The notes under the pieces: generated by a model
Database searches by the model: none
Seen by the model: the letters and a program-made list of their open reading frames with translations, nothing else
Told to the model about the DNA's origin: nothing
Part shown: positions 1-41,324 of the stretch, in pieces
Numbering within the stretch: position 1 is the first letter of the stretch
Layout of the letters: every line of letters starts with the position of its first letter
Translations under genes and position numbers: made by a program
Source of the DNA: a virus
Lineage: Duplodnaviria > Heunggongvirae > Uroviricota > Caudoviricetes
Reading direction: 5' to 3' (one strand)
IMG/VR virus record: IMGVR_UViG_2671180439_000007
Coordinates: 1-41,324 of that record
Length of the DNA: 41,324 nt

Positions 1-3
1 TAC

Positions 4-291
4 GTGTTTAAACGGTTAAATAAGAGAATGATTTTAATAAATAAATACACCCCTCCAACGCAGGAAGATTTAGCCAGACTGAAATCCGCACTAAATTACT
101 CCGGAAACCAAATGGCAGGGCTCGCAGGTGTAGCCAGCGATAGCCAATGGCGGAAATACACTGGCGGAGAGAGCCCCAGGGTAATGTCAAGACACATACT
201 GTTTTATATTGCAGCTCAGCTTGTTCTGTCTGATGAGCAACTTAACAATGTAATAAATAAAATGCGCGATATTGGCGCGGAGATAAAATAA
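4..291 (+). CDS. Small XRE-like HTH protein, possibly 5'-truncated by the window edge
   Basis: ORF begins at a GTG at position 4 with no upstream stop in the window; residues LKSALNYSGNQMAGLAGVASDSQWRKYTGG resemble an XRE helix-turn-helix; its TAA stop overlaps the next ATG (TAATG). Confidence 0.4.
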   Translation: MFKRLNKRMILINKYTPPTQEDLARLKSALNYSGNQMAGLAGVASDSQWRKYTGGESPRVMSRHILFYIAAQLVLSDEQLNNVINKMRDIGAEIK

Positions 292-1358
292 TGCTTGGTG
301 TTATCAGGTTCTTCCTCGCTTCATGTGTAATATACTTCCACCTAGCCGGTCAGTCTCCCGATTTGGGATTGTATGCAGTAAACTGCTTTTACGTAATCAG
401 CGGCTATTTAATTACGTTGATATTACACAGAACATATCACTTTGAATTTTCAAGATTTGCATTAAACAGATTTCTAAGATTATACCCCACGTACTGGTTT
501 TCTTGTTTTGTTGGTTTTATTGTAATTTCGACAAGCCAATCACCAACAATATTTCACCCATCATATGGGGTAAACTTTTCATTTGACGAGGCTCTATCTA
601 ACGTATTAATGATTCCTTGGGCATTTTACGCAGATAATATAATGACTTCGCCATTCCATAGTTTTGGTATTAACCCACTTCACTTTGACGGATATATGTT
701 CCGCATTGTTACTTCAAGTTGGTCAGTTGCTGTTGAAATAGTTTGTTATTTTCTTTTATGGGCTTTTATTGCGAGAAGTTATAAAACAGCATTACTAACA
801 ATGTTTTTAAGCATTGGTTACCACTGGTATTCTATTAAAAACGTAGACTCCCTGGTGGTCATTTACTCGCCATTTATCGCGGCCCTTCTCCCTTTCTCAA
901 TTGGTGCGCTGGGGTACTTTATATCCAACAAACTAAAAGAAGCAAATATCAAAATTTGTTCAAATGGAATAACACAAATACTATCATGCGCTATTTTTAT
1001 TATATTATTTACATCCAACTGGTATTTAAATTACATCAATAAAAACTCATTAGCATCGGTTAACTATTACGTCAACAACATAATAGCTTTGCTTGCCATA
1101 ATAAGCTTGCATTCAACCACGCCGCCTAGAAAAATAGAGAATGTGTGCAAAACTCTTGGTGATTTATCATACCCTATGTTTTTGTGTCAATTCTTTATGG
1201 GATTGGTTGCATGGGAGGCAACTGGCCACACGAATGTGACAAGGGGGCTAACGATATTTATAATCGGCTATGCCCTATCCTTTGCATTTGGATTGATAAC
1301 CATAAAGTTAATTGATCGACCAGTCTCGAAATTAAGAAATAAAATTCGGCAAACATAG
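291..1358 (+). CDS. Acyltransferase family 3 integral membrane protein (O-antigen acetylase-like, candidate lysogenic conversion gene)
   Basis: 355 aa, highly hydrophobic multi-pass protein with N-terminal pattern typical of acyltransferase_3 proteins; AT-rich relative to phage backbone; located at the prophage end after the tail fiber. Confidence 0.65.
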   Translation: MLGVIRFFLASCVIYFHLAGQSPDLGLYAVNCFYVISGYLITLILHRTYHFEFSRFALNRFLRLYPTYWFSCFVGFIVISTSQSPTIFHPSYGVNFSFDEALSNVLMIPWAFYADNIMTSPFHSFGINPLHFDGYMFRIVTSSWSVAVEIVCYFLLWAFIARSYKTALLTMFLSIGYHWYSIKNVDSLVVIYSPFIAALLPFSIGALGYFISNKLKEANIKICSNGITQILSCAIFIILFTSNWYLNYINKNSLASVNYYVNNIIALLAIISLHSTTPPRKIENVCKTLGDLSYPMFLCQFFMGLVAWEATGHTNVTRGLTIFIIGYALSFAFGLITIKLIDRPVSKLRNKIRQT

Positions 1359-1362
1359 TTAA

Positions 1363-1402
1363 ACATATGGCGCGTTGATATTTAAGTTTCACGCGCCATA
1401 TA
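1363..1402. terminator. Perfect 11-12 bp inverted repeat hairpin between convergent genes
   Basis: ATATGGCGCGT...ACGCGCCATAT with a 15-nt loop immediately after the acyltransferase stop. Confidence 0.4.
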
Positions 1403-1440
1403 AAAAGAGAATACTCATTCAATATTTTAAGAGTATTCTT
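1403..1440 (-). terminator. Rho-independent terminator of the tail fiber gene
   Basis: On the minus strand the stem GAATACTC/GAGTATTC overlaps the fiber stop codon and is followed by TCTTTTTAT. Confidence 0.5.
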
Positions 1441-2194
1441 CAATCACGCAAATACCATCTCCACCTTTTCCTGATTTGCCCACATCCTGATTGACCCCGG
1501 CACCACCGGATCCATAGGCTCTTGCATCAACAGTCGTCGCATCCTGTCCATCATAGCCTGCGCCGCCGCCCCCCCAGAATGAAACACCACCAAAGGTATT
1601 ATTTGAATAACTAGCCCCACTATTCCCATTGCCGCCTTCAATTCCGAACCCCTCACCAGTAGAACTACCACCTTTACCAAAAGAGGTTGTTCCACCAAAG
1701 GCTGTTATTAAATTACCGAATTTTGAATCCCCACCAGCATTACCAATATCTCCGGCTCCGCTACAAGATTCCCCTCCAGCCCCGATTGTGATAGTAGTAT
1801 TGCCTGCGGGTACATTAATAAAAGCAATCCGGGTCCCTCCGGCCCCGCCTGAACGAGCATAGGTTGAACTGCCAGCTGATTTTCCTCCTGATGCGCCTCC
1901 ACCAGTGATTGTAACTTTAATTTTTTTGGTTCCTTTAGTTGGAGTGTAAGTCCCTGACTTAGTAAAGGTGACAATATTAAGCAGGCGACCGCCACCAATC
2001 GCTTTAAGAACCTGTGAATCATCATCAGGATCAAGCTCAAGCCCCGCACCCTCAACAACGTTTACCAGCTCACGCTGAAAGGTATTCATCATCTCAGCAT
2101 TAATTATTGTCGGTGGAATACCATTAGCGACATTACCATTAGTGTATTCACCATTAGCATCAGCGGTGTCAGTTGTACTGCCAACTTTTCTCAT
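1427..2194 (-). CDS. Glycine-rich tail fiber protein (short)
   Basis: N-terminal segment GIPPTIINAEMMNTFQRELVNVV resembles the conserved tail-fiber N-terminal domain; remainder is GGxGG-type glycine repeats; position distal to baseplate genes. Confidence 0.6.
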   Translation of the reverse strand: MRKVGSTTDTADANGEYTNGNVANGIPPTIINAEMMNTFQRELVNVVEGAGLELDPDDDSQVLKAIGGGRLLNIVTFTKSGTYTPTKGTKKIKVTITGGGASGGKSAGSSTYARSGGAGGTRIAFINVPAGNTTITIGAGGESCSGAGDIGNAGGDSKFGNLITAFGGTTSFGKGGSSTGEGFGIEGGNGNSGASYSNNTFGGVSFWGGGGAGYDGQDATTVDARAYGSGGAGVNQDVGKSGKGGDGICVIEEYS

Positions 2195-2220
2195 ATAAAC
2201 CTTCTTTTTAAATGTCTGAA

Positions 2221-2895
2221 TTAAACGTAACCGGAAGCGATATCAAATATTCTGGCAAACTCAGGCGTGACTTCGTAAACCCCCTCATCGTTAAAACCGA
2301 AATAGATATAGCCGAATTTGACCAGGGTGTATGAGGGGGCGAGGGCATTAATCCGGCATTCAAGCTGACGATTACCCCAGGAACGTAATGGATCGCCACA
2401 ATAACTCAGACCCGCACGGGCATAAGTTATCGTTGTGTCTTCTGCCTCTACCAGCCAGACAAATGGCCAGTCATCCCCATTTAGCCCGTCACCACATACC
2501 GATAAGCCAGCACGCGCCTGCCGGTATTCCTTAATCGAAATCGTATAACCCATTGCTGCGGCAATACTGATGAAATAGCTCTTTGACTGCCCGCCGGTAC
2601 TGATGAGTTTCGATACAATGCCAGACTGACGCTTCGCAATCGTATCCACTTCGCCAATCGAGCAATCATCAGGTAAGCCGAGTGTTTTTTCCCACTCGGT
2701 GAGCATAATCGTCGCAGTTTTTGGAAAGGCACCGCGCAGCAATGCGAGTGCGTCGTTATCACTACGCTGGAAACTGGCCGCAATGGCCCGCAGTACAGCG
2801 GCCTGAACAGCTTTTGGATCCCGTGTCCACGCTCGGCCGGTGGGGATAAGCGCCTGCAGTGCCTTCTGATAATCGTCTGTTGAGAAAAGGCTCAT
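2221..2895 (-). CDS. Mu gp48-like tail protein (DUF2313/YmfQ-like)
   Basis: 224 aa; position directly downstream of baseplate J-like gene; 4-nt overlap with upstream gene (coupling). Confidence 0.6.
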   Translation of the reverse strand: MSLFSTDDYQKALQALIPTGRAWTRDPKAVQAAVLRAIAASFQRSDNDALALLRGAFPKTATIMLTEWEKTLGLPDDCSIGEVDTIAKRQSGIVSKLISTGGQSKSYFISIAAAMGYTISIKEYRQARAGLSVCGDGLNGDDWPFVWLVEAEDTTITYARAGLSYCGDPLRSWGNRQLECRINALAPSYTLVKFGYIYFGFNDEGVYEVTPEFARIFDIASGYV

Positions 2896-4040
2896 GTGTA
2901 GTTCACCTCACCACGAACAGCCAGCTCCCCAACTCCCGGCTCAATATTCGCAGAAGGCGACACAAGGATATAACCTGAAGTACCGGCAACATCCCCTATC
3001 GCACGGTTGAGATCTGAAAGGTAAATTTTCCCTGTGCCGAGCGGGTTAGCGGATTCAAACAATACCCCGTCAATCGCATCAGCAATGGCCGCAGTCGTTG
3101 CACTGTCGGCATCAGATATCCCGCTTATTTCAAAATCGATAACGCGCTTGATGGGAGAGCAGACATAGTTAAGGGAAGTAACCGGCGCAAGCTGATACAT
3201 ATAATCGGCAACTCTCCCCTGATCCCCGGTGGCTTTTACAGCCCCCCACTCTTCCAGTTGAGAGACACCGTCAGTTCCTACAGGGAATCCATGATTGGTT
3301 TTATCATCGCCGTCGCACATGATGTAAATCACCACGGTACCCGGCCCCATCCCCCGGCGCCGTATCCATGCCCTGGTGATCCCCGACACGGATAAAGCCC
3401 AGCTTTTATAATCAGTGTCACTCCCTCCCTGCGGGGGATTCTGATACGCCAGCAGACCACGTAATCGGAAATCCTCTTCACTTTCAATGTTAGCGCCGCC
3501 GGTGGCAGGCTCAATCAGCGTGACCGAGCTGTCTATGCCGGGGGCATTAGCATCCAGTGTAAGAATGGTGCCAGCATCGGCATTTCCGGAAGCGCCTCCT
3601 CCTGTCACATCGTCTGTGATATCCGGCAAAACCGCTGTTACGGCGACCGTCGCACTGCCAGTGGTATTTATCGTTATGGCGTCATCGGTTATGTACTGGT
3701 AACCATCATCACGGTTTAACACAGCCCCTTTTGACAGTGTTTTTCCCGGTGTTCCGGTAACTTTCGCCGCCGGAGAGCGTGCTGCCGTTGCGGCTTTTCG
3801 GTAAATCTGCTTTAGTGCCATCCATCCGGCAAGCCACTCATCGGTAGAGGTGAAAGGCGTGCTCTGACGGGCAATATAATCCAGGTAGGCGTAGTGCAGA
3901 TGGGCCATGCCCGCATCCATATCAGCGAGCACCTTAAGGTTGCCAAACCGCAACAACGCGCCAACACTTTCAAGCTCTGCCTGCATAAACTGGCGATTCT
4001 CCTGCCGGAGCTCGCTCAGTGTTTTCCGCTTAAATGGCAT
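2892..4040 (-). CDS. Baseplate J-like protein (Mu gp47-like)
   Basis: 382 aa; size, position and overlap pattern in a Mu-type baseplate module. Confidence 0.7.
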   Translation of the reverse strand: MPFKRKTLSELRQENRQFMQAELESVGALLRFGNLKVLADMDAGMAHLHYAYLDYIARQSTPFTSTDEWLAGWMALKQIYRKAATAARSPAAKVTGTPGKTLSKGAVLNRDDGYQYITDDAITINTTGSATVAVTAVLPDITDDVTGGGASGNADAGTILTLDANAPGIDSSVTLIEPATGGANIESEEDFRLRGLLAYQNPPQGGSDTDYKSWALSVSGITRAWIRRRGMGPGTVVIYIMCDGDDKTNHGFPVGTDGVSQLEEWGAVKATGDQGRVADYMYQLAPVTSLNYVCSPIKRVIDFEISGISDADSATTAAIADAIDGVLFESANPLGTGKIYLSDLNRAIGDVAGTSGYILVSPSANIEPGVGELAVRGEVNYT

Positions 4041-4479
4041 TATTCAGTTGCTCCCATAGCCAGAAGAATTTGAACTCCTGCCAGTCCCCCGCCGGCGGCA
4101 AATACCGGATGATGAGGTTCAGCCTGTTCGGGAAAACAATCTCTGACTGAGCCTCTATCGCTGCTGCAATACCATCCGACTTCATCCAGGCCAGAGCCTC
4201 TTCGGCGTAATCTTCAGCTCTCATCGCCACTTCGCGCGTCAGTTTTTCACGCCGCAGTAGCCACAGCCTTGAGCCAATATTCCGATCGTTGTCCAGATCC
4301 CCCCACCAGCCGCGGCGGTCAGTTCCTTCATAATCATCATCAGCGCGCGCCAGTCCGTCAGTAAACAAACTGATAATAATGGCCGTGTGCATATCATTCT
4401 CAGATGTCAGTACGCCGTTACCGGTTTGCCAGTCAGCATGAATGGCATCCACATCCCAGAATGAGGAAATATCACTCAT
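4030..4479 (-). CDS. Mu gp46-like baseplate protein
   Basis: 149 aa; overlaps neighbours by 4-11 nt; synteny with Mu gp45-gp47. Confidence 0.65.
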   Translation of the reverse strand: MSDISSFWDVDAIHADWQTGNGVLTSENDMHTAIIISLFTDGLARADDDYEGTDRRGWWGDLDNDRNIGSRLWLLRREKLTREVAMRAEDYAEEALAWMKSDGIAAAIEAQSEIVFPNRLNLIIRYLPPAGDWQEFKFFWLWEQLNNAI

Positions 4480-5057
4480 ACCTGACTCTCTGTTTTTTCG
4501 CTTGTGATCGTGCTATCGCCGGACTGAACTTCTTTAACGTCATGGTCATGATCGTTGTGAGCATCCCGCAGCGCTTTGAGCGTTGAATTGTTCGTCTCGC
4601 AGTTATCGATGATGTCACCCGTCACCAGGAGTTTGGGGGTAACCAGCTTTACCTGTTCCGTTGCCGTCGCGGTGATGTTTCTGGCATTGTTGATCTCTAC
4701 ATCTTTGCCTTTCGCATCAATGAAAATTCCCGCCTCAGTCAGATGAATATTCATCCCCTGCTGGTTATAGACCACCGTTTCGCCTGGCTTAAGCCCGGTA
4801 TGCCGGTAGCTTTGATGGTTAGAGGCAATGACGACGGGACTGGAGCGGTCCCCGCCGAGAAAGGCAATAACCACATCCGATCCCGCCGGCAACCCCGATG
4901 AAAAACCAAAATCAGAGAGCCGTGGGGCGCTGGCCACTTCCAGCGGAGTCTGGTACTGGATTTCCTGCACAACCCCGCTATCTTTCTGCGTGGTAATACG
5001 GCCAATTCCCAGCATGCCGGCGATGCGCGTGGCCGATTTCTTTAAATTTTGATTCAT
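4476..5057 (-). CDS. Baseplate assembly protein V / spike (Mu gp45-like)
   Basis: 193 aa; synteny; C-terminal HNDHDHD metal-binding-like motif typical of spike tips. Confidence 0.65.
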   Translation of the reverse strand: MNQNLKKSATRIAGMLGIGRITTQKDSGVVQEIQYQTPLEVASAPRLSDFGFSSGLPAGSDVVIAFLGGDRSSPVVIASNHQSYRHTGLKPGETVVYNQQGMNIHLTEAGIFIDAKGKDVEINNARNITATATEQVKLVTPKLLVTGDIIDNCETNNSTLKALRDAHNDHDHDVKEVQSGDSTITSEKTESQV

Positions 5058-6139
5058 TGGTTTAGTCCGGGTATTTGCTGGTAGAAAGCATAAGGCTGGA
5101 CAGCGAAAGCCTCCGGGGGCATCAGATAAAGGCGCGCATGGGTGCCGTCACTGTCTCTGATATAAGTCACCTCTGCGATAAGCAATTCGGTGTCAGGCAG
5201 CTGCAGACTCGGGATGTTGACCGGGATAAGCGTATTCGGCTCCCATAATTTCCCGGATTTATCGCGCCAGGAATCAATCGTCACCGTTAACTGACGGGAA
5301 CGGCCGTATCGGCGGTTCATCTCCCAGTCAATCGCTCGCTGAGCCTGTTGTGAAGCCATCAGTGTACTTTCAACAATAATGATCCGTTTTCGGTAACGCA
5401 TACTGGCCGCCTCAGGATCGCGGGCCGTCGCCAGCGTCACCGAATCATAAGCCGTATCTGGCGAGAATCCTGCAATCGGCGAAATGCTCATCGATACGCC
5501 GACGTAATCAGAAAAGCGGTCAGCCATCGAACGGCGGTAATAAGCCTGTTCGATATTTACCCCTTCTGCGATACCGCTGGCCGCGCGCTTTGTCCCCACC
5601 CTGGTCAGAAATAAGTTACCGTCAGGCTGATCGTAATAAAGCAATGCCGACCAGCGGGAGACACGATCAAGTATTTCCTGTGGCGATTCCCCCCAGTTCA
5701 GGGAAAATTGCGGAACTTTCACCAGATCATCAACGTCTGTACTTACGCCAATGTTGTAATGGGATGCGAGGCGGGAGGCAATATCAAGCGCATTACTGTT
5801 ATTGATGACGTTATTTGGCCATTCAGCAGAGCAATCAACGAGATCTGCGCACTTACTGCGGCCTGAGGCTCTGACTTCATGGCGCGAACGGGAAATAGCA
5901 GGCGACCAGTCATCAACATACCCCGTCACTACCAGGTCGTTACCAAGCTTTACCTGACAAGGCATCCCTTCCTTTACCAGCTGCTTCTGGTCACTTCCCG
6001 GAAAATAATCCATCAGTCCCAGGTCAAAATCGGAGGGAAAACGCTCAATGCCACGGGTCACCCGCACAGAGTCCCATCCTTCAATGATTTTTCCGCCCAC
6101 TGTCAGGGAGACAATATCCTGATCATTATCCGTACTCAT
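5054..6139 (-). CDS. Mu gp44 (P)-like tail/baseplate hub protein
   Basis: 361 aa; synteny between DNA-circularization-N-like gene and gpV-like gene. Confidence 0.6.
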   Translation of the reverse strand: MSTDNDQDIVSLTVGGKIIEGWDSVRVTRGIERFPSDFDLGLMDYFPGSDQKQLVKEGMPCQVKLGNDLVVTGYVDDWSPAISRSRHEVRASGRSKCADLVDCSAEWPNNVINNSNALDIASRLASHYNIGVSTDVDDLVKVPQFSLNWGESPQEILDRVSRWSALLYYDQPDGNLFLTRVGTKRAASGIAEGVNIEQAYYRRSMADRFSDYVGVSMSISPIAGFSPDTAYDSVTLATARDPEAASMRYRKRIIIVESTLMASQQAQRAIDWEMNRRYGRSRQLTVTIDSWRDKSGKLWEPNTLIPVNIPSLQLPDTELLIAEVTYIRDSDGTHARLYLMPPEAFAVQPYAFYQQIPGLNQ

Positions 6140-7536
6140 TGTCTCAACACCTTCATCGTCGTCGGCATAAATGCCGGATGCGGTACGCTGGCCTCCTGTA
6201 TCAGTTCATTTGCCCGCGAGGCATCCTGATACAGGCGGTTGGCCAGTACCAGGGCAGGAACCGGCACCGCAGTATTGATTTGCATCAACTCACTCAGTCC
6301 GGATGAAGTCTGAGCCATGGTATTCAGAAAAGCGGTTCTCACGTCCATCAATGCCGTATAAAGATCATCATCGCCACGGTCGCCCGCCAGTAGTAACGCG
6401 GTATCCAGTTGCCCGGCCACGCGTTGAGTGATTTCTTCGGCCTCATTACGACTGGTTGGGTTGTAATCTGCAGCAGCATCCGTCATGGCTCCGGTACATA
6501 GCACTACGATCAGCGTGTTCATGGTGCCAGCCAGTTGCTGGCTGCTTTCGGAACGCTGGTATCCGGTACTGGTTGAAGCCGCCAGTTTTTCAAATGCGGC
6601 AATTTTGTCACTCACGCTACCGGCGCTGGACAGAATGCGATTAATCACATCGGCAACGCCCTGAACAAATTCCTCGACCGATACAGATTCATTCAGTGCA
6701 GCCGTTGTATCGAGCACAGCCTGGCGATCCATCACCGCCCGGGCGGTAACCTGTTCAGACAATGCCTGATGGTCTTCTGAATCATCGGCATCACGATTGC
6801 CGTTAATACCCGAAGAGCTCCCGCCTACGGTCCCCTTGCTGTACCGCCCGTAACGATTATTCCCGAAAGTAGAATCCAGCACGTTACTGACGTTTGTTAC
6901 CTCACTGATGGTGTTATCCACCATATTGGTCCAGAACGTCACGGTTCCCCTGATGGTCTGAATCCCCTGCGACACACCGCGGATCTCGCTTTTAATTCTC
7001 GCGAGGGTACTGGCAACCGTCGTACTAACCAGCTTCAGATAGTTGGTGCCAACGGTATCCCCCGCGGCGGCACTGTCGGTAACGGCAAAGACCTTTAACC
7101 CCGACTCAATGACCATCAGGGTAAATTCAAACGAACGGCCGTTGTCGGCGGAACCGGAAAGCCTTAAACCATTCTCAGGTATGGAAACGGTCATCTCCCC
7201 CAGCGTGGGGTGAATGAGCGTACCACTCCCCTTAGCTTCACACGCATTGATCAATGACTGGCGCTGAGAAATAACGTCGCCACCGCCGTATACCAGACTG
7301 TTCTGGACGATAAAGCCACGGATAATAAATCGCCGTGTCCCGCGCCCCATATCCTCAATCCAGGCGGTATCACGGTATGGATATTCATGAACCGCCTGCC
7401 GCCGGCCATGACTGCCTTCCTCATTCACCACAGCAAAAGGCACGCCCCGGAACGAGCCGGGACGTAGCTGGCTCAACCAGTCCTCACTACCACCGCCCCC
7501 CATCAGAGAAGTTATTGCATCCTGGATAATTGCCAT
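6136..7536 (-). CDS. Mu gp43 (N)-like DNA circularization protein
   Basis: 466 aa; N-terminal LRPGSFRGVPFAV...HEYPYRD...EDMGRG pattern as recalled for Mu N family; follows the tape measure gene. Confidence 0.65.
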   Translation of the reverse strand: MAIIQDAITSLMGGGGSEDWLSQLRPGSFRGVPFAVVNEEGSHGRRQAVHEYPYRDTAWIEDMGRGTRRFIIRGFIVQNSLVYGGGDVISQRQSLINACEAKGSGTLIHPTLGEMTVSIPENGLRLSGSADNGRSFEFTLMVIESGLKVFAVTDSAAAGDTVGTNYLKLVSTTVASTLARIKSEIRGVSQGIQTIRGTVTFWTNMVDNTISEVTNVSNVLDSTFGNNRYGRYSKGTVGGSSSGINGNRDADDSEDHQALSEQVTARAVMDRQAVLDTTAALNESVSVEEFVQGVADVINRILSSAGSVSDKIAAFEKLAASTSTGYQRSESSQQLAGTMNTLIVVLCTGAMTDAAADYNPTSRNEAEEITQRVAGQLDTALLLAGDRGDDDLYTALMDVRTAFLNTMAQTSSGLSELMQINTAVPVPALVLANRLYQDASRANELIQEASVPHPAFMPTTMKVLRQ

Positions 7537-7582
7537 CAGGCCTCCTGAATTAAAAAACCGCCAGGGTGGCGGTTTAATAGGG

Positions 7583-9436
7583 TTAGTAATTCATGGCGGT
7601 TGTTATTCTGCCGTTATCCTCGACGTTATAGGTTTTCTTCTCCCCCTTATCATTGACCAGGGTGATTTCCAGCTTCATTTTCTGATCGGCCATCGCCTCT
7701 TTGAGGGACCGGGTCAGGTTTTCACTGACAGTGTCTCTCCCATTACCGGAAGCTGTCAGGATTGAGGAACTGTCAAACTTGTCCGGTTGCGGTACGAGGA
7801 TGTTCTCTCTCTGCTGGCTGAGCACTCGGCTGTCACGAAGACCAGACCAGCGCGGATCACTGATAGCCGTCTGAATTGCCGCCCGTATCTCATCTTCAGA
7901 ATATGGCTGCGCCCCATTCTCATGCTGAATCATGGCCGCCATGACTGACTTCAGCACCTCCGGGTTATGCAGATCCACCCGCTGCTGGGGTTGAATACCT
8001 GTCGCGGCCGATACTGAATTGATATAGGACTGCGTATCATTTTCCGAGCGTGGCGCATAAGTGTGGATCATGCTGTTCAGCGTGTTATTCCCACGATCGC
8101 CATATAACATCAGTTGCCGGGCCATTGCCGCCAGCCCGTCGCTGCTGTTGTCATAAGTGACGAAACCACGATTCACCCCGGTCGCATTAGGCGCTATCCG
8201 GAGATTGCCGGGGTTATTATTTCTCAGGCCCAGTGCCTGGTTAGATGGCTGGCTGTAATTCACTTCTCTGCGTGGAGCTGCTGCACCTGCTGGCAGGATG
8301 ACAGACAAATCATTTCGGAGTTGTTCAGCTCTGTCCCCGGCGCCATATTGCGCGTCGTAGCGTTTACGGACGGCATCAGTCATAAAGCCGGCATCCACCG
8401 CTCCGCGCTCGCGCCGGGAAAGGGTGTTATACAGCGCCTTATCACCCTGAATGCGGCGTAGCTTCCAGGCATCCTTGCTACTGATAAACCCCAGCGCATG
8501 CGACAGCCCGGTGAAATCGCCATTCGTGAACAAGTCGGTCACTCCTTCAAGGCCGTCTTTCACCGAACCATCGGAAAGCAATCCCTTAAACAGAGAGTTT
8601 TTCGAACGGTTTTTCAGCCCATCCCATGCAGCGCCCAGCTCATTCATGGAGCCGTTAACCTCGGACAATTGCCGGTTAAGTTCCGGATCAACCGTCAGGC
8701 CAAGTTCATCAGATTTAGCCAGCAATGCTTTCATCCGTACGCCTTCACGCATCAGCGCCAGCATTTCCGGCGTCAACCCGAGGGCATCGGAAACTGATTT
8801 CTGCTGGTCCGGTCGCAGACTCGGGAAAACGCGTGCTATCGACTCCAGCGTTCTCAGCGTATCAACGGATCCATCATTGTTTTTCTGGATCTGAACGCCA
8901 ATCTGTGACAATGCGCCGAGCACCTGGCTGTTGGCACCACTGGCGGCCTCCTTCAGGCTTTTAGCCATCCCCTCGATGGAGGAATTTGCACTGTCGCCAT
9001 CAGCACCCAGTATCCGCATGGTACCGGACAGGCGGGAAAAATCGTCCACTCGCATACCCGCATTTTTCGCGGCGACATCGAGGTTATAGGCTTCCCTTGA
9101 GGCCTCATGGAAACCGTAGGCAATCTGTTTTAGCCCATATCCCGCCGCTCCAACAACCCCCAGTGATGCCAGCTTACCGGAGAGCTCACCGACCATCTTC
9201 AGCGGTGGTACCATGTCCCCGATGTACTGAACATTATCACGGGCATTTTTGGACAGATTTTCGAAGCGGGAAATAAAGCCGTTCAGTCCATCGAGGGTCT
9301 CCTGCCCTCCTAACTGGAGTCCCTCTTTGGTTTTATCCAGCTTTGGTTCCAGATCACGGATAGCCTCATTGATACGCTCAATGGCTTCCGTCGCCTGGTC
9401 GCTGGCCACCAGCTCAAAGTCGAAAGAATTACTCAT
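7583..9436 (-). CDS. Tail tape measure protein
   Basis: 617 aa, largely predicted helical/low complexity, immediately downstream of frameshifted chaperone pair. Confidence 0.75.
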   Translation of the reverse strand: MSNSFDFELVASDQATEAIERINEAIRDLEPKLDKTKEGLQLGGQETLDGLNGFISRFENLSKNARDNVQYIGDMVPPLKMVGELSGKLASLGVVGAAGYGLKQIAYGFHEASREAYNLDVAAKNAGMRVDDFSRLSGTMRILGADGDSANSSIEGMAKSLKEAASGANSQVLGALSQIGVQIQKNNDGSVDTLRTLESIARVFPSLRPDQQKSVSDALGLTPEMLALMREGVRMKALLAKSDELGLTVDPELNRQLSEVNGSMNELGAAWDGLKNRSKNSLFKGLLSDGSVKDGLEGVTDLFTNGDFTGLSHALGFISSKDAWKLRRIQGDKALYNTLSRRERGAVDAGFMTDAVRKRYDAQYGAGDRAEQLRNDLSVILPAGAAAPRREVNYSQPSNQALGLRNNNPGNLRIAPNATGVNRGFVTYDNSSDGLAAMARQLMLYGDRGNNTLNSMIHTYAPRSENDTQSYINSVSAATGIQPQQRVDLHNPEVLKSVMAAMIQHENGAQPYSEDEIRAAIQTAISDPRWSGLRDSRVLSQQRENILVPQPDKFDSSSILTASGNGRDTVSENLTRSLKEAMADQKMKLEITLVNDKGEKKTYNVEDNGRITTAMNY

Positions 9437-9856
9437 CGGGTTCGGGATTCCTGAGTTTATTGATACGGGAGGCCTGCGATACCCACCACTTCAGACGGGC
9501 ATAGGTCATGCCCCATGCCCTGTCTTCTGTCCAGCGGAAATAAAATGTGACGTCAGCGGCCGTTTCCTGCCAGGCGGTCAGGGCTTCCAGGTCAAAAAAC
9601 CGAGCAAAAACTCCTCGCATTTTCGGAAGTCGATAAAATCCATCGGCTGAAGCACACTTTCCCGCGTATCCGTGACCAGCGAGATCAGCAGGCGCATCGC
9701 CGCCAGTGAAGTGGACGATGCCTGCTTTTCGTAGAACTGCTCTGCCTGGCTGAGCGTCGGCGCCTTCAGCTCCAGTTGCTCATAGCGTGTTTTTTGCGCC
9801 TCATCGACCAGAGGCTTGATGAGGGGAATGACTTTGGTGCGTTCAAGTTCTGCCAT
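9429..9856 (-). CDS. Tail assembly chaperone pair (G/GT-like) with putative programmed -1 frameshift
   Basis: 92-aa ORF (9578-9856) overlaps a 63-aa ORF (9429-9620) in the -1 frame; slippery heptamer T TTT TTG (plus-strand CAAAAAA at 9593-9599) lies in the overlap. Confidence 0.6.
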
Positions 9857-9857
9857 C

Positions 9858-10229
9858 TTAGTTCTCCGTTACGTCCCGGCCTTCCCAGCGAACATCAAAC
9901 ACTGCATCTTCGCTTTCCACTTCCTGAACGTTCACCGTCCATAGCGCGCGACCGATAATAGTCTTTCCGTTCGCCAGTTCGGCGATCACGTTGACGTTCG
10001 TCTGTTTGTTAAAACCCAGTACGTTGGTACCGCCGCTGTCGCGAAGACGGGCAGAAATATACGGGGCAACCGGCTTTTCTTTGTAGCCATGCACACCGTC
10101 CATGCCTGTCAGTGTGGTACGGTTAACAGTGGAGGTCTGATACTTGAATGAGCCCTCCACCATAACGGTCACCCCGTTTACGGTGACATAAGCGGTACCT
10201 GCCAGGCGATTAGTGGTATCTCCAGCCAT
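9858..10229 (-). CDS. Tail tube protein (Mu gp40/M-like)
   Basis: 123 aa; directly follows the sheath gene. Confidence 0.75.
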   Translation of the reverse strand: MAGDTTNRLAGTAYVTVNGVTVMVEGSFKYQTSTVNRTTLTGMDGVHGYKEKPVAPYISARLRDSGGTNVLGFNKQTNVNVIAELANGKTIIGRALWTVNVQEVESEDAVFDVRWEGRDVTEN

Positions 10230-10232
10230 GTT

Positions 10233-11744
10233 TTATGCTCCTGTTGATTCAGCCTGCAGGCGGAACTGGTTAAGCAGCGCGAAGATGCGCAACTGGTTCA
10301 TAAGCGTTCCCGGCCACAACACATCGACGCGGTTCGGATTTGTTTTGTTCTGCTCCACGATAATGTTTCTGGCGAAGGCCTCAGCGTCCTGCGCGTAGCC
10401 GTTAAAGACCAGCGTCTGGTATTCCGCGATCTGATCGGCTCTGATGATGTTTGGCGTCACTATCGCCGCCCCCGGCGCAAAACGCGTGCCATCCGCGGCC
10501 AGCTTCATGCGCCCAAATTTACTGGTCACTGCAGTGCGGAGATATCGCGTGACAAACATCAGGCTGAAGAGCGTTTCCACCTGAAGGTAACTGTCGTCTT
10601 CGTCGCCATAGCTGTTTTTCTGGTAGGTGGTAATCAGGTTTTCAATCATCACCGTCCCGTCATCACCCACGGTGTAAGTGGAGATGCCGCTGTACAGCAG
10701 GTTGTTGCGCTCTGTCAGCTCAAAGCGATCCGCCAGGTCCGGTGCCAGCACGCCATAAACAGGCAGACTTTGTAGCGGACGTGCGGGGTCATTACGCAGG
10801 CTGGGTGCGGCGGCCCCTGTCAGTGCCGCCGCCCAGATATAACGCGGTGACGGTGAGCGATACACACCAAGCAGTGACTCATGCTGGTTATTACGGGTTT
10901 CCCCTTTGGTGCCAAGCTCGGCGTAAGTGCCGTTGGTAGTGGTGAATGCGTGGCCATAAAGCTGTTTATCCCATGCCCAGCGGCCGGTTGCATCGTTCAG
11001 AAATTCTCTGATGGCATCCAGTGATGCGGTGTCATCATAAGGGTTGATGACAAAATCAAAGGTCTTATCCTGCAGGTTGCCAAGGGCATCAACAAAATCC
11101 GGCGCGCCGGCGCCGCCGGTCATGCCCGTGATGGTGAGTGTCAGGCCCGCGGGCGTCACCTCACCACCCTGAACACCGAGATAATTCAGCCTGATATCAA
11201 TACCATTGCCCAGCAACCCGGCATTTTTGGCCGTCAGTGTCACGGTATCCGTTGCATCGGCTTTTACAGCAGCTGTCACCGGCAGTTCCGTTTTGCGGGT
11301 AATCGCCGCGACCAGCGCAGTGGCAATCTGAGCCGGAGTGTCAGTCGCCAGTACGGTCAGTTGTACGCGAACGCCAGCAATATAAAGAGAGATAACGCCG
11401 GTTTCTGCCGCCTGTGTGGCAACCTTGATACTGCCAGTGGCCACTGCCATCGAATCCGTATCATCAGCCAGCGGAAGGATCCAGACCTCCGCAGCAGTAT
11501 CGTTTTTTTGATACGCCGTCATCATGCCATGCAGCATTGATCCTTTTCCGGTGAGCTCACCCACCGCATTGGGAGAGGAGACTTTTACCGGGATTTTTTC
11601 CTGTGCAGAGCCTGATGCCAGCATCTGACCAATCAACAGCGTTCGTTGTGTAGCCGTCGCCGTGTTGGCCATGGAGTTATCAAACTCCACATAAAAAAGC
11701 GGCACACGTAAATTGCCGGGAACTCGCGAAAATGGAACGGTCAT
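10233..11744 (-). CDS. Contractile tail sheath protein (Mu L-like)
   Basis: 503 aa; size and position upstream of tube gene. Confidence 0.8.
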   Translation of the reverse strand: MTVPFSRVPGNLRVPLFYVEFDNSMANTATATQRTLLIGQMLASGSAQEKIPVKVSSPNAVGELTGKGSMLHGMMTAYQKNDTAAEVWILPLADDTDSMAVATGSIKVATQAAETGVISLYIAGVRVQLTVLATDTPAQIATALVAAITRKTELPVTAAVKADATDTVTLTAKNAGLLGNGIDIRLNYLGVQGGEVTPAGLTLTITGMTGGAGAPDFVDALGNLQDKTFDFVINPYDDTASLDAIREFLNDATGRWAWDKQLYGHAFTTTNGTYAELGTKGETRNNQHESLLGVYRSPSPRYIWAAALTGAAAPSLRNDPARPLQSLPVYGVLAPDLADRFELTERNNLLYSGISTYTVGDDGTVMIENLITTYQKNSYGDEDDSYLQVETLFSLMFVTRYLRTAVTSKFGRMKLAADGTRFAPGAAIVTPNIIRADQIAEYQTLVFNGYAQDAEAFARNIIVEQNKTNPNRVDVLWPGTLMNQLRIFALLNQFRLQAESTGA

Positions 11745-11926
11745 TTAATTACGCCCTCTTTTTTTACGGCGTTTTTAACGCCCTTTTCCGGTACCAGACT
11801 GACGTCGCCATCCTTCAGGCGGCGACGCCAGAACGTATTATCAGGTACCTCCGCGCCATCTTTGGGCAAAGGCTCCCCCCTGACAGGGCAGCGAACGCTG
11901 AGCCCATCCTTCGGTTTTACAAACAT
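11741..11926 (-). CDS. Small Mu-like tail-module protein (DUF2635-like)
   Basis: 61 aa, overlaps sheath gene start by 4 nt; sequence MFVKPKDGLSVRCPV...WRRRLKDGDV. Confidence 0.5.
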   Translation of the reverse strand: MFVKPKDGLSVRCPVRGEPLPKDGAEVPDNTFWRRRLKDGDVSLVPEKGVKNAVKKEGVIK

Positions 11927-11928
11927 GA

Positions 11929-12474
11929 TTACTCCTGAAGGTCTATTTTTACGCCCGGCTGCGGCGTACCGTCCGGCATGTCGATGGTGATGTCGATCCC
12001 CGCCAGCGGCACCGTATCAACCGGATAAAAGTCTTCCGGTCCCTGATAGTGCTCAATATCAATTTCGATAAGCAGCTGGCCCATATGCGCTTCACCATCC
12101 GCATCAACATCAATCGTCGAGCGGACCTCCGCATATTTCTGGATGTTCCGGGTTAACTCGTAGCTGTTAATCACCGCCCTTTCTACCTGTTCCCGGAGCT
12201 CTTCCAGCGCAACCTCCGCGCGCATGGCGCCATCATCAGCGGTTTCACTGTCGTACTCCTGAACCCGGCCAGTAATGCGAACGGTGGTCAAAGAGGTAAA
12301 GGCCGGGACATTTCTCCCCTGCGCCTTTTTGTGATCAAATGGCGTCTGAACAAGCAACGCTGGGTACAGGTCCGGCGAAGTTGCCCAGTCACGCGGGGAA
12401 TACACACGATCGGCGGCAGCCGTTTTATCTTTCAGCGCGGCCACGACCATGTGTCGTATTGCGGAAGCATTCAT
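11929..12474 (-). CDS. Mu gp37-like virion protein
   Basis: 181 aa; synteny. Confidence 0.5.
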   Translation of the reverse strand: MNASAIRHMVVAALKDKTAAADRVYSPRDWATSPDLYPALLVQTPFDHKKAQGRNVPAFTSLTTVRITGRVQEYDSETADDGAMRAEVALEELREQVERAVINSYELTRNIQKYAEVRSTIDVDADGEAHMGQLLIEIDIEHYQGPEDFYPVDTVPLAGIDITIDMPDGTPQPGVKIDLQE

Positions 12475-12830
12475 CGGGTTTTCGCCACATTGAGAACAAG
12501 ACGTGAGCCGCCATGGCTGTCCGGTTCGACGTTGGACACAACAAATAACTGATTGATGATCTGACCTCCGACCGTTTTGATAAACACACGGTCAGATACG
12601 GCAGGTTGCGGTTTACCCAACTGACGAAATTCAGCATCGCGCACCCCAAGCATTGGGCTGGAGGTGTTAATTTCTGAATCACCATCAAGATTTTCTGCAA
12701 CCTGCGCATAGCCACGGTCAAAAATACCGTTAATCGTAAAAGGAGTACCGTTGCGGGGACGGTACTCATGCTCATCGCCAAACACGCCATGGAGCGGACT
12801 CAGAAGATGTAAATCCCAGTCCACGCCCAT
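12471..12830 (-). CDS. Mu gp36-like protein (DUF1834-like)
   Basis: 119 aa; synteny, 4-nt overlap. Confidence 0.5.
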   Translation of the reverse strand: MGVDWDLHLLSPLHGVFGDEHEYRPRNGTPFTINGIFDRGYAQVAENLDGDSEINTSSPMLGVRDAEFRQLGKPQPAVSDRVFIKTVGGQIINQLFVVSNVEPDSHGGSRLVLNVAKTR

Positions 12831-12834
12831 ATGC

Positions 12835-13212
12835 TCACTCCGTTGTTATTTTCACACCACGCGCAGCAGATAACGCGCGCTGTCGCAGAGCATGGATATC
12901 GGCAATTACACCTGCGGCCAGCAGACGCTCGGCATCCTTACCGGAGACCGGAATTAGGGAGTTTTCCCGGTAAACCTCACCGTCATGGCGAATGCAGTTC
13001 CCTTTCAGGACCACAAACTCAGGTTCCGCTACTTCCTGAAAATCTTCTTCATCGTCATCCTGATCATCAGATGAATCGCCGTCTTTTTCGTCATACTGAT
13101 GCGTCATCTGAACGCTGCCGCCGGCATTCAGGTCGTCGATATTCAGGGCGTCTTCGGTGGCGCCTTCAGCATTCAGATCATCGACCTGCTCGGTTTTAGA
13201 GATTTTTGCCAT
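12835..13212 (-). CDS. Acidic hypothetical virion protein (head completion/connector candidate)
   Basis: 125 aa with DDQDDDEED acidic stretch; between capsid gene and tail module. Confidence 0.4.
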   Translation of the reverse strand: MAKISKTEQVDDLNAEGATEDALNIDDLNAGGSVQMTHQYDEKDGDSSDDQDDDEEDFQEVAEPEFVVLKGNCIRHDGEVYRENSLIPVSGKDAERLLAAGVIADIHALRQRALSAARGVKITTE

Positions 13213-13213
13213 A

Positions 13214-14263
13214 TCAGACCACCGTCGCGCAGAGGGATGCGTTTACCCGGCTCGGAATAACCAGCGGGGAGGATTGCATCAGGATAAGACGCTGGGCCGG
13301 ATCTTCTTTCACCCAGGATTTTGGCGCATAGGCCAGGGGACCGTAGTTAAATGCCGGGTCCAGGATAACGCCAAAAGCGCGGGTACCCATCAGATCAGCG
13401 CCAGACATAATAACGGCGCCGTCGGGGATCATCGGCTTCTCGACATTATCAAGTGGGTCAATAAACCAGTCGTTATATAACCAGAGGTCAAAGTTACCCC
13501 AGCGACCTTTATAAATAGCGCCCTTCATCGCCTGTGGACCAGCATTAATCTGGTTACCAAACGGGCTCAGCGCCGGGAACGTGATGGCGTTATCTTTGAT
13601 GGTGGTGTCCAGTCGGAAAGCACGCCATGACTTGCTTGTGAACACCAGATCTGTCGCGACGGAACCGGATTCTTTCAGGAAAAGCGTCTGCCAGGTTTCA
13701 ATATCATCAGAGGGCTGGGTATTAGTGGCACCCGCGGCAACCTTCAACGGCCACTTATCTGAACCACTCAGAGTGATAGTCAAATCCGGAGAGCGCCCGA
13801 AATCCACCACTTTGGTTTCATAGCCTTCCCCGGCAACCGTGACGGTACCGGACACCAGAGCGCTGGCCGCCATCCATTCCAGCCGACGGTTGATCATGTC
13901 AATCTGATCAGTCATCTCAAACTGCAGGTTCAACATTTCGCGTTCTGCGGCGGTATATTCACCGCCAATACGCTCACCAATCTGGCGGCGGATAGGTTTA
14001 CGCAGGTCCGGCGCCCGCTTGTCTTTGATGTACGCCGGTTTGAACGTATTGGTCTGGTATTTACGGGACTCGACCAGCTTACCTTCCACCAGCGGGGAGA
14101 CGAATGGCGCCATACGACGCATGCCGACATCCACGTCAATCGCTACTTCTTCGGTCTCATAAGTCACGACGTTCGGGAAGAAGCGATCAAGCAGCCAGTT
14201 CTGACTGGTTTTCAGGTTAGGAACGACCTGCACCAGCACACTGGTATCATAAATATTTTCCAT
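13214..14263 (-). CDS. Major capsid protein, lambda gpE family
   Basis: 349 aa; C-terminal ILMQSSPLVIP resembles lambda E; preceded by D-like decoration gene. Confidence 0.8.
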   Translation of the reverse strand: MENIYDTSVLVQVVPNLKTSQNWLLDRFFPNVVTYETEEVAIDVDVGMRRMAPFVSPLVEGKLVESRKYQTNTFKPAYIKDKRAPDLRKPIRRQIGERIGGEYTAAEREMLNLQFEMTDQIDMINRRLEWMAASALVSGTVTVAGEGYETKVVDFGRSPDLTITLSGSDKWPLKVAAGATNTQPSDDIETWQTLFLKESGSVATDLVFTSKSWRAFRLDTTIKDNAITFPALSPFGNQINAGPQAMKGAIYKGRWGNFDLWLYNDWFIDPLDNVEKPMIPDGAVIMSGADLMGTRAFGVILDPAFNYGPLAYAPKSWVKEDPAQRLILMQSSPLVIPSRVNASLCATVV

Positions 14264-14361
14264 ATTCAGTCTCTTGATAATGCCAGCTAGACGCTGGCAT
14301 AAATTTTAAATAGGTCAGCGCCTGCCGGTTAAAGCATTCGCCAGGATAAATGAGGGATAAA

Positions 14362-14769
14362 TCAGGAGGTGGTTAAAGGTGCCTGGGCGCTGTCTTTCAG
14401 GAAGATGGCCAGCGGACGTAGTGCTGTTTTCAGTTCCTGCGCAGTCCAGGAATCGTCAAAAATAATATGATTCTGGTTGAACTCGCCCATCAGGTACAGG
14501 CCGCCGGACTGATCGCCATGGGTGGAAGCGTCAACATCATCAACCAGAATGGCCGCTGGCTTCTCGCTACCATCCGTTGCGGTTTTCACACTGGATGTAT
14601 ATTTGCCACTGGCGGTGATCATGCCAAGCACAGTGCCACGCTTATACACACCGCCGGTGATCGTGCCGGTGTCAGTGACCAGTTGCAGCGTACCGGCAAT
14701 TAACTGATCCGGCACAAACACTGAACTCTTCATGCCAGGTGCAAAGGCATTCTGACCAAATTGATCCAT
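14362..14769 (-). CDS. Head decoration protein (lambda D-like)
   Basis: 135 aa; position between scaffold and capsid. Confidence 0.65.
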   Translation of the reverse strand: MDQFGQNAFAPGMKSSVFVPDQLIAGTLQLVTDTGTITGGVYKRGTVLGMITASGKYTSSVKTATDGSEKPAAILVDDVDASTHGDQSGGLYLMGEFNQNHIIFDDSWTAQELKTALRPLAIFLKDSAQAPLTTS

Positions 14770-15359
14770 TATTTCTCTCCTTTAATGGAGTTGTAGAGGC
14801 CGGTCATCTGGTTTACCAGTGCCGATTTACTGTTCTCTTTCTTGCCGCCATCCGGATTCAGACGGACATCATAGCTTTCCTGCATGCGCTGATCGAGAGA
14901 GCGCCCGCGCGTTGCCTTTGGTTGCAAGGCTGGCGCCGTGGATGCCAGAACATCGATAGCGGCGGCAGAGCTCATCCCGGTATTGAATGCGAGTGAAGCG
15001 GCCAGTGACGGATTCGCCGCAGCGTGCTTACTGCCGAAGATACGGGCGCAACGTTTACGCTCGGCGGCGCGGGCATTTTTCACCGCTTTGCTTTCTTTGC
15101 GGTCATCGTCGCCGTCATCTTCGGAATCGTCATCGTCTTCAGCCGCATCCGGGTCGTCACCGTCATCTTCAGCGTCATCATCACGATCGTCGTTTTCCGC
15201 GTCATCTTCGCGTTCATCGTCCCCGGCATCATCTTCGCGCTCATCCTCTTCCGCGCGACGGCCTTTCGCTTTTTTGGCCTTTTTGTCCTCTTCCTCTTCG
15301 GAAGCAGTCGCGCTACGGCCAATAAGATGAGCAAAACTAAAAGTCTTTTTCTTCGCCAT
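14769..15359 (-). CDS. Scaffold protein (Nu3-like), acidic
   Basis: Start chosen at ATG 15359 with AGGAG SD immediately after protease stop at 15361; long D/E-rich low-complexity tract. Confidence 0.5.
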   Translation of the reverse strand: MAKKKTFSFAHLIGRSATASEEEEDKKAKKAKGRRAEEDEREDDAGDDEREDDAENDDRDDDAEDDGDDPDAAEDDDDSEDDGDDDRKESKAVKNARAAERKRCARIFGSKHAAANPSLAASLAFNTGMSSAAAIDVLASTAPALQPKATRGRSLDQRMQESYDVRLNPDGGKKENSKSALVNQMTGLYNSIKGEK

Positions 15360-15360
15360 T

Positions 15361-16227
15361 TCAGGCTCCTGTTTTTTCAAGTAAGTTTCTGAACGCAGCA
15401 TCAGGAGGACACACCTCATCAGCCAGTCCAAGTTCCACACCATCAGCAGCCATAAAACAGGCAGCCTGAGTACTTTTGATAACCTTTGCGCTAATCCCCC
15501 GATTTCTGGCGACGGTATTCACAAACAATTCGCCCATGGTGTTGATGTCCTGCTGAATAGCCGCCAGCGCTTCATCTGACAGCTCTCTCAGCGGTGACCC
15601 CTCAGCCTTACGGGAACCGTAGGTGATGATGGTGACTTTGAGGCCGTCATCTTTTATCCGCTGGGTCCAGTCAAGGTGCATAGTGATCACACCAACTGAA
15701 CCCACACCACCGGTTCGGGGAACAGAAATCCGGTCCGCCGCACTGGCAATCGCATAGGCGGCGGAATAGGCGCTTTCCGTCAGAATGGCATGGATGGGCT
15801 TTTTCCCGCGGGCGCCATAAATGACATCTACCAGATCGAAACATCCGGCGACCTCGCCTCCTGGCGAATCAATATCCAGGCAGATCCCTGTAATATCGGG
15901 GTCTTCCATAGCAGTCAGGAAGGCCTGACGAATGCCGTCATAGCCTGTCATGCCACTGTATGGGCGCAGGCTACCCAGCTTCTGCACCAGGGTCCCACAT
16001 ATCGGGATGACAGCGACGCCCAACACATTGTCATAACCCGGGTCGCTACGGGATTCCCGCCCCCGGTTATCGTCGTATCCATACCAGTCATCATCCATGG
16101 CAAGAGAGGATTCGATTTTACTGATGCCAAACCGGTCCATAACGGATGCCATGATGACTTCAGCTTTACTTGGGTGCAGCGCCAGCGGTGTATTAAAAAG
16201 GCGCTGGGCCAGATGAGGTAGATTCAT
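15361..16227 (-). CDS. Head maturation protease, S49 peptidase family (lambda C-like)
   Basis: 288 aa; SppA/ClpP-like fold signature region DIDSPGGEV...; 4-nt overlap with portal. Confidence 0.8.
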   Translation of the reverse strand: MNLPHLAQRLFNTPLALHPSKAEVIMASVMDRFGISKIESSLAMDDDWYGYDDNRGRESRSDPGYDNVLGVAVIPICGTLVQKLGSLRPYSGMTGYDGIRQAFLTAMEDPDITGICLDIDSPGGEVAGCFDLVDVIYGARGKKPIHAILTESAYSAAYAIASAADRISVPRTGGVGSVGVITMHLDWTQRIKDDGLKVTIITYGSRKAEGSPLRELSDEALAAIQQDINTMGELFVNTVARNRGISAKVIKSTQAACFMAADGVELGLADEVCPPDAAFRNLLEKTGA

Positions 16228-17858
16228 TTTTCCTCCGGATCGGTAATTGTCTGGCTGGCGAACTGGTCCGCCTGCGCCCAGCTAGGTAATGGAAGTCCGC
16301 GCTTCAGGCAGGACTCAATTTCCCGCTGGCGCTGATCAAGTATCTCTTCCCAGTCCTCACCCACGTTTTCACCCACTTCAATTTCGAGAGTGGAAAGGCC
16401 GGCATCGAGGCCGAGAATGGCGCCTTTTTTCTCTGCCACCGGATCAACCCATCCTCGCCCCGGCCCCATCCAGCGCGCACGGGAATACGCAGCCCGGGCA
16501 TCAACAAAATCAGGGGCATCATTAGGTAGAGGTAAATCCTCGTTATCGTGAACTTCCTCCACAAAGGCCGTCAGAAGCGGCTGCGCGGTACCCATGGAAA
16601 AATCATCACGTCGGCGGGTGAGCGTTTTCCATGCCTCCAGCAAGGAAGATCGCGCAGAGCTGTAATTCACATCAGACCAGTCCTGTGTAACCTGCTGAGG
16701 AGATAACCCCGTACCGGATGAGAAATTACGCAATACTGCAGACTCGAAAACCTCAAAGTTGCTGTAAGGGCGGGCAGCGTTGACCGTTGTTATTCTCTCC
16801 CCTGGATAAAGGATCGGCATACGGGCGCCATTCTGCAGCGTCAAACGGCGATCATTATGAAACTCTGCACGACCATCCTGGTATGCTCCCAATCCCTCTT
16901 CGAAGTTTTCCCCCAGCGCGGACTGGATCATTTCGGGATCGTATGGAGACTCAATATACGCAGCGAAGATAGCATTCAGAATTGCTGCTTCCAGCTCGCT
17001 CTGGTCGTACTTCACCAGCATCTTCAGACGTTGCACTACTGGAGTCAGAATGCCATTCCCCCGATGCTGAGCTCCACGCTCATGGTCAAAGTCGTGCACA
17101 ACGTGCGGGCGCCCCCATGCGGTTTCGCGCGGGATTCGTCGCCATGTCATTGTTTTGGCGCCACTCCACCAGTCACCGATATGTGCTTCACGTATGTGAT
17201 AAGCCACAGGTGCGCCGTCAGCATCAATTTCAACGCCGCCGCGGATATTCGGCATATCAAAATTCTGCTGCGGGTTACTGAGTCTGTCGGGATCAACAAC
17301 CTGCACCGTCGTGGCATAACGCCCCTTACCTGGTCCAAGGCGATCGGTGCGATACTGAAGCACCATCAGGGCATCGCCATCAATCAGCTTGTGGCGAAAG
17401 GCCAGACGCAACATTTGTGGAACGGTTAGCTTGCGCTCAACGTCACAATAACGGCCTGTGTCGTATGCCCAGGTTCTCCAGTGGGAAGCGAGTGCTTTTC
17501 CGTACTCTTCCGCCCATACTGCGTCAAAACTTTTATTACCTGTCATCATCCGTAATACACGATAGTCAGGCTTCATGATCGGACGGAAATTGGCGCCGAC
17601 CGCATTATCAAGCAGGCGAGTTATGGCACCATTGGCCCATCCATCATTTCGGACCAGATCCCGCGCACGGGAAACTATACGGTCACGATAGATATTAATT
17701 TCGTTATCCGGTGACCATAGTGCGGGCTGCCAGTTCGCCAGTTGATCGCTGAAGGAATCCGCGGCGTCATATGGCACCCGGCTACCGCCCGTCAACATGC
17801 TGGGTTTTGGTGCCTGATAAGGTCTCCCGTCAGGACCAAGGATTTGCACTTTATTCAT
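16224..17858 (-). CDS. Portal protein, lambda B family
   Basis: 544 aa; synteny W-B-C. Confidence 0.85.
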   Translation of the reverse strand: MNKVQILGPDGRPYQAPKPSMLTGGSRVPYDAADSFSDQLANWQPALWSPDNEINIYRDRIVSRARDLVRNDGWANGAITRLLDNAVGANFRPIMKPDYRVLRMMTGNKSFDAVWAEEYGKALASHWRTWAYDTGRYCDVERKLTVPQMLRLAFRHKLIDGDALMVLQYRTDRLGPGKGRYATTVQVVDPDRLSNPQQNFDMPNIRGGVEIDADGAPVAYHIREAHIGDWWSGAKTMTWRRIPRETAWGRPHVVHDFDHERGAQHRGNGILTPVVQRLKMLVKYDQSELEAAILNAIFAAYIESPYDPEMIQSALGENFEEGLGAYQDGRAEFHNDRRLTLQNGARMPILYPGERITTVNAARPYSNFEVFESAVLRNFSSGTGLSPQQVTQDWSDVNYSSARSSLLEAWKTLTRRRDDFSMGTAQPLLTAFVEEVHDNEDLPLPNDAPDFVDARAAYSRARWMGPGRGWVDPVAEKKGAILGLDAGLSTLEIEVGENVGEDWEEILDQRQREIESCLKRGLPLPSWAQADQFASQTITDPEEK

Positions 17859-18121
17859 CAGAATCTGAACCTCACTGGCTTCCGTGGCCGGGCGACAATT
17901 CCCAGTTGCGCCTGCAGCAACTGAATCAGCGCCAGCAGGTCGGCGAGAGAGCTTTGCTGATAGGAGACAGAGCGCGTCCCATCACCCTGCGTATAGGCGA
18001 ATGAGACGCCACGGCTGCCGGTAGTCAGGTCGATATAAGCCTGCTGCGCTTTCTGCAGAGCGTCTCTGAGCTGCTCATCAGTCATCCCACCAGCAAGTAA
18101 GCTCGTGTTTCGGTTAAACAT
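17858..18121 (-). CDS. Head-tail joining protein (lambda gpW-like)
   Basis: 87 aa between terminase large subunit and portal. Confidence 0.65.
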   Translation of the reverse strand: MFNRNTSLLAGGMTDEQLRDALQKAQQAYIDLTTGSRGVSFAYTQGDGTRSVSYQQSSLADLLALIQLLQAQLGIVARPRKPVRFRF

Positions 18122-18129
18122 GGTTTTCC

Positions 18130-20262
18130 TTATTGCGGCAGGAGTTTAGAAATGTTCTTACGCTTAACAGGAGCCATAGCCTCATCCACGATGGCACCCG
18201 GTAATTCGTAATTGATTTTTTCTTCTGGCTCGGCTGGCGCCGGCAGGAACTTATCGGGATCGGCCTGAAGGTTAGCGGCCCGAACATTGAGTTTTAATCC
18301 CATATGTTTCAGCCCACACAACGCGGCATAGCTGTAAACGAGGCAGTCGAGTGCTTCGTTCGCCCGTCCGGGGATAGGCTCCCAGACACTGAATCGCTGA
18401 CCGGCCACCACTTTATAAACCAGTCGCTCGGCCAGCAGCTGGTTGAAATATCCGAGATCACGATCATCCGGGAAGTGCATATAGCCCGCACCGGCAGTAC
18501 CTAAAGCTGGCGGTTCAAGATGCAGACGACCACGGATAACATCTTTCGCAGAGTTCACGCCAAGTATAATTGGCCTGAAGCTGGCTTTACTTTTCGATGT
18601 CGGTCGCTTGGTTGGCCAGACGGGGTTGCGTTTCCCACCCTGCGCAGATTCGCCCTTGATAGCCCAGACGCGGCGCCCAAGGCGATCTTTGCAGAACTCA
18701 TAAACCTTTTGCGTGTGGTGACCGCCGGAGTCCATACATGCAGCCAGAATATTCAGCCCTCGCCCGTCGCCGCGTCGCCATATCTGTTTCAGGTACGCAT
18801 CGAGGCGCTTCCAGGGTTCCTCAGTCTCCAGATCGCCATAAATGACGTCATGCGCAACTGACCACGATTCCTCGTCCCGCCCCCAGCCAGTGATCGTGAT
18901 TTCGAATCGGTCATCCTGGGTATCGACGCCCGCAGTTAACAATGCCACGCCATCAGGAACGACGGCCGGGAAGACTTCACGGCGCGCCAGCAGGACATCA
19001 ACCGGGAGCTGTTTCCCGTGGTTAGGCCGGTGCGGCAACCCCATCTGGGTGTTCCACCAGGCCTGCTCCTTATCCGGATCCCCTTTCGCATCGAGGTATT
19101 TCTTTGCAATGTCCGATGGCTTGTCTTTTTGCCAGGGACTGAAGAGTTTTGACGCCTGGTACCCGGCGTGGTGATTATCCAGTGCCTCGGCCCCGCAGTC
19201 CGGGCAAATCGCCCGGTATACGGCATGCCGTTCCGACTCTGACCAGCGCCAGACGGCATCAACACTGCCCTCGTCTCCTTCATGCCATTTCTGGTCGTAT
19301 TCCATTAATGGTGAATGGCGGGAACCACAACATTCAAACGGTTTGGTCTGATGCCAGCGGATTGTCTGTAATGCCCGCAGACGCTCACCCTCTGACCAGC
19401 CAGCACCACAACATTCACAATGGATCATGGCCGCTTTGGTCAGGTGCTTATCACCTTCTTTTGGCCATTGAACATGTTTGAAGAAATCAAGGAACTGTCG
19501 GTGCCCGCAATGGGGGCAAACTACAGAGGCCCGCCGCTGATCTGAATCTTCGTAACTGTCAGCAATCCGGCTTTCATCTTCGACCGTCGGCGAGCAAGCC
19601 CGCACAGACAGCCAGTTAAGGCCAAATGTGGCGGTTCGCTCTTCCGCCAGAGCAATGGGATCGCCCTCGCGGGTAATCGGGTATTTATCCACCTCATCTG
19701 CCAGCAGAACACGGATCGGACGGCGCGCAAGGTTATCTGGACTACCGGCGCCGGCCAGCGCCAGAAATCCGCCGGTGAAAGCTTTATACAGAATGGTTTC
19801 TTTTGAACTCTTCTGCTTTGAGTCACCTATGATGTTACGCAGAACTGGCGTTACCCTAACCATCGGGCTGATGCGTTCTTTGGAAAACTGCTCAGCGGCC
19901 TCTTCCTTCGGCTGCAGGAGCAAAATCGGACATGGGTCGAGGTGCGCAAAATAACCAAACAGGTTTTCCAGCAGCGCGGTTTTCATTAACTGGGTACAGC
20001 ACATCACGGTGATAATGTGAACGCCCGATTCCGTCGCGGCCAGCATAGGACCGCGGGCAATTTCAACCGTTGATGTTTCCCAGTTCCCGGAGGTACTGCC
20101 AGCTTCTTTCGCCAGCTTCCGGTAGTCATCGGCCCATTGCGGGACGCTGATCCGCGGCGGCGGTGTCCACCCTTTCCGGACACTCAGTTGAAGACGCTCA
20201 ATCTTCCGCTGGGTTAAACTCTGGTTCTCCGAGGACTGAGATATGTTTGTGGACATGTTCAA
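18130..20262 (-). CDS. Terminase large subunit (GpA family)
   Basis: 710 aa; CPHCG zinc-ribbon region and C-terminal NEALDC motif as in lambda A. Confidence 0.9.
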   Translation of the reverse strand: MNMSTNISQSSENQSLTQRKIERLQLSVRKGWTPPPRISVPQWADDYRKLAKEAGSTSGNWETSTVEIARGPMLAATESGVHIITVMCCTQLMKTALLENLFGYFAHLDPCPILLLQPKEEAAEQFSKERISPMVRVTPVLRNIIGDSKQKSSKETILYKAFTGGFLALAGAGSPDNLARRPIRVLLADEVDKYPITREGDPIALAEERTATFGLNWLSVRACSPTVEDESRIADSYEDSDQRRASVVCPHCGHRQFLDFFKHVQWPKEGDKHLTKAAMIHCECCGAGWSEGERLRALQTIRWHQTKPFECCGSRHSPLMEYDQKWHEGDEGSVDAVWRWSESERHAVYRAICPDCGAEALDNHHAGYQASKLFSPWQKDKPSDIAKKYLDAKGDPDKEQAWWNTQMGLPHRPNHGKQLPVDVLLARREVFPAVVPDGVALLTAGVDTQDDRFEITITGWGRDEESWSVAHDVIYGDLETEEPWKRLDAYLKQIWRRGDGRGLNILAACMDSGGHHTQKVYEFCKDRLGRRVWAIKGESAQGGKRNPVWPTKRPTSKSKASFRPIILGVNSAKDVIRGRLHLEPPALGTAGAGYMHFPDDRDLGYFNQLLAERLVYKVVAGQRFSVWEPIPGRANEALDCLVYSYAALCGLKHMGLKLNVRAANLQADPDKFLPAPAEPEEKINYELPGAIVDEAMAPVKRKNISKLLPQ

Positions 20263-20761
20263 TCAGCACCTCTGTCATCCTGTCCGCCGGCACATTCAGA
20301 TCGGCGGCTATCAGCGGTGCCACGCGTGAAGGCCAGTTCAGCCAGGCATCACGCTGCTGGCGAAAGGCGTTAAACAGAACCTCCTCGGCGATGGCCAATT
20401 CAATTGTCTGGCCGCTGTCTTTTTCATACTGGAGCTTTGCCTGCAGGGCCATGTAATTTTCACGGATCCGCGCGGCCTCTTCCCTGGAAAGGGCTGCACC
20501 TTCTGTAAGCATTATCTGGCGAACGGTTTCATCAATTTCATCGTCGCTATCATTCCGGGGTGCTGGGGCTTTTTTCTTCTTCGCGTTTGATGCCCGCGGA
20601 TCTTTTCCATCACGGTTTTTCTTCAGCGCGGCATCGCTCGCCTCAACATCAATCAGGTCGCCATCCATGACGATAAACCGACCAGCCTTGATCCATCGGC
20701 CAATAGTCTTGCGATCGACGCCTGAATGTTGCGCGTACTGACTCTGGTTCATCGTGGTCAT
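20198..20761 (-). CDS. Terminase small subunit (Nu1-like)
   Basis: 187 aa with N-terminal HTH; overlaps terminase large start; directly downstream of a repeat array. Confidence 0.7.
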   Translation of the reverse strand: MTTMNQSQYAQHSGVDRKTIGRWIKAGRFIVMDGDLIDVEASDAALKKNRDGKDPRASNAKKKKAPAPRNDSDDEIDETVRQIMLTEGAALSREEAARIRENYMALQAKLQYEKDSGQTIELAIAEEVLFNAFRQQRDAWLNWPSRVAPLIAADLNVPADRMTEVLIEHVHKHISVLGEPEFNPAED

Positions 20762-20908
20762 GGGACATCACCTGGGACATTTTTGGGGTGGGACATTTAC
20801 CTGGGACATTTTTTCAATGTCCCACACGAATGTCCCACTGGAATAAATGGAATAATCCGTGCTGGCTCTGGCGTGGCTGGCGATCCCTTGGGGTGGGACA
20901 TGGGACAC
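20762..20908. repeat. Array of TGGGACAT heptamer/octamer repeats (putative cosB small-terminase binding sites)
   Basis: Four direct copies (about 20762, 20774, 20790, 20803), two inverted copies (about 20817, 20830), two more direct copies (about 20895, 20902). Confidence 0.5.
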
Positions 20909-21008
20909 AAAATAAAAGTTTGTAGCTAGGAAAACACTGCGGCGCGCAATGCCCGTGCTTTACAAAAGTCTCAGGAAGGACCCAAACCCTATGGGGTAGG
21001 TATTCAGG

Positions 21009-21707
21009 TCATTTTGCCGTTCGAATCGCTTCCTCAATCGCCCTACTCAGCGCGCCGGGCATTAAGCCGGCTGCCATTGATCGTGAGCGGTTCATGTAGT
21101 CAAGCGTAGGCGTAACAGGTAGAGCATCACCAAACCTCACCAGCAGCTTAGGAGCACGCTGTTTCCGCTTTGGTCTGCGCGTACCATTCGCTGAGCGCCG
21201 GGCTCGTTTCTTTTTCGCCTTCTTCGGTTTACGCCTCTGCCAGACAGCATCAACACCATTGACCTCACCTACGAACACATTCGGCTTCGCTTTCAACTGC
21301 GACAGCTTATTTCGCGGCATGTTGCCGTATTTGTTCAGTTTGATGTTCTTTGGATTGAGCAGCGCCTGGCTGTTCAGTTTATGTTCACCACCAAATTCAA
21401 AGGGTTCGAGATATTCAGCGGCGACATCGCGCACAAAGACTTTTGCGCGGAGGTTGTTCTTTCTGGCGCCAGCAGAGCCCACTGAGTTGACGGTGAACGG
21501 CGTCGGCGATTCCAGTTTTCGCCCCAGTGCCACCTTTTGCGCTGCGGCGATATCCCTTACTACCGATGTCATGGCTTGCGCCGTGGCGAAAGGGATTTGC
21601 TTCTGCAGCTGCTTTAGCTGCCGGGATAAATCCTTAAGCGTTGACATGGTTTCCTCCAACATTATCGAGCCACCTCTGGAAGTGGCTCTGTAATGTCGAT
21701 CAGCCAA
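21009..21707 (-). CDS. Hypothetical basic protein
   Basis: 232 aa with K/R-rich tract RRKPKKAKKKRARR; start overlaps Rha-like gene stop; start codon uncertain. Confidence 0.4.
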   Translation of the reverse strand: MADRHYRATSRGGSIMLEETMSTLKDLSRQLKQLQKQIPFATAQAMTSVVRDIAAAQKVALGRKLESPTPFTVNSVGSAGARKNNLRAKVFVRDVAAEYLEPFEFGGEHKLNSQALLNPKNIKLNKYGNMPRNKLSQLKAKPNVFVGEVNGVDAVWQRRKPKKAKKKRARRSANGTRRPKRKQRAPKLLVRFGDALPVTPTLDYMNRSRSMAAGLMPGALSRAIEEAIRTAK

Positions 21708-22218
21708 TCAGCAGTTCTGGCTGCGTCACCTGCATGATGTGCTCATGCTCGAGCTCCAGAACGCGCTTCTCTTTCTTCCGCTCGTTCATCAACCGGCTGC
21801 CGATTGTGCCTTTCAGCTTTGAGCGCGTTTCTTTGATGGCGTAGCGATGCTGCAATTCTTCACCCATCGCCATGCGCCGGTTTAGCTGCTCGGCCATCCA
21901 GTTGAAGGCATTGATGTAACACTCCTTCACTGCGGCAGCTGTTTTGCCAGTGAATCCCATCACTAGCATCATGCATCCGTCGCGGGTGATGTTATACATA
22001 GGCTGAACATCGCCATTTTTATCAATGAAATCAATGGGCGCAAAATTGCGCTGGGTGAAGTCATCGGAGCATTTCAGGTTACGTATGGCACGCAAAACGT
22101 CTTTGTGTCGCTTGCCAAAGTAATCCGCCACCTTGAGTGATGTGGTGATTATCTTGTTGTCGAGGGTCGTGACCATTTCGCGGAAGTCGAAGGCCGGAAT
22201 AACTGACGGATTATTCAT
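21700..22218 (-). CDS. Rha family phage regulatory protein
   Basis: Start set at ATG 22218 (MNNPSVIP); motif KVADYFGKRHKDVLRAIRNL characteristic of Rha/antirepressor N-terminal domains. Confidence 0.6.
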   Translation of the reverse strand: MNNPSVIPAFDFREMVTTLDNKIITTSLKVADYFGKRHKDVLRAIRNLKCSDDFTQRNFAPIDFIDKNGDVQPMYNITRDGCMMLVMGFTGKTAAAVKECYINAFNWMAEQLNRRMAMGEELQHRYAIKETRSKLKGTIGSRLMNERKKEKRVLELEHEHIMQVTQPELLIG

Positions 22219-22361
22219 AGCGTCTTTACCTTTTAGAAAGTGAGCCTGTCTCACAGAAAAGCCGCCCGAGAGAGGTCGCCACCTATAACGGCATTTCTCA
22301 GGCTCACTTACTGAAAGGCTCTCGTTAATATGCGCGTGAGATGCGCATTTACTGCGGACAT

Positions 22362-22385
22362 AAAAAAGCCCCGCATCGCAAGGCT
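22362..22385 (-). terminator. Candidate intrinsic terminator downstream of Rz
   Basis: Minus strand CCTTGCG-AT-GCGGGG hairpin (with GU pairs) followed by TTTTTT. Confidence 0.35.
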
Positions 22386-22416
22386 CATTAAATGGACTTT
22401 GTGATTTGCAAAAAAA

Positions 22417-22854
22417 TTATTTCAGGCATTGCGTCCTGATGTATTCCTGCAGGTAGTTGACCTGTGCGGTTATCTTGTCGATTCCACTTCGGAGACGGTA
22501 ATAATTGAGTTCAGCATCTGCTGTAAGTCCTGGGCTTTCTCCATCGCCCATGCCGCCGGCTCCGGTCGTTGACTTTGCACAGGTGGCGGCGACTTGCAGG
22601 CGCTTACGACCAGCAGAAACATCAGCACGGAGACTTTCGATAGTCGCGTTAGCATCAGCAAGCTCCTTTGTGTATCTGGCGTCGAGTTCTGCTACATCAC
22701 GTTGACGCTTCTGCATGTCAGCGATAGTAGATGCGGCTTTGTCGCGCTGCTCTTTGTAGGCGATGGCGTTATCACGGTAATGATTAACAGCCCATGACAG
22801 GCAGACGATGATGCAGATAACCAGAGCGGAGATAATCGCGGTTACTCTGCTCAT
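22417..22854 (-). CDS. Rz i-spanin
   Basis: 145 aa, N-terminal TM helix, coiled-coil body; overlaps endolysin gene end by 4 nt. Confidence 0.75.
22470..22661 (-). CDS. Rz1 o-spanin embedded in Rz in another frame
   Basis: Signal peptide with lipobox VSAC followed by proline-rich [11 protein letters not shown]. Confidence 0.65.
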
Positions 22855-23327
22855 ACCTCAATCTCTCTGACCGTTCCGCCAGCTTCTTTGAATTTTGCAA
22901 TCAGGTTGTCAGCCTTATGCTCGAACTGTCCATAACCAGCGCCCGGCAGTGAAGCCCAGATATTGCTGCAACGGTCGATTGCCTGACGGATGTCACCGCG
23001 ATCAATCATTAGTAAAGCGCCACGCTCCTTAATCTGCTGCAATGCAACAGCGTCCTGGCTTTTAGGAGAGAAGTCTGTCAGCCCTAACTGCTTGCGGTAA
23101 GCATCCCACCAGCGTGAAAGAAGTTGATAACGGCCTGCGGCTGTTGATTTGAGTTTCGGGTTTAGCGTGACAAGTTTTCGAGGGTGATCGGAGTAATCAG
23201 TGAAGAGTTCGCCACCGACAATAACGTCATAACCGTGGTTACGTGTCGGTTGTCGCCCGTTATCCGTTCCTTCTGACCATGCCACCATATCAAGGAAAGC
23301 TTTACGCTGGGAATTTAGTACCTGCAT
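22851..23327 (-). CDS. Endolysin, lambda R-type lytic transglycosylase
   Basis: 158 aa; near-identical in pattern to lambda R as recalled ([47 protein letters not shown]). Confidence 0.9.
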
Positions 23328-23330
23328 AAA

Positions 23331-23666
23331 TTACTCCTTCGAGCTACCAAACTTGTTACCGATTACTCTCATTGCAGCCCCACGAATAGCATCGACACCG
23401 ATCAGCCCCACCCCACCACCAATGGCAACAGAAAGCGATTTAGGCCATCCGACATACTCAAGCGCGGATGCAAAGGTCAACGTCAGAGCGCCACATAGCA
23501 AAATCTCGAGCGTTTTTCGCTTCCAGCCACCACCACCGCCAAAATAGGCGATGCGCAAACCAGCCATAACAATCGACATAATCACTGCGCCCAGCGGCGT
23601 ATCTCCACGCCACCAGCTCTGAAACAACTCCAGCCAGTCCGGCCAGGTATTTGGGTTATGAGGCAT
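23331..23666 (-). CDS. Holin (class I, lambda S-like)
   Basis: Start set at internal ATG 23666 (MPHNPNTW); three hydrophobic segments, charged C-terminus; immediately upstream of endolysin. Confidence 0.6.
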   Translation of the reverse strand: MPHNPNTWPDWLELFQSWWRGDTPLGAVIMSIVMAGLRIAYFGGGGGWKRKTLEILLCGALTLTFASALEYVGWPKSLSVAIGGGVGLIGVDAIRGAAMRVIGNKFGSSKE

Positions 23667-23710
23667 TTCGTCATCTCTCACCTCGCGATATTTGCGGGTG
23701 CTGTGTTGGA

Positions 23711-23735
23711 AATAAAAAGGCCACGCAACGTGGCC
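23711..23735 (-). terminator. Strong intrinsic terminator between methyltransferase and holin
   Basis: Minus strand GGCCACG-TTG-CGTGGCC perfect 7-bp stem followed by TTTTTATTT. Confidence 0.55.
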
Positions 23736-23742
23736 ACCAGAA

Positions 23743-24795
23743 TTATTTCCCCACCAGTTCACTTACCTCTTTCACCGTCTGATTAAACCGCTCTGACTCA
23801 AGTTCAACACCTAACGCCCGACGCCCCAGCGCCATTGCCGCTTTTATTGTGGAACCGGATCCCATAAAAAAATCAGCAACCAGATCACCGGGTCGACTAC
23901 TGGCATTGATTATTTGCCTGAGCATATCCGCCGGTTTCTCACACGGATGTTTACCCGGGTAGAACTGAACGGGTTTATGCATCCAGACATCGGTATAAGG
24001 CACGGAGACTGATACGGAGAAATAGCGCCGGAGAGATTTAAACTCATCCAGCAATTCAGAATATTTGCGATTCAGTGAATCATAAGATGCCACCAGCTGG
24101 TGGTGTGGTTGTTCCAGTTGTTGTTCCTGAAACTTCTCTGCCGCTATACGGGAAAACAGTGCCTGTAACTTCCGATAGTCAGCCTCATTCGGCAACTGCC
24201 ACTGACTGGCACCAAACCAGTGGGAAACCATATTTTTCTTACCTGTGGCTTCGGCAATTTGTTTTGCCGTTATACCCAGTTCGGCACGAGCATCCCTGAA
24301 ATACGATATCAGCGGTGCCATTATGTGCTGTTTGAGTTCCCTTTCTTTTGCCGCATAGCCGTCACTTTTGCCGCGATATGGCCCCTGGTAATGTTCAGCA
24401 AACAGAACGCGCTCTGTGGCAGGAAAATATGCGCGCAGACTTTCTTTATTACACCCATTCCAACGTCCGGACGGCTTCGCCCAGATGATATGGTTAAGCA
24501 CGTTGAAACGTTCACGCATCATGATCTCAATATCAGATGCCAGGCGATGCCCACAGAACAGGTAAAGGCTTCCGGCAGGTTTCAACACCCGCCAGAACTG
24601 GGCCAGACAGTGGTCCAGCCACTTAAGGTAATCTTCGTCCCCTTTCCACTGATTGTCCCAACCGTTGGGTTTCACCTTGAAGTAAGGCGGATCGGTAACA
24701 ATCAGGTCAATGGAATCATCAGGCAGGGACTGAATAAAATGCAGGCAATCAGCGTTGATTAAATCAATACTGTTTATTTTTACAGTGTTTTTCAT
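23743..24795 (-). CDS. DNA methyltransferase, beta-class amino-MTase (N6-adenine or N4-cytosine)
   Basis: 350 aa; DPPY motif (LIVTDPPYF) precedes C-terminal SAM motif FFMGSGST. Confidence 0.8.
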   Translation of the reverse strand: MKNTVKINSIDLINADCLHFIQSLPDDSIDLIVTDPPYFKVKPNGWDNQWKGDEDYLKWLDHCLAQFWRVLKPAGSLYLFCGHRLASDIEIMMRERFNVLNHIIWAKPSGRWNGCNKESLRAYFPATERVLFAEHYQGPYRGKSDGYAAKERELKQHIMAPLISYFRDARAELGITAKQIAEATGKKNMVSHWFGASQWQLPNEADYRKLQALFSRIAAEKFQEQQLEQPHHQLVASYDSLNRKYSELLDEFKSLRRYFSVSVSVPYTDVWMHKPVQFYPGKHPCEKPADMLRQIINASSRPGDLVADFFMGSGSTIKAAMALGRRALGVELESERFNQTVKEVSELVGK

Positions 24796-24944
24796 GGATC
24801 AGTAAGCGTAACTCTGGTAGGCTCACTCTGCTTTTGCGCTAAAGCAGTGGGCCGTGGTTCGCTTGTGACCAGTAAGCATGAGCGAATGGCTGGCAGGTGC
24901 TACCAACACCCACCAGCCGCCCATTTTCACAAATTAAAAGTCCT

Positions 24945-25139
24945 TCATTGCTGAAGGCGTCTGTAACAGCCGAACTGGTAATCTGCCAGCCCCGCCATAA
25001 CCAACTGGGTCAGTATTAACTGACAGCGTTCGCGTGAAAGATATGTGTTTTGTGCAATCTCCCCGACTGTTGCTGGTTCGATGCTTAATTCATTAAAAAC
25101 AACTTTCGCCGTTTCTGTCATATCTTGCTGTTTTAGCAT
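24945..25139 (-). CDS. Small winged-helix-like DNA-binding protein
   Basis: 64 aa from ATG 25139 with AAGGA SD; segment ATVGEIAQNTYLSRERCQLILTQLVMAGL resembles an HTH; divergent from DUF262 gene. Confidence 0.4.
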   Translation of the reverse strand: MLKQQDMTETAKVVFNELSIEPATVGEIAQNTYLSRERCQLILTQLVMAGLADYQFGCYRRLQQ

Positions 25140-25261
25140 GTCTTTTTTCCTTCTAGTTAACATGACATACCAATAACTCTTGTCTAAAAAGCCAGCAAGA
25201 TAAAAAGTCAGTATTCACGACCACCAGCGTGTTTACCGTACTGCACCAGGTTTACAGGTAC

Positions 25262-25287
25262 AAAAAAACCCGCTCGACGGCGGGTTT
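25262..25287 (-). terminator. Intrinsic terminator (minus-strand orientation) upstream of DUF262 gene
   Basis: Minus strand CCCGC-CGTCGA-GCGGG stem-loop followed by TTTTTTT. Confidence 0.45.
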
Positions 25288-25332
25288 AAGTTGTGTGGCG
25301 AAGTAACCACTCTTAACACAATACAATACTTT

Positions 25333-25361
25333 TTGCGTACGCGTTATAGTTTTCTTACAAT
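25333..25361 (+). promoter_or_regulatory. Putative sigma70 promoter of the DUF262-HEPN operon with embedded GCGTACGC palindrome
   Basis: TTGCGT(-35) 17-nt spacer TACAAT(-10); AGGA SD before ATG 25388. Confidence 0.4.
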
Positions 25362-25387
25362 CAACTTTCAATTAAAGGAACGAAAAC

Positions 25388-26548
25388 ATGACTACACTCA
25401 AAGAACTCAAAGAAGAGCTTGCTCAGATACAAGATGAACACGCTAAGAACAGAAAAAAGGCTGAAATTGCAGCTTTAACCGCTTCCGCTGACAATGAAAT
25501 CAGACTCGCTCAGAGAAACATTGGATACAATGTACGTGAGTGGACCGTTGAAGTCATTATTCAAAAGTATGGTGATAATATTGAAAATGACAAAAACGAG
25601 CTTTTTATTCCAGATTATCAACGTGATTACAAGTGGGATACAAAAACAGCCTCTCGCTTTATAGAAAGTATTCTATTAGACTTTCCAATACCTTACCTTT
25701 ACATTGCTGATGTATTTAATGAAGACCCTGAATTAGATGGTAGGGTAGAAATCATTGATGGTTCACAACGGATACGCTCTATTTATTATTTTTGGAACGA
25801 CCAATTTGAGTTAAAGGATTTGAAAGAGCTTAAAAGTTTAGAAGGTTTCAAATTTTCAGATCTTTTAGCTAGCCGCCAAAGAAGATTTTTAAGAGCTTCA
25901 CTAAGATTTATTGAGTTGAAAGGTGATGTTGAGGAACAACATAGAAGAGATTTATTTGAAAGGATCAACTCAGGTGTTAAAAGATTAGAAGCGATGGAAG
26001 TGAGGCATGGCTCAGATGCTGCTACCTCAATGTTCTATAAAGATGTTGTGACCCCATGCTCAACAAACTCACTTTTTTCCCAACTAGCTCCATTATCAGA
26101 CCGGAAACGGTCGAATGGCGATCATCGTGAGTTAGTTTTGAGATTTTTTGCATATTTAAATGATTTAGAAAACTATAAGGGATTTGTCCGTCCCTTTATT
26201 GATAATTATTTAAATGAACAAGCAGCAGCTGTGACTACTCAACAAGATGTTGATAGTTTTAAACATGATTTTGAAATGATGCTTGCTTTTGTTGCTACCC
26301 ATTTCCCTATTGGCTTTAAAAAGACCGCAACAAGTAAAACCACCCCACGAGCCAGATACGAAGCCATTGCCGTGGGAACTGCACTTGCATTAAAAACTAA
26401 CCCACAACTCCAGAGTCCAGCCGTACCTGTAGGTGAATGGCTATTTGAAGAGGAATTTGAAACACTTGTTACTGCTGATAGTGCAAACAATACCAGCCAG
26501 CTAAAAAACAGAATCTTTTACGTTAAAAATAAGTTGTTAGGGATTTAA
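25388..26548 (+). CDS. DUF262 (ParB/GmrS-like) domain protein
   Basis: 386 aa; N-terminal IPDYQRDYKW and IDGSQRIRSI motifs match DUF262 hallmarks; AT-rich codon usage. Confidence 0.75.
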   Translation: MTTLKELKEELAQIQDEHAKNRKKAEIAALTASADNEIRLAQRNIGYNVREWTVEVIIQKYGDNIENDKNELFIPDYQRDYKWDTKTASRFIESILLDFPIPYLYIADVFNEDPELDGRVEIIDGSQRIRSIYYFWNDQFELKDLKELKSLEGFKFSDLLASRQRRFLRASLRFIELKGDVEEQHRRDLFERINSGVKRLEAMEVRHGSDAATSMFYKDVVTPCSTNSLFSQLAPLSDRKRSNGDHRELVLRFFAYLNDLENYKGFVRPFIDNYLNEQAAAVTTQQDVDSFKHDFEMMLAFVATHFPIGFKKTATSKTTPRARYEAIAVGTALALKTNPQLQSPAVPVGEWLFEEEFETLVTADSANNTSQLKNRIFYVKNKLLGI

Positions 26549-26550
26549 AA

Positions 26551-27240
26551 ATGAGTCTAATTGATTTACGAGATGAATATGAAGAAAGAGCAAGAGACAT
26601 TATGGAACTGCTTTCTCTTGCATCATCTATAGAGATTCATACTCAGCAGTTAGATCCGCAAGCGCATCAAGATGAAATAGAATCTAATATCCTAAGGGTA
26701 AATATTTTAAAATCATCCGTTCATATGATGCTATATAATCAAGTTGAAAATACTGCCAGAGGTTGCATCGAGTCAATTTATGATCATTTACAAGATAATG
26801 ATGTGAATTACGCATCACTCAGGGAGAAGCTTCAAGTAAATATATTACATAGAATTGTTTCAGATAATGAAACAGGGCAATCCCTTTATAAAAAGATAGG
26901 CACTGACATTTCCAAAAGAATAATTTCAGCCTCATTGAATATTCGTAAAGAATTCAATGGTAATGTTTGCAAGCCTGTATTACAAAAAATAACGCAGGCT
27001 TACGGAATAACTATCGCAAACTCACCTGAATGTAGAAATGGTATTGACTTAGACTTGCTTAAGGATATCAGAAACGAACTCGCGCATGGAAGTACTAGCT
27101 TCTCTAAAAAGGGGCAAATTGACCCCTTAGAAGAAGTTAAGTCTAGAGCAGAGAGAGTTGATCTATATCTTCGTTTATTAATAAACTCAACTGAAGATTA
27201 TATTATCTCTAACGGATATTTATCCCCTCAACATGCCTAA
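26551..27240 (+). CDS. HEPN-like nuclease-family protein (Rx4H motif)
   Basis: 229 aa; C-terminal DIRNELAHGS fits HEPN R-x4-H; starts 3 nt after DUF262 stop. Confidence 0.65.
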   Translation: MSLIDLRDEYEERARDIMELLSLASSIEIHTQQLDPQAHQDEIESNILRVNILKSSVHMMLYNQVENTARGCIESIYDHLQDNDVNYASLREKLQVNILHRIVSDNETGQSLYKKIGTDISKRIISASLNIRKEFNGNVCKPVLQKITQAYGITIANSPECRNGIDLDLLKDIRNELAHGSTSFSKKGQIDPLEEVKSRAERVDLYLRLLINSTEDYIISNGYLSPQHA

Positions 27241-28249
27241 CAAATGTTCTCCCTATTACTTGGCCAATTATAGGGGGAACAGCATTACCAATCATCGTTC
27301 CTAACTTTTGGAATGAAAAAGGCGTATTTTTTCCAATAAATTTATAATCCATAGGAAAAGATTGTAAAATAGCAGCTTCACGCAAAGTTATTGCTCTATT
27401 TTGCTCAGGATGTCCGAATCGCCCATTACCATATCCATAACATTGGGTAGTTATTGTAGGACTAGTATCGTCCCAAACCATCCGTCCATAAACACTTTTA
27501 TAGGTAGCACCTGAATGCTTTTTATGGCAATCCGCTCTAATTTCTTCAGGCCAATCATCCCACGTACCACCTGGTAAAGAGTGCAAGATTCGTTTAAGGT
27601 TAATATCCCTTAATTTAGGCGAACGATGCAATGGATCACTTTCGAGTTTCTCCCCTGCACCTATTTTTGGCAACTGACCAATAGCATCCTTTACTGTAAC
27701 TTTACGGCTTACTTTTTTTTGATCAAGGCTGATTGGCCCCAATATGGACCCAATTAGAATTAATCTACGTCTATTTTGAGGCAAGCCATACTCGGAACAT
27801 TTTACAACGTCGTACCACAGATGATACCCAAGAGTCTTTAATACACTAACAAACTCTTCAAAAACCTTATGATTTCTAAGTTGAGGAACATTTTCCATAG
27901 TCACAAGCTCTGGCATGACATCACTTACAATCCTCTGAAACTCAGATAAAAGACGCCACTTTGTATCATCTTTTCTGCTATTTGGATTACGATACTTGGA
28001 AAACGGTTGGCAAGGGGCACAGCCTGCAAGTAATCTAATATTTCCTTCCTTGAACATAGCAGACACATCGCTGGATTGCAGTTCAGTAACTGACTGGTTA
28101 ATGAACTTCGTTAAGGGATTATTGCTCTCAATAGCGAAACGGCAGGACTCATCAATATCAATGCCATGAGAAACTTCAATCCCGGCTTTTTTTAGCCCAA
28201 AAGTTAAGCCCCCTGCGCCACAAAAAATGTCTACTGCTTGAATGTTCAC
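27209..28249 (-). CDS. DNA (cytosine-5)-methyltransferase
   Basis: 346 aa, GTG start with GGAG SD; motifs FCGAGG (I), PCQPFS (IV), ENV (VI), QNRRR (VIII); 3' end overlaps HEPN gene 3' end by 32 nt. Confidence 0.9.
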   Translation of the reverse strand: MNIQAVDIFCGAGGLTFGLKKAGIEVSHGIDIDESCRFAIESNNPLTKFINQSVTELQSSDVSAMFKEGNIRLLAGCAPCQPFSKYRNPNSRKDDTKWRLLSEFQRIVSDVMPELVTMENVPQLRNHKVFEEFVSVLKTLGYHLWYDVVKCSEYGLPQNRRRLILIGSILGPISLDQKKVSRKVTVKDAIGQLPKIGAGEKLESDPLHRSPKLRDINLKRILHSLPGGTWDDWPEEIRADCHKKHSGATYKSVYGRMVWDDTSPTITTQCYGYGNGRFGHPEQNRAITLREAAILQSFPMDYKFIGKNTPFSFQKLGTMIGNAVPPIIGQVIGRTFVRHVEGINIR

Positions 28250-28328
28250 AAGATTCTCCGTTACTTTACCCTGGTATTATATACACATAAAAGTTGGGAA
28301 AGTAGAATGATTTTACATAGCACTTAAC

Positions 28329-28682
28329 TCATTGTATTAAATAAAAAAATGACAAGCATCCATCAATAAACCCCATAGCTGTTTGCATATCTTTTCGAAC
28401 TGTTCCGTCTGAACATTTCCGCTTTTTTGCAATTGTACGGAGCGAAATGCCAACAACAAAGTGAGCAATTATCAGCTCATACTCTGCCGGCTTGTATTTA
28501 CGCAACCTAGCGACACAACCGTCTATTATGATGCCCTCATCATCATCGCACTGAATCCGGGACTTTCTGCCATGAGGTAAAAGCCACTTGAAGCCAGCAG
28601 CTACCGGTTGCCAGTCCACACCACTGTTTTCTGCAGCAGCCCATGCCCCCCAGCGGTCCAAAACTTCATACATATCACGCAT
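28329..28682 (-). CDS. Late antiterminator Q (933W/82-type small Q family)
   Basis: Start set at MRDMYEVLDRWGAWAA; pattern WGAWAA...AAGFK...KSR.QCDDD...CSDG matches recalled 933W-type Q. Confidence 0.65.
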   Translation of the reverse strand: MRDMYEVLDRWGAWAAAENSGVDWQPVAAGFKWLLPHGRKSRIQCDDDEGIIIDGCVARLRKYKPAEYELIIAHFVVGISLRTIAKKRKCSDGTVRKDMQTAMGFIDGCLSFFYLIQ

Positions 28683-28699
28683 CAACTTTCTCCACAAAA

Positions 28700-29695
28700 T
28701 CAGGCCAGCACGCCAATTGCCAGCGCACGATCGATAAAACGAAATATCAGCTCCAGCTGGGAGCCATACATCTCTTCAAATGCCACGGTATCTGCATGCA
28801 GCTCGTCGTGATGCTTTCTGCACAAAGGCAACACAAAGAGGTCATGCGCTTTTGTACCCATTCCACCCTGACCGTGACCTATCAGGTGGTGGGGATCATC
28901 AGCAGGCTTTCCACAACATGCACACGGCTGTGTCTTAACCCAGCGCGTGTACTTTTTATTAACCCAGCGGCGACGTTTTGGGCGTAACATAAAAGACTCC
29001 GGCGACTCCGGATCCACTTCCAGCGCCAGCACTTTTTTCGCTTTATCCTGGATGATGCTGGTGGCAGGAACCGAAGGCACAAGGTCACTTTCCCGGGTGA
29101 CAGACGGCACAACAGGCTTCGGTAATCTCAGTGCCTTACGGGCTGCACTTTCCGGTAAGGCATCCGCCAGGTCATTACGAACCAGCCACCAGCACAGTTC
29201 CGGCATTGTCACAACGTGACTATCATCAAAACCGAGATCCCGACGCACGACAGACAACACCCAGCGGGCACAGTTATCCGTTGCCATTGATTCCAGCCGT
29301 TCCGTGAACTGATCGCGCAGCTGGTTATCGCAGTGCCAGCACAGACGGATTGCGCCCGGCGCGTGTCGCATTGTGGTCATGTTCTCGCTGTGCCAGTCGG
29401 AATGAGGCCACTGACAGCCTTTTTCACGAAGTAACCAGCTTTCAAGACATTCCACGCCACCAGCACGACGGATCACTGCCTCATTGCGGAACACGGCCTG
29501 AACGGCAGGATCATCCGCCAGCGGTTGTGATGCCGCCGGAACGGCACCACTGGCGAAAGATGAATAACGTTCCGGCTCAGGCTCCAGCAGGACACGCCCC
29601 TGCATAAACAGGGGCATCAGCTCTGAACCTGGTCTGAACAATACGATCCCCATACGCGGGGCAATTTCAGGGGTCAGTAGTGCTCTCACGGTCAC
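28700..29695 (-). CDS. DUF968 domain protein
   Basis: 331 aa; C-terminal CACCGKPADDPHHL...CRKHHDELH cysteine/histidine cluster typical of DUF968 lambdoid proteins. Confidence 0.65.
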   Translation of the reverse strand: MTVRALLTPEIAPRMGIVLFRPGSELMPLFMQGRVLLEPEPERYSSFASGAVPAASQPLADDPAVQAVFRNEAVIRRAGGVECLESWLLREKGCQWPHSDWHSENMTTMRHAPGAIRLCWHCDNQLRDQFTERLESMATDNCARWVLSVVRRDLGFDDSHVVTMPELCWWLVRNDLADALPESAARKALRLPKPVVPSVTRESDLVPSVPATSIIQDKAKKVLALEVDPESPESFMLRPKRRRWVNKKYTRWVKTQPCACCGKPADDPHHLIGHGQGGMGTKAHDLFVLPLCRKHHDELHADTVAFEEMYGSQLELIFRFIDRALAIGVLA

Positions 29696-29696
29696 C

Positions 29697-30494
29697 TCAA
29701 TGAACGGTATCGAGCAGCTTTAACAGCTCAGGGAATCTGGATTCGAAGAAATGCGGCTGCGTCTCGCGCGGATTTGCAGGACTGGTGATGTTCTTGCCGA
29801 ACATGCAGCCTTTCGCTGTCAGCGACCAGAATTTTTTGATGTTGTTAATCGCGGTACGGCTGTATCGTTCGCGTTGTTCAACGATCCCCAGCTTCGCCAT
29901 CTGGTGATATGCCTGATTAGCCGTCAGGCGGATACCATACTGCTTCAGCAGTGCACTCAGCGACAGCGTCGGGCGGCTTGAGCCATCAGGCGCGTCAGCA
30001 GGTGCATCAATGGCATAGCGCGGTGCCAGATTCGGTAAGCCAACAGCCTCCTGGAGTTTCTGACAGGCACCAAGCACTGAAGAGTTAGACAGATTTAATT
30101 CCCGGCGCATAAAGTCCAGCAGAATCACACCAGCCTTCATCTTGTCAGCAGCCTGTCCGGATAATTTTTCCGGTGCGCTGGTTACCATGTCGAAAGTACG
30201 GATCACCTTAAGATGGAATGACGGGCTTATCCACATTGCATAGGCATACACCAGTTCTTTGCAGACATACGTCCCCTGGTTATTTCCGCCACGAATAACG
30301 TTAACTGGCTCTATATTGACCGAGTTGCAAATCTGCAACTCGCTTATTAAACGTTCAGTTTGCTCATTGCGGAGCCAGAATGCAGGCTTATGCTTATCCA
30401 GAGAACCGGCAGCCCTGTGAAGATCGTTCAGGCTGTAACGACCATAAGCATCACGACGAACTTCAATACCATCAATGACCATCAGATTATTCAT
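29697..30494 (-). CDS. KilA-N domain protein (putative antirepressor-like)
   Basis: 265 aa; N-terminal IDGIEVRRDAYGRYSLNDLHRAAG pattern of KilA-N. Confidence 0.65.
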   Translation of the reverse strand: MNNLMVIDGIEVRRDAYGRYSLNDLHRAAGSLDKHKPAFWLRNEQTERLISELQICNSVNIEPVNVIRGGNNQGTYVCKELVYAYAMWISPSFHLKVIRTFDMVTSAPEKLSGQAADKMKAGVILLDFMRRELNLSNSSVLGACQKLQEAVGLPNLAPRYAIDAPADAPDGSSRPTLSLSALLKQYGIRLTANQAYHQMAKLGIVEQRERYSRTAINNIKKFWSLTAKGCMFGKNITSPANPRETQPHFFESRFPELLKLLDTVH

Positions 30495-30513
30495 ACTTCG
30501 TTTCTCCTCTTAA

Positions 30514-30903
30514 TCAGGCGGCTGCACCCGCCGTTTTCTCGTACTTACTGATAGTGATCTCGACCTTCCCTTCCGGGATAACCGGTCCCCACTCCACCAG
30601 CATTCTTTTCACCTGACTGTCGTCTTCCCACACACCCGCGTGGGTCAGGGCGTCAAACAGCGCCTTGTTATAGTTGTCCAGATCGCGGATCCGGTTATCC
30701 GGAGGAAACAACACGATCTCCACTGAAGCAGGTGCCGACGTTGGTTTCGGCAGACGACGTAACTGCTCAACTATTGCTGCGCACGCTGCGCTCTGGAATT
30801 TTCGCCCCGCCGCGCTTATCAGGCTCTTACCAGCAAACGCCCCTTTGTTGGGGTGTCGCCAGTACGTGTTCACGCTGGGCGGAAAAGGCAGGATCAGCTT
30901 CAT
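30514..30903 (-). CDS. rusA: Holliday junction resolvase RusA
   Basis: 129 aa; LPFPPSVNTYWRH and RDLDNYNKALFDALT motifs of RusA. Confidence 0.85.
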   Translation of the reverse strand: MKLILPFPPSVNTYWRHPNKGAFAGKSLISAAGRKFQSAACAAIVEQLRRLPKPTSAPASVEIVLFPPDNRIRDLDNYNKALFDALTHAGVWEDDSQVKRMLVEWGPVIPEGKVEITISKYEKTAGAAA

Positions 30904-31226
30904 ACTTTCAGGCCCCTCTCATGTAACCAGTGGGTTGCACGCAGCTTTGCGTTTTCCTCACCGGCAAGCAGTGCGCGGATAATCCCGACCGCCTCGCTGT
31001 CGTCGTCCTTCACCGCGGTATGAAGCGTTATCCCCCGGGCCACGCCACGCTTTATCGTGATGACGCCTTTTTTCTCCAGTGCGCGAAGATGCTCCACCGC
31101 TGCATTCACCGAACGGTATCCCAGCATGGTTGCCACCTCCTGATTGGTTGGCGGGAAGCCACGTTCTTTCTGATAAGAAATCAGCATATCCAGCACCTGC
31201 TGCTGGCATTGAGTTAACGTCGTCAT
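30900..31226 (-). CDS. LexA-N-terminal-like winged-helix DNA-binding protein
   Basis: 108 aa; QQVLDMLISYQKERGFPPTNQEVATMLGYRSVNAAVEHLRALEKKGVI resembles LexA DNA-binding domain; no peptidase domain. Confidence 0.5.
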   Translation of the reverse strand: MTTLTQCQQQVLDMLISYQKERGFPPTNQEVATMLGYRSVNAAVEHLRALEKKGVITIKRGVARGITLHTAVKDDDSEAVGIIRALLAGEENAKLRATHWLHERGLKV

Positions 31227-31909
31227 GCCGCCATCTCCCTGACCAGTTTTTCCGCCTGCTGGCGAACCTGCGCCAGAAAGGCCTCACCACATGCCTCAAG
31301 TTCATCGCGCCCGATGTAGCTGATTGCCGGTCCCTTCCAGGTCTTGTCGAAAACAGCAATAGCACCAGCGAAGAAAGCGCCTGTCGGCACCTGCTTCTCA
31401 TCCTTCGGGATAAACCAGGCAGGCAGTTCAAAACCAATACGCCCGCGAATAAAAGCAATATGATCTGCATCTTCCGGCCACCACACTTCGCTGGTGGCAG
31501 CTTTGATCAGGAAAACATAGCGACCGCCTTTATCACGCATGGCACTGGCATGCTTCATGATGTAACGCATGCCGGTGATGTATTGCCCCTCATGCTGACT
31601 GGCGCGGCTGTATGGGGGATTACCAAAGGCAGCACCTTTAAGCTCCGCAAGACGTTCTGACCAGTCATGTGCCAGCGCGTTGTCTTCCGCCGTGTAATAC
31701 GCGGCACATTTGGCGTTATCACCGTCAGTGAACAGATCCAGAACAAACGGACCAAACAGGGTGTTAATTCCCCAGAAAATGTTATCCGGCGTGCGCCACT
31801 GATCGCCCACTTCCTTCAGTTCATGGGCTGGTTTGTTCCGCAGCTCCACCAGCGCCCGGCAATATTTATTACTCATTAAGCCCCCACGTAATTCCCTGAC
31901 AGATACCAC
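31223..31909 (-). CDS. Phage N6-adenine DNA methyltransferase (Dam-like)
   Basis: 228 aa; WRTPDNIF and FGNPPYS motifs. Confidence 0.8.
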   Translation of the reverse strand: MVSVRELRGGLMSNKYCRALVELRNKPAHELKEVGDQWRTPDNIFWGINTLFGPFVLDLFTDGDNAKCAAYYTAEDNALAHDWSERLAELKGAAFGNPPYSRASQHEGQYITGMRYIMKHASAMRDKGGRYVFLIKAATSEVWWPEDADHIAFIRGRIGFELPAWFIPKDEKQVPTGAFFAGAIAVFDKTWKGPAISYIGRDELEACGEAFLAQVRQQAEKLVREMAA

Positions 31910-32370
31910 TCTTCACCTGATGCAGCCCGCTTGTTGCTTTTCCGTAAACACCGTTCACGACGCGCCAGAAAATTATTTCGTTCTGGCTGGGAGTGGCTTT
32001 CACGGAATGCCGCCATCCACACCGTTGCAGCACGACGGTATAAGCCCCTGGACTCCAGTTCTTCCGCCTGGCGGGTCAGGCACAAAATCACCCGCGGGTC
32101 GTTAGTGCCGACATAGAAATTGCGCACAGGTCTGGTTTCACGAACTGGTTGTGGTTCCGGCTCCTGCGCTCTCTCAGTCAGGCGCGGGAAATGTCTGCGT
32201 GTATCTCCTTCACAACGGTGAGCCACACGCCCACTCTGACGTAACTTGCTTGCTGACTGCAGAACGCGCTGCCGTGAGTAACCTGCAAAAGCATCCGCAA
32301 TGTCTCCGGAAGTACACCCCGGATGGGCTTCAATGAATTTCTGAACGTCATTCAAAAGACTCATGCTCAC
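31876..32370 (-). CDS. Hypothetical early-region protein (possible PerC-like segment)
   Basis: 164 aa; overlaps flanking genes; segment LESRGLYRRAATVWMAA loosely resembles PerC-type regulators. Confidence 0.35.
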   Translation of the reverse strand: MSMSLLNDVQKFIEAHPGCTSGDIADAFAGYSRQRVLQSASKLRQSGRVAHRCEGDTRRHFPRLTERAQEPEPQPVRETRPVRNFYVGTNDPRVILCLTRQAEELESRGLYRRAATVWMAAFRESHSQPERNNFLARRERCLRKSNKRAASGEEWYLSGNYVGA

Positions 32371-33308
32371 CCCCTGAATCCTGCCGGGATCTGGCTGTAG
32401 TCCACGTTGTCGTAACTGGATTTGAAGTACGGGTCTTCGCGTTTTTCGGTGTACGTGCTGACGGACGGCGATAAGCGCAGGGAAAGCTCATCCCATTTTT
32501 CCCGCAGCTTCGACGGGCTGAGCACGTTACGGCACCAGAACGGATCGCGGCTGACGCGGCTGTACATCTCGCAGATTTGTTTGTGAGTACGCCCATCCTG
32601 TACACACATCAGGCGAATTTCGTTTGCCCAGGCTGTCCAGTTCGGTTCTTTGGGACGAACCACCTCGCCGTCACATTCGGCAGCCTGCTCGTACAGGGCG
32701 ATGATTTTTTTCCAGAGCCACTGTGCGCAGGTCAAATCATCCTGCGTCCCCCACTGGCGCTTTTTAGAGCTGAATACAACCGCATCAGGATGGCGAGTTA
32801 AAAAATCCTGTTCAGCCGTCTGCGTGTCCGGTTGCGAAGCGTCCGGACGAGAAGGTTTTTTATCTGACGGATCATGTTTTGATTTTACTGACGGATCCCC
32901 GCCAGATTCTGACGGGTGAAAACCCGCTTTTTTGCCAGATTTCGACGCATCAAATTTTGACGGGTCAGATTTTGATGCGTCAGATTTTGACGGGTCAGAA
33001 TCTGACAGTTGAGAAAATGCCGCTGCCTGAAGCTTCGCAACGTTAAGCTGATAAACATTCGACGCATTGCGGTTACCCTGGCGACGCGCCTTACGCGTTA
33101 ACCAGCCTTCTGCTTCCAGCCGTGCGATAGCCGTTCTGACGGTACTCATCCCCGCGCCAATCTGACGGGCAATGGTTTCAATTGATGGCCAGCACACACC
33201 TTCGTCATTACTGAAATCAGCCAGGCGGGCCATAATTGCCACGCTGGATAACTTCATGCCTGATGCAGCGCAACCATCCCATACATAGCCGGTTAATTTA
33301 GTGCTCAT
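32367..33308 (-). CDS. Replication initiation protein (O-like) with internal iterons
   Basis: 313 aa; N-terminal HTH; repetitive DPSKSDASKSDPSKFDASKS region encoded by DNA iterons. Confidence 0.7.
   Translation of the reverse strand: MSTKLTGYVWDGCAASGMKLSSVAIMARLADFSNDEGVCWPSIETIARQIGAGMSTVRTAIARLEAEGWLTRKARRQGNRNASNVYQLNVAKLQAAAFSQLSDSDPSKSDASKSDPSKFDASKSGKKAGFHPSESGGDPSVKSKHDPSDKKPSRPDASQPDTQTAEQDFLTRHPDAVVFSSKKRQWGTQDDLTCAQWLWKKIIALYEQAAECDGEVVRPKEPNWTAWANEIRLMCVQDGRTHKQICEMYSRVSRDPFWCRNVLSPSKLREKWDELSLRLSPSVSTYTEKREDPYFKSSYDNVDYSQIPAGFRG
32857..33014. repeat. Iteron array (putative origin of replication) inside the O-like gene
   Basis: About eight 16-bp repeats with TGACGG-type cores (ctgacggatc, ctgacgggtg, tcgacgcatc, ttgacgggtc ...). 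Confidence 0.6.
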
Positions 33309-33317
33309 GACCGACCT

Positions 33318-33656
33318 CTACTTCCCTGAATTTACGACGAAACTGTTCGAGCGGGCTGAAGCACTCATGCTCATAGCCTTCGCGGAGGTAGATAACCCGT
33401 TGTGTTTCCGGCTCCCAACGAATGACTCTGACGGGCACTCCGTAGTGATCTTTGAACCAGCGATTAACTTGTCGCAAAGGACTGTCTCCTTCTGCCGGTT
33501 GAAATCACCCACAGCCCACTCTGCAAAGCTGTGGGTTACAATTTCCCTGTCACCTGGTACATTTACTGCATAGCAATACTCCACCTTCGCTTTTCCACCC
33601 GGTACAGGAAGCGCAATCAGTTGCGAGCGACGGTAGTGTGTTGTTAAACTGTTCAT
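33318..33656 (-). CDS. Hypothetical small early protein (frame and extent uncertain)
   Basis: 112-aa ORF; its 3' half overlaps an alternative-frame ORF (33298-33477) that has a strong AAGGAGA SD and TTG start. Confidence 0.3.
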
Positions 33657-34216
33657 GCGTTAGTTTCTCCACAGTCACGACACGCCACGGCGCCCGGAGC
33701 TGCACACTCGCGGGCGTCATTACTTTCTGAAATGCAAAAAATTTTGTAGACCAGTGCTGCATGCTCCTGCAGCTTCGAAATTGAGAGGTACAGCTCGTCG
33801 TTAATTGCTGTCTTCTCATTCGGTTCCACTACACCGTCTTCAATTGCTGAACGAATCTGTTTTGAATAACTGCCGATCTGTTCAATGACTTCCAGCAGGC
33901 GCTGGTTTATATCGGCGTTCTCTACTTCCTCAATTTCAGGAAGCGATACGAACACCCCACCAGCAGACTGTGCGACAGCATCCGCAATGTAGTGAGTGCC
34001 AGCCGCGCGCTGTAAAACCATTGCCCATCCCAGCGGGAAAATCTGATCGCCATAGGCACGAAGGCGGTTAAATAATGCGTTCTCTGTTACATCCAGCCAG
34101 TCAGCTGCTTCAGCGTAACCACCCGGCAACGCTGCGATAGTTTTTCTGACAGCTTTCACGTACCACTCAGGCTGTTTTTCTACTTTCCAGTGATACTTAC
34201 CCACGGTTAGCCTCAT
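33653..34216 (-). CDS. CII-like phage regulatory protein (CP76-type family)
   Basis: 187 aa; position immediately after cro; family assignment from recollection only. Confidence 0.5.
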
Positions 34217-34247
34217 CGTTCTGTGGTTAAAAATTGAAGGTGTTCTG

Positions 34248-34448
34248 TTAATCTTTCGGATAGATATCCGGTCTTAAGTCAGATTTCGTAATTGCACCTG
34301 ACGTGCATTGCTCAAGTTTTTTAGCCAGCACAAAACTGGCTTTTTTATAACCATTGAAAACCAGCCGTAAGTAGCCAGGTGTTGAGCCAACTTTTCCGGC
34401 CAACTCGCCCTGCTGTTCTTTGGTTAAAGAGTCCCAATACGCTTTCAT
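34248..34448 (-). CDS. Cro-like repressor
   Basis: 66 aa from ATG 34448 with GGAGG SD; HTH-like; divergent from repressor gene across a 90-bp operator region. Confidence 0.6.
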   Translation of the reverse strand: MKAYWDSLTKEQQGELAGKVGSTPGYLRLVFNGYKKASFVLAKKLEQCTSGAITKSDLRPDIYPKD

Positions 34449-34453
34449 ACAAT

Positions 34454-34522
34454 ATGTACCTCCGGTATACATATTACATGATTGAAATGAACCTTCAAGA
34501 TACTTGTACCTTATCGGTACAA
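34454..34522. promoter_or_regulatory. Right operator region: two 19-bp ATGTA-N9-TACAT-type palindromes
   Basis: ATGTACCTCCGGTATACAT (34454-34472) and TTGTACCTTATCGGTACAA (34504-34522) between cro and repressor starts. Confidence 0.55.
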
Positions 34523-34538
34523 AGGTTTTAATTTCGTT

Positions 34539-35213
34539 ATGAAAACAATCCATGACATCCGGCGGTCTAACGCCAGAAAACTGAGAGATGGTGTTGGCGG
34601 AAATTCATCCTTTGCCACCATGATTGATCGCGAGCCAACCCAAACCAGCAGGTTTATGGGGGATGGCGCTACTAAAAATATCGGTGACAGCATGGCACGG
34701 CACATCGAAAAATGTTTCGACCTGCCTGTCGGATGGCTTGATCAAGAACACCAGACAACGAACATCACAAAAAAACCTGATGTTTCAATCACTAACAAAC
34801 AAATAACGTTAGTCCCTGTCATATCATGGGTACAGGCCGGAGCATGGAAAGAAGTTGGCTATTCTGAGGTTGATTTGAGCACAGCAGAAACGTATCCCTG
34901 CCCTGTACCCTGTGGCGAAATGACTTATATCTTGCGGGTGATTGGTGATTCAATGATTGATGAGTACCGCCCTGGAGACATGATTTTTGTTGATCCCGAA
35001 GTCCCTGCCTGCCACGGTGACGACGTTATTGCATTGATGCACGATACAGGCGAAACCACCTTCAAGCGATTGATAGAAGATGGAACACAGCGTTATCTCA
35101 AAGCATTAAACCCAAACTGGCCTGAGCCTTACATTAAGATTAACGGTAATTGCTCTATAATTGGTACAGTGATTTTCTCGGGAAAACCAAGAAGATACAC
35201 AATAAAGGCCTAA
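34539..35213 (+). CDS. Prophage repressor, P22 C2 / lambda cI-like with S24 peptidase domain
   Basis: 224 aa; C-terminal VIGDSM...GDMIFVDPEV...KALNPNWPEPYIKINGNCSIIG closely parallels P22 C2 as recalled. Confidence 0.85.
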   Translation: MKTIHDIRRSNARKLRDGVGGNSSFATMIDREPTQTSRFMGDGATKNIGDSMARHIEKCFDLPVGWLDQEHQTTNITKKPDVSITNKQITLVPVISWVQAGAWKEVGYSEVDLSTAETYPCPVPCGEMTYILRVIGDSMIDEYRPGDMIFVDPEVPACHGDDVIALMHDTGETTFKRLIEDGTQRYLKALNPNWPEPYIKINGNCSIIGTVIFSGKPRRYTIKA

Positions 35214-35225
35214 TCAATATTTATG

Positions 35226-35248
35226 AACCTGCTTCGGCAGGTTTTTTT
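35226..35248 (+). terminator. Intrinsic terminator after repressor gene
   Basis: AACCTGC-TTCG-GCAGGTT followed by TTTTTTT. Confidence 0.55.
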
Positions 35249-35252
35249 ATAC

Positions 35253-35280
35253 TTGACAATGTACCCATGAGATACATAAT
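35253..35280 (+). promoter_or_regulatory. pL-like promoter with operator in its spacer
   Basis: TTGACA 16-nt spacer CATAAT; third operator copy ATGTACCCATGAGATACAT (35259-35277) inside. Confidence 0.5.
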
Positions 35281-35901
35281 GTATCTAAAAGAAACATAAC
35301 ACAGGCAAGATTAAAACAAAATTTGGTTGTAACACGGCGTATGGCACATGCGTCGTTAGCGGTCTGGTGACGTTAAAGGGGACAATCCACTCCTTGCTCG
35401 AGCAAACAAACCAGGTAGCCGGAATGTGCAAGTCAATGATGATGCTGATAAGACGCCTAACCAGCGTGGCGATTCGGTTTGACGCCTGGGAAGAGACCAG
35501 GGTGCAACGATGAGGGCATTTATGGAGCCGCGACAAAGTGTGGTGCCGTAACTGGCTAAGTGCTCTCAGCGTTGTGGTGAATGCGCAGACTGATGCGCGA
35601 AAGACATTGCAGCTATTGCGGAAAAGAGCTGTTCGGCGGGGCAATTAAACGCCCGTGAGAGTCTGAAATAACCGCAAGCCGGAGATCAGCACCGGTCACC
35701 ACAACAGCCACTGCTTTGGCGGTACCAGTTTGTACACTTGCTTCCGGCTGGTACCGCTCTTTTTACAAAACAGAGAAGAGCATCACCGGACGACGGGCTC
35801 ATAACCCAATCCATCCGGGCGGCTGCCACCGCAGGTGTTCTTCTCTGTTTTGTGGAGAAACTAACCGACCTTGCAGGGTCGATATGATGAGGAGCAGCAA
35901 A

Positions 35902-36264
35902 ATGGCTAGCGAACGCAGTACTGATGTGCAGGCATTTATCGGGGAGCTGGACGGCGGCGTATTTGAAACCAAAATCGGCGCAGTTCTCAGTGAAGTCGCT
36001 TCCGGTGTGATGAACACGAAAACCAAAGGTAAGGTCTCGCTCAACCTGGAAATCGAACCATTTGATGAGAACCGTGTGAAAATCAAACACAAACTCTCAT
36101 ATGTTCGCCCGACTAACCGCGGGAAAATTTCCGAAGAAGACACCACCGAAACACCGATGTATGTCAATCGCGGTGGTCGCCTGACTATTCTGCAGGAAGA
36201 CCAGGGACAATTACTGACTCTTGCCGGTGAACCTGACGGAAAACTCCGCGCAGCAGGTCATTAA
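35902..36264 (+). CDS. Hypothetical protein (YfdP-like)
   Basis: Start set at ATG 35902 with GAGGAG SD; first gene of the leftward operon. Confidence 0.45.
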   Translation: MASERSTDVQAFIGELDGGVFETKIGAVLSEVASGVMNTKTKGKVSLNLEIEPFDENRVKIKHKLSYVRPTNRGKISEEDTTETPMYVNRGGRLTILQEDQGQLLTLAGEPDGKLRAAGH

Positions 36265-36329
36265 TATCGTTCTTAATTAACTGATTATTTATCTCATCAC
36301 TGAATATCTTTATATAGTGAGGACTTATT

Positions 36330-37154
36330 ATGTCTCAGAACTTAGACGCAACCGAAATTAATCAAATCCATGCCCTTATTTCTGCTCAGGGTGTTAATGA
36401 AATTATCAGTAAGATTGGTGCCGATGCTGTGGCATTGCCTGAGAATTTCCGCATTCATGATCTGGAAAAATTTAATTTAAATCGCTTCCGTTTCCGTGGT
36501 GCGCTTTCCACTGCCAGCATCGATGACTTTACCCGTTATTCTAAAGATCTTGCAGATGAAGGCACCCGCTGCTTTATCGATGCTGATAATATGCGAGCCG
36601 TCAGTGTGCTTAACCTGGGTACTATTGATGAACCAGGTCACGCAGATAACACCGCCACTCTCAAACTGAAAAAGACAGCACCGTTCTCTGCCCTGTTGTC
36701 TGTTAACGGCGAGCGTAACTCCCAGAAGTCACTGGCAGAATGGATTGAAGACTGGGCCGACTACCTTGTGGGCTTTGATGCTAATGGTGACGCCATTCAG
36801 GCAACAAAAGCGGCTGCGGCGGTCCGTAAAATCACGATTGAAGCAAACCAGACCGCTGATTTTGAAGACAATGACTTCAGCGGCAAACGCTCTCTGATGG
36901 AGTCTGTCGAAGCGAAAACTAAAGACATTATGCCAGTAGCATTTGAGTTTAAATGCGTTCCGTTTGAAGGCCTGAAAGAACGTCCGTTTAAATTACGCCT
37001 CAGCATTATCACTGGTGATCGCCCTGTACTGGTTCTGCGCATTATTCAGCTGGAAGCAGTACAGGAAGAAATGGCTAACGAATTTCGTAATCTGCTTGTT
37101 GAAAAATTCAAAGACAGCAAAGTAGAAACCTTTATTGGTACTTTCACCGCCTGA
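36330..37154 (+). CDS. YfdQ-like protein (DUF2303)
   Basis: 274 aa; sequence pattern as recalled for CPS-53-type YfdQ. Confidence 0.55.
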
Positions 37155-37166
37155 TTTCATTACTGC

Positions 37167-37188
37167 AAATGCCCCTGCGGGGGCATTT
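37167..37188. terminator. Perfect hairpin after yfdQ-like gene
   Basis: AAATGCCCC-TGCG-GGGGCATTT; weak T-tract. Confidence 0.35.
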
Positions 37189-37281
37189 ATAGAAACGTAA
37201 TTAACTCAATAATCGCCTGATGGCGAGGGTTTTCTTTAACCAAAATTCAGCGCGGTGCAGCGCATATACGTGGAGAACAAA

Positions 37282-37818
37282 ATGTCATTTATTAAAACTT
37301 TTTCCGGGAAGCATTTTTATTATGACAGGATAAATAAAGACGACATCGATATTAACGATATCGCGGTTTCCCTTTCAAATATCTGTCGCTTTGCCGGTCA
37401 TCTTTCGCACTTCTACAGCGTCGCCCAACATGCGGTTCTTTGCAGCCAGTTGGTGCCGCAGGAATTTGCTTTTGAAGCGTTAATGCATGATGCAACAGAA
37501 GCGTATTGCCAGGACATTCCCGCACCACTGAAACGCCTTCTTCCTGACTATAAACAAATGGAAGAAAAAATAGACGCCGTAATCCGTGAGAAATACGGGT
37601 TACCCCCAGTTATGAGTACGCCCGTGAAATATGCCGATCTCATCATGCTGGCAACCGAACGCCGCGATCTCGGGCTTGATGATGGCTCTTTCTGGCCTGT
37701 ACTGGAAGGTATCCCGGCAACAGAGATGTTCAACGTGATTCCACTGGCACCGGGCCATGCCTACGGGATGTTTATGGAACGCTTTAACGAGTTATCGGAG
37801 TTACGCAAATGCGCATGA
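37282..37818 (+). CDS. HD-domain protein (YfdR-like phosphohydrolase)
   Basis: Start set at MSFIKTF; HD motif region AQHAVLCS...MHDATEAY. Confidence 0.6.
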   Translation: MSFIKTFSGKHFYYDRINKDDIDINDIAVSLSNICRFAGHLSHFYSVAQHAVLCSQLVPQEFAFEALMHDATEAYCQDIPAPLKRLLPDYKQMEEKIDAVIREKYGLPPVMSTPVKYADLIMLATERRDLGLDDGSFWPVLEGIPATEMFNVIPLAPGHAYGMFMERFNELSELRKCA

Positions 37819-38171
37819 ATGTTTTCGAAATGGAAGGGTTTCTTCGTGGGAGATGTGTACCGCGAGATCTGAAAGTAAATGAAACAGATGCTGAATACCT
37901 GGTGCGTAAATTCGATGCGCTTGAAGCTAAATGTGCAGCACAGGAAAACAAAGTAATACCAGTGTCAACTGAACTGCCACCAGCAAATGAAAGTGTTTTG
38001 TTATTCGATGCTAACGGAGAAGGCTGGCTAATTGGTTGGCGTTCTCTCTGGTACACCTGGGGACAAAAAGAAACCGGAGAATGGCAGTGGACATTTCAGG
38101 TTGGGGACCTTGAAAACGTCAATATCACTCACTGGGCAGTAATGCCAAAAGCACCGGAGGCTGGAGCATAA
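37809..38171 (+). CDS. DUF551-like protein
   Basis: 120 aa; LFDANGEGWLIGW segment typical of DUF551. Confidence 0.5.
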   Translation: MRMNVFEMEGFLRGRCVPRDLKVNETDAEYLVRKFDALEAKCAAQENKVIPVSTELPPANESVLLFDANGEGWLIGWRSLWYTWGQKETGEWQWTFQVGDLENVNITHWAVMPKAPEAGA

Positions 38172-38476
38172 TGACCACTTTTACCGACAAAGAACTGATT
38201 AAAGAAATTAAAGAGCGTATCAGCAGCCTTGACGTGCGAGACGATATTGAGCGCCGTGCTTATGAAATCGCACTCCTATCTCTGGAAGTAGAACCAGATG
38301 AACGCGAAGCTTATGAATTATTCATGGAAAAGCGTTTCGGTGACTTAGTAGATCGTCGGAGAGCAAAAAACGGCGATAACGAATACATGGCATGGGATAT
38401 GACTCTCGGTTGGATCGTCTGGCAGCAACGAGCTGGTATCCATTTTTCAACAATGTCACAGCAAGAGGTGAAATAA
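38171..38476 (+). CDS. Hypothetical protein
   Basis: 101 aa; start overlaps previous stop. Confidence 0.4.
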   Translation: MTTFTDKELIKEIKERISSLDVRDDIERRAYEIALLSLEVEPDEREAYELFMEKRFGDLVDRRRAKNGDNEYMAWDMTLGWIVWQQRAGIHFSTMSQQEVK

Positions 38477-38826
38477 TGGAGCCATACAGCCTCACACTCG
38501 ATGAGGCCTGTCATTTTCTCAAGATATCCAGACCGACTGCCATTAACTGGATACGCACAGGGCGTCTTCAGGCAACACGCAAAGATCCCACTAAGAATAA
38601 ATCTCCTTACCTCACAACACGACAAGCCTGCATTGCGGCTCTTCAGTCTCCGCTGCATACTGTCCAGGTGAGCGCGGGTGATGGCATAACAGAGGAAAGA
38701 AAATGTCACTCTTCCGCAGAGGTGAAATATGGTACGCCAGTTTCACATTGCCGAACGGTAAAAGATTTAAACAGTCTCTTGGAACAAAGGACAAAAGGCA
38801 GGCGACAGAACTCCATGACAAGCTAA
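38476..38826 (+). CDS. xis: Excisionase
   Basis: 116 aa; [29 protein letters not shown]; overlaps integrase start as in P22-type modules. Confidence 0.65.
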
Positions 38827-39866
38827 AGGCTGAAGCATGGCGGGTCAGCAAACTTGGTGAAATACCTGATATAACGTTCGAGGAAGCGTGTGTCAGGTGG
38901 CTTGAAGAGAAAGCACATAAAAAATCACTGGACGATGACAAAAGCCGGATCGGATTCTGGCTTCAACATTTCGCAGGAATGCAACTAAGAGACATTACTG
39001 AATCAAAAATTTATTCAGCAATGCAGAAAATGACGAACCGGCGTCATGAGGAAAACTGGAGACTCAGGGCAGAAGCATGCAGAAAAAAAGGGAAACCTGT
39101 TCCAGAATACACGCCAAAACCAGCGTCCGTTGCAACGAAGGCTACGCATCTTTCATTTATAAAGGCCCTACTAAGAGCCGCAGAGCGTGAATGGAAAATG
39201 CTGGATAAGGCACCAATTATTAAAGTGCCTCAACCAAAGAATAAACGGATCCGCTGGCTGGAGCCCCATGAAGCACAAAGGCTGATTGATGAATGTCCGG
39301 AGCCATTAAAGTCTGTTGTTGAATTTGCACTGGCAACAGGCTTAAGACGCTCGAACATCATCAACCTTGAATGGCAACAAATAGACATGCAGCGCCGGGT
39401 GGCATGGATAAACCCGGAAGAGAGTAAATCAAACCGCGCAATTGGCGTTGCGCTGAATGATACTGCATGTCGCGTTTTGAAAAAACAAATCGGGAATCAT
39501 CACCGTTGGGTATTTGTGTACAAGGAAAGCTGTACCAAACCAGACGGAACGAAAGCGCCAACAGTAAGGAAGATGCGGTATGACGCAAACACAGCCTGGA
39601 AAGCGGCGCTGAGACGGGCTGGTATTGATGATTTCAGATTTCACGACTTGAGACACACCTGGGCAAGTTGGCTGGTTCAAGCCGGAGTCCCGTTGTCAGT
39701 GTTACAGGAAATGGGAGGCTGGGAGTCTATCGAAATGGTTCGTCGATATGCTCACCTTGCACCTAATCACCTTACCGAACACGCACGGCAAATAGACTCG
39801 ATCCTGAACCCATCGGTCCCAAATTTGTCCCAGTCAAAAAATAAGGAAGGTACTAATGATGTGTAA
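38703..39866 (+). CDS. int: Tyrosine integrase, P22 Int family
   Basis: 387 aa; N-terminus [46 protein letters not shown] matches recalled P22 Int; C-terminal [10 protein letters not shown]...RYAHL catalytic region; ends 15 bp from tRNA 3' end. Confidence 0.9.
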
Positions 39867-39880
39867 CTTATTGATTTTAA

Positions 39881-39956
39881 TGGTGCCGATAATAGGAGTC
39901 GAACCTACGACCTTCGCATTACGAATGCGCTGCTCTACCAACTGAGCTATATCGGC
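39881..39956 (-). tRNA. thrW: tRNA-Thr (CGU anticodon)
   Basis: Reverse complement reads GCCGATATAGCTCAGTTGGTAGAGCAGCGCATTCGTAATGCGAAGGTCGTAGGTTCGACTCCTATTATCGGCACCA; cloverleaf with CGT anticodon and CCA end. Confidence 0.9.
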
Positions 39957-40070
39957 CCTGAAAGGACATGTTCACGAACGTGAATCACGGTGGACAAGGT
40001 TAAAACTAACCGGGCGATGCGTCAATGGCCTTGTGAATCAAATGGCTACTTTTGCATCACCCGGTTTTAT

Positions 40071-41324
40071 TTACGCACGAATGGTGTAATCACCAATGCC
40101 GATCCACTTGTAAGTGGTCAGTGCTTCCAGCCCCATTGGGCCACGCGCGTGGAGTTTTTGTGTGCTTACCGCCACTTCCGCACCCAGACCAAACTGGCCG
40201 CCGTCGGTAAAACGCGTAGAGGCGTTAACGTAAACAGCGGACGAATCCACTTCGTTAACAAAACGCTGGGCGTTGCGCATATCGCGGGTCAGGATCGCAT
40301 CGGAGTGTTGTGTGCCGTGTTCACGAATATGGGCGATGGCATCGTCAAGATCGCTGACGATTTTGACGTTCAAATCTAATGACAGAAACTCATCGTCATA
40401 CTCTTCGGCTTTAACAGCAACCACCTTCGCAGGGCCTGCCTGCAACTGCGCCAGTGCAGCTGCATCTGCGTGTAATGTCACGCCGCTTTCCGCCATTTGT
40501 TTGCTTAATGCGGGCAGGAAGCTATCGGCGATGTTTTTATTCACCAGCAACGTTTCAACCGTATTACATGTGCTCGGACGCTGAGTTTTCGCGTTGACGA
40601 TCACTTTTAATGCTTCAGCGATCTCTACACTTTCATCAACGTAAATATGGCATACGCCTATACCACCTGTGATCACCGGGATTGTCGACTGTTCACGGCA
40701 CAGTTTATGCAAACCAGCGCCACCACGCGGGATCAGCATGTCGATGTATTTATCCATACGCAGCATTTCACTGACCAGCGCACGGTCAGGATTATCAATC
40801 GCCTGCACGGCACCCGCCGGTAAGCCGCAGGATTTCAGGGCGTCCTGAATCACCGCCACCGTTGCAGCGTTAGTGCGACACGTTTCTTTGCCACCGCGCA
40901 GGATCACCGCATTACCGGTTTTCAGGCACAGCGAAGCGACATCAACCGTCACGTTCGGGCGCGCTTCATAAATCACGCCAATAACCCCCAGCGGTACGCG
41001 ACGACGCTCAAGACGCAGGCCGCTGTCCAGTACGCCGCCATCGATTACCTGCCCCACCGGATCGGCGAGGTTGCACACCTGACGTACATCGTCGGCAATG
41101 CCTTTCAGCCGTGCGGGCGTCAGTGCCAGACGGTCAAGCATCGCTTCGCTAAGGCCATTGGCTCGCGCGTCAGCAACATCCTGGGCGTTAGCGTTGAGGA
41201 TGATTTCGCTTTGTGCTTCCAGTTCATCGGCGATTTTTTCCAGCACGCGATTTTTTTCGCGGCTGGAGAGTTGCGCTAATTTATACGAGGCTTGCTTCGC
41301 GGCAATGCCCATTTGTTCCAGCAT
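40071..41324 (-). CDS. proA: Gamma-glutamyl phosphate reductase
   Basis: 417 aa full-length match to enterobacterial ProA as recalled ([37 protein letters not shown]...). Confidence 0.95.

Follow-up and report, generated by a model that had tools for sequence, protein, structure and literature searches.

Phage Sf6 carries Oac, an experimentally proven O-antigen acetylase that brings about serotype conversion, and Sf6-type converting phages integrate at thrW beside proA, the site also used by the phage described here. The gtrABC genes of P22- and SfV-type converting phages are prophage morons that modify the O-antigen and map between the attachment site and the genes for tail fibres or tailspikes; P22 gtr is phase-variable via Dam and OxyR. 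The motifs known to be essential in AT3 acyltransferases are R/K-X10-H in TMH1 (R14 and H25 of OafA), FFXISG in TMH2 and RXXR at the cytoplasmic face of TMH3 (PMC7448272), with Trp138, Glu143 and Tyr194 as further essential residues (PMC9833829). For the Serratia phage BZS1, in which a helix-turn-helix (HTH) gene precedes an AT3 gene, O-antigen acetylation and protection against superinfection were proposed, with ‘no clue’ offered on the HTH protein; the flanking fibre proteins were detected in virions, and the large fibre was read as a deacetylase (PMC7556043). A phage gene of this kind is thus already known, and the layout that we describe has been published for BZS1.

Here we consider a stretch of 41,324 nucleotides of viral DNA (IMG/VR record IMGVR_UViG_2671180439_000007, positions 1 to 41,324; hereafter the window), which opens with an HTH gene followed by an AT3 gene. 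The two genes probably form a moron that lies antisense among the tail-fibre genes of a temperate phage with a Mu-like tail, integrated at thrW in E. coli.

Layout and prophage setting

The window's ORF list gives two ORFs on the same strand, at 4..291 and 291..1358. We place the start of the first at ATG 28 rather than GTG 4, because all 30 aligned homologues begin there (MRLIN or MILIN), and gene callers make the same choice; the result is an 87-aa protein (28..291, + strand) behind a 5' leader (1..27, +) identical to positions 9711-9737 of locus L004. The second encodes a 355-aa AT3 membrane protein (291..1358, +). As the earlier note had seen, the HTH stop overlaps the acyltransferase start: T289-A290-A291 and A291-T292-G293 have one base in common (TAATG, 289-293). 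A GGAG Shine-Dalgarno sequence (279-282) lies inside the HTH gene, 8 nt ahead of the AT3 ATG, and together with the 1-nt overlap it suggests that translation of AT3 is coupled to that of the HTH gene across this junction (279..293, +). The two genes are thus packed closely into a bicistron. In related loci, too, the HTH gene and the gene behind it overlap or are separated by at most 12 nt wherever cargo is present in most cases, and the 1-nt overlap is also kept in an integrase-HTH-AT3 island (L176).

The unit runs on the strand opposite to the tail genes and is compositionally foreign to the phage: the AT3 gene, correctly described before as AT-rich, has a GC content of 36%, compared with 50% in the window as a whole and 51-55% in the tail genes next to it. 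It converges with the gene of a 255-aa glycine-rich tail-fibre protein (1427..2194, - strand; Gly_rich_2, 34 bits, and PHROG tail-fibre matches). Between the two lies a stable hairpin (1365..1401) of -19.9 kcal/mol (z=-5.0) on the + strand and -20.3 kcal/mol (z=-4.0) on the - strand; a canonical U-run is lacking on the + strand, and the hairpin was not among the results of the terminator scan. An Rfam scan returned tRNA only.

The unit had earlier been placed at the end of the prophage, a position that has to be given up. Base 1 is the edge of the window, and the integrase and the attachment end (tRNA-Thr, proA) lie at the opposite end, at 38703-39956. Loci with a 99.4% identical AT3 continue for about 4.7 kb before the host gene lepA is reached, with a divergent tail fibre of 853/876 aa, a 304-aa protein, an invertase remnant and two small ORFs, and the prophage of E. 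coli Ec1117 extends about 3.2 kb more, up to yecD. Since these 3-4.7 kb of additional phage DNA in relatives include a large tail fibre, the unit lies antisense between two fibre genes. The proposal of a lysogenic-conversion module loses its argument from end position but keeps the moron features, an intact AT3, purifying selection and a slot for glycan-modifying genes; an own promoter-like sequence, foreign composition, the opposite strand and a receptor-binding gene as neighbour are all found here (compare Sf6 and BZS1).

The acyltransferase and the adjacent fibre

The assignment of the second ORF to acyltransferase family 3 is borne out by Pfam (Acyl_transf_3, PF01757), which matches residues 4-336 over profile positions 6-323 of 326 at 77.1 bits (cut-off 31, E=1.6e-21), and by PHROG (phrog_3333, ‘O-acetyltransferase’); NCBIfam gave no match for this protein or for the HTH protein. 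Its multi-pass nature is equally clear from the AlphaFold model, which has ten long helices (pLDDT 93.9, pTM 0.92). Among PDB folds, the only structurally meaningful neighbour of the model is HGSNAT (8vkj_B; TMq 0.45, non-significant), a likeness to be expected for the TmAT superfamily (PMC12423673). The last residue of the protein, 355, falls within or after TMH10; it has no second Pfam domain, 11th helix or SGNH domain, so that transfer to the sugar would fall to AT3 alone or to AT3 with an unlinked partner.

R6-X10-H17 is present, with H17 invariant and R6 at least 90% conserved among 42-46 homologues. F33 and S37 of C32-F33-Y-V-I-S37-G38, both arginines of R60-F-L-R63, and W144 and E149 are invariant in AT3 homologues, as is the loop tyrosine Y192 in alignment A3. 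Compared with Sf6 Oac by hhalign (Prob 90%, E=1.5e-6, 25% identity over 136 columns), R60/R63 correspond to Oac R73/R76, and the ISG motif, W144, E149 and Y153 are also aligned. Judged by these alignments, the catalytic residues on which the earlier reading depended are in place: the AT3 is intact and full-length, and all residues known to be essential in OafA, OafB and Oac are kept. Its dN/dS of 0.24 points to purifying selection, and the protein most likely acetylates a bacterial surface sugar.

The allele itself is rare. It occurs in 0 of 5,426 complete E. coli genomes, megablast found no close homologue in an isolated phage, and tblastn against isolated phages gave a single Vibrio phage match (28% identical). 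An AT3 with 2 residue differences comes from a host other than E. coli, the lepA genes of the two being 86% identical; this implies either a substrate common to the genera or recent transfer. In E. coli HS-type strains the prophage surrounding the unit is a remnant, and retention of the unit where the rest has decayed suggests selection on the host side.

Aligned with Ec1117, the window is 98-100% identical except over about 300-1923, where identity breaks down. The 255-aa fibre and its 261-aa allele are 97.8% identical over the N-terminal 90 aa against 39.9% in the C-terminal part, a pattern indicating that the AT3 allele and the C-terminal 165 aa of the adjacent fibre (1427-1923) were swapped as one block, which may reflect simple physical linkage. 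Only the tip of this small fibre co-varies with the AT3 allele. A match between AT3 allele and large tail fibre was ruled out, the common 363-aa AT3 allele being paired with at least 8 large-fibre alleles of 450-777 aa. The large fibre of the window lineage gave no match in Pfam and no sequence match in the PDB; it contains an ELDIIEG motif, with a putative GH16-like reading. In Pantoea, Sodalis, Stenotrophomonas and Pseudomonas, too, relatives of the AT3 lie right beside tail-fibre or tailspike genes.

The HTH protein and its candidate operator

The HTH gene named in the earlier note holds up in part: the ORF is real, its family is weakly HTH_31-like and five helices are predicted, but the start moves from GTG 4 to ATG 28 and the window protein reaches 14.6 bits with HTH_31, below that model's cut-off of 27. 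HTH_31 matches 25 of 30 family members (best E=1.4e-4) and an Xre-like antitoxin HTH family matches 18 of the 30 weakly, all below cut-offs. Alignment with 434 Cro by hhalign has the canonical register at Prob 6%; the model is poor (pLDDT 61), and Foldseek searches with it returned mostly XRE-type proteins, none significant. The best PDB sequence matches, the AcrIF24 HTH and Aca3, have a PPT...RKYT pattern in common with it (E 0.12-0.56, non-significant). We regard the protein, with moderate confidence, as a putative XRE-like HTH protein, and we propose that it is an autoregulator. It belongs to phrog_20491 (105.6 bits), a family of unknown function, and has 194 homologues at E<=1e-3, with lengths near 87 aa among the matches listed; the family is conserved in prophages of Gamma- and Betaproteobacteria, and its alignment shows a conserved start and core. 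A dN/dS of 0.28 indicates purifying selection on this gene too. Annotation pipelines often miss it.

The promoter-like sequence and candidate operator lie outside the window, 6-34 nt to the left of base 1 on the + strand, and were read from L004 (9677-9705), where TTGACG-17 nt-TAACAT carries CGCCCCTTCAGGGCT in its spacer. In relatives, the spacer is filled by a 17-bp palindrome (consensus TAGCACCAAAGGGGCTA), which in each of 67 unique contexts is flanked by a TTGACA-like -35 and a TATTAT-like -10; the copy of the window lineage is degenerate, with 3 mismatches in 17. Of 152 unique loci, 77 carry the candidate operator AGC[AC]CC-N3-GG[GT]GCT in the 400 nt upstream, where its density is 1.96 per kb versus 0.007 per kb elsewhere, and the palindrome is found at 0 of 5 AT3 loci that lack the HTH gene. 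Further operator copies in the window were rejected, because 31 of 100 shuffles equalled its five matches at 3 mismatches, and phase variation of the Dam/OxyR type known from P22 gtr was discarded on the absence of GATC upstream of HTH-AT3. A literature search for the palindrome sequence found no paper.

The gene directly downstream of the HTH gene was compared in 160 loci. About 30 of these loci have an AT3 there, 10 have a hexapeptide acetyltransferase and 7 an SGNH/GDSL lipoprotein, while Wzy_C, GT25 and a GH43-like lipoprotein occur once each. The position behind the HTH gene is a slot for glycan editing in which the enzymes are interchangeable. An obligate coupling of HTH to AT3 was ruled out, since the cargo varies and the AT3 relatives of Pantoea and Sodalis lack the HTH gene; several AT3 relatives work in the slot without it, so the HTH protein is not needed for AT3 function. 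Tentatively, as a possibility rather than an expectation, we suggest that the 87-aa HTH protein and the spacer palindrome are a portable, self-repressing ‘driver’ of swappable glycan-editing enzymes, each exchanged with the neighbouring fibre tip, which would unite receptor recognition and receptor masking in one cassette. In temperate phages of Gamma- and Betaproteobacteria, the cargo so driven from within the tail-fibre region would range over AT3, hexapeptide acetyltransferases, SGNH esterases/lipoproteins, Wzy-like polymerases and GT25.

Proposed function and relation to described systems

We think it probable that the unit is a self-contained, probably self-regulated moron whose AT3 acetylates a surface glycan. 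In the lysogen, a putative sigma-70 promoter just left of the window would transcribe HTH-AT3; an HTH dimer would bind the spacer palindrome, degenerate as it is in this lineage, and keep expression low, and ribosomes ending the HTH gene would re-initiate at the AT3 start. The inner-membrane AT3 would take acetyl from cytoplasmic acetyl-CoA by way of R6/H17 and R60/R63 and pass it to a sugar that faces the periplasm. This acceptor would most likely be the O-antigen, or another surface glycan recognised by the adjacent glycine-rich fibre, and its acetylation would alter serotype and keep the same phage or its relatives from adsorbing. The AT3 has no substrate-specific signature and nothing in the sequence identifies the acceptor sugar, so the effect on O-antigen, serotype or receptor is one that we infer.

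This explanation is supported by the AT3 family match, ten-helix model, essential motifs, alignment with Oac and dN/dS; by the moron features of low GC, opposite strand and promoter-like sequence; by the glycan-modifying cargo of the slot and the same architecture in isolated phages (Serratia BZS1, Burkholderia phiE131); by the enrichment of the candidate operator upstream and its absence from the five AT3 loci without the HTH gene; and by the block swap with the fibre tip, the fibre-adjacent AT3 relatives and the convergence of Sf6 oac with its tailspike gene. It is weakened by the near-identical AT3 in another genus, the many large-fibre partners of the 363-aa allele, the sub-threshold HTH matches and poor HTH model, an operator copy that is mismatched and outside the window, a fibre-tip swap that may be linkage, and AT3 relatives that act without the HTH protein.

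Two of these points also feed a rival that we hold to be rather unlikely, namely that the AT3 acylates a glycan conserved across Enterobacteriaceae (ECA, LPS core, osmoregulated periplasmic glucans or colanic acid) and serves as a fitness or immune-evasion factor instead of a receptor block. The occurrence of almost the same enzyme in another genus would fit such a role, as would the indifference of the 363-aa allele to the large fibre, although E. coli and Klebsiella have some O-antigens in common. Against it stand the exchange of the AT3 allele with the neighbouring fibre tip and a subfamily that is consistently prophage-borne beside receptor-binding genes. Some AT3-only enzymes act on ECA (WecH) or on further periplasmic glycans; the reviewed phage-borne ones, Sf6 Oac and other S. 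flexneri Oac, act on O-antigen (PMC9558356).

It is improbable that the HTH protein controls something else, such as the divergent large fibre or another phage promoter, or is antitoxin-like, with its place beside AT3 a by-product of mosaic recombination. In the window lineage, it is true, only about 40 nt separate the palindrome-bearing promoter from the point where the divergent large-fibre gene starts, the Xre-like matches are to an antitoxin family, and AT3 relatives function in the slot without the HTH gene. However, the palindrome overlaps the -35 and -10 facing the HTH gene in all 67 contexts, whatever the other flank, and is at chance level elsewhere in the window; cargo follows closely behind the HTH gene in most cargo-bearing loci, and a toxin-like partner is not conserved. 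We consider it very improbable that the unit is silent or decaying cargo that leaves the lysogen unaffected: the degenerate operator, the prophage remnant in HS-type strains and the frequent omission of the HTH gene from annotations could be read that way, but both ORFs are full length and under purifying selection, the catalytic motifs are all intact, and the unit is retained where the prophage has otherwise decayed.

Phage-borne acetylation of surface polysaccharides alters serotype, recognition by vaccines and antibodies, and susceptibility to phages, including therapeutic ones, and an allele rare in E. coli yet near-identical in another genus could mark recent cross-genus transfer. More use may come from the broader pattern, in which a conserved regulator and operator stand ahead of swappable glycan-editing genes beside the tail fibres: it offers a simple genomic flag for candidate conversion genes, including those without a recognised domain, and the unannotated phrog_20491 gains a testable role.

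Set beside described systems, the unit resembles gtrABC as an O-antigen-modifying moron near tail-fibre genes, whereas gtrABC glucosylates through three proteins. Like Aca- and XRE-type autorepressors (the C-terminal HTH of AcrIF24, Aca3, C-proteins), its proposed regulator is a small putative HTH protein in an operon with variable cargo and a palindromic site over the core promoter, here the candidate operator; the E-values give no family membership, and the HTH gene precedes the cargo here. OafA, OafB and OatA share with the AT3 its membrane domain family and the essential residues of TMH1 and TMH3, but fuse an 11th helix and an SGNH domain that the window protein lacks. Sf6 Oac is closer, being AT3-only with ten membrane helices, R-X10-H, ISG, RxxR and W-x4-E in common and a gene that converges with that of the receptor-binding tailspike under its own promoter; the likeness is seen by profile comparison only (tblastn at 1e-5 misses it), and oac lies directly beside int/attP of a podovirus, with no upstream HTH gene. 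In BZS1 (p24-p26), where as here AT3 function is a proposal from sequence, the AT3 is only about 25% identical and of another AT3 lineage, and a 57-aa membrane-protein gene and a terminator hairpin precede the HTH gene, both lacking in the window lineage. The phage type is nevertheless the same, with Mu-like baseplate genes gp44-48, and so is the slot: flanked by the gene of a small fibre and that of a large fibre present in virions, on the opposite strand, an HTH protein 67% identical to that of the window is followed by an AT3.

Gene structure and the acyltransferase

The left edge of the window carries two forward-strand reading frames, ORF 1 (4..291, +) and ORF 2 (291..1358, +), the second encoding a 355-aa acyltransferase-3 protein (AT3). 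The stop/start overlap described in the earlier note is present: the TAA of ORF 1 (289–291) and the ATG of ORF 2 (291–293) share one base in a TAATG junction (289–293). A GGAG at 279–282 lies 8 nt upstream of the AT3 start, and translation of the two genes would be coupled. The ORF proposed there to encode a helix-turn-helix (HTH) protein also exists, though it starts at ATG 28 rather than at position 4. Nearly all homologues are 86–90 aa long and start at the equivalent Met (MILIN or MRLIN), and gene callers chose the same start in a near-identical locus; the shorter start is therefore preferred, giving an 87-aa gene at 28–291. In E. coli RefSeq genomes this gene often has no PGAP annotation or is a 'hypothetical protein' (for example, NZ_CP126602.1 2097991–2098354), with only one among the records listed labelled 'transcriptional regulator'. 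In another E. coli (L176, 4147–7068), directly after an integrase come the HTH gene, an AT3 that is 84% identical and overlaps it by 1 nt as in the window, and then IS1; since the remainder of the phage is not evident around them, the two-gene unit appears to persist or move together.

An HMM search matched ORF 2 to Pfam PF01757 at 77.1 bits (cut-off 31), its PHROG match is phrog_3333 'O-acetyltransferase', and direct profile alignment with Sf6 Oac (Prob 90%, E=1.5e-6) places R60/R63 on Oac R73/R76, with ISG and W..E..Y aligned. Residues R6, H17, F33, S37, G38, R60, R63, W144, E149 and Y192 are invariant or nearly so in alignments of 42–46 homologues. They match the R/K-X10-H, FFXISG and RXXR motifs, essential in OafA and Oac by mutagenesis (PMC7448272), as well as the Trp-x4-Glu pair and the tyrosine in the TMH5-6 loop to which work on OafB drew attention (PMC9833829). 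By these matches ORF 2 is a bona fide acyltransferase-3 protein, as the earlier note had supposed, and the catalytic residues, whose loss it had named as grounds for rejection, are retained. The gene is AT-rich, as claimed (36% GC, versus 50% for the window and 51–55% for adjacent tail genes), and a dN/dS of 0.24 against an 84%-identical allele indicates purifying selection. The AlphaFold model (pLDDT 93.9, pTM 0.92) has ten long helices, in line with the multi-pass protein anticipated, and ends at TMH10, which points to an AT3-only, Oac-like enzyme; an AT3-SGNH fusion is ruled out, as nothing follows TMH10.

The HTH family, its cargo and a candidate operator

The HTH protein belongs to phrog_20491, annotated in PHROGs as function unknown. 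It scores only 14.6 bits against HTH_31; of 30 family members, 25 match HTH_31 and 18 Xre-like-HTH, all under the cut-offs. Alignment with 434 Cro (hhalign) is in the canonical register, and a low-confidence model predicts five helices. Compared with PDB sequences, the protein matches the HTH of AcrIF24 and Aca3 best (E=0.12–0.56); its dN/dS is 0.28. We assign it, with moderate confidence, as an XRE-like DNA-binding protein.

Relatives of the HTH gene were scanned in one genome per species and in IMG/VR (80 loci each, the latter being 80 of 243 relatives), cargo being a gene whose start is no more than a few bases from the HTH stop codon. Among the loci scanned, the cargo was an AT3 of several unrelated lineages in about 30, a hexapeptide-repeat acetyltransferase in 10, an SGNH/GDSL lipoprotein in 7, and Wzy_C, GT25 and a GH43-like lipoprotein in one each; DUF1796, T5orf172 and unknowns occurred in a few, and 56 had no ORF of at least 60 aa starting nearby. 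Overlap (TAATG, ATGA or GTGA) or a gap of at most 12 nt is the rule at the junction. Across the family as sampled, the HTH gene is associated with glycan-modifying cargo. In several distant loci, baseplate J, gp48 and fibre genes lie just downstream on the opposite strand, and Burkholderia phage phiE131 has HTH and an SGNH hydrolase at the same position. In prophages of Pantoea, Sodalis, Stenotrophomonas and Pseudomonas, AT3 relatives adjoin fibre or tailspike genes, with HTH absent beside them in Pantoea and Sodalis, the two of the four that were checked. Because AT3 occurs near fibres without HTH, and HTH with other cargo, the two are separable modules.

The palindrome AGC[AC]CC-N3-GG[GT]GCT occurs at most 400 nt upstream of HTH in 77 of 152 unique loci, at 1.96/kb in those upstream regions versus 0.007/kb elsewhere in the same loci, and was absent from five AT3 loci without HTH. 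It is bordered by T and A in 66 of the 67 distinct contexts and so becomes a palindrome of 17 bp; with a -35 resembling TTGACA on one side and a -10 resembling TATTAT on the other, it takes up precisely the whole 17-nt spacer in these contexts. On the simplest reading, HTH would repress its own expression through this candidate operator. In the window lineage the promoter, TTGACG-17-TAACAT, lies 6–34 nt outside the left edge of the window, and its palindrome copy is degenerate, CCGCCCCTTCAGGGCTA, with 3 mismatches; within the window, recurrence of the palindrome is not above chance.

In most loci the palindrome promoter and HTH are separated by a gene for a membrane protein of ~57 aa and by a strong hairpin resembling a terminator, neither of which the window lineage has. 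The protein has a C-terminal membrane helix (phrog_6330/9071; for example, 4790–5000 in the related locus L168), the hairpin is AGCCCC-N4-GGGGCT plus a T-run (-18.6 kcal/mol, z=-4.4), and the region looks like an attenuator lost by the E. coli lineage. A conserved leader motif, (A/G)GGTAGCG, containing the TAGC half-site, lies ~10–20 nt downstream of the -10 of the palindrome promoter in relatives L009–L168 (Enterobacterales and Burkholderiales); the window lineage lacks it.

Position in the prophage and exchange with the fibre tip

In the rightmost part of the window, proA and tRNA-Thr(CGT) are 100% identical to those of E. coli, which identifies the host, and the integrase (38703–39866) puts the attachment end on the far side from the unit. 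The prophage occupies tRNA-Thr(CGT) (thrW) beside proA (38703–39956), an integration site that Shigella serotype-converting phages use as well; in other E. coli its structural module occurs, at 99% identity, at another site near yecD/aspS. The earlier note had put the unit at the prophage end, but base 1 marks no more than the edge of the window. The same AT3, with 2 amino-acid differences, occurs in five loci, where the unit is separated from host lepA on the left by a divergent tail fibre of 853/876 aa, a protein of 304 aa, a truncated Gin-type invertase and two small ORFs; in E. coli Ec1117, a fibre of SGNH type and a protein of 251 aa come before yecD. From these left flanks, the unit lies antisense between two fibre genes, 3–4.7 kb from the prophage end.

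In this left flank (5807–9705 in the related locus L004), the 853/876-aa fibre has a conserved N-terminus (phrog_9750), no Pfam match, no relative found among PDB sequences and an ELDIIEG motif that may resemble a GH16 active site. The 304-aa protein gives a partial ArabFuran-catal match, and the truncated invertase beside it suggests a former invertible fibre segment. A second opposite-strand insert (25388–27240, +, considered with 27209–28249, -, and 23743–24795, -) encodes a 386-aa GmrSD_N/DUF262 protein and then a 229-aa MAE_28990-type HEPN protein, probably an anti-phage defence pair. A C5 cytosine methylase adjoins it, with an N6/N4 methylase at a greater distance.

In complete E. coli genomes the structural module is 99% identical, but its AT3 is another allele (363 aa, ~50% identical); the window allele was found in 0 of 5,426. 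The divergent block (~300–1923) spans the AT3 gene, a hairpin (1365–1401) and the C-terminal 165 aa of a 255-aa glycine-rich fibre, and in its flanks, the HTH gene on one side and the N-terminus of that fibre on the other, identity is 98–100%. Cargo and small-fibre alleles pair consistently: 355-aa AT3 with the 255-aa fibre (5/5 loci), 363-aa AT3 with a 261-aa fibre (8/8 intact loci), and DUF1796 with a 264-aa fibre (one locus). On the opposite side of the unit, the large fibre varies freely in length (450–777 aa). Codons 6–9 of the common 363-aa allele contain a T8 run, aaggttttttttggc (6291–6330 in the related locus L001, and equivalents), possibly a slipped-strand on/off site; in the window allele the run is interrupted, aggttcttcctc.

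Proposed function and known systems

The best-supported picture is of a self-regulated moron that would be expressed from the prophage. Its AT3-only enzyme, placed in the inner membrane, would add acetyl groups to a glycan facing the periplasm, most probably O-antigen or the glycan, whichever it is, that the neighbouring fibre recognises. We infer expression in the lysogen, translational coupling, DNA binding by HTH, the acyl donor and acceptor, and the phenotype. As the main alternative, the enzyme would act on a target that several genera have in common, for instance ECA or LPS core, and the occurrence of a near-identical AT3 in another genus speaks for it: the loci concerned belong to a different genus and have a lepA 86% identical to that of E. 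coli, and one source names the near-identical protein as Klebsiella pneumoniae. What may merit further work is the regulator-operator-cargo pattern.

Modules of this kind are already known from Sf6 Oac, phiV10 and BZS1, and prophage acetyltransferases are reported in 5–30% of Klebsiella prophages per K-locus (PMC13123978). The unit's layout, antisense between fibre genes, is exactly that described in the inducible Serratia phage vB_SspM_BZS1, whose flanking proteins were found in virions and whose authors speculated that AT3 acetylates O-antigen, with 'no clue' on the HTH (PMC7556043). Sf6 oac differs in lying directly beside int, but its convergent arrangement with the tailspike gene is analogous.

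Follow-up and report, generated by a model that had tools for sequence, protein, structure and literature searches.

A temperate contractile-tail prophage with a very probable programmed −1 ribosomal frameshift in its tail assembly chaperone gene

Upstream of the tape measure gene of this virus, two overlapping open reading frames lie in the 0 and −1 frames, which raises the question of whether a second, longer protein is made from them when ribosomes slip back by one base. A first-pass annotation of the 41,324-nucleotide stretch of DNA that was analysed (the window) had proposed such a programmed −1 frameshift, and its coordinates were found to be correct; the 0 frame occupies 9856-9578, and the −1 frame runs to 9429. 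From comparison with related loci, we consider it very probable that the tail assembly chaperone gene is subject to a programmed −1 ribosomal frameshift. The features of the locus are listed in Table 1. The window belongs to a prophage that combines a lambda-like head module with a Mu-like tail module, and the genes are arranged in the order sheath, tube, chaperone, tape measure and then Mu N/P/gp45-like baseplate genes. On the minus (coding) strand, a scan of positions 9000-12000 found no promoter-like site. From the tube gene to the tape measure gene terminator-like sites were likewise absent, the one match on this strand being inside the sheath gene.

Table 1. Positions of the chaperone locus features in the window
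Feature	Position	Strand	Details
Tail sheath gene	10233..11744	−	PF04984 and PF17482; phrog_165, E = 2.5e-191
Tail tube protein gene (Mu M-like)	9858..10229	−	PF10618 Tail_tube, E = 1.1e-35; immediately upstream of the chaperone gene
Zero-frame tail assembly chaperone gene (gpE/gpG-like; ORF1)	9578..9856	−	92 aa; ATG 9856, TGA 9580-9578; from the ORF list
Shine-Dalgarno-like GAGGAG, candidate frameshift stimulator	9611..9616	−	ends 11 nt 5' of the heptamer; putative stimulator role
Slippery heptamer T TTT TTG	9593..9599 (read 9599-9593)	−	phase GG[T TTT TTG], codons 86-88 of ORF1 (Gly-Phe-Leu)
−1 frame extension (E'/T-like)	9429..9593	−	54 codons, DLEALTAWQETAADVTFYFRWTEDRAWGMTYARLKWWVSQASRINKLRNPEPDE, then TAA 9431-9429
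Stable hairpin in the extension ORF (AGAC-A-GGGCAUGGG / CCUAUGCCC-GUCU)	9493..9525	−	68 nt 3' of the heptamer; MFE folds
Tape measure protein gene	7583..9436	−	617 aa; ATG 9436-9434 within ATGAGTAA; phrog_2276 tail length tape measure, E = 6.5e-142

The product of the 0 frame (ORF1) matched the Pfam family PF10109 (Phage_TAC_7, 'Phage tail assembly chaperone proteins, E, or 41 or 14') with 29.9 bits, above the cut-off of 25, over residues 11-88 of 92, and PHROGs family phrog_166 (tail protein, E = 1.8e-25). RefSeq labels it 'phage tail assembly protein', and its homologues in the protein database bear PF10109. The family match and the location of the gene, flanked by those for the tube and the tape measure, show that the original call of a tail assembly chaperone was right. 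The extension matched phrog_10636 (E = 2.8e-20), and its terminus ATGAGTAA overlaps the start of the tape measure gene, with the TAA lying 5 nt beyond the ATG (9436) of that gene. The tape measure protein itself had a weak match in Pfam, to PF10145. The fusion, complement(join(9429..9593,9593..9856)) with base 9593 read twice, is predicted to be 142 aa long. A PDB sequence search with the fusion found no relative, and an AlphaFold model made without an alignment was unusable (mean pLDDT 45.5).

The heptamer T TTT TTG (CAAAAAA on the plus strand, 9593-9599) was present as reported, in the correct X XXY YYZ phase, and it is the sole in-frame motif of this form in ORF1. Taken in this single sequence alone, it is not significant versus chance: the window contains 18 copies of TTTTTTG, where 12.4 ± 3.1 would be expected, and an in-frame X XXY YYZ arises somewhere in 10-14% of codon shuffles of ORF1. 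To find relatives, phmmer was run with ORF1, giving 29 representative clusters, and the genome scan was performed with a narrower alignment (A2), the first alignment (A1) being too diverse. The heptamer, as TTTTTTG or TTTTTTA, was found in 111/111 related loci (56 unique contexts) at protein identities down to 42%, in Escherichia, Klebsiella, Citrobacter, Salmonella, Edwardsiella, Kluyvera, Yersinia, Serratia, Photorhabdus, Xenorhabdus and Morganella. Codon 86, which supplies the first T, is GGT, AGT, TCT, GCT, AAT, GTT, CAT, TTT or CCT in these relatives, so that the residue may be G, S, A, N, V, H, F or P while the final T is constant. Other third positions vary in 80 of 85 cases, whereas the heptamer is kept in 100% of loci across genera. 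Judged from these relatives, conservation, together with phase and position, is decisive evidence that the heptamer is non-random.

The closest described system is that of phage P2, in which a −1 frameshift takes place at TTTTTTG in E/E+E' (Christie et al. 2002, as cited in PMC3091744); the GenBank record AF063097 annotates the frameshift and an essential tail protein. P2 E belongs to the same family, PF10109, and the gene order is the same (sheath, tube, E, E', tape measure), as are the heptamer and the codon before it (GGT TTT TTG). The products are 91 and 142 aa in P2 and 92 and 142 aa here. In an hhalign comparison, the fusion profile aligned with P2 gpE+E' with 93.9% probability and E = 1.6e-7, GFL falling on GFL and the E' region on the extension. 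The identity to P2 is only about 25%, the surrounding tail module here is Mu-like (N/P/gp45/gp46/gp47), unlike that of P2, and hmmscan of the extension against PF06528 (Phage_P2_GpE) gave no match even at E ≤ 10, whereas P2 E' itself matched with 2.1e-22.

The arrangement had been described in the first-pass annotation as G/GT-type, a description that holds for the −1 shift logic, while the precise homologue is P2 E/E+E' rather than lambda G/GT. In lambda, gpG/gpGT arise by a −1 frameshift at G GGA AAG (Levin 1993; Xu 2004, 2013, 2014, via PMC5009743). The logic and gene order are the same, the chaperone and its extended form are made in a fixed ratio, and the common domain binds the tape measure and the extension the tube protein, roles that could be transferred here by analogy. 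Lambda T overlaps the first 8 nt of H, a geometry also seen here; the lambda tail is non-contractile, whereas the present one is contractile, and the slippery sequence differs. A third comparison is Mu gp41, for which a note in AF083977, citing PMID 15469818, gives a verified −2 frameshift. It shares the Pfam family name (E, 41 or 14) with ORF1, and homologues of Mu sheath L, tube M, tape measure, N, P and gp45 are common neighbours of both. However, gp41 is 144 aa long, has no T-run and shifts by −2 into the other alternative frame. A Mu-type −2 shift was rejected for this locus: the +1/−2 frame ends here 25 nt beyond the stop of ORF1, and in relatives within 7-91 nt of it, one truncated locus excepted, while the conserved extension is in −1.

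Upstream of the heptamer, the GAGGAG element is predicted to form an anti-SD duplex of −8.4 kcal/mol. An SD-like site at about 11 nt spacing (≤ −5 kcal/mol) was present in 95% of the 56 unique contexts, although the amino acids differed, relatives having AGGGAG or CGGGAG at 11 nt. The third position of codon 81 was invariant in 40 unique close-clade ORF1s. Codon choice at the site is kept beyond the amino acid, and the SD-like sequence persists even where it uses the rare arginine codons CGG or AGG. The spacing for SD-like stimulators of −1 frameshifting is 9-14 nt (PMC5009743), and GAGGAG at 9616-9611 falls within it, as in the −1 cassettes of the dnaX/IS type, in which an SD-like sequence precedes X XXY YYZ. 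From its conservation and position, GAGGAG may therefore be a candidate that stimulates slippage by pairing with 16S rRNA. The idea is not generalisable to P2, since the SD-like sequence there is only 3-4 nt upstream of the heptamer, compared with 11 nt here.

The T-run could also act at the level of transcription, with RNA polymerase inserting an extra U in the T6 run, after which the altered message would be translated normally. In favour of this, the site is a homopolymer, runs of T7 or T8 occur in a few relatives (L107, L110, L113), and one public assembly, from Raoultella (P0001/L117), has 7 T and encodes an in-frame fusion, indicating that a message with one added U would give a sensible protein. 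We judged this natural fusion to be a homopolymer assembly error, as it occurs in a single assembly and has a compensating 1-nt deletion about 100 nt downstream. In bacteria, the runs on which productive transcriptional slippage has been described consist of about 9 A or T (PMC5009743), whereas the run is 6 in nearly all relatives. Moreover, its phase is always NNT TTT TTR, with R only G or A, which tandem tRNA slippage requires and RNA polymerase does not. The conserved SD-like element at 11 nt suits a ribosomal mechanism, and at the homologous site of P2 the annotated frameshift is translational. Transcriptional slippage is therefore a very improbable explanation.

The extension itself behaves as coding sequence. 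In the relatives, the −1 frame stays open for 48-55 codons until the tape measure gene starts, and its third codon positions show an excess of variation (37/49 vs 40/97, Fisher p = 1e-4). The fusion has 24 invariant residues, 9 of them within the extension (W96, A101, T104, W109, L122, W125, Q128, A129 and R131). The overlap of the extension stop with the tape measure start is kept in relatives and in P2, where it is the same ATGAGTAA. A disrupted extension was seen in 2 of 31 distant loci (L102 and L109), both at contig ends. By its third-position variation and invariant residues, the extension is under purifying selection.

A rival reading takes the downstream frame (9620-9429, 63 aa, ATG 9620) for a separate gene with its own start and the overlap for ordinary packing. 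The −1 frame here is indeed open from 9779 and contains this ATG, the extension has a stand-alone PHROGs family, and some gene callers have called it alone (P0120). However, no SD precedes ATG 9620, and the codon is not conserved, being GTG in the commonest variant, where a −1-frame TGA follows directly. Many relatives have a −1-frame stop 0-5 codons before the heptamer, 5 codons in this commonest variant, and in L089-type variants a TAG adjoins the heptamer; no ATG, GTG or TTG occurs from those stops to the conserved extension. The extension is thus reachable only by a shift within about 21 nt, inside which the heptamer is the only slip motif. In addition, phrog_10636 spans only residues 21-62 of the 63-aa frame, all after the slip site, and the alignment with P2 gpE+E' crosses the junction. 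The comparative data largely refute a separate gene, which we regard as very improbable. The proposal of a longer fused chaperone made by a −1 shift is hence supported by the −1 frame being open to the tape measure start, by the purifying selection on the extension and by the homology to gpE+E' across the junction.

Finally, a chance heptamer beside an open alternative frame, or a decaying remnant, with only the 92-aa protein made and needed, would fit the shuffle frequency and the ordinary number of TTTTTTG in the window, but this is extremely improbable, being contradicted, as far as the related sequences tell, by the conservation of the heptamer against variable third positions, of the nine extension residues and of the tape measure overlap, and by gpE+E' being an essential tail protein in P2.

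The search for a downstream stimulatory structure, which the first-pass annotation had suggested as a check, found none at canonical spacing, either in the single-sequence fold or by RNAalifold of relatives. Sliding RNAalifold over 48 unique relatives revealed no hairpin or pseudoknot that is conserved at 5-9 nt beyond the heptamer; the consensus folding energy was about −1.8 kcal/mol in windows starting 0-12 nt after it, and the single-sequence fold downstream had a z-score of −1.56. A consensus stem with the heptamer in its own 5' arm was rejected as a stimulator, since the ribosome would have melted it. P2 likewise has no downstream structure at canonical spacing (PMC3091744). Further downstream, the hairpin at 9493..9525 is the consensus of the close clade, with one compensatory pair, and in the distant clade another hairpin, of 10 bp, lies some 60 nt downstream (96.8% of cells paired). 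Strong hairpins at 60-70 nt are thus formed from different sequence segments in different clades, and the one found here is probably not a classical stimulator. E. coli dnaX carries a 3' stem-loop too and shifts at about 50% on A AAA AAG. Compared with dnaX, the present locus has a weaker motif and no 3' element at canonical spacing, and the role of its SD-like sequence is a candidate one. Only tentatively could one suppose that the frameshift of this lineage is tuned by RNA elements undescribed for tail-chaperone frameshifts, namely the SD-like sequence 11 nt upstream and perhaps a hairpin 60-70 nt downstream.

According to the proposed mechanism, most ribosomes would read ORF1 to its TGA and release the 92-aa chaperone. 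A minority would slip back by one base on U UUU UUG, the P site holding tRNA-Phe on UUU and the A site tRNA-Leu on UUG, and would then read GAC CTG GAA and onwards for 54 further codons to give the 142-aa fusion. Tandem slippage of this kind predicts the junction peptide ...LLGFLDLEALTAWQETAADVTFYFR. The slippage frequency is probably modest, as the heptamers that are efficient in E. coli do not include U_UUU_UUG (PMC4066793); base pairing between 16S rRNA and GAGGAG may increase it. By homology with P2 gpE/gpE+E' and analogy with lambda gpG/gpGT, the N-terminal domain common to both products would coat the tape measure protein and the C-terminal domain of the long form would recruit tube subunits. 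On the same grounds, neither product would stay in the virion, and their ratio would be set by the slippage frequency.

The finding is correct but ordinary: the device is a textbook one among phages, already proven for the relative P2, and the finding opens no new question in phage biology. The comparative set offers a clean natural example for training frameshift predictors, with the first T retained through at least nine codons and the shift bracketed within about 21 nt. The SD-like element presents a simple case of a weak heptamer that is possibly boosted without a 3' structure. If this holds, the chaperone ratio of a phage tail operon would be set by an rRNA-assisted stimulator of the dnaX/IS style. 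The value of the finding lies mainly in annotation. No frameshift is mentioned in the records or papers of phiNP and BZS1, the two isolated relatives; RefSeq/PGAP and the GenBank records of these two list only the 92-aa protein and omit the long product, so that about 140 nt before the tape measure gene appear non-coding. As only the 92-aa protein is annotated, the proteomes of a prophage family that is widespread in Enterobacterales lack a tail protein that is probably essential.

The zero-frame tail assembly chaperone gene (ORF1) was assigned to PF10109 ('Phage tail assembly chaperone proteins, E, or 41 or 14'), scoring 29.9 bits where the cut-off is 25, and the baseplate genes match DNA_circ_N, GpP-like, and Mu_Gp45 (Pfam/PHROGs). 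A scan of positions 9000-12000 revealed no promoter-like site on the coding (minus) strand and no terminator-like site in the stretch from tube through chaperone to tape measure; the sole minus-strand terminator-like match is within the sheath gene.

Tail genes and features of the proposed frameshift region in the window
Feature	Position	Strand	Size	Match or remark
Tail sheath	11744-10233	minus	503 aa	PF04984/PF17482 (Pfam)
Tail tube	10229-9858	minus	123 aa	PF10618 (Pfam)
ORF1 (chaperone)	9856-9578	minus	92 aa	
SD-like GAGGAG	9616-9611	minus		
Heptamer TTTTTTG	9599-9593	minus		
-1-frame ORF	end at 9429	minus	54 codons	counted from slip site
Hairpin	9493-9525	minus		inside extension ORF
Tape measure	9436-7583	minus	617 aa	phrog_2276 (PHROGs)
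Mu N-like	7536-6136	minus	466 aa	
Mu P-like	6139-5054	minus	361 aa	
gp45-like	5057-4476	minus	193 aa	

The only in-frame X XXY YYZ motif in ORF1 is TTTTTTG, in the phase GG[T TTT TTG] (Gly86-Phe87-Leu88). After a -1 shift, the first codon is GAC (9593-9591) and the frame stays open for 54 codons up to the TAA at 9431-9429; the fusion of ORF1 and this extension is 142 aa in size. The TAA lies inside ATGAGTAA (9429-9436), which also holds the tape measure start, so that the extension and the tape measure ATG overlap. The window shows no strong SD ahead of this ATG, and translation of the tape measure could possibly be coupled to frameshifted ribosomes. The first-pass annotation had proposed a -1 frameshift here from the sequence alone. 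All its coordinates and frame statements are correct, the observation is real, and its interpretation is supported, with the weight coming from the comparison with relatives. By itself, the heptamer in the window sequence is not more than chance: TTTTTTG was counted 18 times in the window with 12.4 +/- 3.1 expected, and an in-frame heptamer arises in 14% of ORF1 codon shuffles.

The relatives comprised 80 viral contigs, 29 loci from species-representative genomes, and the isolated phages phiNP (Citrobacter) and BZS1 (Serratia), with ORF1 identities between 42% and 100%. A slip site could be placed in 111 loci, representing 56 unique 97-nt contexts, and TTTTTTG or TTTTTTA was present in the same codon phase in every one (111/111 and 56/56, respectively). 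The codon giving the first T was GGT, AGT, TCT, GCT, AAT, GTT, CAT, TTT, or CCT, encoding eight amino acids and ending in T in every case. Among the 40 unique ORF1 sequences of the close clade, 13 of 93 third-codon positions are invariant; five of these are forced (three Met, one Trp, and the stop), six belong to codons 86-89, 91, and 92 in the heptamer and dual-coding overlap, and the remaining two are K8 and codon 81. The distance from heptamer to zero-frame stop ranges from 10 to 43 nt across loci.

Past the ORF1 stop, third positions of the -1 frame vary at 37/49 sites, compared with 40/97 for the first and second positions (Fisher p = 1e-4). When 18 diverse fusion products are aligned, 24 residues are invariant, and nine of these fall in the 54-aa extension (W96, A101, T104, W109, L122, W125, Q128, A129, and R131), and phrog_10636 matches the extension with an E-value of 2.8e-20, covering the post-slip-site part only. 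The -1 frame spans 48-55 codons in all lineages and ends a few nt from the tape measure start, while the +1 frame generally closes much earlier, 7-91 nt past the ORF1 stop, except in one truncated locus. Judged from these patterns of sequence conservation, the extension is a translated domain.

One Raoultella ornithinolytica assembly (GCA_901420735.1; locus L117, protein P0001), and this one only, has a 134-aa in-frame chaperone 'fusion'; its slip site (L117 1758-1765) holds 7 T rather than 6, and a compensating 1-nt deletion follows ~100 nt downstream (~1855-1865). It was rejected as evidence because the extra T and compensating deletion in a single assembly probably reflect a homopolymer sequencing or assembly error; a real fusion-only mutant is the less likely reading. 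Transcriptional slippage at the T run as the source of the long product is unlikely, as the run is 6 in nearly all relatives, productive bacterial slippage being described for runs of about 9 (PMC5009743), and as its codon phase is fixed and its last base is G or A, which only tRNA re-pairing requires. The window does have a -1-frame ATG at 9620 from which the extension might start as an independent gene, but the sequences of the relatives exclude this: in the commonest variant (41 loci) the position is GTG with a TGA right after it, five codons ahead of the heptamer, L089-type sequences have a -1-frame TAG directly against the heptamer, and after these stops neither variant contains an ATG, GTG, or TTG. 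The -1-frame stop on the 5' side and the zero-frame stop on the 3' side therefore confine the shift to about 21 nt, where the TTTTTTG heptamer is the only slippery motif. The conservation among relatives also contradicts a reading of the arrangement as chance or as a remnant.

In three viral contigs (L004, L007, and L011) a second in-phase T TTT TTG lies 12 nt upstream (GAT TTT TTG CTC GGT TTT TTG), its counterpart in the window being the near-motif G TTT TTG at 9605-9611. A shift there would enter the same open -1 frame with only four residues changed, and the second heptamer might serve as a backup to the main slip site or add to its effect.

Phage P2 produces gpE (91 aa) and gpE+E' (142 aa) via a -1 frameshift at TTTTTTG (PMC3091744; GenBank AF063097). 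The P2 site, GTC GGT TTT TTG, has the same heptamer as the window, and the P2 extension likewise ends in ATGAGTAA, identical to that of the window, over the gene T start (2351-2358 of the P2 locus, L086). By pairwise BLAST, the two fusions aligned over 83 residues across the junction with 25% identity. A profile of 18 fusions matched P2 gpE+E' with a probability of 93.9% and an E-value of 1.6e-7 (residues 4-131 against 1-135), placing GFL on GFL and ADVT.Y..W...AW..T..RL.WW..QA.R on ADVAVIFHWPPSELYPMSLTELITWREKALR; the extension is too diverged to match Pfam PF06528. The tail module is otherwise similar to that of Mu, in which recoding is a verified -2 shift in a 144-aa gp41 without a T run. 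The element thus combines a P2-like recoding site with a Mu-like tail module. By analogy, lambda G/GT would be the functional model for the chaperone pair; there, the domain common to both products binds the tape measure and the T domain the tube protein, the G/GT ratio is critical, and neither product is present in virions (PMC5009743). The overlap of lambda T and H (lambda 10542-10549) has the same 8-nt geometry as that of extension and tape measure.

The downstream stimulatory structure that the first-pass annotation had suggested searching for was not found: none is conserved 5-9 nt 3' of the heptamer, consensus folding of windows starting 0-12 nt past it gave only about -1.8 kcal/mol, and the single-sequence fold had a z-score of -1.56. 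P2 and its relatives likewise have none at that spacing (PMC3091744). Upstream, the SD-like GAGGAG (anti-SD duplex energy -8.4 kcal/mol) ends 11 nt from the heptamer, a spacing within the 9-14 nt reported for -1 frameshifting stimulated by an SD (PMC5009743). A comparable site (<= -5 kcal/mol) at the same spacing was found in 95% of the 56 unique contexts, Morganella being the one clear exception. The encoded residues differ (Cys-Glu-Glu, Cys-Gln-Glu, Cys-Lys-Glu, or Cys-Arg-Glu), the Glu codon is always GAG and never GAA, and the Arg codon is CGG or AGG in 6/7, giving CGGGAG or AGGGAG. Both are rare Arg codons in enterobacteria. In the close clade, the non-forced synonymous sites outside the overlap all vary except K8 and the third base of codon 81. 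This codon usage suggests nucleotide-level selection on the site, and we infer that GAGGAG is a candidate frameshift stimulator; if real, the feature is lineage-specific, because the SD-like sequence of P2 is only 3-4 nt upstream. U_UU.U_UU.G is absent from the efficient E. coli heptamers (PMC4066793), which fits a low shift frequency or the need for a helper. Further downstream, the window has a stable hairpin (GGGCAUGGG/CCUAUGCCC plus AGAC/GUCU) with one compensatory pair in its clade. The distant clade (L094-L115; Photorhabdus/Xenorhabdus/Serratia/Yersinia) has another, 10-bp hairpin ~60 nt 3' of the heptamers over the W-G-P...A-W-L codons, with 96.8% of cells paired and the observed covariation reached in 0/500 shuffles. 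Both lie 60-70 nt downstream, too far away to act as a classical stimulator.

The prophage is a mosaic of a lambda/HK97-like head module (terminase, gpW, portal, S49 protease, decoration protein, and major capsid) and a Mu-like contractile tail. Its structural module (1924-20390) shares 99.2% identity with a prophage of E. coli ECCTRSRTH03, the early/regulatory half (about 21.7-41.3 kb) is unrelated to the prophage of that strain, and the tail segment was found in 19 of 5426 complete E. coli genomes. Residues ~389-530 of the tape measure match phrog_873 and phrog_7182 (endolysin / tail-injection transglycosylase), which suggests an embedded cell-wall-degrading domain. An Acyl_transf_3 (PF01757) gene at 291-1358 (plus), adjoining the tail-fibre end, may encode an O-antigen acetyltransferase (serotype-conversion moron). 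At 25388-27240 (plus), a GmrSD_N-domain protein matching PADLOC NsnA (E = 7.7e-45) and PD-T4-2_A is followed by a HEPN (MAE_28990-type) protein, and the pair, likely a defence cassette, is flanked at 23743-24795 and 27209-28249 (minus) by N6/N4 DNA and C5 cytosine methyltransferases. An integrase gene occupies 38703-39866, and 40071-41324 holds an aldehyde dehydrogenase-like host gene.

In RefSeq, only the 92-aa protein is annotated, the 141 nt ahead of the tape measure are left empty, and the tape measure is named 'hypothetical protein'. The phiNP and BZS1 records follow the same pattern, and the papers on these phages make no mention of a frameshift. In the phage collection, the subfamily occurs in these two only, and tblastn of the fusion returned two pieces in two frames. 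Only two points are mildly novel, the SD-like element conserved upstream and the hairpins that lie 60-70 nt downstream. The locus belongs to the well-known P2 E/E+E' class of tail-chaperone frameshifts, as a new member that had gone unannotated.

Follow-up and report, generated by a model that had tools for sequence, protein, structure and literature searches.

The window, by which we mean the whole 41,324-bp stretch of DNA that was analysed, carries lysis, terminase and head genes on its minus strand, and the intergenic region studied here separates the small terminase gene terS from a gene matching a 'minor tail protein' family (Table 1). Additionally, a gpE-type capsid gene and a contractile tail sheath gene are found elsewhere in the window. 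Together with the repressor and the integrase, this head, packaging and sheath gene content indicates a temperate phage in its integrated state, with a myovirus tail and with head and packaging functions of the lambda type. The integrase and the adjoining tRNA-Thr(CGT) mark one end of the prophage and its probable att site; the prophage could be defective. The gene on the other side of the intergenic region from terS lies immediately upstream of the predicted cos site, apart from the other tail genes and at the extreme right of the virion chromosome. Its product contains a very basic stretch (KPKKAKKKRARR...), and relatives differ greatly in the 3′ end of this gene.

Table 1 Features of the window and of its predicted cos region. 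Offsets (+) are counted from the first overhang base of cosN; lambda R positions were taken from the CGTTTCC core; slashes mark nicks; BZS1 is Serratia phage vB_SspM_BZS1.
Feature	Position	Strand	Remarks
gpW gene, then lambda-family portal gene	after terL in transcription order	-	
terL (large terminase, lambda gpA family)	18130..20262	-	GpA_ATPase, GpA_nuclease; predicted cosN-nicking enzyme
terS (small terminase, 187 aa)	20198..20761	-	PHROG 57; ATG at +192 (lambda Nu1 ATG +191)
TGGGACA, plus-strand copies	20761, 20773, 20789, 20802, 20894, 20901	+	6 exact matches
TGGGACA, minus-strand copies	20818-20824, 20831-20837	-	2 exact matches
R1-like group, four direct copies	20761..20809	-	+145, +158, +174, +186; lambda R1 core +155, direct
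Intergenic region, 247 bp	20762-21008		between the 21009-21707 gene and terS
R2-like group, two inverted copies	20817..20837	+	+116, +129; lambda R2 core +114, inverted
Conserved A/T-rich block, TGGAATAA twice	20838..20857	-	adjoins the inverted pair; repeat family D8
Variable G+C-rich 36-bp spacer, R3-like to R2-like	20858..20893	-	least conserved part of the cos region
R3-like group, two overlapping direct copies, GTGTCCCATGTCCCA	20894..20908	-	+46, +53; lambda R3 core +53, direct
Spacer from cosN to the first repeats	20909..20940	-	A/T-rich distal half (CTAGCTACAAACTTTTATTTT); position equivalent to lambda I2
cosN core, CGG/GCATTGCGCGCC/GC	20939..20955	-	identical to the BZS1 mapped-end junction
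12-nt 5′ cohesive end, GCATTGCGCGCC	20941-20952	-	predicted, identity with the BZS1 12-mer
Predicted nicks	20953/20952 (minus strand), 20941/20940 (plus strand)	both	BZS1 identity
Conserved block GGGTCCTTCC	20974-20983	-	contains GGGTCCT
cosQ-like heptamer GGGTCCT	20977..20983	-	24 nt before the predicted nick; proposed packaging-termination element
'Minor tail protein' gene (PHROG-1924), 232 aa	21009-21707	-	E 1.6e-59; no Pfam family
Rha-like regulator	21700-22254	-	
Holin, lysozyme and Rz genes	upstream of the Rha-like gene in transcription order	-	
N6/N4 DNA methylase	23743-24795		
S24 repressor	34539-35213		
Tyrosine integrase	38703-39956		Pfam Phage_integrase 3.5e-48; adjoins tRNA-Thr(CGT)

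The large terminase was readily assigned. TerL matches the Pfam families GpA_ATPase (5.1e-66) and GpA_nuclease (2.2e-81), and its gene overlaps the terS stop, placing a gpA-family enzyme just downstream of terS. TerS, annotated as a hypothetical protein in the source records, matches PHROG 57 'terminase small subunit' over residues 1-186 (E 1.2e-34), and this profile match and its position upstream of terL identify it as a small terminase in general. In Pfam no family passes the threshold for TerS, Phage_Nu1 included, the sole match being DUF4604 (E 0.0099, below its cut-off). A phmmer search of the PDB gave no significant match, also among the Nu1 chains; BLASTP against lambda Nu1 gave a weak match (E 0.038 over 31 residues), and tblastn in the phage search gave distant matches only. 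An AlphaFold model of TerS built with 26 homologues, of moderate confidence overall (mean pLDDT 69), shows an N-terminal β-helix-helix-β-β-helix domain (residues 1-50, pLDDT 71-81), followed by a disordered basic/acidic linker (52-71) and a helical C-terminal part. When this model was submitted to Foldseek, all E-values exceeded 0.3, and ranks 1-5 were proteins with a small winged-HTH fold, including MerR-like regulators and excisionases. The N-terminal domain is predicted to be a winged-HTH of the Nu1 fold. The gene had been called Nu1-like in the initial annotation, a name that the modelled fold and the gene position uphold and that membership of the Pfam Nu1 family does not. Two in-frame ATGs are available as the terS start: that at 20761 follows an AGGTGA Shine-Dalgarno sequence and yields an MTTM N-terminus that recurs in other subfamilies, and that at 20752 aligns with the annotated TerS start of the phages BZS1 and phiNP.

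The intergenic region is dominated by the heptamer TGGGACA (TGTCCCA on the minus strand), which occurs ten times in the window when both strands are counted, eight times within 20761-20907 and twice in the other 41 kb. Seven of the eight clustered copies share the extended form TGGGACAT, and the eighth reads TGGGACAC. From shuffled sequences, about 5 copies would be expected per window, or 0.018 per 147 bp, and with this expectation the Poisson probability of at least eight copies in 147 bp is ~2.5e-19; chance clustering was rejected on this basis. An independent repeat finder returned the same units and a 23-nt palindrome made of them, and resolved the four terS-proximal copies into a duplicated 29-bp unit. 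The terS ATG (20761-20759) and the copy at 20761-20768 have one base in common, the last of the copy, and the Shine-Dalgarno sequence at 20768-20773 is flanked and overlapped by this copy and its neighbour. These exact counts and positions bear out the initial annotation, which had described eight copies of a 7-8-bp motif in both orientations within about 150 bp, the first of them overlapping the start codon and Shine-Dalgarno sequence of terS.

The same arrangement could be taken to mean that the repeats are primarily an operator, through which a regulator, or TerS acting as a repressor, controls transcription or translation of the terminase operon while packaging recognition takes place elsewhere. 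In its favour, the last two copies bracket the Shine-Dalgarno sequence and abut the ATG, and the best Foldseek matches of the TerS N-terminal domain include MerR-like regulators and excisionases, for example BldC, which binds direct-repeat arrays. We consider this reading improbable. As to transcription signals in general, a promoter and terminator scan of the cos region found no sigma-70-like promoter and two terminator-like matches, which lie on the non-coding (+) strand and are no more than chance would give; the lack of a promoter would fit read-through late transcription, as in lambda.

The lead to the nicking site came from blastn. Megablast and blastn found almost nothing in the phage collection that resembled the region, except for one match of 71 bp immediately ahead of terS in Citrobacter phage phiNP (OR565852), in which the neighbouring genes are annotated by reference to BZS1. 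The joined right and left ends of BZS1 (MT843275) align almost base for base with positions 20914-20984 (minus strand) of the window, the junction reading ...tgggtccttccctgcacttttgtaaagcacgg/GCATTGCGCGCCgcg... in BZS1 and ...tgggtccttcctgagacttttgtaaagcacgg/GCATTGCGCGCCgcag... in the window. The BZS1 ends were determined from virion reads with PhageTerm as 12-nt 5′ cohesive ends with the overhang GCATTGCGCGCC, and a PCR product spanning the cos of the prophage, compared with these ends, confirmed them (PMC7556043). The BZS1 record is linear and has 'cosL' annotated at bases 1-12. Since the window sequence matches this experimentally mapped junction, we place its cosN at the identical 12-mer, ~35 bp upstream of the TGGGACA repeats; the 12-nt 5′ ends are predicted by this identity to BZS1. 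The 12-mer falls inside the interval 20909-21008, where the nicking site had been expected at first reading.

Upstream of the predicted nick, the heptamer GGGTCCT has an exact counterpart at the right end of lambda, where it lies at 48473-48479, 23 nt before the nick, and which we take to be the lambda cosQ. Wieczorek and Feiss reportedly defined this 7-bp element in 2001. The window heptamer, situated in the range of ~20-30 bp upstream of cosN, is therefore a predicted cosQ by sequence and position, and the block that contains it was present in all true cos loci from both scans with the 17-nt cosN core (cosN 17-mer) described below. The literature describes cosQ as 7 bp long and highly conserved (PMC4669245). 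Downstream of cosN, 20-nt segments starting at 20930 and 20920 are each 70% A+T, and the spacer pattern CTAGCTA..AACTTTT..ATTT is common to the window, BZS1 and phiNP; in lambda, I2 is the AT-rich segment at bp 18-50 (PMC4856287).

A complex cosB consists of three R sites, of which R2 is opposite in orientation to R3 and R1 (PMC4669245). In both lambda and N15, R3 occupies bp 48-65, and its distance from cosN is critical (PMC4669245, PMC9026076). The window repeats fall between cosN and terS into the same succession of a direct, an inverted and a direct group (Table 1). Because of these lambda-like positions and orientations, we interpret the array as a complex cosB whose R elements each consist of a few clustered cores. 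A putative cosB following the logic of small-terminase R sites had been proposed from the outset, and the lambda-like R3, inverted R2 and R1 layout, the motif conservation and the covariation with the TerS N-terminal domain, all sequence comparisons, support that proposal. The palindrome noted above (20788-20838) is built from two direct and two inverted copies and is imperfect, with 83% complementarity around a 5-nt centre; it suggests symmetric binding of TerS dimers across the R2/R1 boundary. In a lambda-type cos, the IHF site I1 stands between R3 and R2. Between the R3-like and R2-like groups of the window, an IHF consensus scan found no convincing IHF site: the best match to WATCAANNNNTTR, at 20842-20854, deviates at 2 positions, and since the window contains ~9 matches of this quality per kb, it is no better than background. 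TGGAATAA, present twice in direct orientation at 20839-20855 with a spacing of 9 bp, forms the only conserved part of this spacer, and the block containing both copies (20838-20857) may be a candidate site for a bending protein, similar to lambda I1.

We compared the region among 80 close relatives with TerS identities of 87-99%, of which 49 distinct sequences were used for column conservation. The cosN 12-mer is kept in 78 of the 80 loci, and nearly all of them retain every repeat copy. In the interval from cosN to the ATG, the mean minor-allele fraction is 0.010 in motif columns versus 0.140 in non-motif columns (Mann-Whitney P 4e-8, 49 distinct relatives). Across the same sequences, the GGGTCCTTCC block is nearly invariant, cosN and the repeat groups are conserved, and 12 of the 20 columns of the A/T-rich block next to the inverted pair are invariant. 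The DNA preceding GGGTCC is highly variable, and the G+C-rich spacer is variable as well (mean minor-allele fraction 0.24). When viral contigs were scanned a second time, with an alignment of three sequences, no close relatives beyond those of the first scan were obtained.

To a wider range, scanning public viral and genome collections with the cosN 17-mer gave ~147 true cos loci. The genome scan also required GGGTCC 21-22 nt upstream, and the exact 17-mer with this element was found at 58 species-representative genome loci from Enterobacterales, Burkholderiales, Neisseriales and Xanthomonadales. Two entries from these collections deserve mention in their own right. One is a 226-kb contig labelled Vagococcus sp. 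WN89Y (NZ_JBQPOM010000071.1), which carries an enterobacterial type of prophage with an 88% identical TerS and the same cos; the assembly, with its Gram-positive label, is probably mislabelled or contaminated. The other is the 116-kb plasmid pSP2 of Rouxiella badensis (CP114059.1), from which three possibly overlapping cosQ-cosN stretches were recovered, and which may hold several cos modules on one replicon.

A pac-type headful site, or a prophage that packages by another route and keeps its cosN homology as a relic, would also be compatible with several TerS sites flanking a cut, an arrangement known from pac phages such as SPP1 (PMC4669245). A headful site goes with a non-gpA terminase and undefined ends; here, however, TerL is of the gpA (lambda) family, and the homologous site of BZS1, the one relative with mapped ends in the literature searched, has defined 12-nt cohesive ends. 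Moreover, the conservation of the cosN 17-mer and the cosQ heptamer across many genera argues for selection and against both the relic and the pac reading, which we judge very unlikely.

While the cosQ-cosN module is constant over the ~147 loci, the cosB motif varies by lineage, and in each locus the motif in use there forms a tandem pair starting at +44 to +48. The motif and the N-terminal sequence of the adjacent TerS vary together: TGTCCCA is found with GV[DN]RKTI..W, GGTAACA with GVSRKTVT.W, TGTTCGC with CSDTLVRRA, TGTCCGC with CDEKQVRRA, GGTTTCA with GVSHTAV.KW, GGTTAAC with GVSKPAVTKW, and TTGACAC/TTCACAC with GMSR..[LF]Y.W. Domain swaps occur in both directions. GGTAACA stands in 6 loci whose TerS is 79-81% identical to that of the window in the C-terminal part and ~50-52% in the N-terminal domain, and TGGGACA stands in ~8 loci whose TerS N-terminal domain is 64-71% identical and whose C-terminus is unrelated. 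By this comparison, the cosB motif follows the N-terminal winged-HTH module of TerS independently of the C-terminal module; the motif and the coding segment for the N-terminal module lie <200 bp apart, so that linkage, and not function, could account for part of their joint inheritance.

Two genomes each contain two prophages with the same cosQ-cosN and a differing cosB motif and TerS N-terminal domain, namely Raoultella ornithinolytica NBRC 105727 (L286 versus L313) and Ewingella americana E4 (L311 versus L334). Such co-resident pairs fit a divergence of packaging specificity. They also bear on the idea that the repeats have no part in packaging and are instead iterons for replication or partition, or host-factor sites. 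An array of short motifs in two orientations does resemble the iterons of origins and centromeres, but the array lies between lysis/late genes and terS, outside the replication module, and its motif tracks the TerS N-terminal domain. Since the motif differs between prophages of one host genome, a host factor is unlikely, and we regard this whole explanation as extremely unlikely.

In the short-form loci, comprising BZS1 (L002/L003), phiNP (L001) and 26 more, the motif GGTAACA continues within terS codons ~55-80 as Gly-Asn repeats. These dipeptides are encoded by GGTAAC in 134 of 144 cases and followed by A in 133 of 144, counts that come from related sequences and hence are not independent; GGT makes up 32% of the other Gly codons. 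This codon bias suggests that selection acts on the DNA itself to keep TerS sites within the gene, as with the rR2 site of N15.

Together, these data lead us to interpret 20761-20983 (minus strand) as the cos site of an integrated lambda-type prophage with a complex cosB of eight (A)TGTCCCA cores, a reading to which we give a probability of about 85%. The eight repeats are most likely docking sites for the small terminase. On the model of lambda, TerS would bind the repeats through its winged-HTH domains, and the DNA between the R3-like and R2-like groups would bend, possibly with a host bending protein. Bound TerS would then position the gpA-family TerL at cosN, where TerL would introduce nicks 12 bp apart. 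The terminase would remain on the cosB end, dock at the portal and translocate the DNA to the next cosQ-cosN. Because the last repeat copies cover the terS ribosome-binding site, TerS on the repeats may, more speculatively, also damp its own translation.

A broader synthesis can be proposed only tentatively. It would comprise a fixed cosQ-cosN chassis common to prophages of Enterobacterales, Burkholderiales, Neisseriales and Xanthomonadales, on which at least seven cassettes of cosB motif and TerS winged-HTH are swapped, with a translational brake at the terS ribosome-binding site and dual-use GGTAAC linker codons. If true, cassette swaps would protect co-resident prophages from cross-packaging despite their identical cohesive ends, and the array in the window would act as a TerS-dependent brake on terS translation. 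Likewise, the GGTAAC (Gly-Asn) pairs in the linker of short-form terS would be obligatory, one stretch of DNA serving as both protein code and packaging signal.

The cohesive end has already been published for BZS1, and, apart from the IHF site, for which no convincing match was found, the architectural features tested are those of a lambda-type cos. The literature searched did not describe a cosB for this lineage. The present analysis provides predicted virion chromosome ends and a packaging signal for a widespread prophage group of the Klebsiella/Raoultella/Enterobacter type. It also provides a natural series of cosB and TerS N-terminal domain pairs on a constant cosQ-cosN, as material for studies of how packaging specificity is encoded and swapped. 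This series should be useful for predicting cross-packaging of co-resident prophages and satellites, and for the design of cosmid or transduction vectors. The lambda-type packaging model is confirmed rather than challenged, and the current picture is unchanged.

In comparison with lambda cos, the window has the same order of cosQ, cosN, A/T-rich spacer, cosB, terS and terL, with GGGTCCT 23-24 nt before the nick, a 12-nt 5′ overhang (that of the window being deduced from BZS1), and direct, inverted and direct cores at near-equal distances. It also shares a gpA-family TerL and, in the predicted structure, the Nu1 DNA-binding fold in the TerS N-terminal domain. The two differ in the cohesive end, GGGCGGCGACCT in lambda versus the unrelated GCATTGCGCGCC here, and in the R elements, each of which is one ~16-bp site in lambda and comprises 2, 2 or 4 copies of a 7-8-bp core in the window. 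Furthermore, a recognisable IHF site was not found in the window, and TerS goes undetected by Pfam Phage_Nu1 with marginal sequence similarity.

BZS1 and phiNP share with the window the cosQ-like block, the cosN 17-mer, a homologous spacer, a homologous TerS (26-29% identity) and lambda-like head genes, and BZS1 is a myovirus like the window prophage. In contrast, they use the motif GGTAACA, of which three copies adjoin the terS ATG, only 74 nt from cosN, and more lie inside the terS coding region (one inverted at +217, direct at +245 to +308). Such a 'simple/short' layout resembles that of N15, whereas the 'complex/long' layout of the window is entirely intergenic.

BldC and other MerR-like proteins and excisionases resemble the TerS N-terminal domain in having a small winged-HTH fold and arrays of short repeats as targets. 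They are regulators or recombination directionality factors, whereas the TerS domain is fused to a terminase oligomerisation and TerL-binding part and is encoded in a packaging operon.

A single terminase lineage is known to hold both complex cosBs (lambda, Monarch) and simple ones (N15) (Feiss et al. 2015, PMC4669245), the simple type having a proximal site and an inverted accessory site inside terS, ~200 bp away (PMC4669245). The dichotomy between the BZS1 type and the window type parallels this one, with different cosN, motifs and TerS sequences, and it spans at least seven specificity classes. Judged from its sequence, the cosB described here would be an ordinary member of a well-understood system, a lambda-type complex cosB with a new packaging specificity.

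Follow-up and report, generated by a model that had tools for sequence, protein, structure and literature searches.

The window, the whole 41,324-nucleotide stretch analysed, is an SfV-like temperate phage of E. coli integrated at tRNA-Thr/proA. Three intact DNA methyltransferase (MTase) genes from three families lie on its minus strand, all with matches far above curated cut-offs (Table 1). An initial annotation had reported this set, and its placement of the genes holds: the m5C gene starts 79 nt after the antiterminator gene Q, and the beta-class gene lies just before the lambda-type holin gene.

Table 1. Features of the MTase region and of the adjoining cassette
Feature	Position	Strand	Evidence
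Lambda-family holin, lysis cassette gene 1 (landmark only)	23331..23666	-	PF05106, TIGR01594
Intrinsic terminator between beta-class MTase and lysis cassette	23719..23735	-	7-bp stem, 6 GC pairs, T-run
Beta-class N6-adenine MTase, M.EcoGII family, 350 aa, late gene	23743..24795	-	PF01555 N6_N4_Mtase E 2e-42
Small wHTH (TrmB-like) protein, 64 aa	24945..25139	-	weak Pfam wHTH matches; SfV orf47 equivalent
Intrinsic terminator (tR'-like)	25266..25287	-	8-bp GC-rich stem + T-run
DUF262 (ParB/GmrSD_N-like) protein, 386 aa	25388..26548	+	PF03235 E 6e-26
MAE_28990-family HEPN protein, 229 aa	26551..27240	+	PF18737 E 3e-17; PF18735 E 2e-8
m5C DNA methyltransferase (Dcm), 346 aa, cassette modification gene	27209..28249	-	PF00145 E 3e-54; TIGR00675
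Q-Dcm intergenic region	28250..28328	-	TATAAT hexamer 28281-28276; GGAG 28259-28256
Antiterminator Q, PF06530 type	28329..28697	-	PF06530 E 3e-45
Dam-like phage N6-adenine MTase, 217 aa	31223..31876	-	PF05869 Dam E 1e-45; TIGR01712

The Dam-like protein carries an NPPY motif, and its HMM scores, far over the cut-offs (255 bits versus 97 for TIGR01712 phage_N6A_met), place it in the PF05869/TIGR01712 phage Dam family along with enzymes such as M.EcoVT2Dam. The gene itself was called correctly in the initial annotation, but its 5' end was set at 31909, an in-frame GTG further upstream. The start is most likely the ATG at 31876, because the resulting 217-aa product shares 99% identity with SfV Dam (AAL89443.1) and agrees with the gene call in sibling prophages, and because the PADLOC model aligns from residue 12. 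The gene lies in the early region, at the same site as SfV dam, between PerC-like and LexA-like genes. Being essentially SfV Dam, the enzyme most likely methylates GATC. This specificity is taken mainly from the SfV annotation and, reportedly, the SfV paper, because VT2-Sakai orf32, which we take to be M.EcoVT2Dam, is only 31% identical within the same Pfam family. For M.EcoVT2Dam of VT2-Sa, the reported target is GATC (PMC6602927).

The beta-class protein, the equivalent of SfV orf48, has the motif order of its class, with DPPY at residues 34-37 and FMGSG near the C-terminus. It is 81% identical to M.EcoGII over 349 aa, the full length (reference sequence from the supplement of PMC11551740), and it resembles M.EcoGII and M.EcoGI of E. 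coli O104:H4 prophages in size (350 versus 349 aa), in the order DPPY...TRD...FxGxG and in its prophage location. M.EcoGII is a prophage-borne, non-specific adenine MTase that is silent in the lysogen, presumably turned on at induction, and toxic when its expression is forced (PMC5778455; PMC12707154). The two proteins differ at 19% of positions, including several within the central TRD region; the 81% identity is not proof of non-specificity in the present allele, for which this property is predicted. The gene is a member of the Q-dependent late operon, flanked by the terminators at 25287-25266 and 23735-23719, the latter annotated in SfV as a putative terminator, and it lies upstream of the holin gene (called as 111 aa in sibling loci). 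The small wHTH protein, labelled a TrmB family regulator in sources and matching phrog_331 (unknown function; E 6e-35), precedes it in SfV and in 10/10 sibling contexts. Most likely the beta-class enzyme is silent in the lysogen and at induction coats progeny DNA with non-specific m6A, which would broadly protect it from restriction in the next host. Self-modification as an answer to restriction, initially proposed for all three enzymes, is reasonable and backed by the literature for the M.EcoGII-like and Dam-like MTases; the m5C MTase is better read as a cassette member.

The motifs of the m5C MTase are all present (FCGAGG at residue 9, PCQPFS at 79, ENV at 119, QNRRR at 158 and GNAVPP at 321), and its catalytic motifs are conserved across 62 cassette homologues. 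The gene sits in a low-GC island, and its 3' end overlaps the convergent HEPN gene by 32 nt. Upstream, variants whose cassettes share only 86.6% identity keep a Q-Dcm intergenic region that is 96% conserved, with an invariant TATAAT; this region is a candidate promoter, either Dcm's own or pR'.

Between the m5C gene and the beta-class gene lies the DUF262 gene, whose product has invariant PDYQR and DG[ST]QR motifs and matches the PADLOC models NsnA (8e-45) and PD-T4-2_A (6e-27). The best Foldseek matches of its AF2 model (pLDDT 85.6) are Noc/ParB CTPases, BrxU and SspE, with weak E-values (3e-3 at best). The C-terminal half of the model is all helical and contains no His-Me domain; Pfam and structure comparison found no nuclease domain, including the DUF1524 one that GmrSD-type enzymes carry. 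We predict that this protein is an NTP-dependent sensor of DNA or of its modification. The HEPN protein, which no PADLOC model matches, has an Rx4H motif (RNELAH at residue 174) with R and H invariant in 62/62 homologues, and is a predicted RNase effector. Active-site motifs are conserved in all three cassette proteins. No recognised DNase is found among the cassette genes, which counts against classical restriction; a restriction-modification (R-M)-like reading of the cassette is a proposal.

Comparison with SfV shows how the cassette entered this phage backbone. Window positions 25287-28703, comprising Q and the cassette, stand in place of the SfV region encoding a 250-aa Q, with breakpoints at 25287 and 28703 and a GC content of 36-38% inside the imported segment against 50-56% outside. 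The tR'-like terminator forms the exact left edge of this segment, with SfV homology resuming at 25286, and it matches the position of the terminator annotated downstream of Q in SfV. An O111:H8 prophage, a different lambdoid one, shares the Q-Dcm junction: Q travels together with the cassette, and the two would have arrived as a unit, placing the cassette in the moron slot that separates Q from the lysis genes.

The SfV backbone, in this genome comparison, already has both Dam and the beta-class MTase and lacks the cassette; both enzymes are therefore ordinary for this phage group. Elsewhere the three MTase genes are found in other combinations. The beta-class MTase is absent from the cassette-bearing O111:H8 prophage. 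In the comparison with E. coli AVS0247, Dam is a precise indel (window 31227-31872); it is present in only 2/10 sibling contexts and absent in the other 8, and no complete E. coli genome with the cassette arrangement has it. Among 5,426 complete E. coli genomes, none has the Dcm-to-Dam arrangement (best coverage 88%, with Dam missing), and none of 50,697 deposited phage genomes has the cassette. The supposed triple is a mosaic of independently assorting modules.

These patterns bear directly on the idea that all three MTases are anti-restriction genes of the phage, kept together by selection, with the DUF262 and HEPN genes as unrelated neighbours. Such an explanation would accommodate the intactness of all three MTase genes, the position of the m5C gene directly after Q and behind a conserved TATAAT, where it may be transcribed with the late genes, and the recurrence of the triple arrangement in two or more further assemblies; orphan MTases are, moreover, a known anti-restriction strategy of phages (PMC5778455; PMC12707154). 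However, because the three genes assort independently, their co-selection is unsupported, and the m5C gene is tied to DUF262-HEPN at non-phage chromosomal sites across phyla. We consider this explanation unlikely.

The strength of that tie is seen in a survey of 80 DUF262 loci from many phyla. The HEPN gene lies immediately downstream in 79/80, and an m5C MTase gene adjoins DUF262 in 69/80. Seven of the 80 loci are cut by contig ends, and the four complete loci without an m5C gene have an upstream ORF of about 1,400 residues, with Eco57I/MmeI-type (PglX-like) MTase domains in both of the two that were scanned. The trio is adjacent in Pseudomonas, Photobacterium and a Providencia island, is co-directional in Phormidium, and lies between hsdS and hsdR of a Type I R-M locus. 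Homologues from the MTase side are also linked in Halomonadaceae and in Proteus, there at a P2-like prophage hotspot. Distances among the three proteins are correlated (Mantel r 0.89, 0.69 and 0.72, each p = 0.001), which suggests co-evolution, although common descent of the organisms could account for part of the signal. The MTase is not confined to DUF262-HEPN as a partner, since one close Dcm homologue is paired with another effector (HATPase_c_3/SduA_C). The compatibility problem initially foreseen between phage methylation and the DUF262 protein is, for m5C, the reverse of what we observe: the m5C MTase co-evolves with DUF262-HEPN and is its obligate neighbour. This MTase makes better sense as the modification gene of a DUF262-HEPN-MTase cassette conserved far beyond phages.

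Two other explanations accept the cassette and assign it a different role. In the first, DUF262-HEPN depends on modification and attacks hypermodified phage DNA, as a Type IV-like or PD-T4-2-like system would, and the MTase is linked for another reason: it might serve as a decoy or competitor, regulate expression of the cassette, or mark DNA for a different partner. The NsnA and PD-T4-2_A matches point this way, PD-T4-2 guards against T4 with no MTase, the DUF262 protein of Dazbog is thought to recognise methylated DNA, and those of GmrSD, BrxU and TgvAB sense modified cytosines (PMC10952713; PMC11411939). A modification-dependent nuclease, however, needs no MTase, and here one adjoins DUF262 in 73/73 interpretable loci, counting the four m5C-less ones, of which the two scanned have switched to a PglX-like MTase; in addition, the PD-T4-2_B model fails to match the present HEPN protein, PD-T4-2 is much smaller (1,540 bp for two genes), and a GmrSD-type DUF1524 nuclease is absent. 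This too appears improbable. In the second, the cassette serves chiefly as a selfish addiction module: cells that lose the MTase are killed by the HEPN toxin, such that post-segregational killing would stabilise the prophage or island and anti-phage defence would be secondary or absent. HEPN domains are common toxins (PMC3710099), convergent overlapping genes are typical of tightly balanced toxin/protector pairs, and the three genes are tightly linked and mobile across islands, prophages and R-M loci. Yet the cassette appears repeatedly in defence contexts (a Type I R-M locus, BREX-like loci and the P2 hotspot), and addiction and defence are compatible, as in Type II R-M systems; addiction as the main role seems very unlikely.

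We therefore favour, at a probability of about 70%, three separate and independently exchanged modules, of which the m5C MTase is the modification part of a DUF262-HEPN cassette acting in R-M-like defence. The MTase would mark lysogen and prophage DNA at its target motif; the DUF262 protein would read methylation status through NTP binding or hydrolysis, as in its GmrSD, BrxU and SspE relatives, and would then license the HEPN effector upon DNA that lacks the mark. Such a cassette would shield the lysogen from superinfection, with the side-effect that progeny phage would exit already methylated. Convergent transcription toward DUF262-HEPN may set the ratio of MTase to effector and may raise MTase levels at induction, an idea drawn, like the candidate promoter, from the hexamer and its conservation.

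Parts of this arrangement have precedents. An operon of a MAE_28990 HEPN protein, a ParB nuclease and a DNA methylase was noted computationally by Anantharaman et al. 2013 (PMC3710099), and it is exactly the same trio: a ParB-like DUF262 protein, a MAE_28990 HEPN protein with intact Rx4H and a DNA MTase. There it is one table line with no experiment, whereas here the trio is a lambdoid prophage moron travelling with Q; we found no experimental study of the association in the literature. PD-T4-2 of ECOR65 (DUF262 and HEPN) is a validated anti-T4 system (Vassallo et al. 2022, PMC9519451) and shares the two-gene core, its PD-T4-2_A model matching over 270 residues. Unlike the present cassette, it lacks an MTase and is shorter by about 300 bp; its HEPN model misses the present HEPN protein, and NsnA outscores PD-T4-2_A on the DUF262 protein. 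PD-T4-2 is the closest relative with experimental data, and its MTase independence and lack of toxicity in K-12 count against our reading, since they fit modification dependence, not protection by modification. Menshen (NsnABC) supplies the best PADLOC match, NsnA, with the same architecture of DUF262 and a helical C-terminus, but the partners here are HEPN and MTase in place of the NsnB ATPase and NsnC.

With SspABCD-SspE and GmrSD/BrxU, the cassette would share a ParB-like DUF262 NTPase serving as sensor of an epigenetic mark. Two sources (PMC13251355; PMC12707154) describe SspE as a DUF262 effector coupled to cognate self-modification, a coupling that we predict here as well. In contrast to these DUF262-DUF1524 proteins, the present DUF262 protein has no DUF1524 His-Me nuclease, a separately encoded HEPN protein is the effector, and m5C would be the mark in place of phosphorothioate or hmC. 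Finally, as in Type II R-M systems with an m5C MTase, the MTase gene is tightly linked to, and convergent with, putative effector genes in a mobile, low-GC unit, although a predicted RNase-type HEPN protein and an NTPase take the place of a recognisable restriction endonuclease fold. The trio looks like a restriction-modification-type defence module and not like a phage self-protection gene.

The initial annotation read the three DNA methyltransferase (MTase) genes of this SfV-like E. coli prophage as a triple self-modification set selected for evading host restriction. The genes, each of a different class, are present where it placed them, and all catalytic motifs of all three are intact; only the start of the Dam-like gene needs correcting, from 31909 to, most likely, 31876 (217 aa). 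The interpretation is only partly supported. Two of the enzymes are routine phage orphan MTases, while the third, the m5C MTase (Dcm), is the modification gene of an imported defence-type cassette that also encodes a DUF262 protein and a HEPN protein. The 23.3–32.4 kb region is transcribed leftward, two plus-strand genes excepted, and the labels of its gene map are backed by Pfam/NCBIfam matches.

Features of the prophage, with supporting matches
Feature	Position (nt)	Strand	Match or remark
PerC-like gene	31876-32370	-	
Dam-like MTase	31223-31876/31909	-	PF05869, E = 1e-45, 155.7 bits (cut-off 28); TIGR01712, 255.3 bits (cut-off 97)
LexA-DNA-binding-like protein	30900-31226	-	
RusA	30514-30903	-	
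KilA-N	29697-30494	-	
DUF968/HNH	28700-29695	-	
Antiterminator Q	28329-28697	-	PF06530; 122 aa
Q-Dcm intergenic region	28250-28328	-	TATAAT at 28281-28276
m5C MTase (Dcm)	27209-28249	-	PF00145, E = 3e-54; first gene after Q
MAE_28990-type HEPN protein	26551-27240	+	
DUF262/GmrSD_N protein	25388-26548	+	
Intrinsic terminator	25287-25266	-	
64-aa wHTH protein	24945-25139	-	
Beta-class N6_N4 MTase	23743-24795	-	PF01555, E = 2e-42
Second intrinsic terminator	23735-23719	-	
Lambda-type holin, lysozyme and spanin genes	from 23666	-	
Tyrosine integrase	38703-39866		
tRNA-Thr(cgt)	39881-39956		
Membrane acyltransferase	291-1358	+	PF01757 Acyl_transf_3, E = 2e-21; 355 aa; GC 38%

Among phages, SfV of Shigella and those of the mEp460 type match 23.0–32.4 kb best. 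In pairwise BLAST, the window and SfV are ~95% identical over 22876–25286 and 28704–32442. Between these tracts, 3,417 bp of the window, holding the DUF262, HEPN and m5C MTase genes and the 122-aa Q, stand in place of 876 bp in SfV, where Q is a different protein of 250 aa. On its left side, the imported segment breaks off at the terminator annotated in SfV downstream of Q, and GC content is 36–38% within the replaced segment versus 50–56% around it. Because SfV itself carries both dam and orf48, the equivalent of the beta-class MTase gene, two MTases are the normal state of this backbone. At the right end of the prophage, the integrase gene is followed by tRNA-Thr(cgt) and then proA (38703–41324); this is the thrW/proA attachment region, the one used by SfV-type phages. 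At the far left end, beyond the tail-fibre genes, the acyltransferase gene, listed together with 4–291 (+), is probably a serotype-conversion moron of the O-antigen acetylase type; the window showed no gtr genes, although its backbone is SfV-like.

The Dam-like protein carries the catalytic motif GNPPYS, of the (D/N)PPY type, and is 99% identical to SfV Dam, whose ORF reportedly encodes a functional Dam methylase according to the SfV genome paper. A search of solved-structure sequences returned no match to it. With VT2-Sakai orf32, taken to be M.EcoVT2Dam, it has 31% identity and a Pfam family in common. The reported target of M.EcoVT2Dam is GATC (PMC6602927), and this family member, together with the near-identity to the SfV "DNA adenine methylase", points to a predicted GATC specificity for the enzyme of the window. 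Between the LexA-like and PerC-like genes, the Dam gene (31227–31872) is a clean presence/absence polymorphism: it is present in SfV and in two compared assemblies (L095 and L098), and absent from E. coli AVS0247 and from eight of ten sibling contigs, the distinct contigs that encode a HEPN protein identical to that of the window.

The beta-class MTase shows the motif order of its class, with VTDPPYF at residues 32–38, a central TRD and DFFMGSGST near residue 310, and its PF01555 match covers residues 29–341. Aligned end to end, 282 of 349 residues (81%) are identical to M.EcoGII, with 90% positives and 2 gaps, a few of the mismatches being possible OCR errors in a reference sequence machine-read from a paper supplement. 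The same search of solved-structure sequences yielded distant beta-class MTases only, M.EcoGII being absent from the matches. M.EcoGII is a non-specific adenine MTase that has been placed in a very large enzyme family found in E. coli prophages; it is unexpressed in the lysogen and deleterious if its expression is forced, and Murray et al. suppose that it is switched on during prophage excision (PMC5778455), a view repeated in a 2025 review (PMC12707154). Judging from sequence similarity, the allele of the window would also methylate adenine non-specifically. Its gene is prophage-borne, flanked by two intrinsic terminators, downstream of Q and directly upstream of the holin gene. This is the position expected of a late gene dependent on Q antitermination, and the gene is predicted to be expressed late and to be silent in the lysogen. 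The gene for the 64-aa wHTH (TrmB-like) protein lies directly upstream of the M.EcoGII-like MTase gene in SfV (orf47–orf48) and in all ten sibling loci. The protein belongs to phrog_331, for which PHROGs leaves the function blank, and is a possible regulator of this toxic, non-specific MTase.

The order Q–Dcm–HEPN–DUF262–orf47–beta-class MTase–holin is kept in all ten contigs with the identical HEPN protein, only two of which also have Dam. In E. coli AVS0247, which is missing exactly 31227–31872, the cassette and the beta-class MTase are both present. A second variant of the cassette (86.6% identity) is found in O111:H8, again behind a related Q; the lambdoid prophage there is an unrelated one and lacks a beta-class MTase. 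SfV is without the cassette. Of 5,426 complete E. coli genomes, 107 (~2%) have the cassette, and a search of 50,697 deposited phage genomes found no copy. Coverage of the segment from Dcm to Dam never exceeds 88% in any of these complete E. coli genomes, and the triple arrangement is found in draft assemblies only. The three modules thus assort independently, and their combination is a recombinational coincidence rather than a co-selected set.

In the m5C MTase, the motifs FCGAGG (residue 9, I), PCQPFS (79, IV), ENV (119, VI), QNRRR (158, VIII) and GNAVPP (321, X) occur in order. Its target motif is not inferable from its nearest solved or profiled relatives (DNMT1, M.HaeIII, DrmMII and DruM), since these share the common catalytic core only. 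The HEPN protein has the Rx4-6H motif as RNELAH; its lone PADLOC match at E ≤ 10 is one of 13 bits to a DRT HEPN model, PADLOC-DB v2 being without a model for this protein. The DUF262 protein is assigned to NsnA/PD-T4-2_A by PADLOC-DB v2, and both it and the HEPN protein fall into function-blank entries in PHROGs. In the DUF262 protein, GmrSD_N is the one domain that Pfam recognizes, with no DUF1524 or other nuclease domain. The structural matches of its AlphaFold model (pLDDT 85.6) are to Noc/ParB CTPases, BrxU and SspE and are of modest significance; the C-terminal half of the model is purely helical, with no His-Me match. There is a weak PADLOC REase_II match on the DUF262 domain (7e-4), and no REase fold was found in the cassette. 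The gammaproteobacterial DUF262 proteins have a long N-terminal helix (model residues 4–44; residues 1–45 of the window protein, 25388–25520) that is missing in the homologues of other phyla, where tblastn matches start at about residue 33.

The homologue lists of the DUF262 protein (3,236 entries) and the m5C MTase have contigs in common, with parallel identities, in Enterobacterales, Pseudomonas, Vibrionaceae and others. DUF262 followed by HEPN and convergent with Dcm is seen in Pseudomonas adjoining pheT/ihfA, in Photobacterium between housekeeping genes, in Providencia on an integrase island, and between hsdS and hsdR of a Type I R-M locus (L007, 2324–12508); in the cyanobacterium Phormidium, all three genes are co-directional. 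Viewed from the MTase side, Halomonadaceae and Proteus homologues are arranged likewise; the Proteus cassette (L105, 4001–6928) fills the variable slot that separates the replication and portal genes of a P2-like prophage.

A profile-guided scan of one genome per species gave 80 DUF262 loci from Gammaproteobacteria, Betaproteobacteria, Campylobacterota, Bacteroidota, Cyanobacteria, Planctomycetota, Verrucomicrobiota, Acidobacteriota and others; HMMs built from the cassette proteins were then run on these loci. The HEPN gene directly follows DUF262 in 79 of them, the sequence of the exception ending 17 nt past DUF262. An m5C MTase is adjacent in 69 of the 80, lying either downstream in convergent orientation, like that of the window, or upstream in the same direction, and seven loci are contig-truncated on the relevant side. 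Four complete loci are without an m5C MTase, and each has an upstream ORF of ~1,400 residues; Eco57I/MmeI-type (PglX/BREX-like) MTase domains were found in both of the two that were scanned. Given the 69 m5C MTases and the PglX-like domains in the scanned loci (two of the four without m5C MTase), every interpretable DUF262–HEPN locus therefore appears to be paired with a DNA MTase. In two loci (L058 and L073, 500–10850), DUF262–HEPN without Dcm adjoins the ~1,400-residue PglX-like MTase and another ORF of ~1,340 residues, which suggests that these loci are BREX-like.

Pairwise distances across the 62 loci with the same MTase subfamily are correlated for every pair of proteins (Mantel r of 0.89 for DUF262–HEPN, 0.69 for DUF262–Dcm and 0.72 for HEPN–Dcm; each p = 0.001). 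Conserved across the same loci are the R...H of the HEPN Rx4H motif, DG[ST]QR and PDYQR of DUF262, and PCQ and ENV of the MTase. A Pasteurella P2-like prophage (L106, 4001–7016) is the one exception: its m5C MTase, 55% identical and from the same subfamily, is convergent with the gene for a 658-aa HATPase_c_3/SduA_C-like protein, which takes the place of DUF262–HEPN. This suggests that the same MTase module can serve different effector modules.

The data show linkage, co-evolution and intact motifs; how the cassette works is inferred, the best-supported reading being an R-M-like module. The MTase would mark resident DNA, the DUF262 protein would recognise whether DNA bears the mark, and the effector would be the HEPN protein, which is probably an RNase. 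The cassette would protect the lysogen from superinfection. In the main rival explanation, the DUF262–HEPN pair is modification-dependent, as in PD-T4-2. Such dependence agrees with the history of the DUF262 family, but it leaves the near-universal linkage to an MTase unexplained.

The m5C MTase gene is preceded by TATAAT and GGAG. The Q–Dcm intergenic region (9953–10017 in L103, a compared locus) and the 3' end of Q are ~96% conserved between variants that are 86.6% identical overall, with TATAAT invariant, and Q seems to travel together with the cassette. A generic promoter scan gave 14 sites versus 13.0 ± 4.0 in shuffled sequence, no excess, so it is the conserved TATAAT on which the proposal of a promoter rests. 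This element is a candidate pR' or constitutive promoter; transcripts from it would span the MTase gene and continue, antisense to HEPN and DUF262, as far as the terminator at 25287–25266. Speculatively, such transcription might tip the balance towards the MTase and away from the effector, most of all at induction. Self-modification by the m5C MTase may then hold as a secondary effect, with m5C laid on progeny DNA if the spacer element acts as a promoter.

To a further, tentative proposal we would give a chance of roughly three in ten. The DUF262–HEPN–m5C MTase cassette would be a widespread form of methylation-gated immunity, in which a ParB-like NTPase reads m5C and controls a HEPN RNase in trans. 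Unmethylated invaders would be "restricted" via RNA cleavage or abortive infection, and not by DNA cutting. Lambdoid prophages would carry the cassette in the moron slot between Q and the lysis genes, where late transcription would boost the MTase and produce antisense to the effector genes. If true, this mechanism would join two themes that are usually studied apart, the DUF262/ParB-like NTPase as epigenetic sensor and the HEPN RNase as effector, and would offer a readily testable case in an E. coli prophage. An additional m5C motif would be present in lysogens, with a bearing on McrBC-type restriction of their DNA and on methylome interpretation. Re-assignment of the third gene also flags a compact module of complete E. 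coli genomes and many phyla, the contexts of which include a Type I R-M locus, BREX-like loci and the P2 hotspot.

That lambdoid phages of the SfV-like and Stx types can carry several MTases is already documented, and the finding as first framed is ordinary: all three enzyme families are known, and the beta-class and Dam-like MTases are near-copies of described phage enzymes. A trio of ParB-like protein, MAE_28990 HEPN protein and DNA methylase takes up one line of Table 1 in Anantharaman et al. 2013 (PMC3710099). The cassette belongs to this operon class, with PF03235, PF18737 and PF00145 in 25388–28249, the RNELAH motif, and a neighbourhood kept in 69–73 of the 80 loci. In the literature searched, we found no experimental work on the trio, for which PADLOC v2 has no system model.

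Several known systems share parts with the cassette; PD-T4-2, Menshen and a GmrSD-type enzyme were ruled out as its identity on the following grounds. PD-T4-2 is a validated DUF262 and HEPN system that lacks an MTase, whereas the cassette of the window has one; its A model matched (6e-27) but was not the best, and its B model was unmatched at E ≤ 10. The resemblance to Menshen (NsnABC) is confined to an NsnA-like protein (8e-45), the next gene being HEPN, with neither the NsnB ATPase nor NsnC. Systems of the GmrSD/BrxU/SspE type combine DUF262 with DUF1524, and the DUF262 protein of the window has no C-terminal DUF1524 His-Me domain, which speaks against a GmrSD-type Type IV enzyme. In related proteins that have been characterised, the DUF262 domain binds or hydrolyses NTP, senses DNA modification and controls a nuclease (PMC10952713; PMC11411939), and in SspE sensing is coupled to a cognate self-modification module (PMC13251355; PMC12707154). 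A Type II R-M system has a cognate REase that cleaves unmethylated copies of the MTase target; in the cassette, gene linkage suggests a functional coupling. With an RNase effector gated by DNA methylation, the cassette would be mechanistically new, a prospect to which we give a fair but less than even chance.

Follow-up and report, generated by a model that had tools for sequence, protein, structure and literature searches.

The window analyzed in this study, a 41,324-nucleotide stretch of a Caudoviricetes genome, carries three intact open reading frames between the holin gene (23331-23762; PF05106) and the gene of the antiterminator Q (28329..28697, minus strand; PF06530, 2.6e-45). Reading of the ORFs placed all three where the initial annotation had put them. 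The first (25388-26548, plus strand, 386 aa) encodes a DUF262 protein, a putative sensor containing the sequences IPDYQRDYKW and IDGSQRIRSI. The second (26551-27240, plus strand, 229 aa), whose start lies 2 nt beyond the stop of the first, encodes a stand-alone HEPN protein of the MAE_28990 type with the sequence RNELAH, a putative nuclease effector. The third (27209-28249, minus strand, 346 aa, GTG start) encodes a C5-cytosine DNA methyltransferase, a putative partner that would mark self DNA. The HEPN and methylase genes are convergent, and by their ORF coordinates the 3' ends overlap by 32 nt on the two strands (27209..27240), as had been described. Relative to Q and the lysis genes, the DUF262 and HEPN genes run antisense, whereas the methylase gene shares the Q strand; the antisense orientation originally assigned to the whole cassette hence holds for the first two genes only. 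An Rfam search of positions 22000 to 30000 returned no match.

Profile matches, all well outside chance expectation, bore out the three domain assignments of the initial annotation. The DUF262 protein matched the Pfam family GmrSD_N/DUF262 (PF03235, 6e-26), and its motifs QRxxxW (78-83), DGSQR (124-128), and FERIN (190-194) were invariant in homologues. Among PADLOC profiles, NsnA was matched best (7.7e-45), followed by PD-T4-2_A (PDLC04027, 5.9e-27, profile positions 52-322 of 363). NsnA matches in relatives reached 3e-67 and were near full length (positions ~30-378 of 385), and PD-T4-2_A matched 15/15 family members, which it covered nearly in full. The GmrSD-like profiles (HEC-05/06, SspE, Orf5) covered only the short N-terminal DUF262 motif region. 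The AF2 model of the protein had a mean pLDDT of 80; searched as a whole with Foldseek it gave weak matches, the best being SspE (E=0.03) and ParB, probably due to its multi-domain geometry. The protein is predicted to consist of a ParB-like NTPase domain and a C-terminal helical domain of DNA-binding type. A profile search detected no DUF1524/HNH domain in either the DUF262 or the HEPN protein, in agreement with the earlier suggestion that an HEPN domain stands here in place of the DUF1524 nuclease of GmrSD.

The HEPN protein matched HEPN_MAE_28990 (PF18737, 2.8e-17, above the gathering score) and HEPN_RiboL-PSP (2e-8). Residues R174 and H179 of its Rx4H motif were invariant across 14 lineages, and its structural model was of moderate confidence (pLDDT 68). 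Alleles encoding a 192-aa, apparently truncated HEPN protein were considered as a natural experiment and discarded. Since their frameshift falls within A5G4 and indels abound in the host assemblies (6-7 across the 3.4-kb cassette), these alleles are probably sequencing errors.

The methylase matched DNA_methylase (PF00145, 2.7e-54) and TIGR00675 dcm (1.8e-34), as well as the PADLOC profiles MTase_II (1.2e-88) and DrmMII (7.7e-85). Motifs I (FCGAGG), IV (PCQ, with C80), VI (ENV), VIII (QNRRR), and X (GNAVP) were all found, and with them the protein has the full catalytic motif set of a type II DNA methyltransferase. Its target site could not be inferred from PDB relatives (DNMT1, M.HaeIII, 3g7u), which match the catalytic core only. 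A second methylase, of the N6/N4 type, is encoded by the same phage at 23743-24795.

The cassette has a GC content of 0.368, compared to 0.519 ± 0.030 in the 647 other 3-kb segments of the window (z of about -5), with values of 0.37, 0.34, and 0.40 for the DUF262, HEPN, and methylase genes, respectively. The distinct composition that the initial annotation had claimed is thus confirmed, and the shared low GC supports its view that the three genes came in as a single unit. We mapped the boundaries by alignment against phages 569R4, mEp460_4F5, and Stx2a_1447; the left and right limits of homology to them are at about 25346 and about 28350, respectively. Because Q and the left flank are common to these sister phages and the window while the cargo differs, the insert can be bounded at about 25347-28349 (about 3.0 kb), in a cargo hotspot; the cassette is present as first described, although the span of 25164-28328 given for it then has to be shifted. 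Q anchors the hotspot on the right; its DNA shares 93% identity with the Q of phages with different cargo, and the last ~20 nt of the gene fall within the variable part.

These findings support the pocket directly after Q as a prophage cargo hotspot, in which the sister phages hold other antisense cargo. The proposal of a cargo site between Q and the holin gene was therefore correct as to the hotspot, but the comparison with Stx toxins was less so, as the stx genes of a related Stx2a phage are not found directly after Q but further downstream, beyond an N6-methylase and tRNA genes. The left anchor, outside the cassette, contains a strong intrinsic terminator hairpin (25266..25287, minus strand; 8 stem pairs and a T-run in a terminator scan) that is kept in 569R4, mEp460_4F5, and Ayreon, where it is annotated as a terminator. 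In phages with this Q, a hairpin terminator lies directly 3' of the gene, and no conserved sequence was found just downstream of Q. A scan for a late promoter pR'/qut yielded 14 promoter-like sites versus 10.8 ± 3.8 expected, that is, no enrichment. A Q-specific site in the conserved left flank is unlikely, since Ayreon shares this flank and has a different Q. The post-Q hotspot is now defined in a group of lambdoid and Stx phages, and the other antisense gene pairs that it holds, completely unannotated, are defence candidates too.

Upstream of the DUF262 gene, we read from the sequence a candidate promoter for the DUF262-HEPN pair (25333..25361, plus strand; TTGCGT at 25333-25338, a 17-nt spacer, and TACAAT at 25356-25361). 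It is a prediction only, scoring 8/12, under the scan threshold; the promoter block is kept in E. coli, Enterobacter-type, Klebsiella, and Yersinia-type cassettes. An 8-bp palindrome, GCGTACGC (25335-25342), overlaps its -35 element and spacer and could possibly add a layer of control by making effector expression sensitive to methylation or to a regulator. The Q-methylase intergenic region (28250..28328, minus strand) harbors, ahead of the GTG start, a TATAAT (28281-28276) and a ribosome-binding site, GGAG (28259-28256), both kept in E. coli, Enterobacter-type, and Klebsiella cassettes; on the methylase strand of this region, the promoter scan found no site reaching 9/12. A minus-strand TTGAAA-17-TATAAC (25371-25343) was rejected as a conserved promoter, its -35 being cassette-specific and its -10 not kept in the sister phages.

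We then counted the loci that encode a relative of the HEPN protein and scored the methylase in all informative ones. The DUF262 gene was immediately 5' of the HEPN gene, with a C5-methylase gene adjacent, at every locus examined (53/53, namely, 48 and 5 more). Enterobacterial carriers are prophages of E. coli, Enterobacter, Klebsiella, and Yersinia-type hosts. The cassette was also found in a Vibrio integrase island, in Pseudomonas (beside McrBC), in Affinibrenneria, Psychromonas, and a Bradyrhizobium MAG, in Acinetobacter and Psychrobacter prophages, in Moraxella Mcat phages, and in the P2-like phage P24B2. Two gene orders occur. In the convergent one (DUF262>HEPN><MTase), the ends overlap by 4-65 nt in ten lineages, while lineage L013 has a gap of 11 nt; in the other (MTase>DUF262>HEPN), the genes form a co-directional operon in which neighbours overlap by up to 4 nt or lie up to 4 nt apart. 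The methylase is still 47-50% identical to the window copy where DUF262 identity has fallen to 32-38% and HEPN identity to 20-26%. In L013, the original methylase has been swapped for a different C5-methylase, indicating that the function was retained. Furthermore, catalytic motifs are kept in all three proteins across the family. Linkage in every locus and in both gene orders thus upholds the earlier idea of a modification partner and supports the methylase as a probable functional partner of the pair rather than a bystander.

The surroundings of the relatives are those of defence genes. In the Acinetobacter and Psychrobacter prophages, the pair is directly downstream of a CI-like S24 repressor, and one locus sits between an EcoO109I-type restriction-modification (RM) system and Cas12a. 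In P24B2, the cassette is found where the record ends, beside replication gene A, a location possibly identical with the P2 defence hotspot described in PMC9519451. A role in phage defence would be consistent with such hotspots, with the positions next to a repressor, and with the defence-island neighbours. The family numbers about 1,300 cluster representatives in public data, and the cassette is on prophages of about 2% of complete E. coli genomes, 107 of which contain all three proteins as already named by NCBI PGAP. A peptide-pattern scan of genome contigs recovered 4 loci, its patterns being too narrow for this to be an estimate of prevalence.

Because the three genes always travel together in bacteria and phages, they probably form one methylation-gated anti-phage system. 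We favor, with a probability of roughly 55%, a compact three-gene RM-like defence module carried as prophage cargo, in which the methylase would mark self, the DUF262 protein would sense, and the HEPN protein would act. The C5-methyltransferase would mark lysogen and prophage DNA at its target sites. The DUF262/ParB-like protein, a full-length homologue of Menshen NsnA and PD-T4-2_A, would serve as an NTP-dependent DNA sensor, and the adjacent MAE_28990 HEPN protein, probably translationally coupled to it, would be the nuclease effector, most likely an RNase acting via R174 and H179. DNA without the m5C mark, such as incoming phage DNA, would be sensed and switch on the HEPN protein, which would then block infection, possibly at the cost of the cell. 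The analysis shows the domain identities, the intact catalytic motifs, the linkage of the three genes, and their settings in mobile elements and among defence genes; the direction of this methylation logic, the HEPN substrate, and any anti-phage activity are inferred. What speaks for the module are the obligate linkage, its survival of rearrangement, the co-inherited methylase, the kept motifs, the defence-gene contexts, and the precedents in the literature. Against it, the known DUF262 sensors (GmrSD, BrxU, SspE) are triggered when a modification is present rather than when it is missing. Moreover, since PD-T4-2 works when cloned without an adjacent methylase, a DUF262-HEPN pair need be neither methylase-gated nor toxic without a methylase. 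In the P24B2 record, a frameshift breaks the methylase gene in two, with both the DUF262 gene and the HEPN gene intact; if real, this frameshift argues against lethal self-targeting of unmethylated DNA.

We tentatively extend the module reading to a widespread "RNA-arm" form of RM, in which m5C marks self and the DUF262 NTPase reads methylation, unmarked DNA turning on the HEPN RNase. Self and non-self would be told apart epigenetically as in RM, and restriction might, just as tentatively, consist of RNA cleavage or abortive infection instead of DNA cutting. If the methylation-gated reading is true, the module would join epigenetic self-marking with HEPN-nuclease abortive infection, and would give a function to a family that current defence-finder profiles do not call as a system.

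Passenger status of the methylase is an unlikely alternative, in which DUF262-HEPN would be a type IV-like, modification-dependent pair firing on modified phage DNA (hmC, glucosyl-hmC) and the methylase would be, for instance, an orphan shielding the phage genome from host restriction. The DUF262 domains of GmrSD, BrxU, and SspE do recognize modified DNA, PD-T4-2, which was selected on T4, works without a co-cloned methylase, and orphan methylases are common in phages, this one having its N6/N4 methylase besides. However, a passenger would not be kept in 53/53 loci across phyla, nor would it outlast a change in gene order or join one operon with junctions of 1-4 nt, and an m5C methylase would become self-toxic if m5C were sensed as by BrxU.

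We consider it equally improbable that restriction is carried out by the DUF262/ParB-like protein itself, as a nickase or nuclease for unmethylated sites, with HEPN as an accessory of regulatory, scaffold, or second-line RNase function, that is, a type II-like RM system with an add-on. The PADLOC "Type II restriction enzyme" profile REase_II (PDLC03418) does match the DUF262 protein of the window (7e-4) and the N-domain in 7/15 family members (best E-value, 1.5e-13), but only over profile positions ~6-168 of 372, and no known DNase fold was identified among the cassette proteins. ParB/Srx proteins can nick DNA (PMC12839542), and Anantharaman et al. 2013 treat ParB as an RM-system endoDNase domain. 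On the other hand, DUF1524 is the nuclease and DUF262 the NTPase/sensor in those DUF262 enzymes that have been studied, and the invariant Rx4H implies a catalytically active HEPN protein.

RM systems act as addiction modules. A mainly selfish, toxin-antitoxin-like module that kills cells losing the element or its methylation and so stabilizes the prophage or island, phage defence being incidental or absent, is the least probable reading: toxins of toxin-antitoxin systems are often HEPN proteins, putative ParA-like antitoxins accompany the sister family MAE_18760 (Anantharaman et al. 2013), and the cassette is always on mobile elements, yet it occupies validated defence-gene positions (possibly the P2 hotspot, downstream of a CI-like repressor, beside McrBC, beside RM and Cas12a), the nearest relatives to have been tested by experiment are genuine anti-phage systems, and the two roles are not mutually exclusive.

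The cassette was not called as any named system by PADLOC. It is nevertheless not "undescribed," as claimed there: it belongs to a kind predicted in 2013 by comparative genomics, its proteins are named by PGAP, and the related PD-T4-2 (DUF262 and HEPN) and PD-λ-5 (ParB/HEPN and methylase) were validated experimentally in 2022 (Vassallo et al.; PMC9519451). Anantharaman, Makarova, Burroughs, Koonin, and Aravind 2013 (Biol Direct 8:15, Table 1) tabulated the neighbourhood of a stand-alone MAE_28990 HEPN with Rx4-6H, a ParB/DUF262 gene, and a DNA methylase gene. Here, too, the MAE_28990 HEPN has an adjacent DUF262 gene and an adjacent methylase gene. That entry is a single table line without system name, gene order, host range, mechanism, or experiment, and our literature search found no experimental work on this cassette; what is documented here in addition is the location in a prophage hotspot and the existence of two gene orders.

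PD-T4-2 of E. coli ECOR65 (RCO39066.1, contig QOYX01000002), which we compared through its PADLOC profiles, was selected on T4 and validated against it, including by deletion in the native strain (PMC9519451). It is likewise a two-gene DUF262-HEPN operon, and HHpred ties its HEPN to RiboL-PSP and MAE_28990. The DUF262 protein of the window matches PD-T4-2_A; its HEPN protein does not match PD-T4-2_B at E<=0.1, a profile that matches 1/14 HEPN family members (2.4e-4). Furthermore, the PD-T4-2 clone consists of two ORFs without a methylase, whereas every relative of our HEPN has a C5-methylase beside it, and the two ORFs span 1540 bp there versus 1853 bp here.

PD-λ-5, from an E. coli ECOR7 prophage, confers broad protection and is read by its authors as a compacted RM and Abi system; its methylase is active enough to require an mrr-deleted host (PMC9519451). 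It shares with our cassette the conjunction of ParB-like, HEPN, and DNA methyltransferase functions in a prophage. However, ParB and HEPN are fused there and separate here, the ParB part of PD-λ-5 matches ParBc, not DUF262, and its methylase belongs to the N6-adenine enzymes of the D12 class, not to the C5-cytosine type. None of the PD-λ-5 profiles is among the listed PADLOC matches of the window proteins.

Menshen (NsnABC; Millman et al. 2022; Gao et al. 2025) provides the best PADLOC match to the DUF262 protein, NsnA, whose DUF262 and ParBDB architecture is also found here. In contrast, no NsnB ABC ATPase or NsnC inPIN-nuclease lies in or beside the cassette, where HEPN directly follows instead, and no ATPase was found in the cassette or its relatives. 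The Menshen paper reports that methylases lie beside some of the operons and raises the question of unmodified DNA as a possible DUF262 target (PMC12065111).

In GmrSD, BrxU, and SspE, DUF262 is a modification sensor and NTPase (PMC10952713, PMC12065111). These enzymes have the same N-terminal NTPase/sensor domain with QRxxxW, DGxQR, and FxxxN, but they contain a DUF1524/HNH domain that is absent here, the effector being a separate HEPN protein. SspE acts with a host DNA-modification module (Menshen paper, PMC12065111). That partner is a phosphorothioation module, whereas here it would be an m5C methylase. Finally, PrrC-EcoprrI is an RM-linked anticodon nuclease with a type Ic RM partner, triggered by the T4 Stp peptide. 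Its proteins are unrelated to ours, but there is a conceptual likeness, in that RM methylation is coupled to an RNase effector released upon phage attack.

All three genes of the cassette were confirmed in coordinates, motifs and Pfam families as initially annotated. The first (25388-26548, + strand) encodes a 386-aa DUF262 protein containing IPDYQRDYKW and IDGSQRIRSI (Pfam GmrSD_N/DUF262, 6e-26). The HEPN gene (26551-27240, +) starts 2 nt past the DUF262 stop codon and encodes 229 aa with the RNELAH motif (Pfam HEPN_MAE_28990, 2.8e-17; HEPN_RiboL-PSP, 2e-8), while a 346-aa C5 DNA methylase (27209-28249, -; Pfam DNA_methylase, 2.7e-54) has a 3' end overlapping that of the HEPN gene by 32 nt. 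The claim that the cassette is AT-rich, unlike the backbone, also held: its GC content is 0.368, compared to 0.519 ± 0.030 in all other 3-kb windows (z of about -5). Two statements had to be narrowed. Antisense orientation relative to the Q and lysis genes applies to DUF262 and HEPN only, the methylase being on the Q strand, and the three genes do lie within 25164-28328, but the insert proper spans about 25347-28349.

Pfam places the antiterminator Q at 28329-28697 and the holin at 23331-23762. Q is common to the phages vB_EcoS-569R4, mEp460_4F5 and Stx2a_1447, at about 93% DNA identity. At the right boundary, homology with these sister phages stops about 20 nt short of the Q stop codon. On the left, homology resumes from about 25346 in a flank common to all three, where a 72-aa ORF and an N6/N4 methylase gene come after a strong terminator (25266-25287, -). 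Between these anchors, the sister phages hold other cargo, in the form of one or two antisense genes, which makes the pocket immediately behind Q a hotspot for cargo. This much of the proposed Stx-type cargo site stands, but since the stx genes of Stx2a_1447 lie further downstream, past methylase and tRNA genes, the analogy is only approximate.

The post-Q antisense cargo encodes proteins of 182 and 286 aa in 569R4 (L051:1852-3247), of 308 aa in mEp460_4F5 (L052:2348-3274) and of 179 and 343 aa, annotated as hypothetical, in Stx2a_1447 (L053:1771-3334). The 569R4 and mEp460_4F5 proteins gave no Pfam match, and the cargo genes of all three phages are unannotated defence candidates. The N6/N4 methylase (23743-24795, -; PF01555, 2.3e-42) and the 72-aa ORF (24945-25163, -; weak winged-helix-like matches) are placed between cassette and holin. 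Both belong to a conserved backbone, as they are also found in 569R4, mEp460_4F5, Stx2a_1447 and Ayreon, a phage with a different Q; the prophage thus codes for two methylases. A second low-GC patch (about 0.36 to 0.38; 291-1358, +) encodes a 355-aa membrane acyltransferase (Acyl_transf_3, 1.6e-21) next to a glycine-rich, tail-fibre-like gene, and looks like O-antigen-modifying (serotype-converting) cargo.

Of 5,426 complete E. coli genomes, 107 carry an identical cassette (99.8% identity over the full length), as do 34 IMG/VR viral contigs; it is absent among 50,697 deposited phage genomes. Loci carrying relatives came from three sources: DUF262 and HEPN homologues looked up by exact protein, GTDB genomes and IMG/VR scanned with patterns, and phage records queried by tblastn. 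Iterative profiles were then run over the ORFs of these loci. In 53/53 informative loci, DUF262 lies directly upstream of HEPN and a C5-methylase gene adjoins the pair. That the three genes are one unit, as the initial annotation had supposed, is the central finding. The triad occurs in E. coli, Enterobacter, Klebsiella and Yersinia-type prophages, in a Vibrio integrase island, in Affinibrenneria, Psychromonas and one Bradyrhizobium MAG, in Acinetobacter and Psychrobacter prophages and in Moraxella Mcat phages. In the P2-like phage P24B2 (Peduovirus) it adjoins gene A, the replication gene, where the record ends; this site may correspond to the P2 defence hotspot described in PMC9519451. Two gene orders were found. 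In the convergent order of the window, the 3' ends overlap by 4 to 65 nt in ten lineages, with an 11-nt gap in the Psychromonas sp. locus L013; in the co-directional operon MTase>DUF262>HEPN, neighbouring genes overlap by up to 4 nt or lie up to 4 nt apart. The methylase is still 47 to 50% identical to the window copy where DUF262 has fallen to 32 to 38% and HEPN to 20 to 26%. Clustering at 50% leaves about 1,285 representatives of the HEPN family, of which 688 are found at E<=1e-10; nearly all are stand-alone proteins of about 210 to 250 aa.

Several individual loci deserve mention. The L013 methylase (4324-5439) is 28% identical to that of the window, compared to 41 to 55% in comparably or more diverged lineages; it shows no match to GN[AS]V, nor any overlap with the HEPN gene. 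Within this triad, the original enzyme seems to have been replaced by a different C5-methylase. The triad of Pseudomonas sp. M47T1 (L010:2003-4827, 6001-8850) adjoins McrBC, which restricts m5C-modified DNA, so that the methylase target must be compatible with that McrBC. A metagenomic MTase>DUF262>HEPN locus (L055:1-8729) has an EcoO109I-type RM system on one side and Cas12a (Cpf1) on the other, a classic defence island. In P24B2 (LR595873.1, L049:1994-3041), the methylase reading frame breaks in the PGG(D/T)W region, giving pieces of 136 and 234 aa, with DUF262 and HEPN intact. This frameshift is a sequencing error or, alternatively, a natural methylase knockout that would bear on a self-toxicity model. 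In some E. coli records (proteins P0011, P0012 and P0016; loci L059 and L060), the HEPN protein is 192 aa long and ends in ...SFSKRGKLTP. Here the frameshift falls in an A5G4 run (window 27106-27114), and host assemblies show 6 to 7 indels across the 3.4-kb cassette, so that these alleles probably reflect faulty assembly and not genuine truncation. Finally, T4-like (Krischvirus-type) lytic phages, including Phi1, kvi, Whisky and MIZ2/3/6, encode proteins about 30% identical to residues 7 to 191 of the DUF262 protein (tblastn H70-H80), which could be decoys or counter-defence factors.

Expression signals were predicted for DUF262-HEPN and for the methylase. A putative DUF262-HEPN promoter (TTGCGT-17-TACAAT, 25333-25361) lies upstream of DUF262 and includes the 8-bp palindrome GCGTACGC (25335-25342), GC-rich amid AT-rich sequence. 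The whole block is conserved across enterobacterial cassettes, and its -35/palindrome half also occurs in the anchor that phages with other cargo share. The palindrome, kept in all enterobacterial cassettes, may serve as an operator or respond to methylation. Upstream of the methylase, a predicted TATAAT and a GGAG ribosome-binding site are likewise conserved. No pR' was located in the window, so that the proposed placement antisense to late transcription is putative. In Acinetobacter/Psychrobacter-type prophages (L056:2026-4699, L057:1422-4729, L058:516-3136), DUF262-HEPN follows immediately after, and in the same direction as, a CI-like HTH + peptidase S24 repressor gene. The rexAB genes of λ occupy the same kind of position beside cI, and a slot of this kind would permit expression in a lysogen.

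We consider it the best-supported reading, and slightly better than an even bet (about 0.55), that the cassette is an RM-like module, in which an m5C mark would identify self DNA, the DUF262 protein would sense DNA status and HEPN, probably an RNase, would be the effector. This reading is favored by a methylase linkage that is obligate and survives rearrangement, by catalytic motifs intact in all three proteins, by defence-type contexts and by literature precedents. Every canonical motif of C5 enzymes occurs in the methylase, among them PCQ with C80, and in the defence library it matches type II MTase and DISARM DrmMII profiles best. In the DUF262 protein, the motifs QRxxxW, DGSQR and FxxxN are invariant, and its AF2 model (pLDDT 80) gave weak best Foldseek matches to SspE and ParB. 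As for precedents, the DUF262 domains of GmrSD, BrxU and SspE are sensors and NTPases (PMC10952713, PMC12065111), SspE acts together with a host DNA-modification module (PMC12065111), PD-T4-2 (DUF262 + HEPN) protects against T4, and the authors of PD-lambda-5 (ParB/HEPN + methylase) interpret it as a compact RM + Abi system (PMC9519451). Against the RM-like reading, PD-T4-2 needs no methylase cloned alongside it to function, the DUF262 sensors known so far answer to modification that is present rather than absent, and the P24B2 methylase is frameshifted beside an intact DUF262-HEPN pair, unless the frameshift is a sequencing error. A rival reading of lower confidence is that the cassette is a type IV-like sensor with the methylase as an unrelated passenger.

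Also less favored is a scheme in which DUF262 itself is the DNase and HEPN an accessory. A primarily addictive, TA-like element is likewise a lower-confidence reading.

The module had been proposed as undescribed, and this has to be withdrawn: Table 1 of Anantharaman et al. already has exactly this gene neighbourhood, PGAP already names the proteins, and the cassette shows all three of the features (3/3) defining the class those authors predicted. Full-text literature searches returned no experimental study of the triad, and with PADLOC v2 profiles the cassette would not be called as any named system. Its DUF262 protein matches Menshen NsnA (7.7e-45) and PD-T4-2_A (5.9e-27), and as its relatives align to both profiles almost over their full length, it is of the DUF262 + ParBDB type (PMC12065111). 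The cassette differs from Menshen in having neither NsnB nor NsnC, from PD-T4-2 in giving no match to the B profile and in the constant presence of a methylase in the triad, from GmrSD in lacking DUF1524, and from PD-lambda-5 in having separate genes and a C5 enzyme as methylase. It is thus an instance of a computationally predicted kind, uncharacterised and worth testing, and distinct from each of these four systems.

Follow-up and report, generated by a model that had tools for sequence, protein, structure and literature searches.

The window, the whole stretch of 41,324 nucleotides analyzed here, comes from E. coli or Shigella and represents a lambdoid prophage of the SfII/SfIV type. Between positions 31800 and 33400 it is 97–99% identical to phages Kati, SfII and SfIV and to several E. 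coli phages, and the isolated phages SfII, SfIV and Kati carry exactly the module described below. The early-right operon lies on the minus strand, where the initiator gene is followed by genes for PerC, Dam, LexA-DBD, RusA and KilA-N proteins. The genes of the region are as follows:

34539–35213, plus strand: cI
34248–34553, minus strand: cro-like gene
33653–34216, minus strand: cII/YmfL-like gene
33298–33477, minus strand: small DUF4222 ORF
32367–33308, minus strand: O-like replication initiator gene (313 amino acids), with winged-helix N-terminal domain, disordered linker and lambda-O-type C-terminal domain
33018–33308, minus strand: part of the initiator gene coding for the N-terminal winged helix (residues 1–97), the presumed iteron reader
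31876–32370, minus strand: ORF of 164 amino acids, PerC-family regulator (YfdN-like) by Pfam, PHROG and RefSeq, with an N-terminal winged-helix-like region
31223–31909, minus strand: Dam-type N6-adenine DNA methyltransferase (Pfam Dam, E 1.2e-45), the commonest kind of neighbor of this initiator family
30900–31226, minus strand: LexA-DBD-only protein
30514–30903, minus strand: RusA
29697–30494, minus strand: KilA-N protein

SfII shows the same gene order up to Q, and its cI–Q interval contains no further gene annotated for replication. Of 5426 complete E. coli genomes, 1576 (~29%) contain at least 80% of the O-like gene. The SfIV paper states that the replication module of that phage (orf41-45) resembles those of SfII and SfV and says nothing further on it; the Eru paper on Stx phage replication regions (PMC8044961) deals with other module types; and the epsilon34 paper and the literature on yfdO/yfdN were uninformative.

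The 313-residue protein matched PHROG 391 ("replication initiation O-like") from end to end (E 5.2e-135; residues 1–313 against positions 1–298 of a 298-position profile), and further matches were obtained with PHROG 2514 ("DnaD-like helicase loader", E 5.7e-29) and PHROG 4880 ("replisome organizer", E 6e-12). Pfam models matching at E ≤ 0.01 were HTH_36, GntR, HTH_29, PaaX, DnaD_N, RP-C and MarR; HTH_36 covered residues 23–70 (E 4.3e-11), all matches to winged-helix models fell within residues 21–90, and Phage_rep_O (PF04492) gave no match at this threshold. Judged by these profiles, the N-terminal domain is an HTH_36 winged helix and not the Phage_rep_O domain of lambda O. The C-terminal portion is a different matter, with residues 166–277 being 39% identical to lambda O (tblastn); the BLASTP alignment with lambda O (E 4e-26) starts only at the linker and includes a conserved block at lambda O residues 173–270. 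Phi80 gp15 and its relatives are 34–46% identical over ~110 residues of the C-terminal domain. An AlphaFold2 model based on 25 sequences consisted of a winged helix-turn-helix at residues 1–97 and a helical domain at residues 161–280 (pLDDT 84–95), with pLDDT dropping to ~30 over residues 101–160. As this predicted disorder is situated between folded domains, the repeat array described below encodes an interdomain linker. In structure searches, all matches to the N-terminal part were winged-helix proteins, among them the DnaD N-terminal domain. In addition, a short conserved C-terminal tail (...DYSxIPxGFRG) is common to initiators with unrelated C-terminal domains.

A first-pass annotation had described about eight 16-bp repeats with a shared TGACGG core that are embedded in the coding sequence of this gene and give rise to a repetitive peptide. 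We located five exact copies of TGACGG on the plus strand within 158 bp (at 32865, 32889, 32910, 32958 and 32988) and three variant cores (CGACGCATCA at 32943, TGATGCGTCA at 32973 and a degenerate TGACAGTTGA at 33003), in agreement with the proposed number. The length of the unit needs to be corrected from 16 to 15 bp, i.e. five codons, as Tandem Repeats Finder reported a period of 15 bp with 4.3 copies at 32936–32999. The array does lie inside the 313-residue ORF, at codons ~99–148 between the winged helix (1–97) and the helical domain (161–280), and encodes the repetitive peptide SDSDPSKSDASKSDPSKFDASKS. It is composed of four tandem 15-bp units, one degenerate unit and three spaced copies (32865–33014), with the non-tandem copies 21–33 bp apart. 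The elements of the array and its surroundings, from the promoter-proximal side and with sites written in gene orientation, are:

33000–33014: degenerate fifth unit at the promoter-proximal array edge, TCTCAACTGTCAGAT (copy 32981–33010 of repeat family D1)
32940–32999: four tandem 15-bp iterons, TCTGACCCGTCAAAA / TCTGACGCATCAAAA / TCTGACCCGTCAAAA / TTTGATGCGTCGAAA (Tandem Repeats Finder, pattern matches)
32910–32919: spaced iteron-like site 1, TTTCACCCGTCAGAA, nearly invariant in the family
32889–32898: spaced iteron-like site 2, GGGGATCCGTCAGTA, holding a conserved GATC
32865–32874: spaced iteron-like site 3, ATGATCCGTCAGATAAAAAA, holding a second GATC and lying within an AT-rich stretch (32850–32891)
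32804–32856: conserved iteron-distal segment that shows GTCCGG...CCGGAC symmetry
32804–33011: zone constrained at the nucleotide level according to a codon-identity profile, the proposed origin core

When the 41-kb window was searched with the 15-mer TTTTGACGGGTCAGA at up to three mismatches, five overlapping matches were found in the array and one elsewhere. The core TGAYGSRTCA, at up to one mismatch, matched 46 times, compared to 19.2 ± 5.5 times in shuffled sequences, and 12 of the 46 matches are located in the array. GATC occurs in only two of the eight units, both sites being conserved.

We compared 79 loci bearing relatives of the N-terminal 97 residues (one genome per species), together with four phages. 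The array is kept in 70 non-identical genes across Enterobacterales (Escherichia to Proteus, Providencia and Yersinia). The sequence GGNGATCCRTYAGTA, representing spaced site 2, was found in 63 of the 70 family genes. Serine in the D-x-S units is encoded by TCA in 363 of 394 cases (92%), compared to 226 of 1384 serines (16%) elsewhere in the same 70 genes, and lysine in the units is encoded by AAA in 199 of 199 cases, compared to 654 of 1045 (63%) elsewhere in the same genes; these codon counts lack phylogenetic independence, and the flanking domains serve as the internal control. In the middle codon of the unit, C stands at the second base in 88% of cases and a purine at the third in 89%, while the first base is free, which accounts for the P/A/T/G exchanges in the array peptide. 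The peptide thus varies exactly at the unconstrained base of a DNA motif, which is about TCTGAYNCRTCARAA.

The flanking parts of the same genes behave differently. The N-terminal domains share 62–93% amino-acid identity with that of the window, but identity at third codon positions is only 34–59%, and at 55 conserved residues of this domain the mean share of the major codon is 0.54. As the commonest codon at conserved residues is used only 54% of the time on average, synonymous sites in this domain are nearly randomized. A codon-identity profile was computed for 14 genes that share the domain architecture of the window gene. Among identical amino acids, the fraction with identical codons rose from ~0.45 to 0.75–0.97 only over codons ~100–168, compared to 0.35–0.55 in both flanking domains. 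The constrained zone (32804–33011) exceeds the interval originally noted (32857–33014) on the low-coordinate side, extending ~55 bp past the last repeat. Variation does occur inside the zone, namely in the spacer that separates tandem from spaced units and at the free base of each unit, and recent transfer of the whole segment therefore does not account for the conservation. Moreover, copy number differs by whole in-frame units among close relatives of 303, 313 and 323 residues. Taken together, the codon comparisons show that conservation of the repeats acts on the DNA and not on the peptide.

The array also follows a particular part of the protein. C-terminal domains in the family are of two unrelated types, lambda-O-like (in the window and 13 others) and Phg_2220_C (in the majority), and the same array is found behind the same N-terminal domain irrespective of which C-terminal type is present. 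N-terminal domains that are only 34–41% identical to that of the window are followed by different repeats at the same position. A Thorsellia relative has 5–6 copies of AGGGGTGACACAGTGACA with a 22-bp period that is out of frame, a Phlomobacter relative three copies at 22–23 bp, a Thermomonas relative 18-bp units and a Psychrobacter relative 21-nt units. As the Thorsellia period ignores the reading frame, it cannot produce a peptide repeat. Co-inheritance of the array with the N-terminal domain, and its replacement when that domain differs, is the pattern that would be expected of initiator-specific iterons.

Other features typical of origins are less pronounced around the array. The most AT-rich 40-nt stretch of the region, at 32850–32891, has 70% A+T, which places it at about the 96th percentile of the window (95th percentile, 67.5%; 99th percentile, 75%). 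We found no strongly AT-rich unwinding element adjoining the sites beyond this modest stretch, which counts against an origin. The same applies to DnaA boxes (TTWTNCACA), three of which are present in the 41 kb, i.e. at chance level, with the nearest one 2.6 kb from the array. The segment at 32804–32856 has a same-codon fraction of 0.81–0.93 over codons 151–165 and contains two 14-nt direct repeats (32826–32839 and 32841–32854; repeat family D5) at 15-bp spacing; it may constitute an unwinding or loading site. The single-stranded DNA of the constrained zone folds better than shuffled sequences (z = –3.9), a value that is not independent evidence because the units themselves are symmetric. An Rfam scan of positions 30000–36500 gave a single match, to mir-5880 on the array, scoring 30.7 bits where the gathering score is 97; this match is spurious and is produced by the dyad symmetry of the array. 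A terminator-like hairpin on the antisense strand (32913–32926) was discarded, as it is not conserved in relatives, and a scan for promoters and terminators yielded nothing informative.

We did not find a helicase or loader gene (lambda P, PF06992; DnaC; DnaB) in the early-right operon, the early-left region or near Q of the window, in line with the initial remark that no recognizable loader follows the O-like gene. The 164-residue ORF, which had been described as an unknown protein and a possible non-canonical loader, contains a PerC domain (PF06069; 35.6 bits at a cut-off of 22.6, residues 100–151), matches PHROG 1324 ("transcriptional activator", E 6.6e-79) and corresponds to yfdN, a PerC family regulator, in RefSeq; its match to NCBIfam ANR (23.5) stays below the cut-off of 32. 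The profile search that had been proposed for this protein thus led to PerC and, across Pfam, PHROGs and NCBIfam, to no loader family (lambda P, DnaC/IstB). BLASTP against lambda P gave only matches of 5–8 residues (E 0.21). The reported overlap with the end of the O-like gene depends on the start codon: GTG at 32370 gives a 4-nt overlap with the O stop codon, while ATG at 32364 leaves a 2-nt gap and a protein of 162 residues. The ORF is present in only ~20 of ~68 related loci and is also missing behind homologs that share the C-terminal domain; one example is Klebsiella phage 1 LV-2017, in which Dam directly follows a full-length initiator of 72% identity.

A Pfam census of 150 ORFs within 2.5 kb downstream of the initiator at ~68 loci was dominated by other functions, with 33 Dam, 18 C5 methylase, 9 D12 methylase and 7 MT-A70 ORFs, 14 RusA, 12 LexA_DNA_bind and 8 PerC ORFs. 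Lambda P and IstB-like proteins were represented by one ORF each, both confirmed individually, and Toprim/AAA_25 by one ORF. A gene of the loader or helicase kind thus lies downstream in only 3 of ~68 related loci, and in none of the 14 genes with a lambda-O-like C-terminal domain. By this census, the missing loader is the norm for the initiator family. A link is conceivable between the Dam-type methyltransferase and the two conserved GATC sites of the proposed origin.

Based on these comparisons, we suggest that the array is the iteron part of the prophage replication origin, embedded in lambda style in the initiator gene itself, where the linker is encoded, a reading to which we assign a probability of about 75%. 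The suggestion that this is a lambda-like origin within an O gene, already put forward in the first-pass annotation, is well supported by the comparative evidence, namely by the constraint at the DNA level, the linkage to the N-terminal domain, the replacement of the repeats in relatives and the lambda-O-type C-terminal domain. It also draws on the location in the linker, the variation in copy number by whole units, the gp15 sites of phi80 and the isolated phages that carry the module. Apart from the lack of DnaA boxes and of a strong unwinding element, two observations count against it: the homologous C-terminal domain is paired with a P-type gene in lambda, phi80 and Pm34, and we found no experiments on this initiator family in the searchable literature.

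Alternatively, the sites might be bound by the initiator mainly for control, i.e. for autoregulation, titration/handcuffing or exclusion of related phages, with unwinding and helicase loading taking place elsewhere. Iterons have known control roles in plasmids, and the array is not adjoined by a clear AT-rich element or DnaA box. However, the constrained zone continues ~55 bp past the last site, as expected for an adjoining functional element, the in-gene sites of the homologous lambda and phi80 systems are origins, and the window holds no other cluster of the motif; we consider a mainly controlling function unlikely. The repeats could also be a low-complexity, slippage-prone coding sequence for a flexible Ser/Asp/Lys linker that has no function as DNA, given that the unit equals five codons, that the peptide is repetitive and predicted to be disordered and that copy number varies. 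Such a sequence would not explain the fixation of synonymous positions (TCA in 92%, AAA in 100%) next to a free middle amino acid, in genes in which synonymous sites of the flanking domains are near saturation, and the 22-bp periods of distant relatives are impossible as peptide repeats, leaving this explanation with hardly any weight.

It is also very unlikely that the sites are read by another protein, such as a host factor, the PerC-like/winged-helix protein, the LexA-DBD protein or a methylation-dependent GATC binder. Several small DNA-binding proteins are encoded nearby, the array contains two conserved GATC sites and neighboring genes most often encode DNA methyltransferases, but the array persists at loci lacking the PerC-like, LexA-DBD or Dam genes, it changes with the N-terminal domain of the initiator, and six of the eight units are devoid of GATC. 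Finally, the product of the 164-residue ORF might act as partner of the O-like protein and load the helicase in a non-canonical way, as the ORF occupies the position of P in lambda, may be coupled in translation to the O-like gene via the GTGA overlap and is found where no other loader is present. Its PerC domain above the Pfam cut-off and its membership in PHROG "transcriptional activator" families point to a regulator instead, and it is absent from most loci, including Klebsiella phage 1 LV-2017. We therefore reject the loader idea, which has scarcely a chance of being correct given the PerC identity, the lack of similarity to lambda P and the absence in most loci; on present evidence, the ORF is a neighbor that lies outside the replication machinery, and it is not needed for the origin model.

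If the array is an iteron origin, derepression would lead to transcription from the early-right promoter and to synthesis of the 313-residue O-like protein. The N-terminal winged helix would then bind the sites, four in tandem at 15-bp spacing and three spaced 21–33 bp apart, and the bound sites would give rise to a multi-protein complex on ~200 bp (32804–33011). The C-terminal domain of the lambda O type would in turn recruit the replicative helicase. We infer both the binding of the protein to the sites and the firing of an origin at this place from sequence comparison, and present them as predictions. As this phage type lacks a P, DnaC or DnaB analog, the helicase would most likely be delivered as a host DnaB-DnaC complex, as is the case at iteron plasmids; we give direct use of this complex somewhat less than even odds. 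A more speculative and rather doubtful extension is that a lambda-O-type initiator without a phage loader docks host DnaB-DnaC or a host primosome factor via its C-terminal domain or tail, with firing perhaps tied to Dam methylation of the two GATC sites. If true, helicase recruitment in lambdoid phages would have a third route, loader-free docking, in addition to hijacking by P-type proteins and helicases encoded by the phage itself.

This very common module, which the serotype-converting Shigella phages SfII and SfIV also carry, is annotated only as a "helix-turn-helix domain-containing protein". With a defined origin, studies of prophage induction, marker-frequency analysis and the design of vectors would gain a 200-bp element that can be tested. 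It would also suggest a rule for annotation, by which repeats in the linker behind an HTH_36 domain mark a replication initiator together with its origin.

Among known systems, lambda and the Stx phages P27 and 933W resemble the present locus in bearing iterons in the middle of the initiator gene, their number changing by in-frame units. Homology of the C-terminal domain to lambda O 173–270 (39% identity) is a further common trait, and the initiator gene is likewise located in the early-right operon after cro and cII. In contrast to lambda, the N-terminal domain here is of the HTH_36 type with no Pfam match to Phage_rep_O, the iterons have their own sequence and a 15-bp tandem spacing, no pronounced AT-rich tract is seen, and the initiator gene is not followed by P. 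O of Stx phages is longer by 13 residues where two additional iterons are present (PMC7466680), a situation paralleled by the whole-unit changes in copy number among the 303-, 313- and 323-residue relatives described above.

Phi80 (gp15/gp14) and Proteus phage Pm34 ("replication protein 15"/P) share the homologous C-terminal domain, and the annotation of phi80 gene 15 includes four gp15 binding sites within the gene, ~365–440 nt from its start, i.e. at an equivalent position. Both phages differ from the window in having a lambda-P-like loader gene behind the initiator gene, other N-terminal domains and other site sequences.

Initiators of iteron plasmids (pSC101 RepA, R6K pi, RK2 TrfA, P1 RepA) bind direct repeats via winged-helix domains, and these plasmids, which have no helicase or loader of their own, rely on host DnaB-DnaC. 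The present system is similar in its winged-helix initiator, at the level of the fold only, and in the lack of a loader gene in the replicon. Unlike here, the origin of such plasmids usually lies outside the rep gene and usually comprises DnaA boxes and a clear AT-rich element, neither of which was found at the array.

Similarity extends to DnaD-like and "replisome organizer" proteins of phages of Gram-positive bacteria, as seen from the matches to PHROG 2514 and PHROG 4880, the names of which are annotations. Bacillus phage proteins with such names are 37–47% identical over residues ~190–278 (tblastn), and the DnaD N-terminal domain is a structural neighbor of the N-terminal domain encoded in the window. 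In contrast to the present prophage, these phages normally also encode a loader of the DnaC/DnaI type or a helicase. An origin of the lambda kind within the initiator gene is an arrangement that is already known, presented here with an iteron sequence of its own and a presumed winged-helix reader.

The similarity of the window to Stx2- and Stx2c-converting phages, at 97% identity, is restricted to positions 31800-32442, a stretch spanning the 5' end of the Dam gene, the whole PerC-like gene and the final ~75 nt of the O-like initiator gene. Because the match is confined in this way, a mosaic joint can be placed, by sequence comparison, at about position 32443, just inside the initiator gene at its 3' end. 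The features around this joint and upstream of the initiator are as follows.

Features flanking and within the O-like gene
31223-31909, minus strand: Dam gene
32367-32423, minus strand: C-terminal tail of the O-like gene (last ~19 codons); the comparison of tails takes in L003, L016, L037 and other loci collected as encoding relatives of the initiator N-terminal domain
33298-33477, minus strand: 59-aa ORF, Pfam DUF4222 (E 5e-19), annotated by RefSeq
33318-33656, minus strand: 112-aa ORF with its own PHROG (1170), annotated in the SfII record

The short tail, ...DYSxIPxGFRG/S, terminates initiators with lambda-O-like and with unrelated Phg_2220_C domains alike, and a longer alternative, ...WNxIWKExxQR..., is likewise found with both types of C-terminal domain. 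In Stx2c phages, the O protein is otherwise different, while its last 33 residues are common to the window initiator at 79% identity. The tails have the appearance of docking peptides that can be exchanged.

For the PerC-like gene, positions 32362-32370 offer two possible start codons: GTG at 32370, overlapping the stop codon of O in a GTGA, would yield a 164-aa product, and ATG at 32364 would yield a 162-aa product without overlap with the O-like gene. The 59-aa and 112-aa ORFs that immediately precede the O-like gene overlap in different frames, and at least part of one or the other is probably a mis-call.

Fused ORFs were also encountered. In two E. coli chromosomal loci (L056 and L076, 2501-3868), a 455-aa ORF opens with the first 79 residues of the initiator (99% identical) and continues into unrelated sequence outside the family, with no iteron array; this ORF, which resembles ymfN of e14, appears to be a deletion fusion within a defective prophage. 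Within positions 30514-31226 of the window, the genes for RusA and a 108-aa protein consisting only of a LexA DNA-binding domain adjoin and overlap. This pairing is seen again in many loci (12 LexA_DNA_bind and 14 RusA matches), and in a Kluyvera locus (L073, 4227-4850) the two are joined in one 208-aa fusion ORF.

The Enterobacterales-type initiator also occurs in records assigned to non-enterobacterial hosts, namely genome records of Vagococcus (L014), Chryseobacterium (L038) and Martelella (L041), with N-terminal domain identities of 82-89%, and 'Elizabethkingia phage EKP1' (L005), with 61%. These hosts probably reflect contamination or mis-assignment in the source records.

A terminator-like hairpin with a T-run after it (32913-32926, plus strand; CGGGTGAAAACCCG CTTTTTTG) is located in the spacer separating the tandem from the spaced iterons, antisense to the O-like gene. 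As this spacer varies among relatives, the hairpin has probably arisen by chance.

Two of the spaced iteron-like units each contain a GATC site (32870 and 32894), and these sites are kept across the initiator family, GGNGATCCRTYAGTA being present in 63 of the 70 genes. Downstream of the initiator, the commonest neighbours by a wide margin are DNA methyltransferase genes (67 methyltransferase-domain matches among 150 downstream ORFs), represented in the window by Dam (31223-31909). Both oriC and the P1 origin are known examples of methylation-coupled control; the conserved iteron GATC sites, together with the methyltransferase neighbours, suggest that control of the present origin may be coupled to methylation in an analogous manner.

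Follow-up and report, generated by a model that had tools for sequence, protein, structure and literature searches.

Predicted repressor operators in the immunity region of an e14/SfV-type lambdoid prophage

The window analysed here, a stretch of 41,324 bases, contains two clusters of related 19-bp palindromes which, judged from the sequence, are almost certainly operators for a lambda-like repressor and its Cro partner, switching the early promoters. The surrounding DNA would thus, with high probability, represent the immunity (lysis/lysogeny switch) region of a lambdoid prophage of the e14/SfV type, whose repressor presumably binds the 19-bp palindromes as a dimer. As a control region it is ordinary, and public records of the E. 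coli prophage e14 and the Shigella phage SfV already annotate such a region. The prophage is integrated at tRNA-Thr, adjoining proA.

Results

The original prediction had proposed three copies of an operator with the sequence ATGTA-N9-TACAT, two of them in the divergent region between cro and the repressor gene and a third inside the promoter TTGACA-16-CATAAT just past the repressor terminator. All three sites were located where they had been placed, S1 and S2 in the gap of 90 bp which separates the cro start (34448, minus strand) from the repressor ATG (34539), and S3 within the promoter (Table 1). The motif as worded, however, is exact for S1 and S3 (two matches in the window versus none in 100 shuffles), whereas S2 reads TTGTA-N9-TACAA, and the real consensus is WTGTAYC-N5-GRTACAW. 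A motif search of the whole window found the core TGTAC-N7-RTACA only at S1, S2 and S3, against 0.09 occurrences expected. The proposed division into OR and OL is likewise borne out, but the number of candidate sites rises to five. OR comprises three predicted sites (S1, S5 and S2) in the intergenic region, where several related palindromes overlap PR and the maintenance promoter, and OL comprises two (S3 and S4) in the near-consensus promoter directly past the repressor terminator. A third OL operator as in lambda was not found; there is no further matrix match of at least 10 near PL.

Table 1. Coordinates of the genes, predicted operators and transcription signals in the window.
Feature	Coordinates	Strand	Description
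cro-like gene	34248..34448	-	66 aa; ymfT/croE homolog; from the ORF list
S1	34454..34472	.	ATGTACCTCCGGTATACAT; ATGTACC-TCCGG-TATACAT; OR, over the start of the cro transcript
PR (cro), inferred	34471..34498	-	-35 TTGAAG (34498..34493), 16-nt spacer, -10 TAATAT (34476..34471)
S5, candidate weak operator	34487..34505	.	ATGAACCTTCAAGATACTT; ATGAACC-TTCAA-GATACTT; middle of OR
S2	34504..34522	.	TTGTACCTTATCGGTACAA; TTGTACC-TTATC-GGTACAA; OR, adjoining the repressor gene
Maintenance-promoter -10, inferred	34527..34532	+	TTTAAT; transcript start at or near the A of the ATG (34539)
S24-type repressor gene	34539..35213	+	224 aa; e14 YmfK/CohE type
Repressor intrinsic terminator	35225..35251	+	8-bp stem with GC-rich core, then T-run
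PL-equivalent promoter	35253..35280	+	TTGACA (35253-35258), 16-nt spacer, CATAAT (35275-35280); 11/12 consensus matches
S3	35259..35277	.	ATGTACCCATGAGATACAT; ATGTACC-CATGA-GATACAT; OL, in promoter spacer and -10
S4	35279..35297	.	ATGTATCTAAAAGAAACAT; ATGTATC-TAAAA-GAAACAT; OL, over the transcript start
Untranslated leader, PL to yfdP	35298..35901	+	about 600 nt; part of the downstream module, not of the immunity module

S4 and S5 emerged from a palindromic matrix which was built from S1–S3 and scanned over the whole window. Here, S3 reached the top score while S4 ranked fourth and S5 fifth, and these two best matches outside the training set in 41 kb both lie within the two control regions. 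The score of S4 is expected by chance 0.055 times per window; that of S5 is expected 0.55 times and is not significant on score alone, so that the case for S5 is one of conservation and not of score. S2 is perfectly symmetrical and the strongest palindrome of OR. When related loci totalling 508 kb are scanned, almost all matches to the strict motif lie at the positions of S2 and S3.

PR was read from the sequence, with a predicted start near 34464, and agrees with the consensus at 8 of 12 positions, which is under the threshold of the promoter scan; the TTG of its -35 (plus-strand CAA, inside the S5 spacer) and the position of its -10 are kept across genera. S1 begins at the final 2 nt of the PR -10, spans -8 to +11 of this promoter and includes the Shine-Dalgarno sequence of cro (GGAGG, minus strand). 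At PL, with a predicted start near 35287, S3 takes up the whole spacer and reaches three bases into CATAAT, and S4 begins at the final 2 nt of the -10 (-8 to +10), the same geometry as that of S1 at PR. TTGAC and CATAAT are invariant in 21 of 21 aligned sequences, which cover 20 non-E. coli loci, and the terminator hairpin in front of this promoter is kept across genera as well, with compensatory changes from U-A to C-G. Existing records agree with this map: the "putative operator region" of the SfV record maps exactly onto 34454-34522 (S1 to S2), and phage Ayreon (GenBank MF807953) has an annotated promoter corresponding to 35252-35279.

The position of the maintenance promoter is fixed by the published ymfK transcript of e14, since differential RNA-seq found this mRNA to be leaderless (PMC4681348, Fig. 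2E). The OR described here is near-identical to that of e14 and would accordingly share the leaderless repressor mRNA that marks a lambdoid switch. Of the 18 aligned sequences, 16 carry a -10-like hexamer with a terminal TAAT (TAAAT in Limnobaculum) whose end is 6 nt upstream of the ATG, a distance that grows to 7 nt in Pantoea (GAGAAT) and Edwardsiella; a properly spaced Shine-Dalgarno sequence before the repressor ATG was not found in this 18-sequence OR alignment. Relative to the leaderless transcript, S2 spans -35 to -17, and S5, which also covers the PR -35, is centred at -43. Maintenance promoters further upstream, with TTGAAA or TTACAT as -35, were rejected because of their wrong spacing and their conflict with the leaderless transcript.

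The sites leave a clear footprint of conservation at two depths of comparison. Within a population set of 31 OR and 27 OL haplotypes, all with repressors 99-100% identical, none of 50 core half-site positions is polymorphic in at least two haplotypes, compared to 12 of 25 spacer positions (Fisher p = 2e-7) and 26 of all 115 non-core positions (p = 4e-5). Across genera, 21 loci with repressors of 42-88% identity (16 at 74-88%, five at 42-60%) retain positions and half-sites, with scrambled spacers. In the 16 closer loci, S1 keeps a distance of 85 nt (86 in two loci) to the repressor ATG without exception and has invariant half-site cores, and an S3-type site follows the repressor gene at a distance of 50-81 nt, again in 16 of 16. 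For S2, the distance to the ATG is 35 nt (36 in two loci), in the 16 loci and the five distant homologs alike, and only the S2 spacer varies. The half-sites of S3 are invariant in 21 aligned sequences, where the spacer is scrambled. Even at 42-60% repressor identity, the OR arrangement and the GTACC half-site are kept (Providencia, Rosenbergiella, Salinicola, Morganella and Salinivibrio).

The two additional sites are less uniformly kept. In 13 of the 16 closer loci, S5 scores at least 10, at a distance to the ATG of 52 nt (53 in Pantoea), and its left half reads ATGAACC in 17 of 18 aligned sequences and GTGAACC in Trabulsiella. S4 follows S3 by 20 nt with a score of at least 10 in 11 of the 16; its left half is retained in 18 of 21 aligned sequences, and about five of the 16 loci, and about a quarter of the aligned sequences, have a degenerate right half or none. 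An alternative reading is that S1, S2 and S3 alone bind protein and that S4 and S5 are look-alikes, conserved via the promoter elements and the initial transcribed sequence which they overlap. The chance-level score of S5, its overlap with the PR -35 and spacer and the 2 bp which it has in common with S2 fit such a reading, as do the lost or degenerate right half of S4 in several genera and the complete absence of S4 from the three most distant loci of the 21-sequence OL alignment (Providencia, Rosenbergiella and Morganella). We nevertheless consider it unlikely: the best two non-training matches in 41 kb both fall into the control regions, S4 is significant by itself and shows a pattern of seven conserved, five variable and seven conserved positions in near-identical haplotypes, and its position at PL is exactly that of S1 at PR. 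Moreover, the TGAACC of S5, including its off-consensus base, is invariant in 18 of 18 sequences, a constraint not normally seen in a promoter spacer, although the conservation of S5 could partly reflect the overlapped PR -35 and spacer.

Being palindromic, every site can also fold into a hairpin, and a terminator scan in fact flags S2, with a 7-bp stem followed by AGGTTTTAAT. The palindromes might thus act as RNA, i.e., as terminators or attenuators, instead of as DNA sites for a protein. This option has next to no likelihood, as the arms are conserved in sequence and show no compensatory changes in about 40 diverged sequences, unlike the true terminator stem, and the T-run past S2 is not kept in other genera. 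In addition, S3 lies in the promoter spacer and would be untranscribed from that promoter, and S2 lies upstream of the repressor transcript because the repressor mRNA is leaderless.

As binding protein, the repressor encoded between the two clusters is the foremost candidate. It is identical to the e14 YmfK (CohE) of E. coli K-12 in 223 of 224 residues, and the Cro protein to K-12 e14 YmfT in 65 of 66; the latter has a YdaS-family/HTH_3 match under the Pfam cut-off, and PGAP names the gene of a near-identical prophage ymfT. The repressor matches Pfam Peptidase_S24 over residues 93-212 (E = 1.5e-26) and possesses the Ala-Gly site Ala100-Gly101 and the Ser/Lys dyad Ser138 and Lys176. Its best fold match is full-length lambda CI (3bdn), and lambda CI (1f39) is also the closest solved relative of the C-terminal domain. 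The N-terminal domain, for which the model predicts helices at 22-28 and 33-40, behaves differently: residues 1-92 have no Pfam match, HTH_3 included, at E values up to 10, and a sequence relation to the N-terminal domain of lambda CI is not detectable. A PDB-wide sequence search with this domain returned, as repressor matches, SPC32H Rep and TP901-1 CI only, and a homolog search by the N-terminal domain alone gave fragments only. The sole solved relative of this DNA-binding domain is SPC32H Rep (PDB 5D50; phmmer E = 5e-4, residues 1-75), on which it superposes with 73 aligned columns in Foldseek, an rmsd of 2.0 and 38% identity. The earlier description of the repressor as C2-like consequently does not hold, as no likeness to P22 C2 is detectable, the N-terminal domain lacks an HTH_3 match and its nearest relative is SPC32H Rep.

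Sites and repressor vary together. According to the model-based helix assignment, all homologs that keep GTACC sites retain TQxSR in the predicted helix 33-40, whereas L115, L105 and L106, three homologs in which this helix differs, have no GTACC palindromes upstream, but repeats of the TTAGC/GCTAA type (L115 and L105) or of the TAGCG type (L106). Among the distant homologs, the N-terminal domain is better conserved than the C-terminal domain. Conservation, the covariation of operator and reading helix and promoter geometry all back the assignment of the sites to the repressor as its predicted operators.

Another protein, namely host LexA, Cro only, or the CII-like YmfL, whose gene comes after cro, could in principle be the ligand. 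Cro homologs accompany the sites in 20 of 21 loci, which means that Cro and the repressor cannot be told apart as ligands by comparison alone. We regard such a ligand as highly improbable, however. The Morganella locus retains all OR sites, the PL site and a repressor homolog without a cro homolog; the site sequence shifts when helix 33-40 of the repressor shifts; and a site in the promoter immediately past the repressor gene is in the classic position of OL. A lambdoid Cro would be expected to use the sites of the repressor alongside it and not in its place. The LexA box is CTGT-N8-ACAG, and LexA was rejected owing to the wrong spacing, as TGT and ACA are 11 nt apart here versus 8 nt.

Homology with e14 and SfV covers cro, OR, the repressor gene, the terminator, the promoter and S3-S4 and ends at about 35310-35315, from which it follows that the sites travel with the repressor. 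Past PL, e14 has ymfJ through intE adjoining icd, in contrast to the leader, yfdP-yfdT, xis and int adjoining tRNA-Thr in the window. The leader has a predicted folding energy of -227 kcal/mol (z = -6.6) and holds two hairpins, one with a T-run (35719-35764) and one of 25 bp (35765-35853); variation among 30 variants is too small for a covariation test of these hairpins. An Rfam scan of 34000-36400 gave no match above chance. Transcription from the PL-equivalent promoter may extend all the way to int, as the original prediction assumed, but would have to cross this structured 600-nt leader, with its hairpin and T-run, before yfdP.

Discussion

In a lysogen, repressor bound to S1 and to S5, over the PR -35, would block cro, the cII-like gene and the replication genes, and repressor on S3 and S4 would block the transcript from the PL-equivalent promoter, with yfdP to xis/int as its proposed extent. 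Transcription of the repressor gene itself would start at a weak promoter, with S2 lying over its -35, and yield a leaderless mRNA. Such a placement suggests negative autoregulation via S2, which could also serve as Cro target for shutting off repressor synthesis, like OR3 of lambda. S5, placed like OR2 of lambda, could activate the maintenance promoter. In the -10 of this promoter, TTTAAT, the A normally present at position -11 is missing, and the -35 is occupied by S2; both the order of site filling and activation by S5 are for this reason guesses. Upon DNA damage, RecA-dependent cleavage of the repressor at Ala100-Gly101 would derepress both promoters, after which the YmfT-type Cro would bind those operators, too.

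Many features of this switch are shared with lambda, including the divergent repressor and cro genes, a repressor with an HTH N-terminal domain and a self-cleaving S24 C-terminal domain, a tripartite OR, its middle site centred near -43 as is OR2, over PR and a leaderless maintenance promoter, another group of operators in the leftward early promoter past the repressor gene, and a CII-family gene after cro. Several differences are apparent, however. The operators are 19 bp long with a TGTAYC half-site, compared to 17 bp and TATCAC in lambda, and OL has two sites instead of three. At each lytic promoter, one operator lies over the transcription start (-8 to +11) and not between -35 and -10. A distance of 17 bp separates the centres of S5 and S2, versus 23-24 bp in lambda, and the two sites have 2 bp in common, which makes their joint occupancy uncertain. 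Furthermore, no rex genes are present between the repressor gene and PL and no N gene is evident after PL, where the first gene, yfdP, has no Pfam family; the PGAP annotation of a near-identical prophage lists a Q-family antiterminator and no N.

A further reading is that the switch is wired unlike that of lambda: occupancy of S5 and S2 may be mutually exclusive (activation versus repression), and the PL leader may be a cis-acting RNA which gates early-left expression by put-like antitermination or attenuation. We rate this combined proposal as rather improbable. If occupancy of S5 and S2 were mutually exclusive, the autoregulatory logic would be different from that of OR2/OR3 in lambda.

The immunity region of P22 (C2/immC) is similarly organized: its repressor, which likewise ends in an S24 domain, is encoded divergently from cro, and palindromic operators lie at PR/PRM and at PL. 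The P22 operator sequences are presumably unrelated to those described here. SPC32H Rep, too, binds palindromic sites, is tetrameric when bound to DNA and is inactivated by an antirepressor (PMC9638917). It has no S24 domain, whereas the repressor in the window features a cleavable C-terminal domain of the lambda type. By far the closest system is the immunity region of e14 (ymfK/cohE, ymfT/croE, ymfL) and SfV (cI, cro), where the DNA is essentially identical and individual sites differ by few changes, confined to spacers and wobble positions. OR and the stretch of terminator, promoter, S3 and S4 are nearly identical not only in e14 and SfV, but also in Ayreon, 2H10, cdtI, Stx2c phages and 565 complete E. 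coli genomes.

In the accessible literature on ymfK, cohE and croE we found no binding, footprint or reporter data for the repressor or Cro, but only lists and one reporter study. In this massively parallel reporter study, no consistent footprints emerged for the putative YmfT regulon. A cross-talk paper (NAR 2022) deals with Rac/RacR and not with e14.

Conclusion

The discovery value of the sites is small, since the arrangement is that of a textbook lambdoid switch, almost the same DNA is present in e14, SfV and hundreds of E. coli prophages, and the SfV record already labelled the OR stretch a putative operator region. Published binding sites for YmfK/CohE and YmfT/CroE were not found in the literature accessible to us, and what is gained in practice for these two K-12 regulators is a map, to the base pair, of five predicted sites and three promoters, together with a consensus. 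The specificity of the repressor, i.e., the GTACC half-site together with the TQxSR helix, appears from sequence comparison to be common across Enterobacterales and would extend to Halomonadaceae and Vibrionaceae.

Results

All three 19-bp operators of the original prediction lie where it had placed them (S1, S2 and S3), two in the 90-bp gap between the divergent starts of the cro-like gene (34448, minus strand) and the repressor gene (34539, plus strand), and the third filling the 16-nt spacer of a promoter beyond the repressor gene. The proposed form, ATGTA-N9-TACAT, is literal in S1 and S3 (two matches in the window, none in 100 shuffles), whereas S2 reads TTGTA-N9-TACAA. Their six half-sites give the consensus WTGTAYC-N5-GRTACAW, and across the window TGTAC-N7-RTACA is confined to S1–S3, with 0.09 matches expected in 41,324 bases. 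A half-site matrix trained on these sites and used for a palindromic scan of the whole window ranked S3, S2 and S1 on top, followed by S4, which begins one base after S3, and by S5, between S1 and S2; the two best non-training matches in 41 kb both fall within the two control regions. Scores of this height are expected 0.055 (S4) and 0.55 (S5) times per shuffled window, so that S4 is supported by its score and S5 depends on further evidence. The centres of S5 and S2 are 17 bp apart, and the two sites share 2 bp. S2 was also called as a terminator (7-bp stem, then AGGTTTTAAT), a false positive made up of the operator palindrome and the downstream -10 element of the repressor's maintenance promoter.

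Sites, promoter elements and neighbouring features of the control region (window positions)
Feature	Position	Strand	Sequence or description
S1	34454-34472		ATGTACCTCCGGTATACAT
PR -10 (predicted)	34476-34471	minus	TAATAT
S5	34487-34505		ATGAACCTTCAAGATACTT
PR -35 (predicted)	34498-34493	minus	TTGAAG, 16 nt from -10
S2	34504-34522		TTGTACCTTATCGGTACAA
Repressor terminator	35225-35251		hairpin and T-run
PL -35	35253-35258		TTGACA
S3	35259-35277		ATGTACCCATGAGATACAT
PL -10	35275-35280		CATAAT
S4	35279-35297		ATGTATCTAAAAGAAACAT
Leader	35298-35901		about 600 nt before yfdP
Leader hairpin	35719-35764	plus	10-bp, then TCTTTTT
Leader hairpin	35765-35853	plus	25-bp, 84% complementary
int	38703-39866
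tRNA-Thr	39881-39956

PL, described at the outset as near-consensus, agrees with the consensus at 11 of 12 positions and indeed follows the repressor terminator, whose hairpin is kept among homologs via U-A to C-G exchanges; TTGAC and CATAAT are invariant in 21 of 21 aligned sequences. S3 extends three bases into the -10 element and covers about -28 to -10, S4 about -8 to +10. At the predicted PR, S1 takes in the final two bases of the -10 element, a placement identical to that of S4 at PL, and contains the cro Shine-Dalgarno sequence. The PR -35 element is covered by S5, within whose spacer conservation is limited to CAA, i.e., the TTG of this element on the opposite strand.

Ahead of the repressor gene, a hexamer ending in TAAT (TAAAT in Limnobaculum) stops 6 nt before the ATG in 16 of 18 aligned sequences and 7 nt before it in Pantoea (GAGAAT) and Edwardsiella. 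This predicted maintenance -10 element is without the usual A at position -11, and no properly spaced Shine-Dalgarno sequence precedes the ATG. In differential RNA-seq, e14 ymfK is one of only five E. coli mRNAs listed as leaderless (PMC4681348, Fig. 2E). Relative to a repressor transcript with +1 at about 34539, S2 spans -35 to -17, and S5 and S1 are centred at -43 and -76.

Among close relatives, 80 viral contigs (repressor 99–100% identical), together with e14, SfV, Ayreon and E. coli loci, yielded 31 OR and 27 OL haplotypes, and a polymorphism was taken as recurrent if its minor allele occurred in at least two of them. Recurrent variation affected none of 50 core half-site positions, compared to 12 of 25 spacer positions (Fisher p = 2e-7) and 26 of all 115 non-core positions (p = 4e-5). 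A pattern of seven conserved, five variable and seven conserved positions is visible in S1 to S4; in S5 a single spacer position is recurrently variable, and its cores are free of such variation. Amid otherwise ~99% identical sequences, two hypervariable patches abut the outer edges of S5 (34484-34486; GAA, GAG, AAA, GGA, AAG, AAT, AGC or AGT) and S4 (35298-35301; ~10 different tetranucleotides), which could reflect a mutational hotspot or selection on operator flanks.

One genome per species gave 16 further loci with 74–88% identical repressors (Pseudocitrobacter, Atlantibacter, Klebsiella, Leclercia, Phytobacter, Enterobacter, Pantoea, Trabulsiella, Kluyvera, Limnobaculum, Rahnella, Edwardsiella and others). 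S1 lies 85–86 nt and S2 35–36 nt before the repressor ATG in all 16, as does an S3 site 50–81 nt past the gene; S5 (52–53 nt before the ATG) and S4 (20 bp after S3) score at least 10 in 13 and 11 of the 16, respectively, and the site spacers are unrelated from locus to locus. Even homologs of 42–60% identity (Providencia, Rosenbergiella, Salinicola, Morganella, Salinivibrio) keep the S1/S5/S2 arrangement and the GTACC half-site, with TTGAC-[ATGTACC-N5-RRTACAT]-AAT past the repressor gene in three of the five. In 508 kb of related loci, the strict motif is all but confined to the positions of S2 and S3.

In Morganella psychrotolerans (L113, 1-3072; repressor 43% identical), OR-type sites and the PL/S3 promoter are kept, no cro homolog is detectable upstream and a primase-like gene lies ~300 bp away instead; it may be a satellite or degraded element using the same repressor specificity. 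In Salinicola corii (L112, 1940-2662), a Zeta-toxin family gene directly follows the repressor gene, replacing the terminator and the PL/S3 promoter. A 4.2-kb scaffold titled Martelella alba (L103) carries an enterobacterial-type immunity region with all sites and a 74% identical repressor, most likely assembly contamination of a scaffold attributed to an alphaproteobacterium.

The repressor is identical to E. coli K-12 e14 YmfK (CohE) at 223 of 224 residues and the Cro-like protein to YmfT (CroE) at 65 of 66. The latter falls in the YdaS family of helix-turn-helix proteins, with a match below the Pfam cut-off, and the next gene, ymfL, belongs to the Phage_CP76 (CII) family. Repressor residues 93-212 form a Peptidase_S24 domain (E = 1.5e-26) with Ala100-Gly101, Ser138 and Lys176, the closest solved relative of the C-terminal domain being lambda CI (1f39, E = 2e-9). 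Residues 1-92 match no Pfam family even at E = 10, and their sole solved relative is Rep of Salmonella phage SPC32H (5d50, E = 5e-4, residues 1-75). In an AlphaFold model built with 13 homologs (mean pLDDT 77; 81–89 over residues 1-70), helices span residues 4-19, 22-28, 33-40 and 50-59; Foldseek ranks full-length lambda CI (3bdn) first and aligns the N-terminal domain with 5d50 across 73 columns (2.0 A). Owing to these domain and structure matches, the earlier label "C2-like" is apt only loosely, in the sense of a lambdoid repressor. According to the model, helices 22-28 and 33-40 form a helix-turn-helix in which TQTSRFMG is the likely reading helix.

TQxSR is present in helix 33-40 of every homolog that retains GTACC sites. 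Where this helix differs, in three homologs, upstream GTACC palindromes are absent and repeats of another kind occur: TTAGC/GCTAA-type in L115 (SYLSQ), TTAGCC-N3-GGCTAA-type in Comamonas (L105, AQISQ) and TAGCG-type in Variovorax (L106, AQFAN). Conservation in the distant homologs with GTACC sites is higher for the N-terminal than for the C-terminal domain (e.g., 62% vs. 38% in Morganella).

The 1.75 kb around the sites are 98–99% identical to phages 2H10, Ayreon, cdtI and a set of Stx2c phages, the immunity part is 96% identical to SfV and SfIV, and 565 of 5,426 complete E. coli genomes contain the region at ≥80% coverage, with the PGAP gene names ymfK, ymfT, ymfL and yfdP. A near-identical prophage is located at tRNA-Thr, adjoining proA, and continues past the repressor gene with yfdP, yfdQ, yfdR, a phage gene, yfdT, a helix-turn-helix (xis-like) gene and the integrase gene; the window likewise ends with int, tRNA-Thr and proA. 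For the parts of the window at and near ~24630-24923 and ~31550-32370, PGAP annotation of the near-identical prophage L003 shows a DNA methyltransferase, an NYN-domain gene and, adjacent to the lysis cassette, the lipoprotein gene iss (serum survival); the PR operon includes a small second LexA-family protein gene adjoining a PerC-like yfdN gene.

Homology to e14 and SfV spans cro, OR, repressor, terminator, promoter, S3 and S4 and ends at ~35310-35315, and phages with other immunity regions (e.g., mEp460) match only from 35315 onward. As homology breaks here from both sides, the five sites travel with the repressor gene. At this mosaic junction, just past S4, the window continues with the yfdP-type leader; e14, SfV and many other genera (L001, L005, L089-L099) have a different, highly conserved leader starting CAGGCAGGACGCCCACGAAGTAGCC. 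The window's leader is predicted to fold strongly (-227 kcal/mol, z = -6.6 vs. shuffles), is without convincing coding potential or an Rfam match, and is 97–99% conserved in mEp460, PhiR63_1 and an Stx2k phage, whose immunity regions are of other types. In a lambdoid phage that apparently lacks N, it may act as a terminator or as a cis-regulatory RNA. A stock scan found no strong plus-strand terminator in 35281-39866, but given this folded leader with its two hairpins, transcription from PL through to int, as originally proposed, is no more than plausible.

Discussion

The region is of the e14/SfV immunity type and probably works in the manner of the lambda OR/OL switch. Repressor dimers would, in the lysogen, block PR from S1 and S5 and PL from S3 and S4. 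S2 could mediate autorepression of the leaderless repressor promoter and offer Cro a route to shut off repressor synthesis, like lambda OR3, while S5, placed like lambda OR2, might activate the maintenance promoter. RecA-stimulated cleavage at Ala100-Gly101 would then derepress both lytic promoters. In contrast to lambda, the half-site differs, OL comprises two operators rather than three, one operator lies over each lytic start site, and the middle and right OR sites overlap.

This is an ordinary lambdoid control region, already annotated publicly: the "putative operator region" of the SfV GenBank record coincides exactly with 34454-34522, the stretch bounded by the outer ends of S1 and S2, and the Ayreon record has a promoter feature at the equivalent of 35252-35279. 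Since we found no published binding data for YmfK or YmfT in the accessible literature, and a recent massively parallel reporter study obtained no consistent footprints for the putative YmfT regulon, the site-by-site map of predicted operators may nevertheless be useful.
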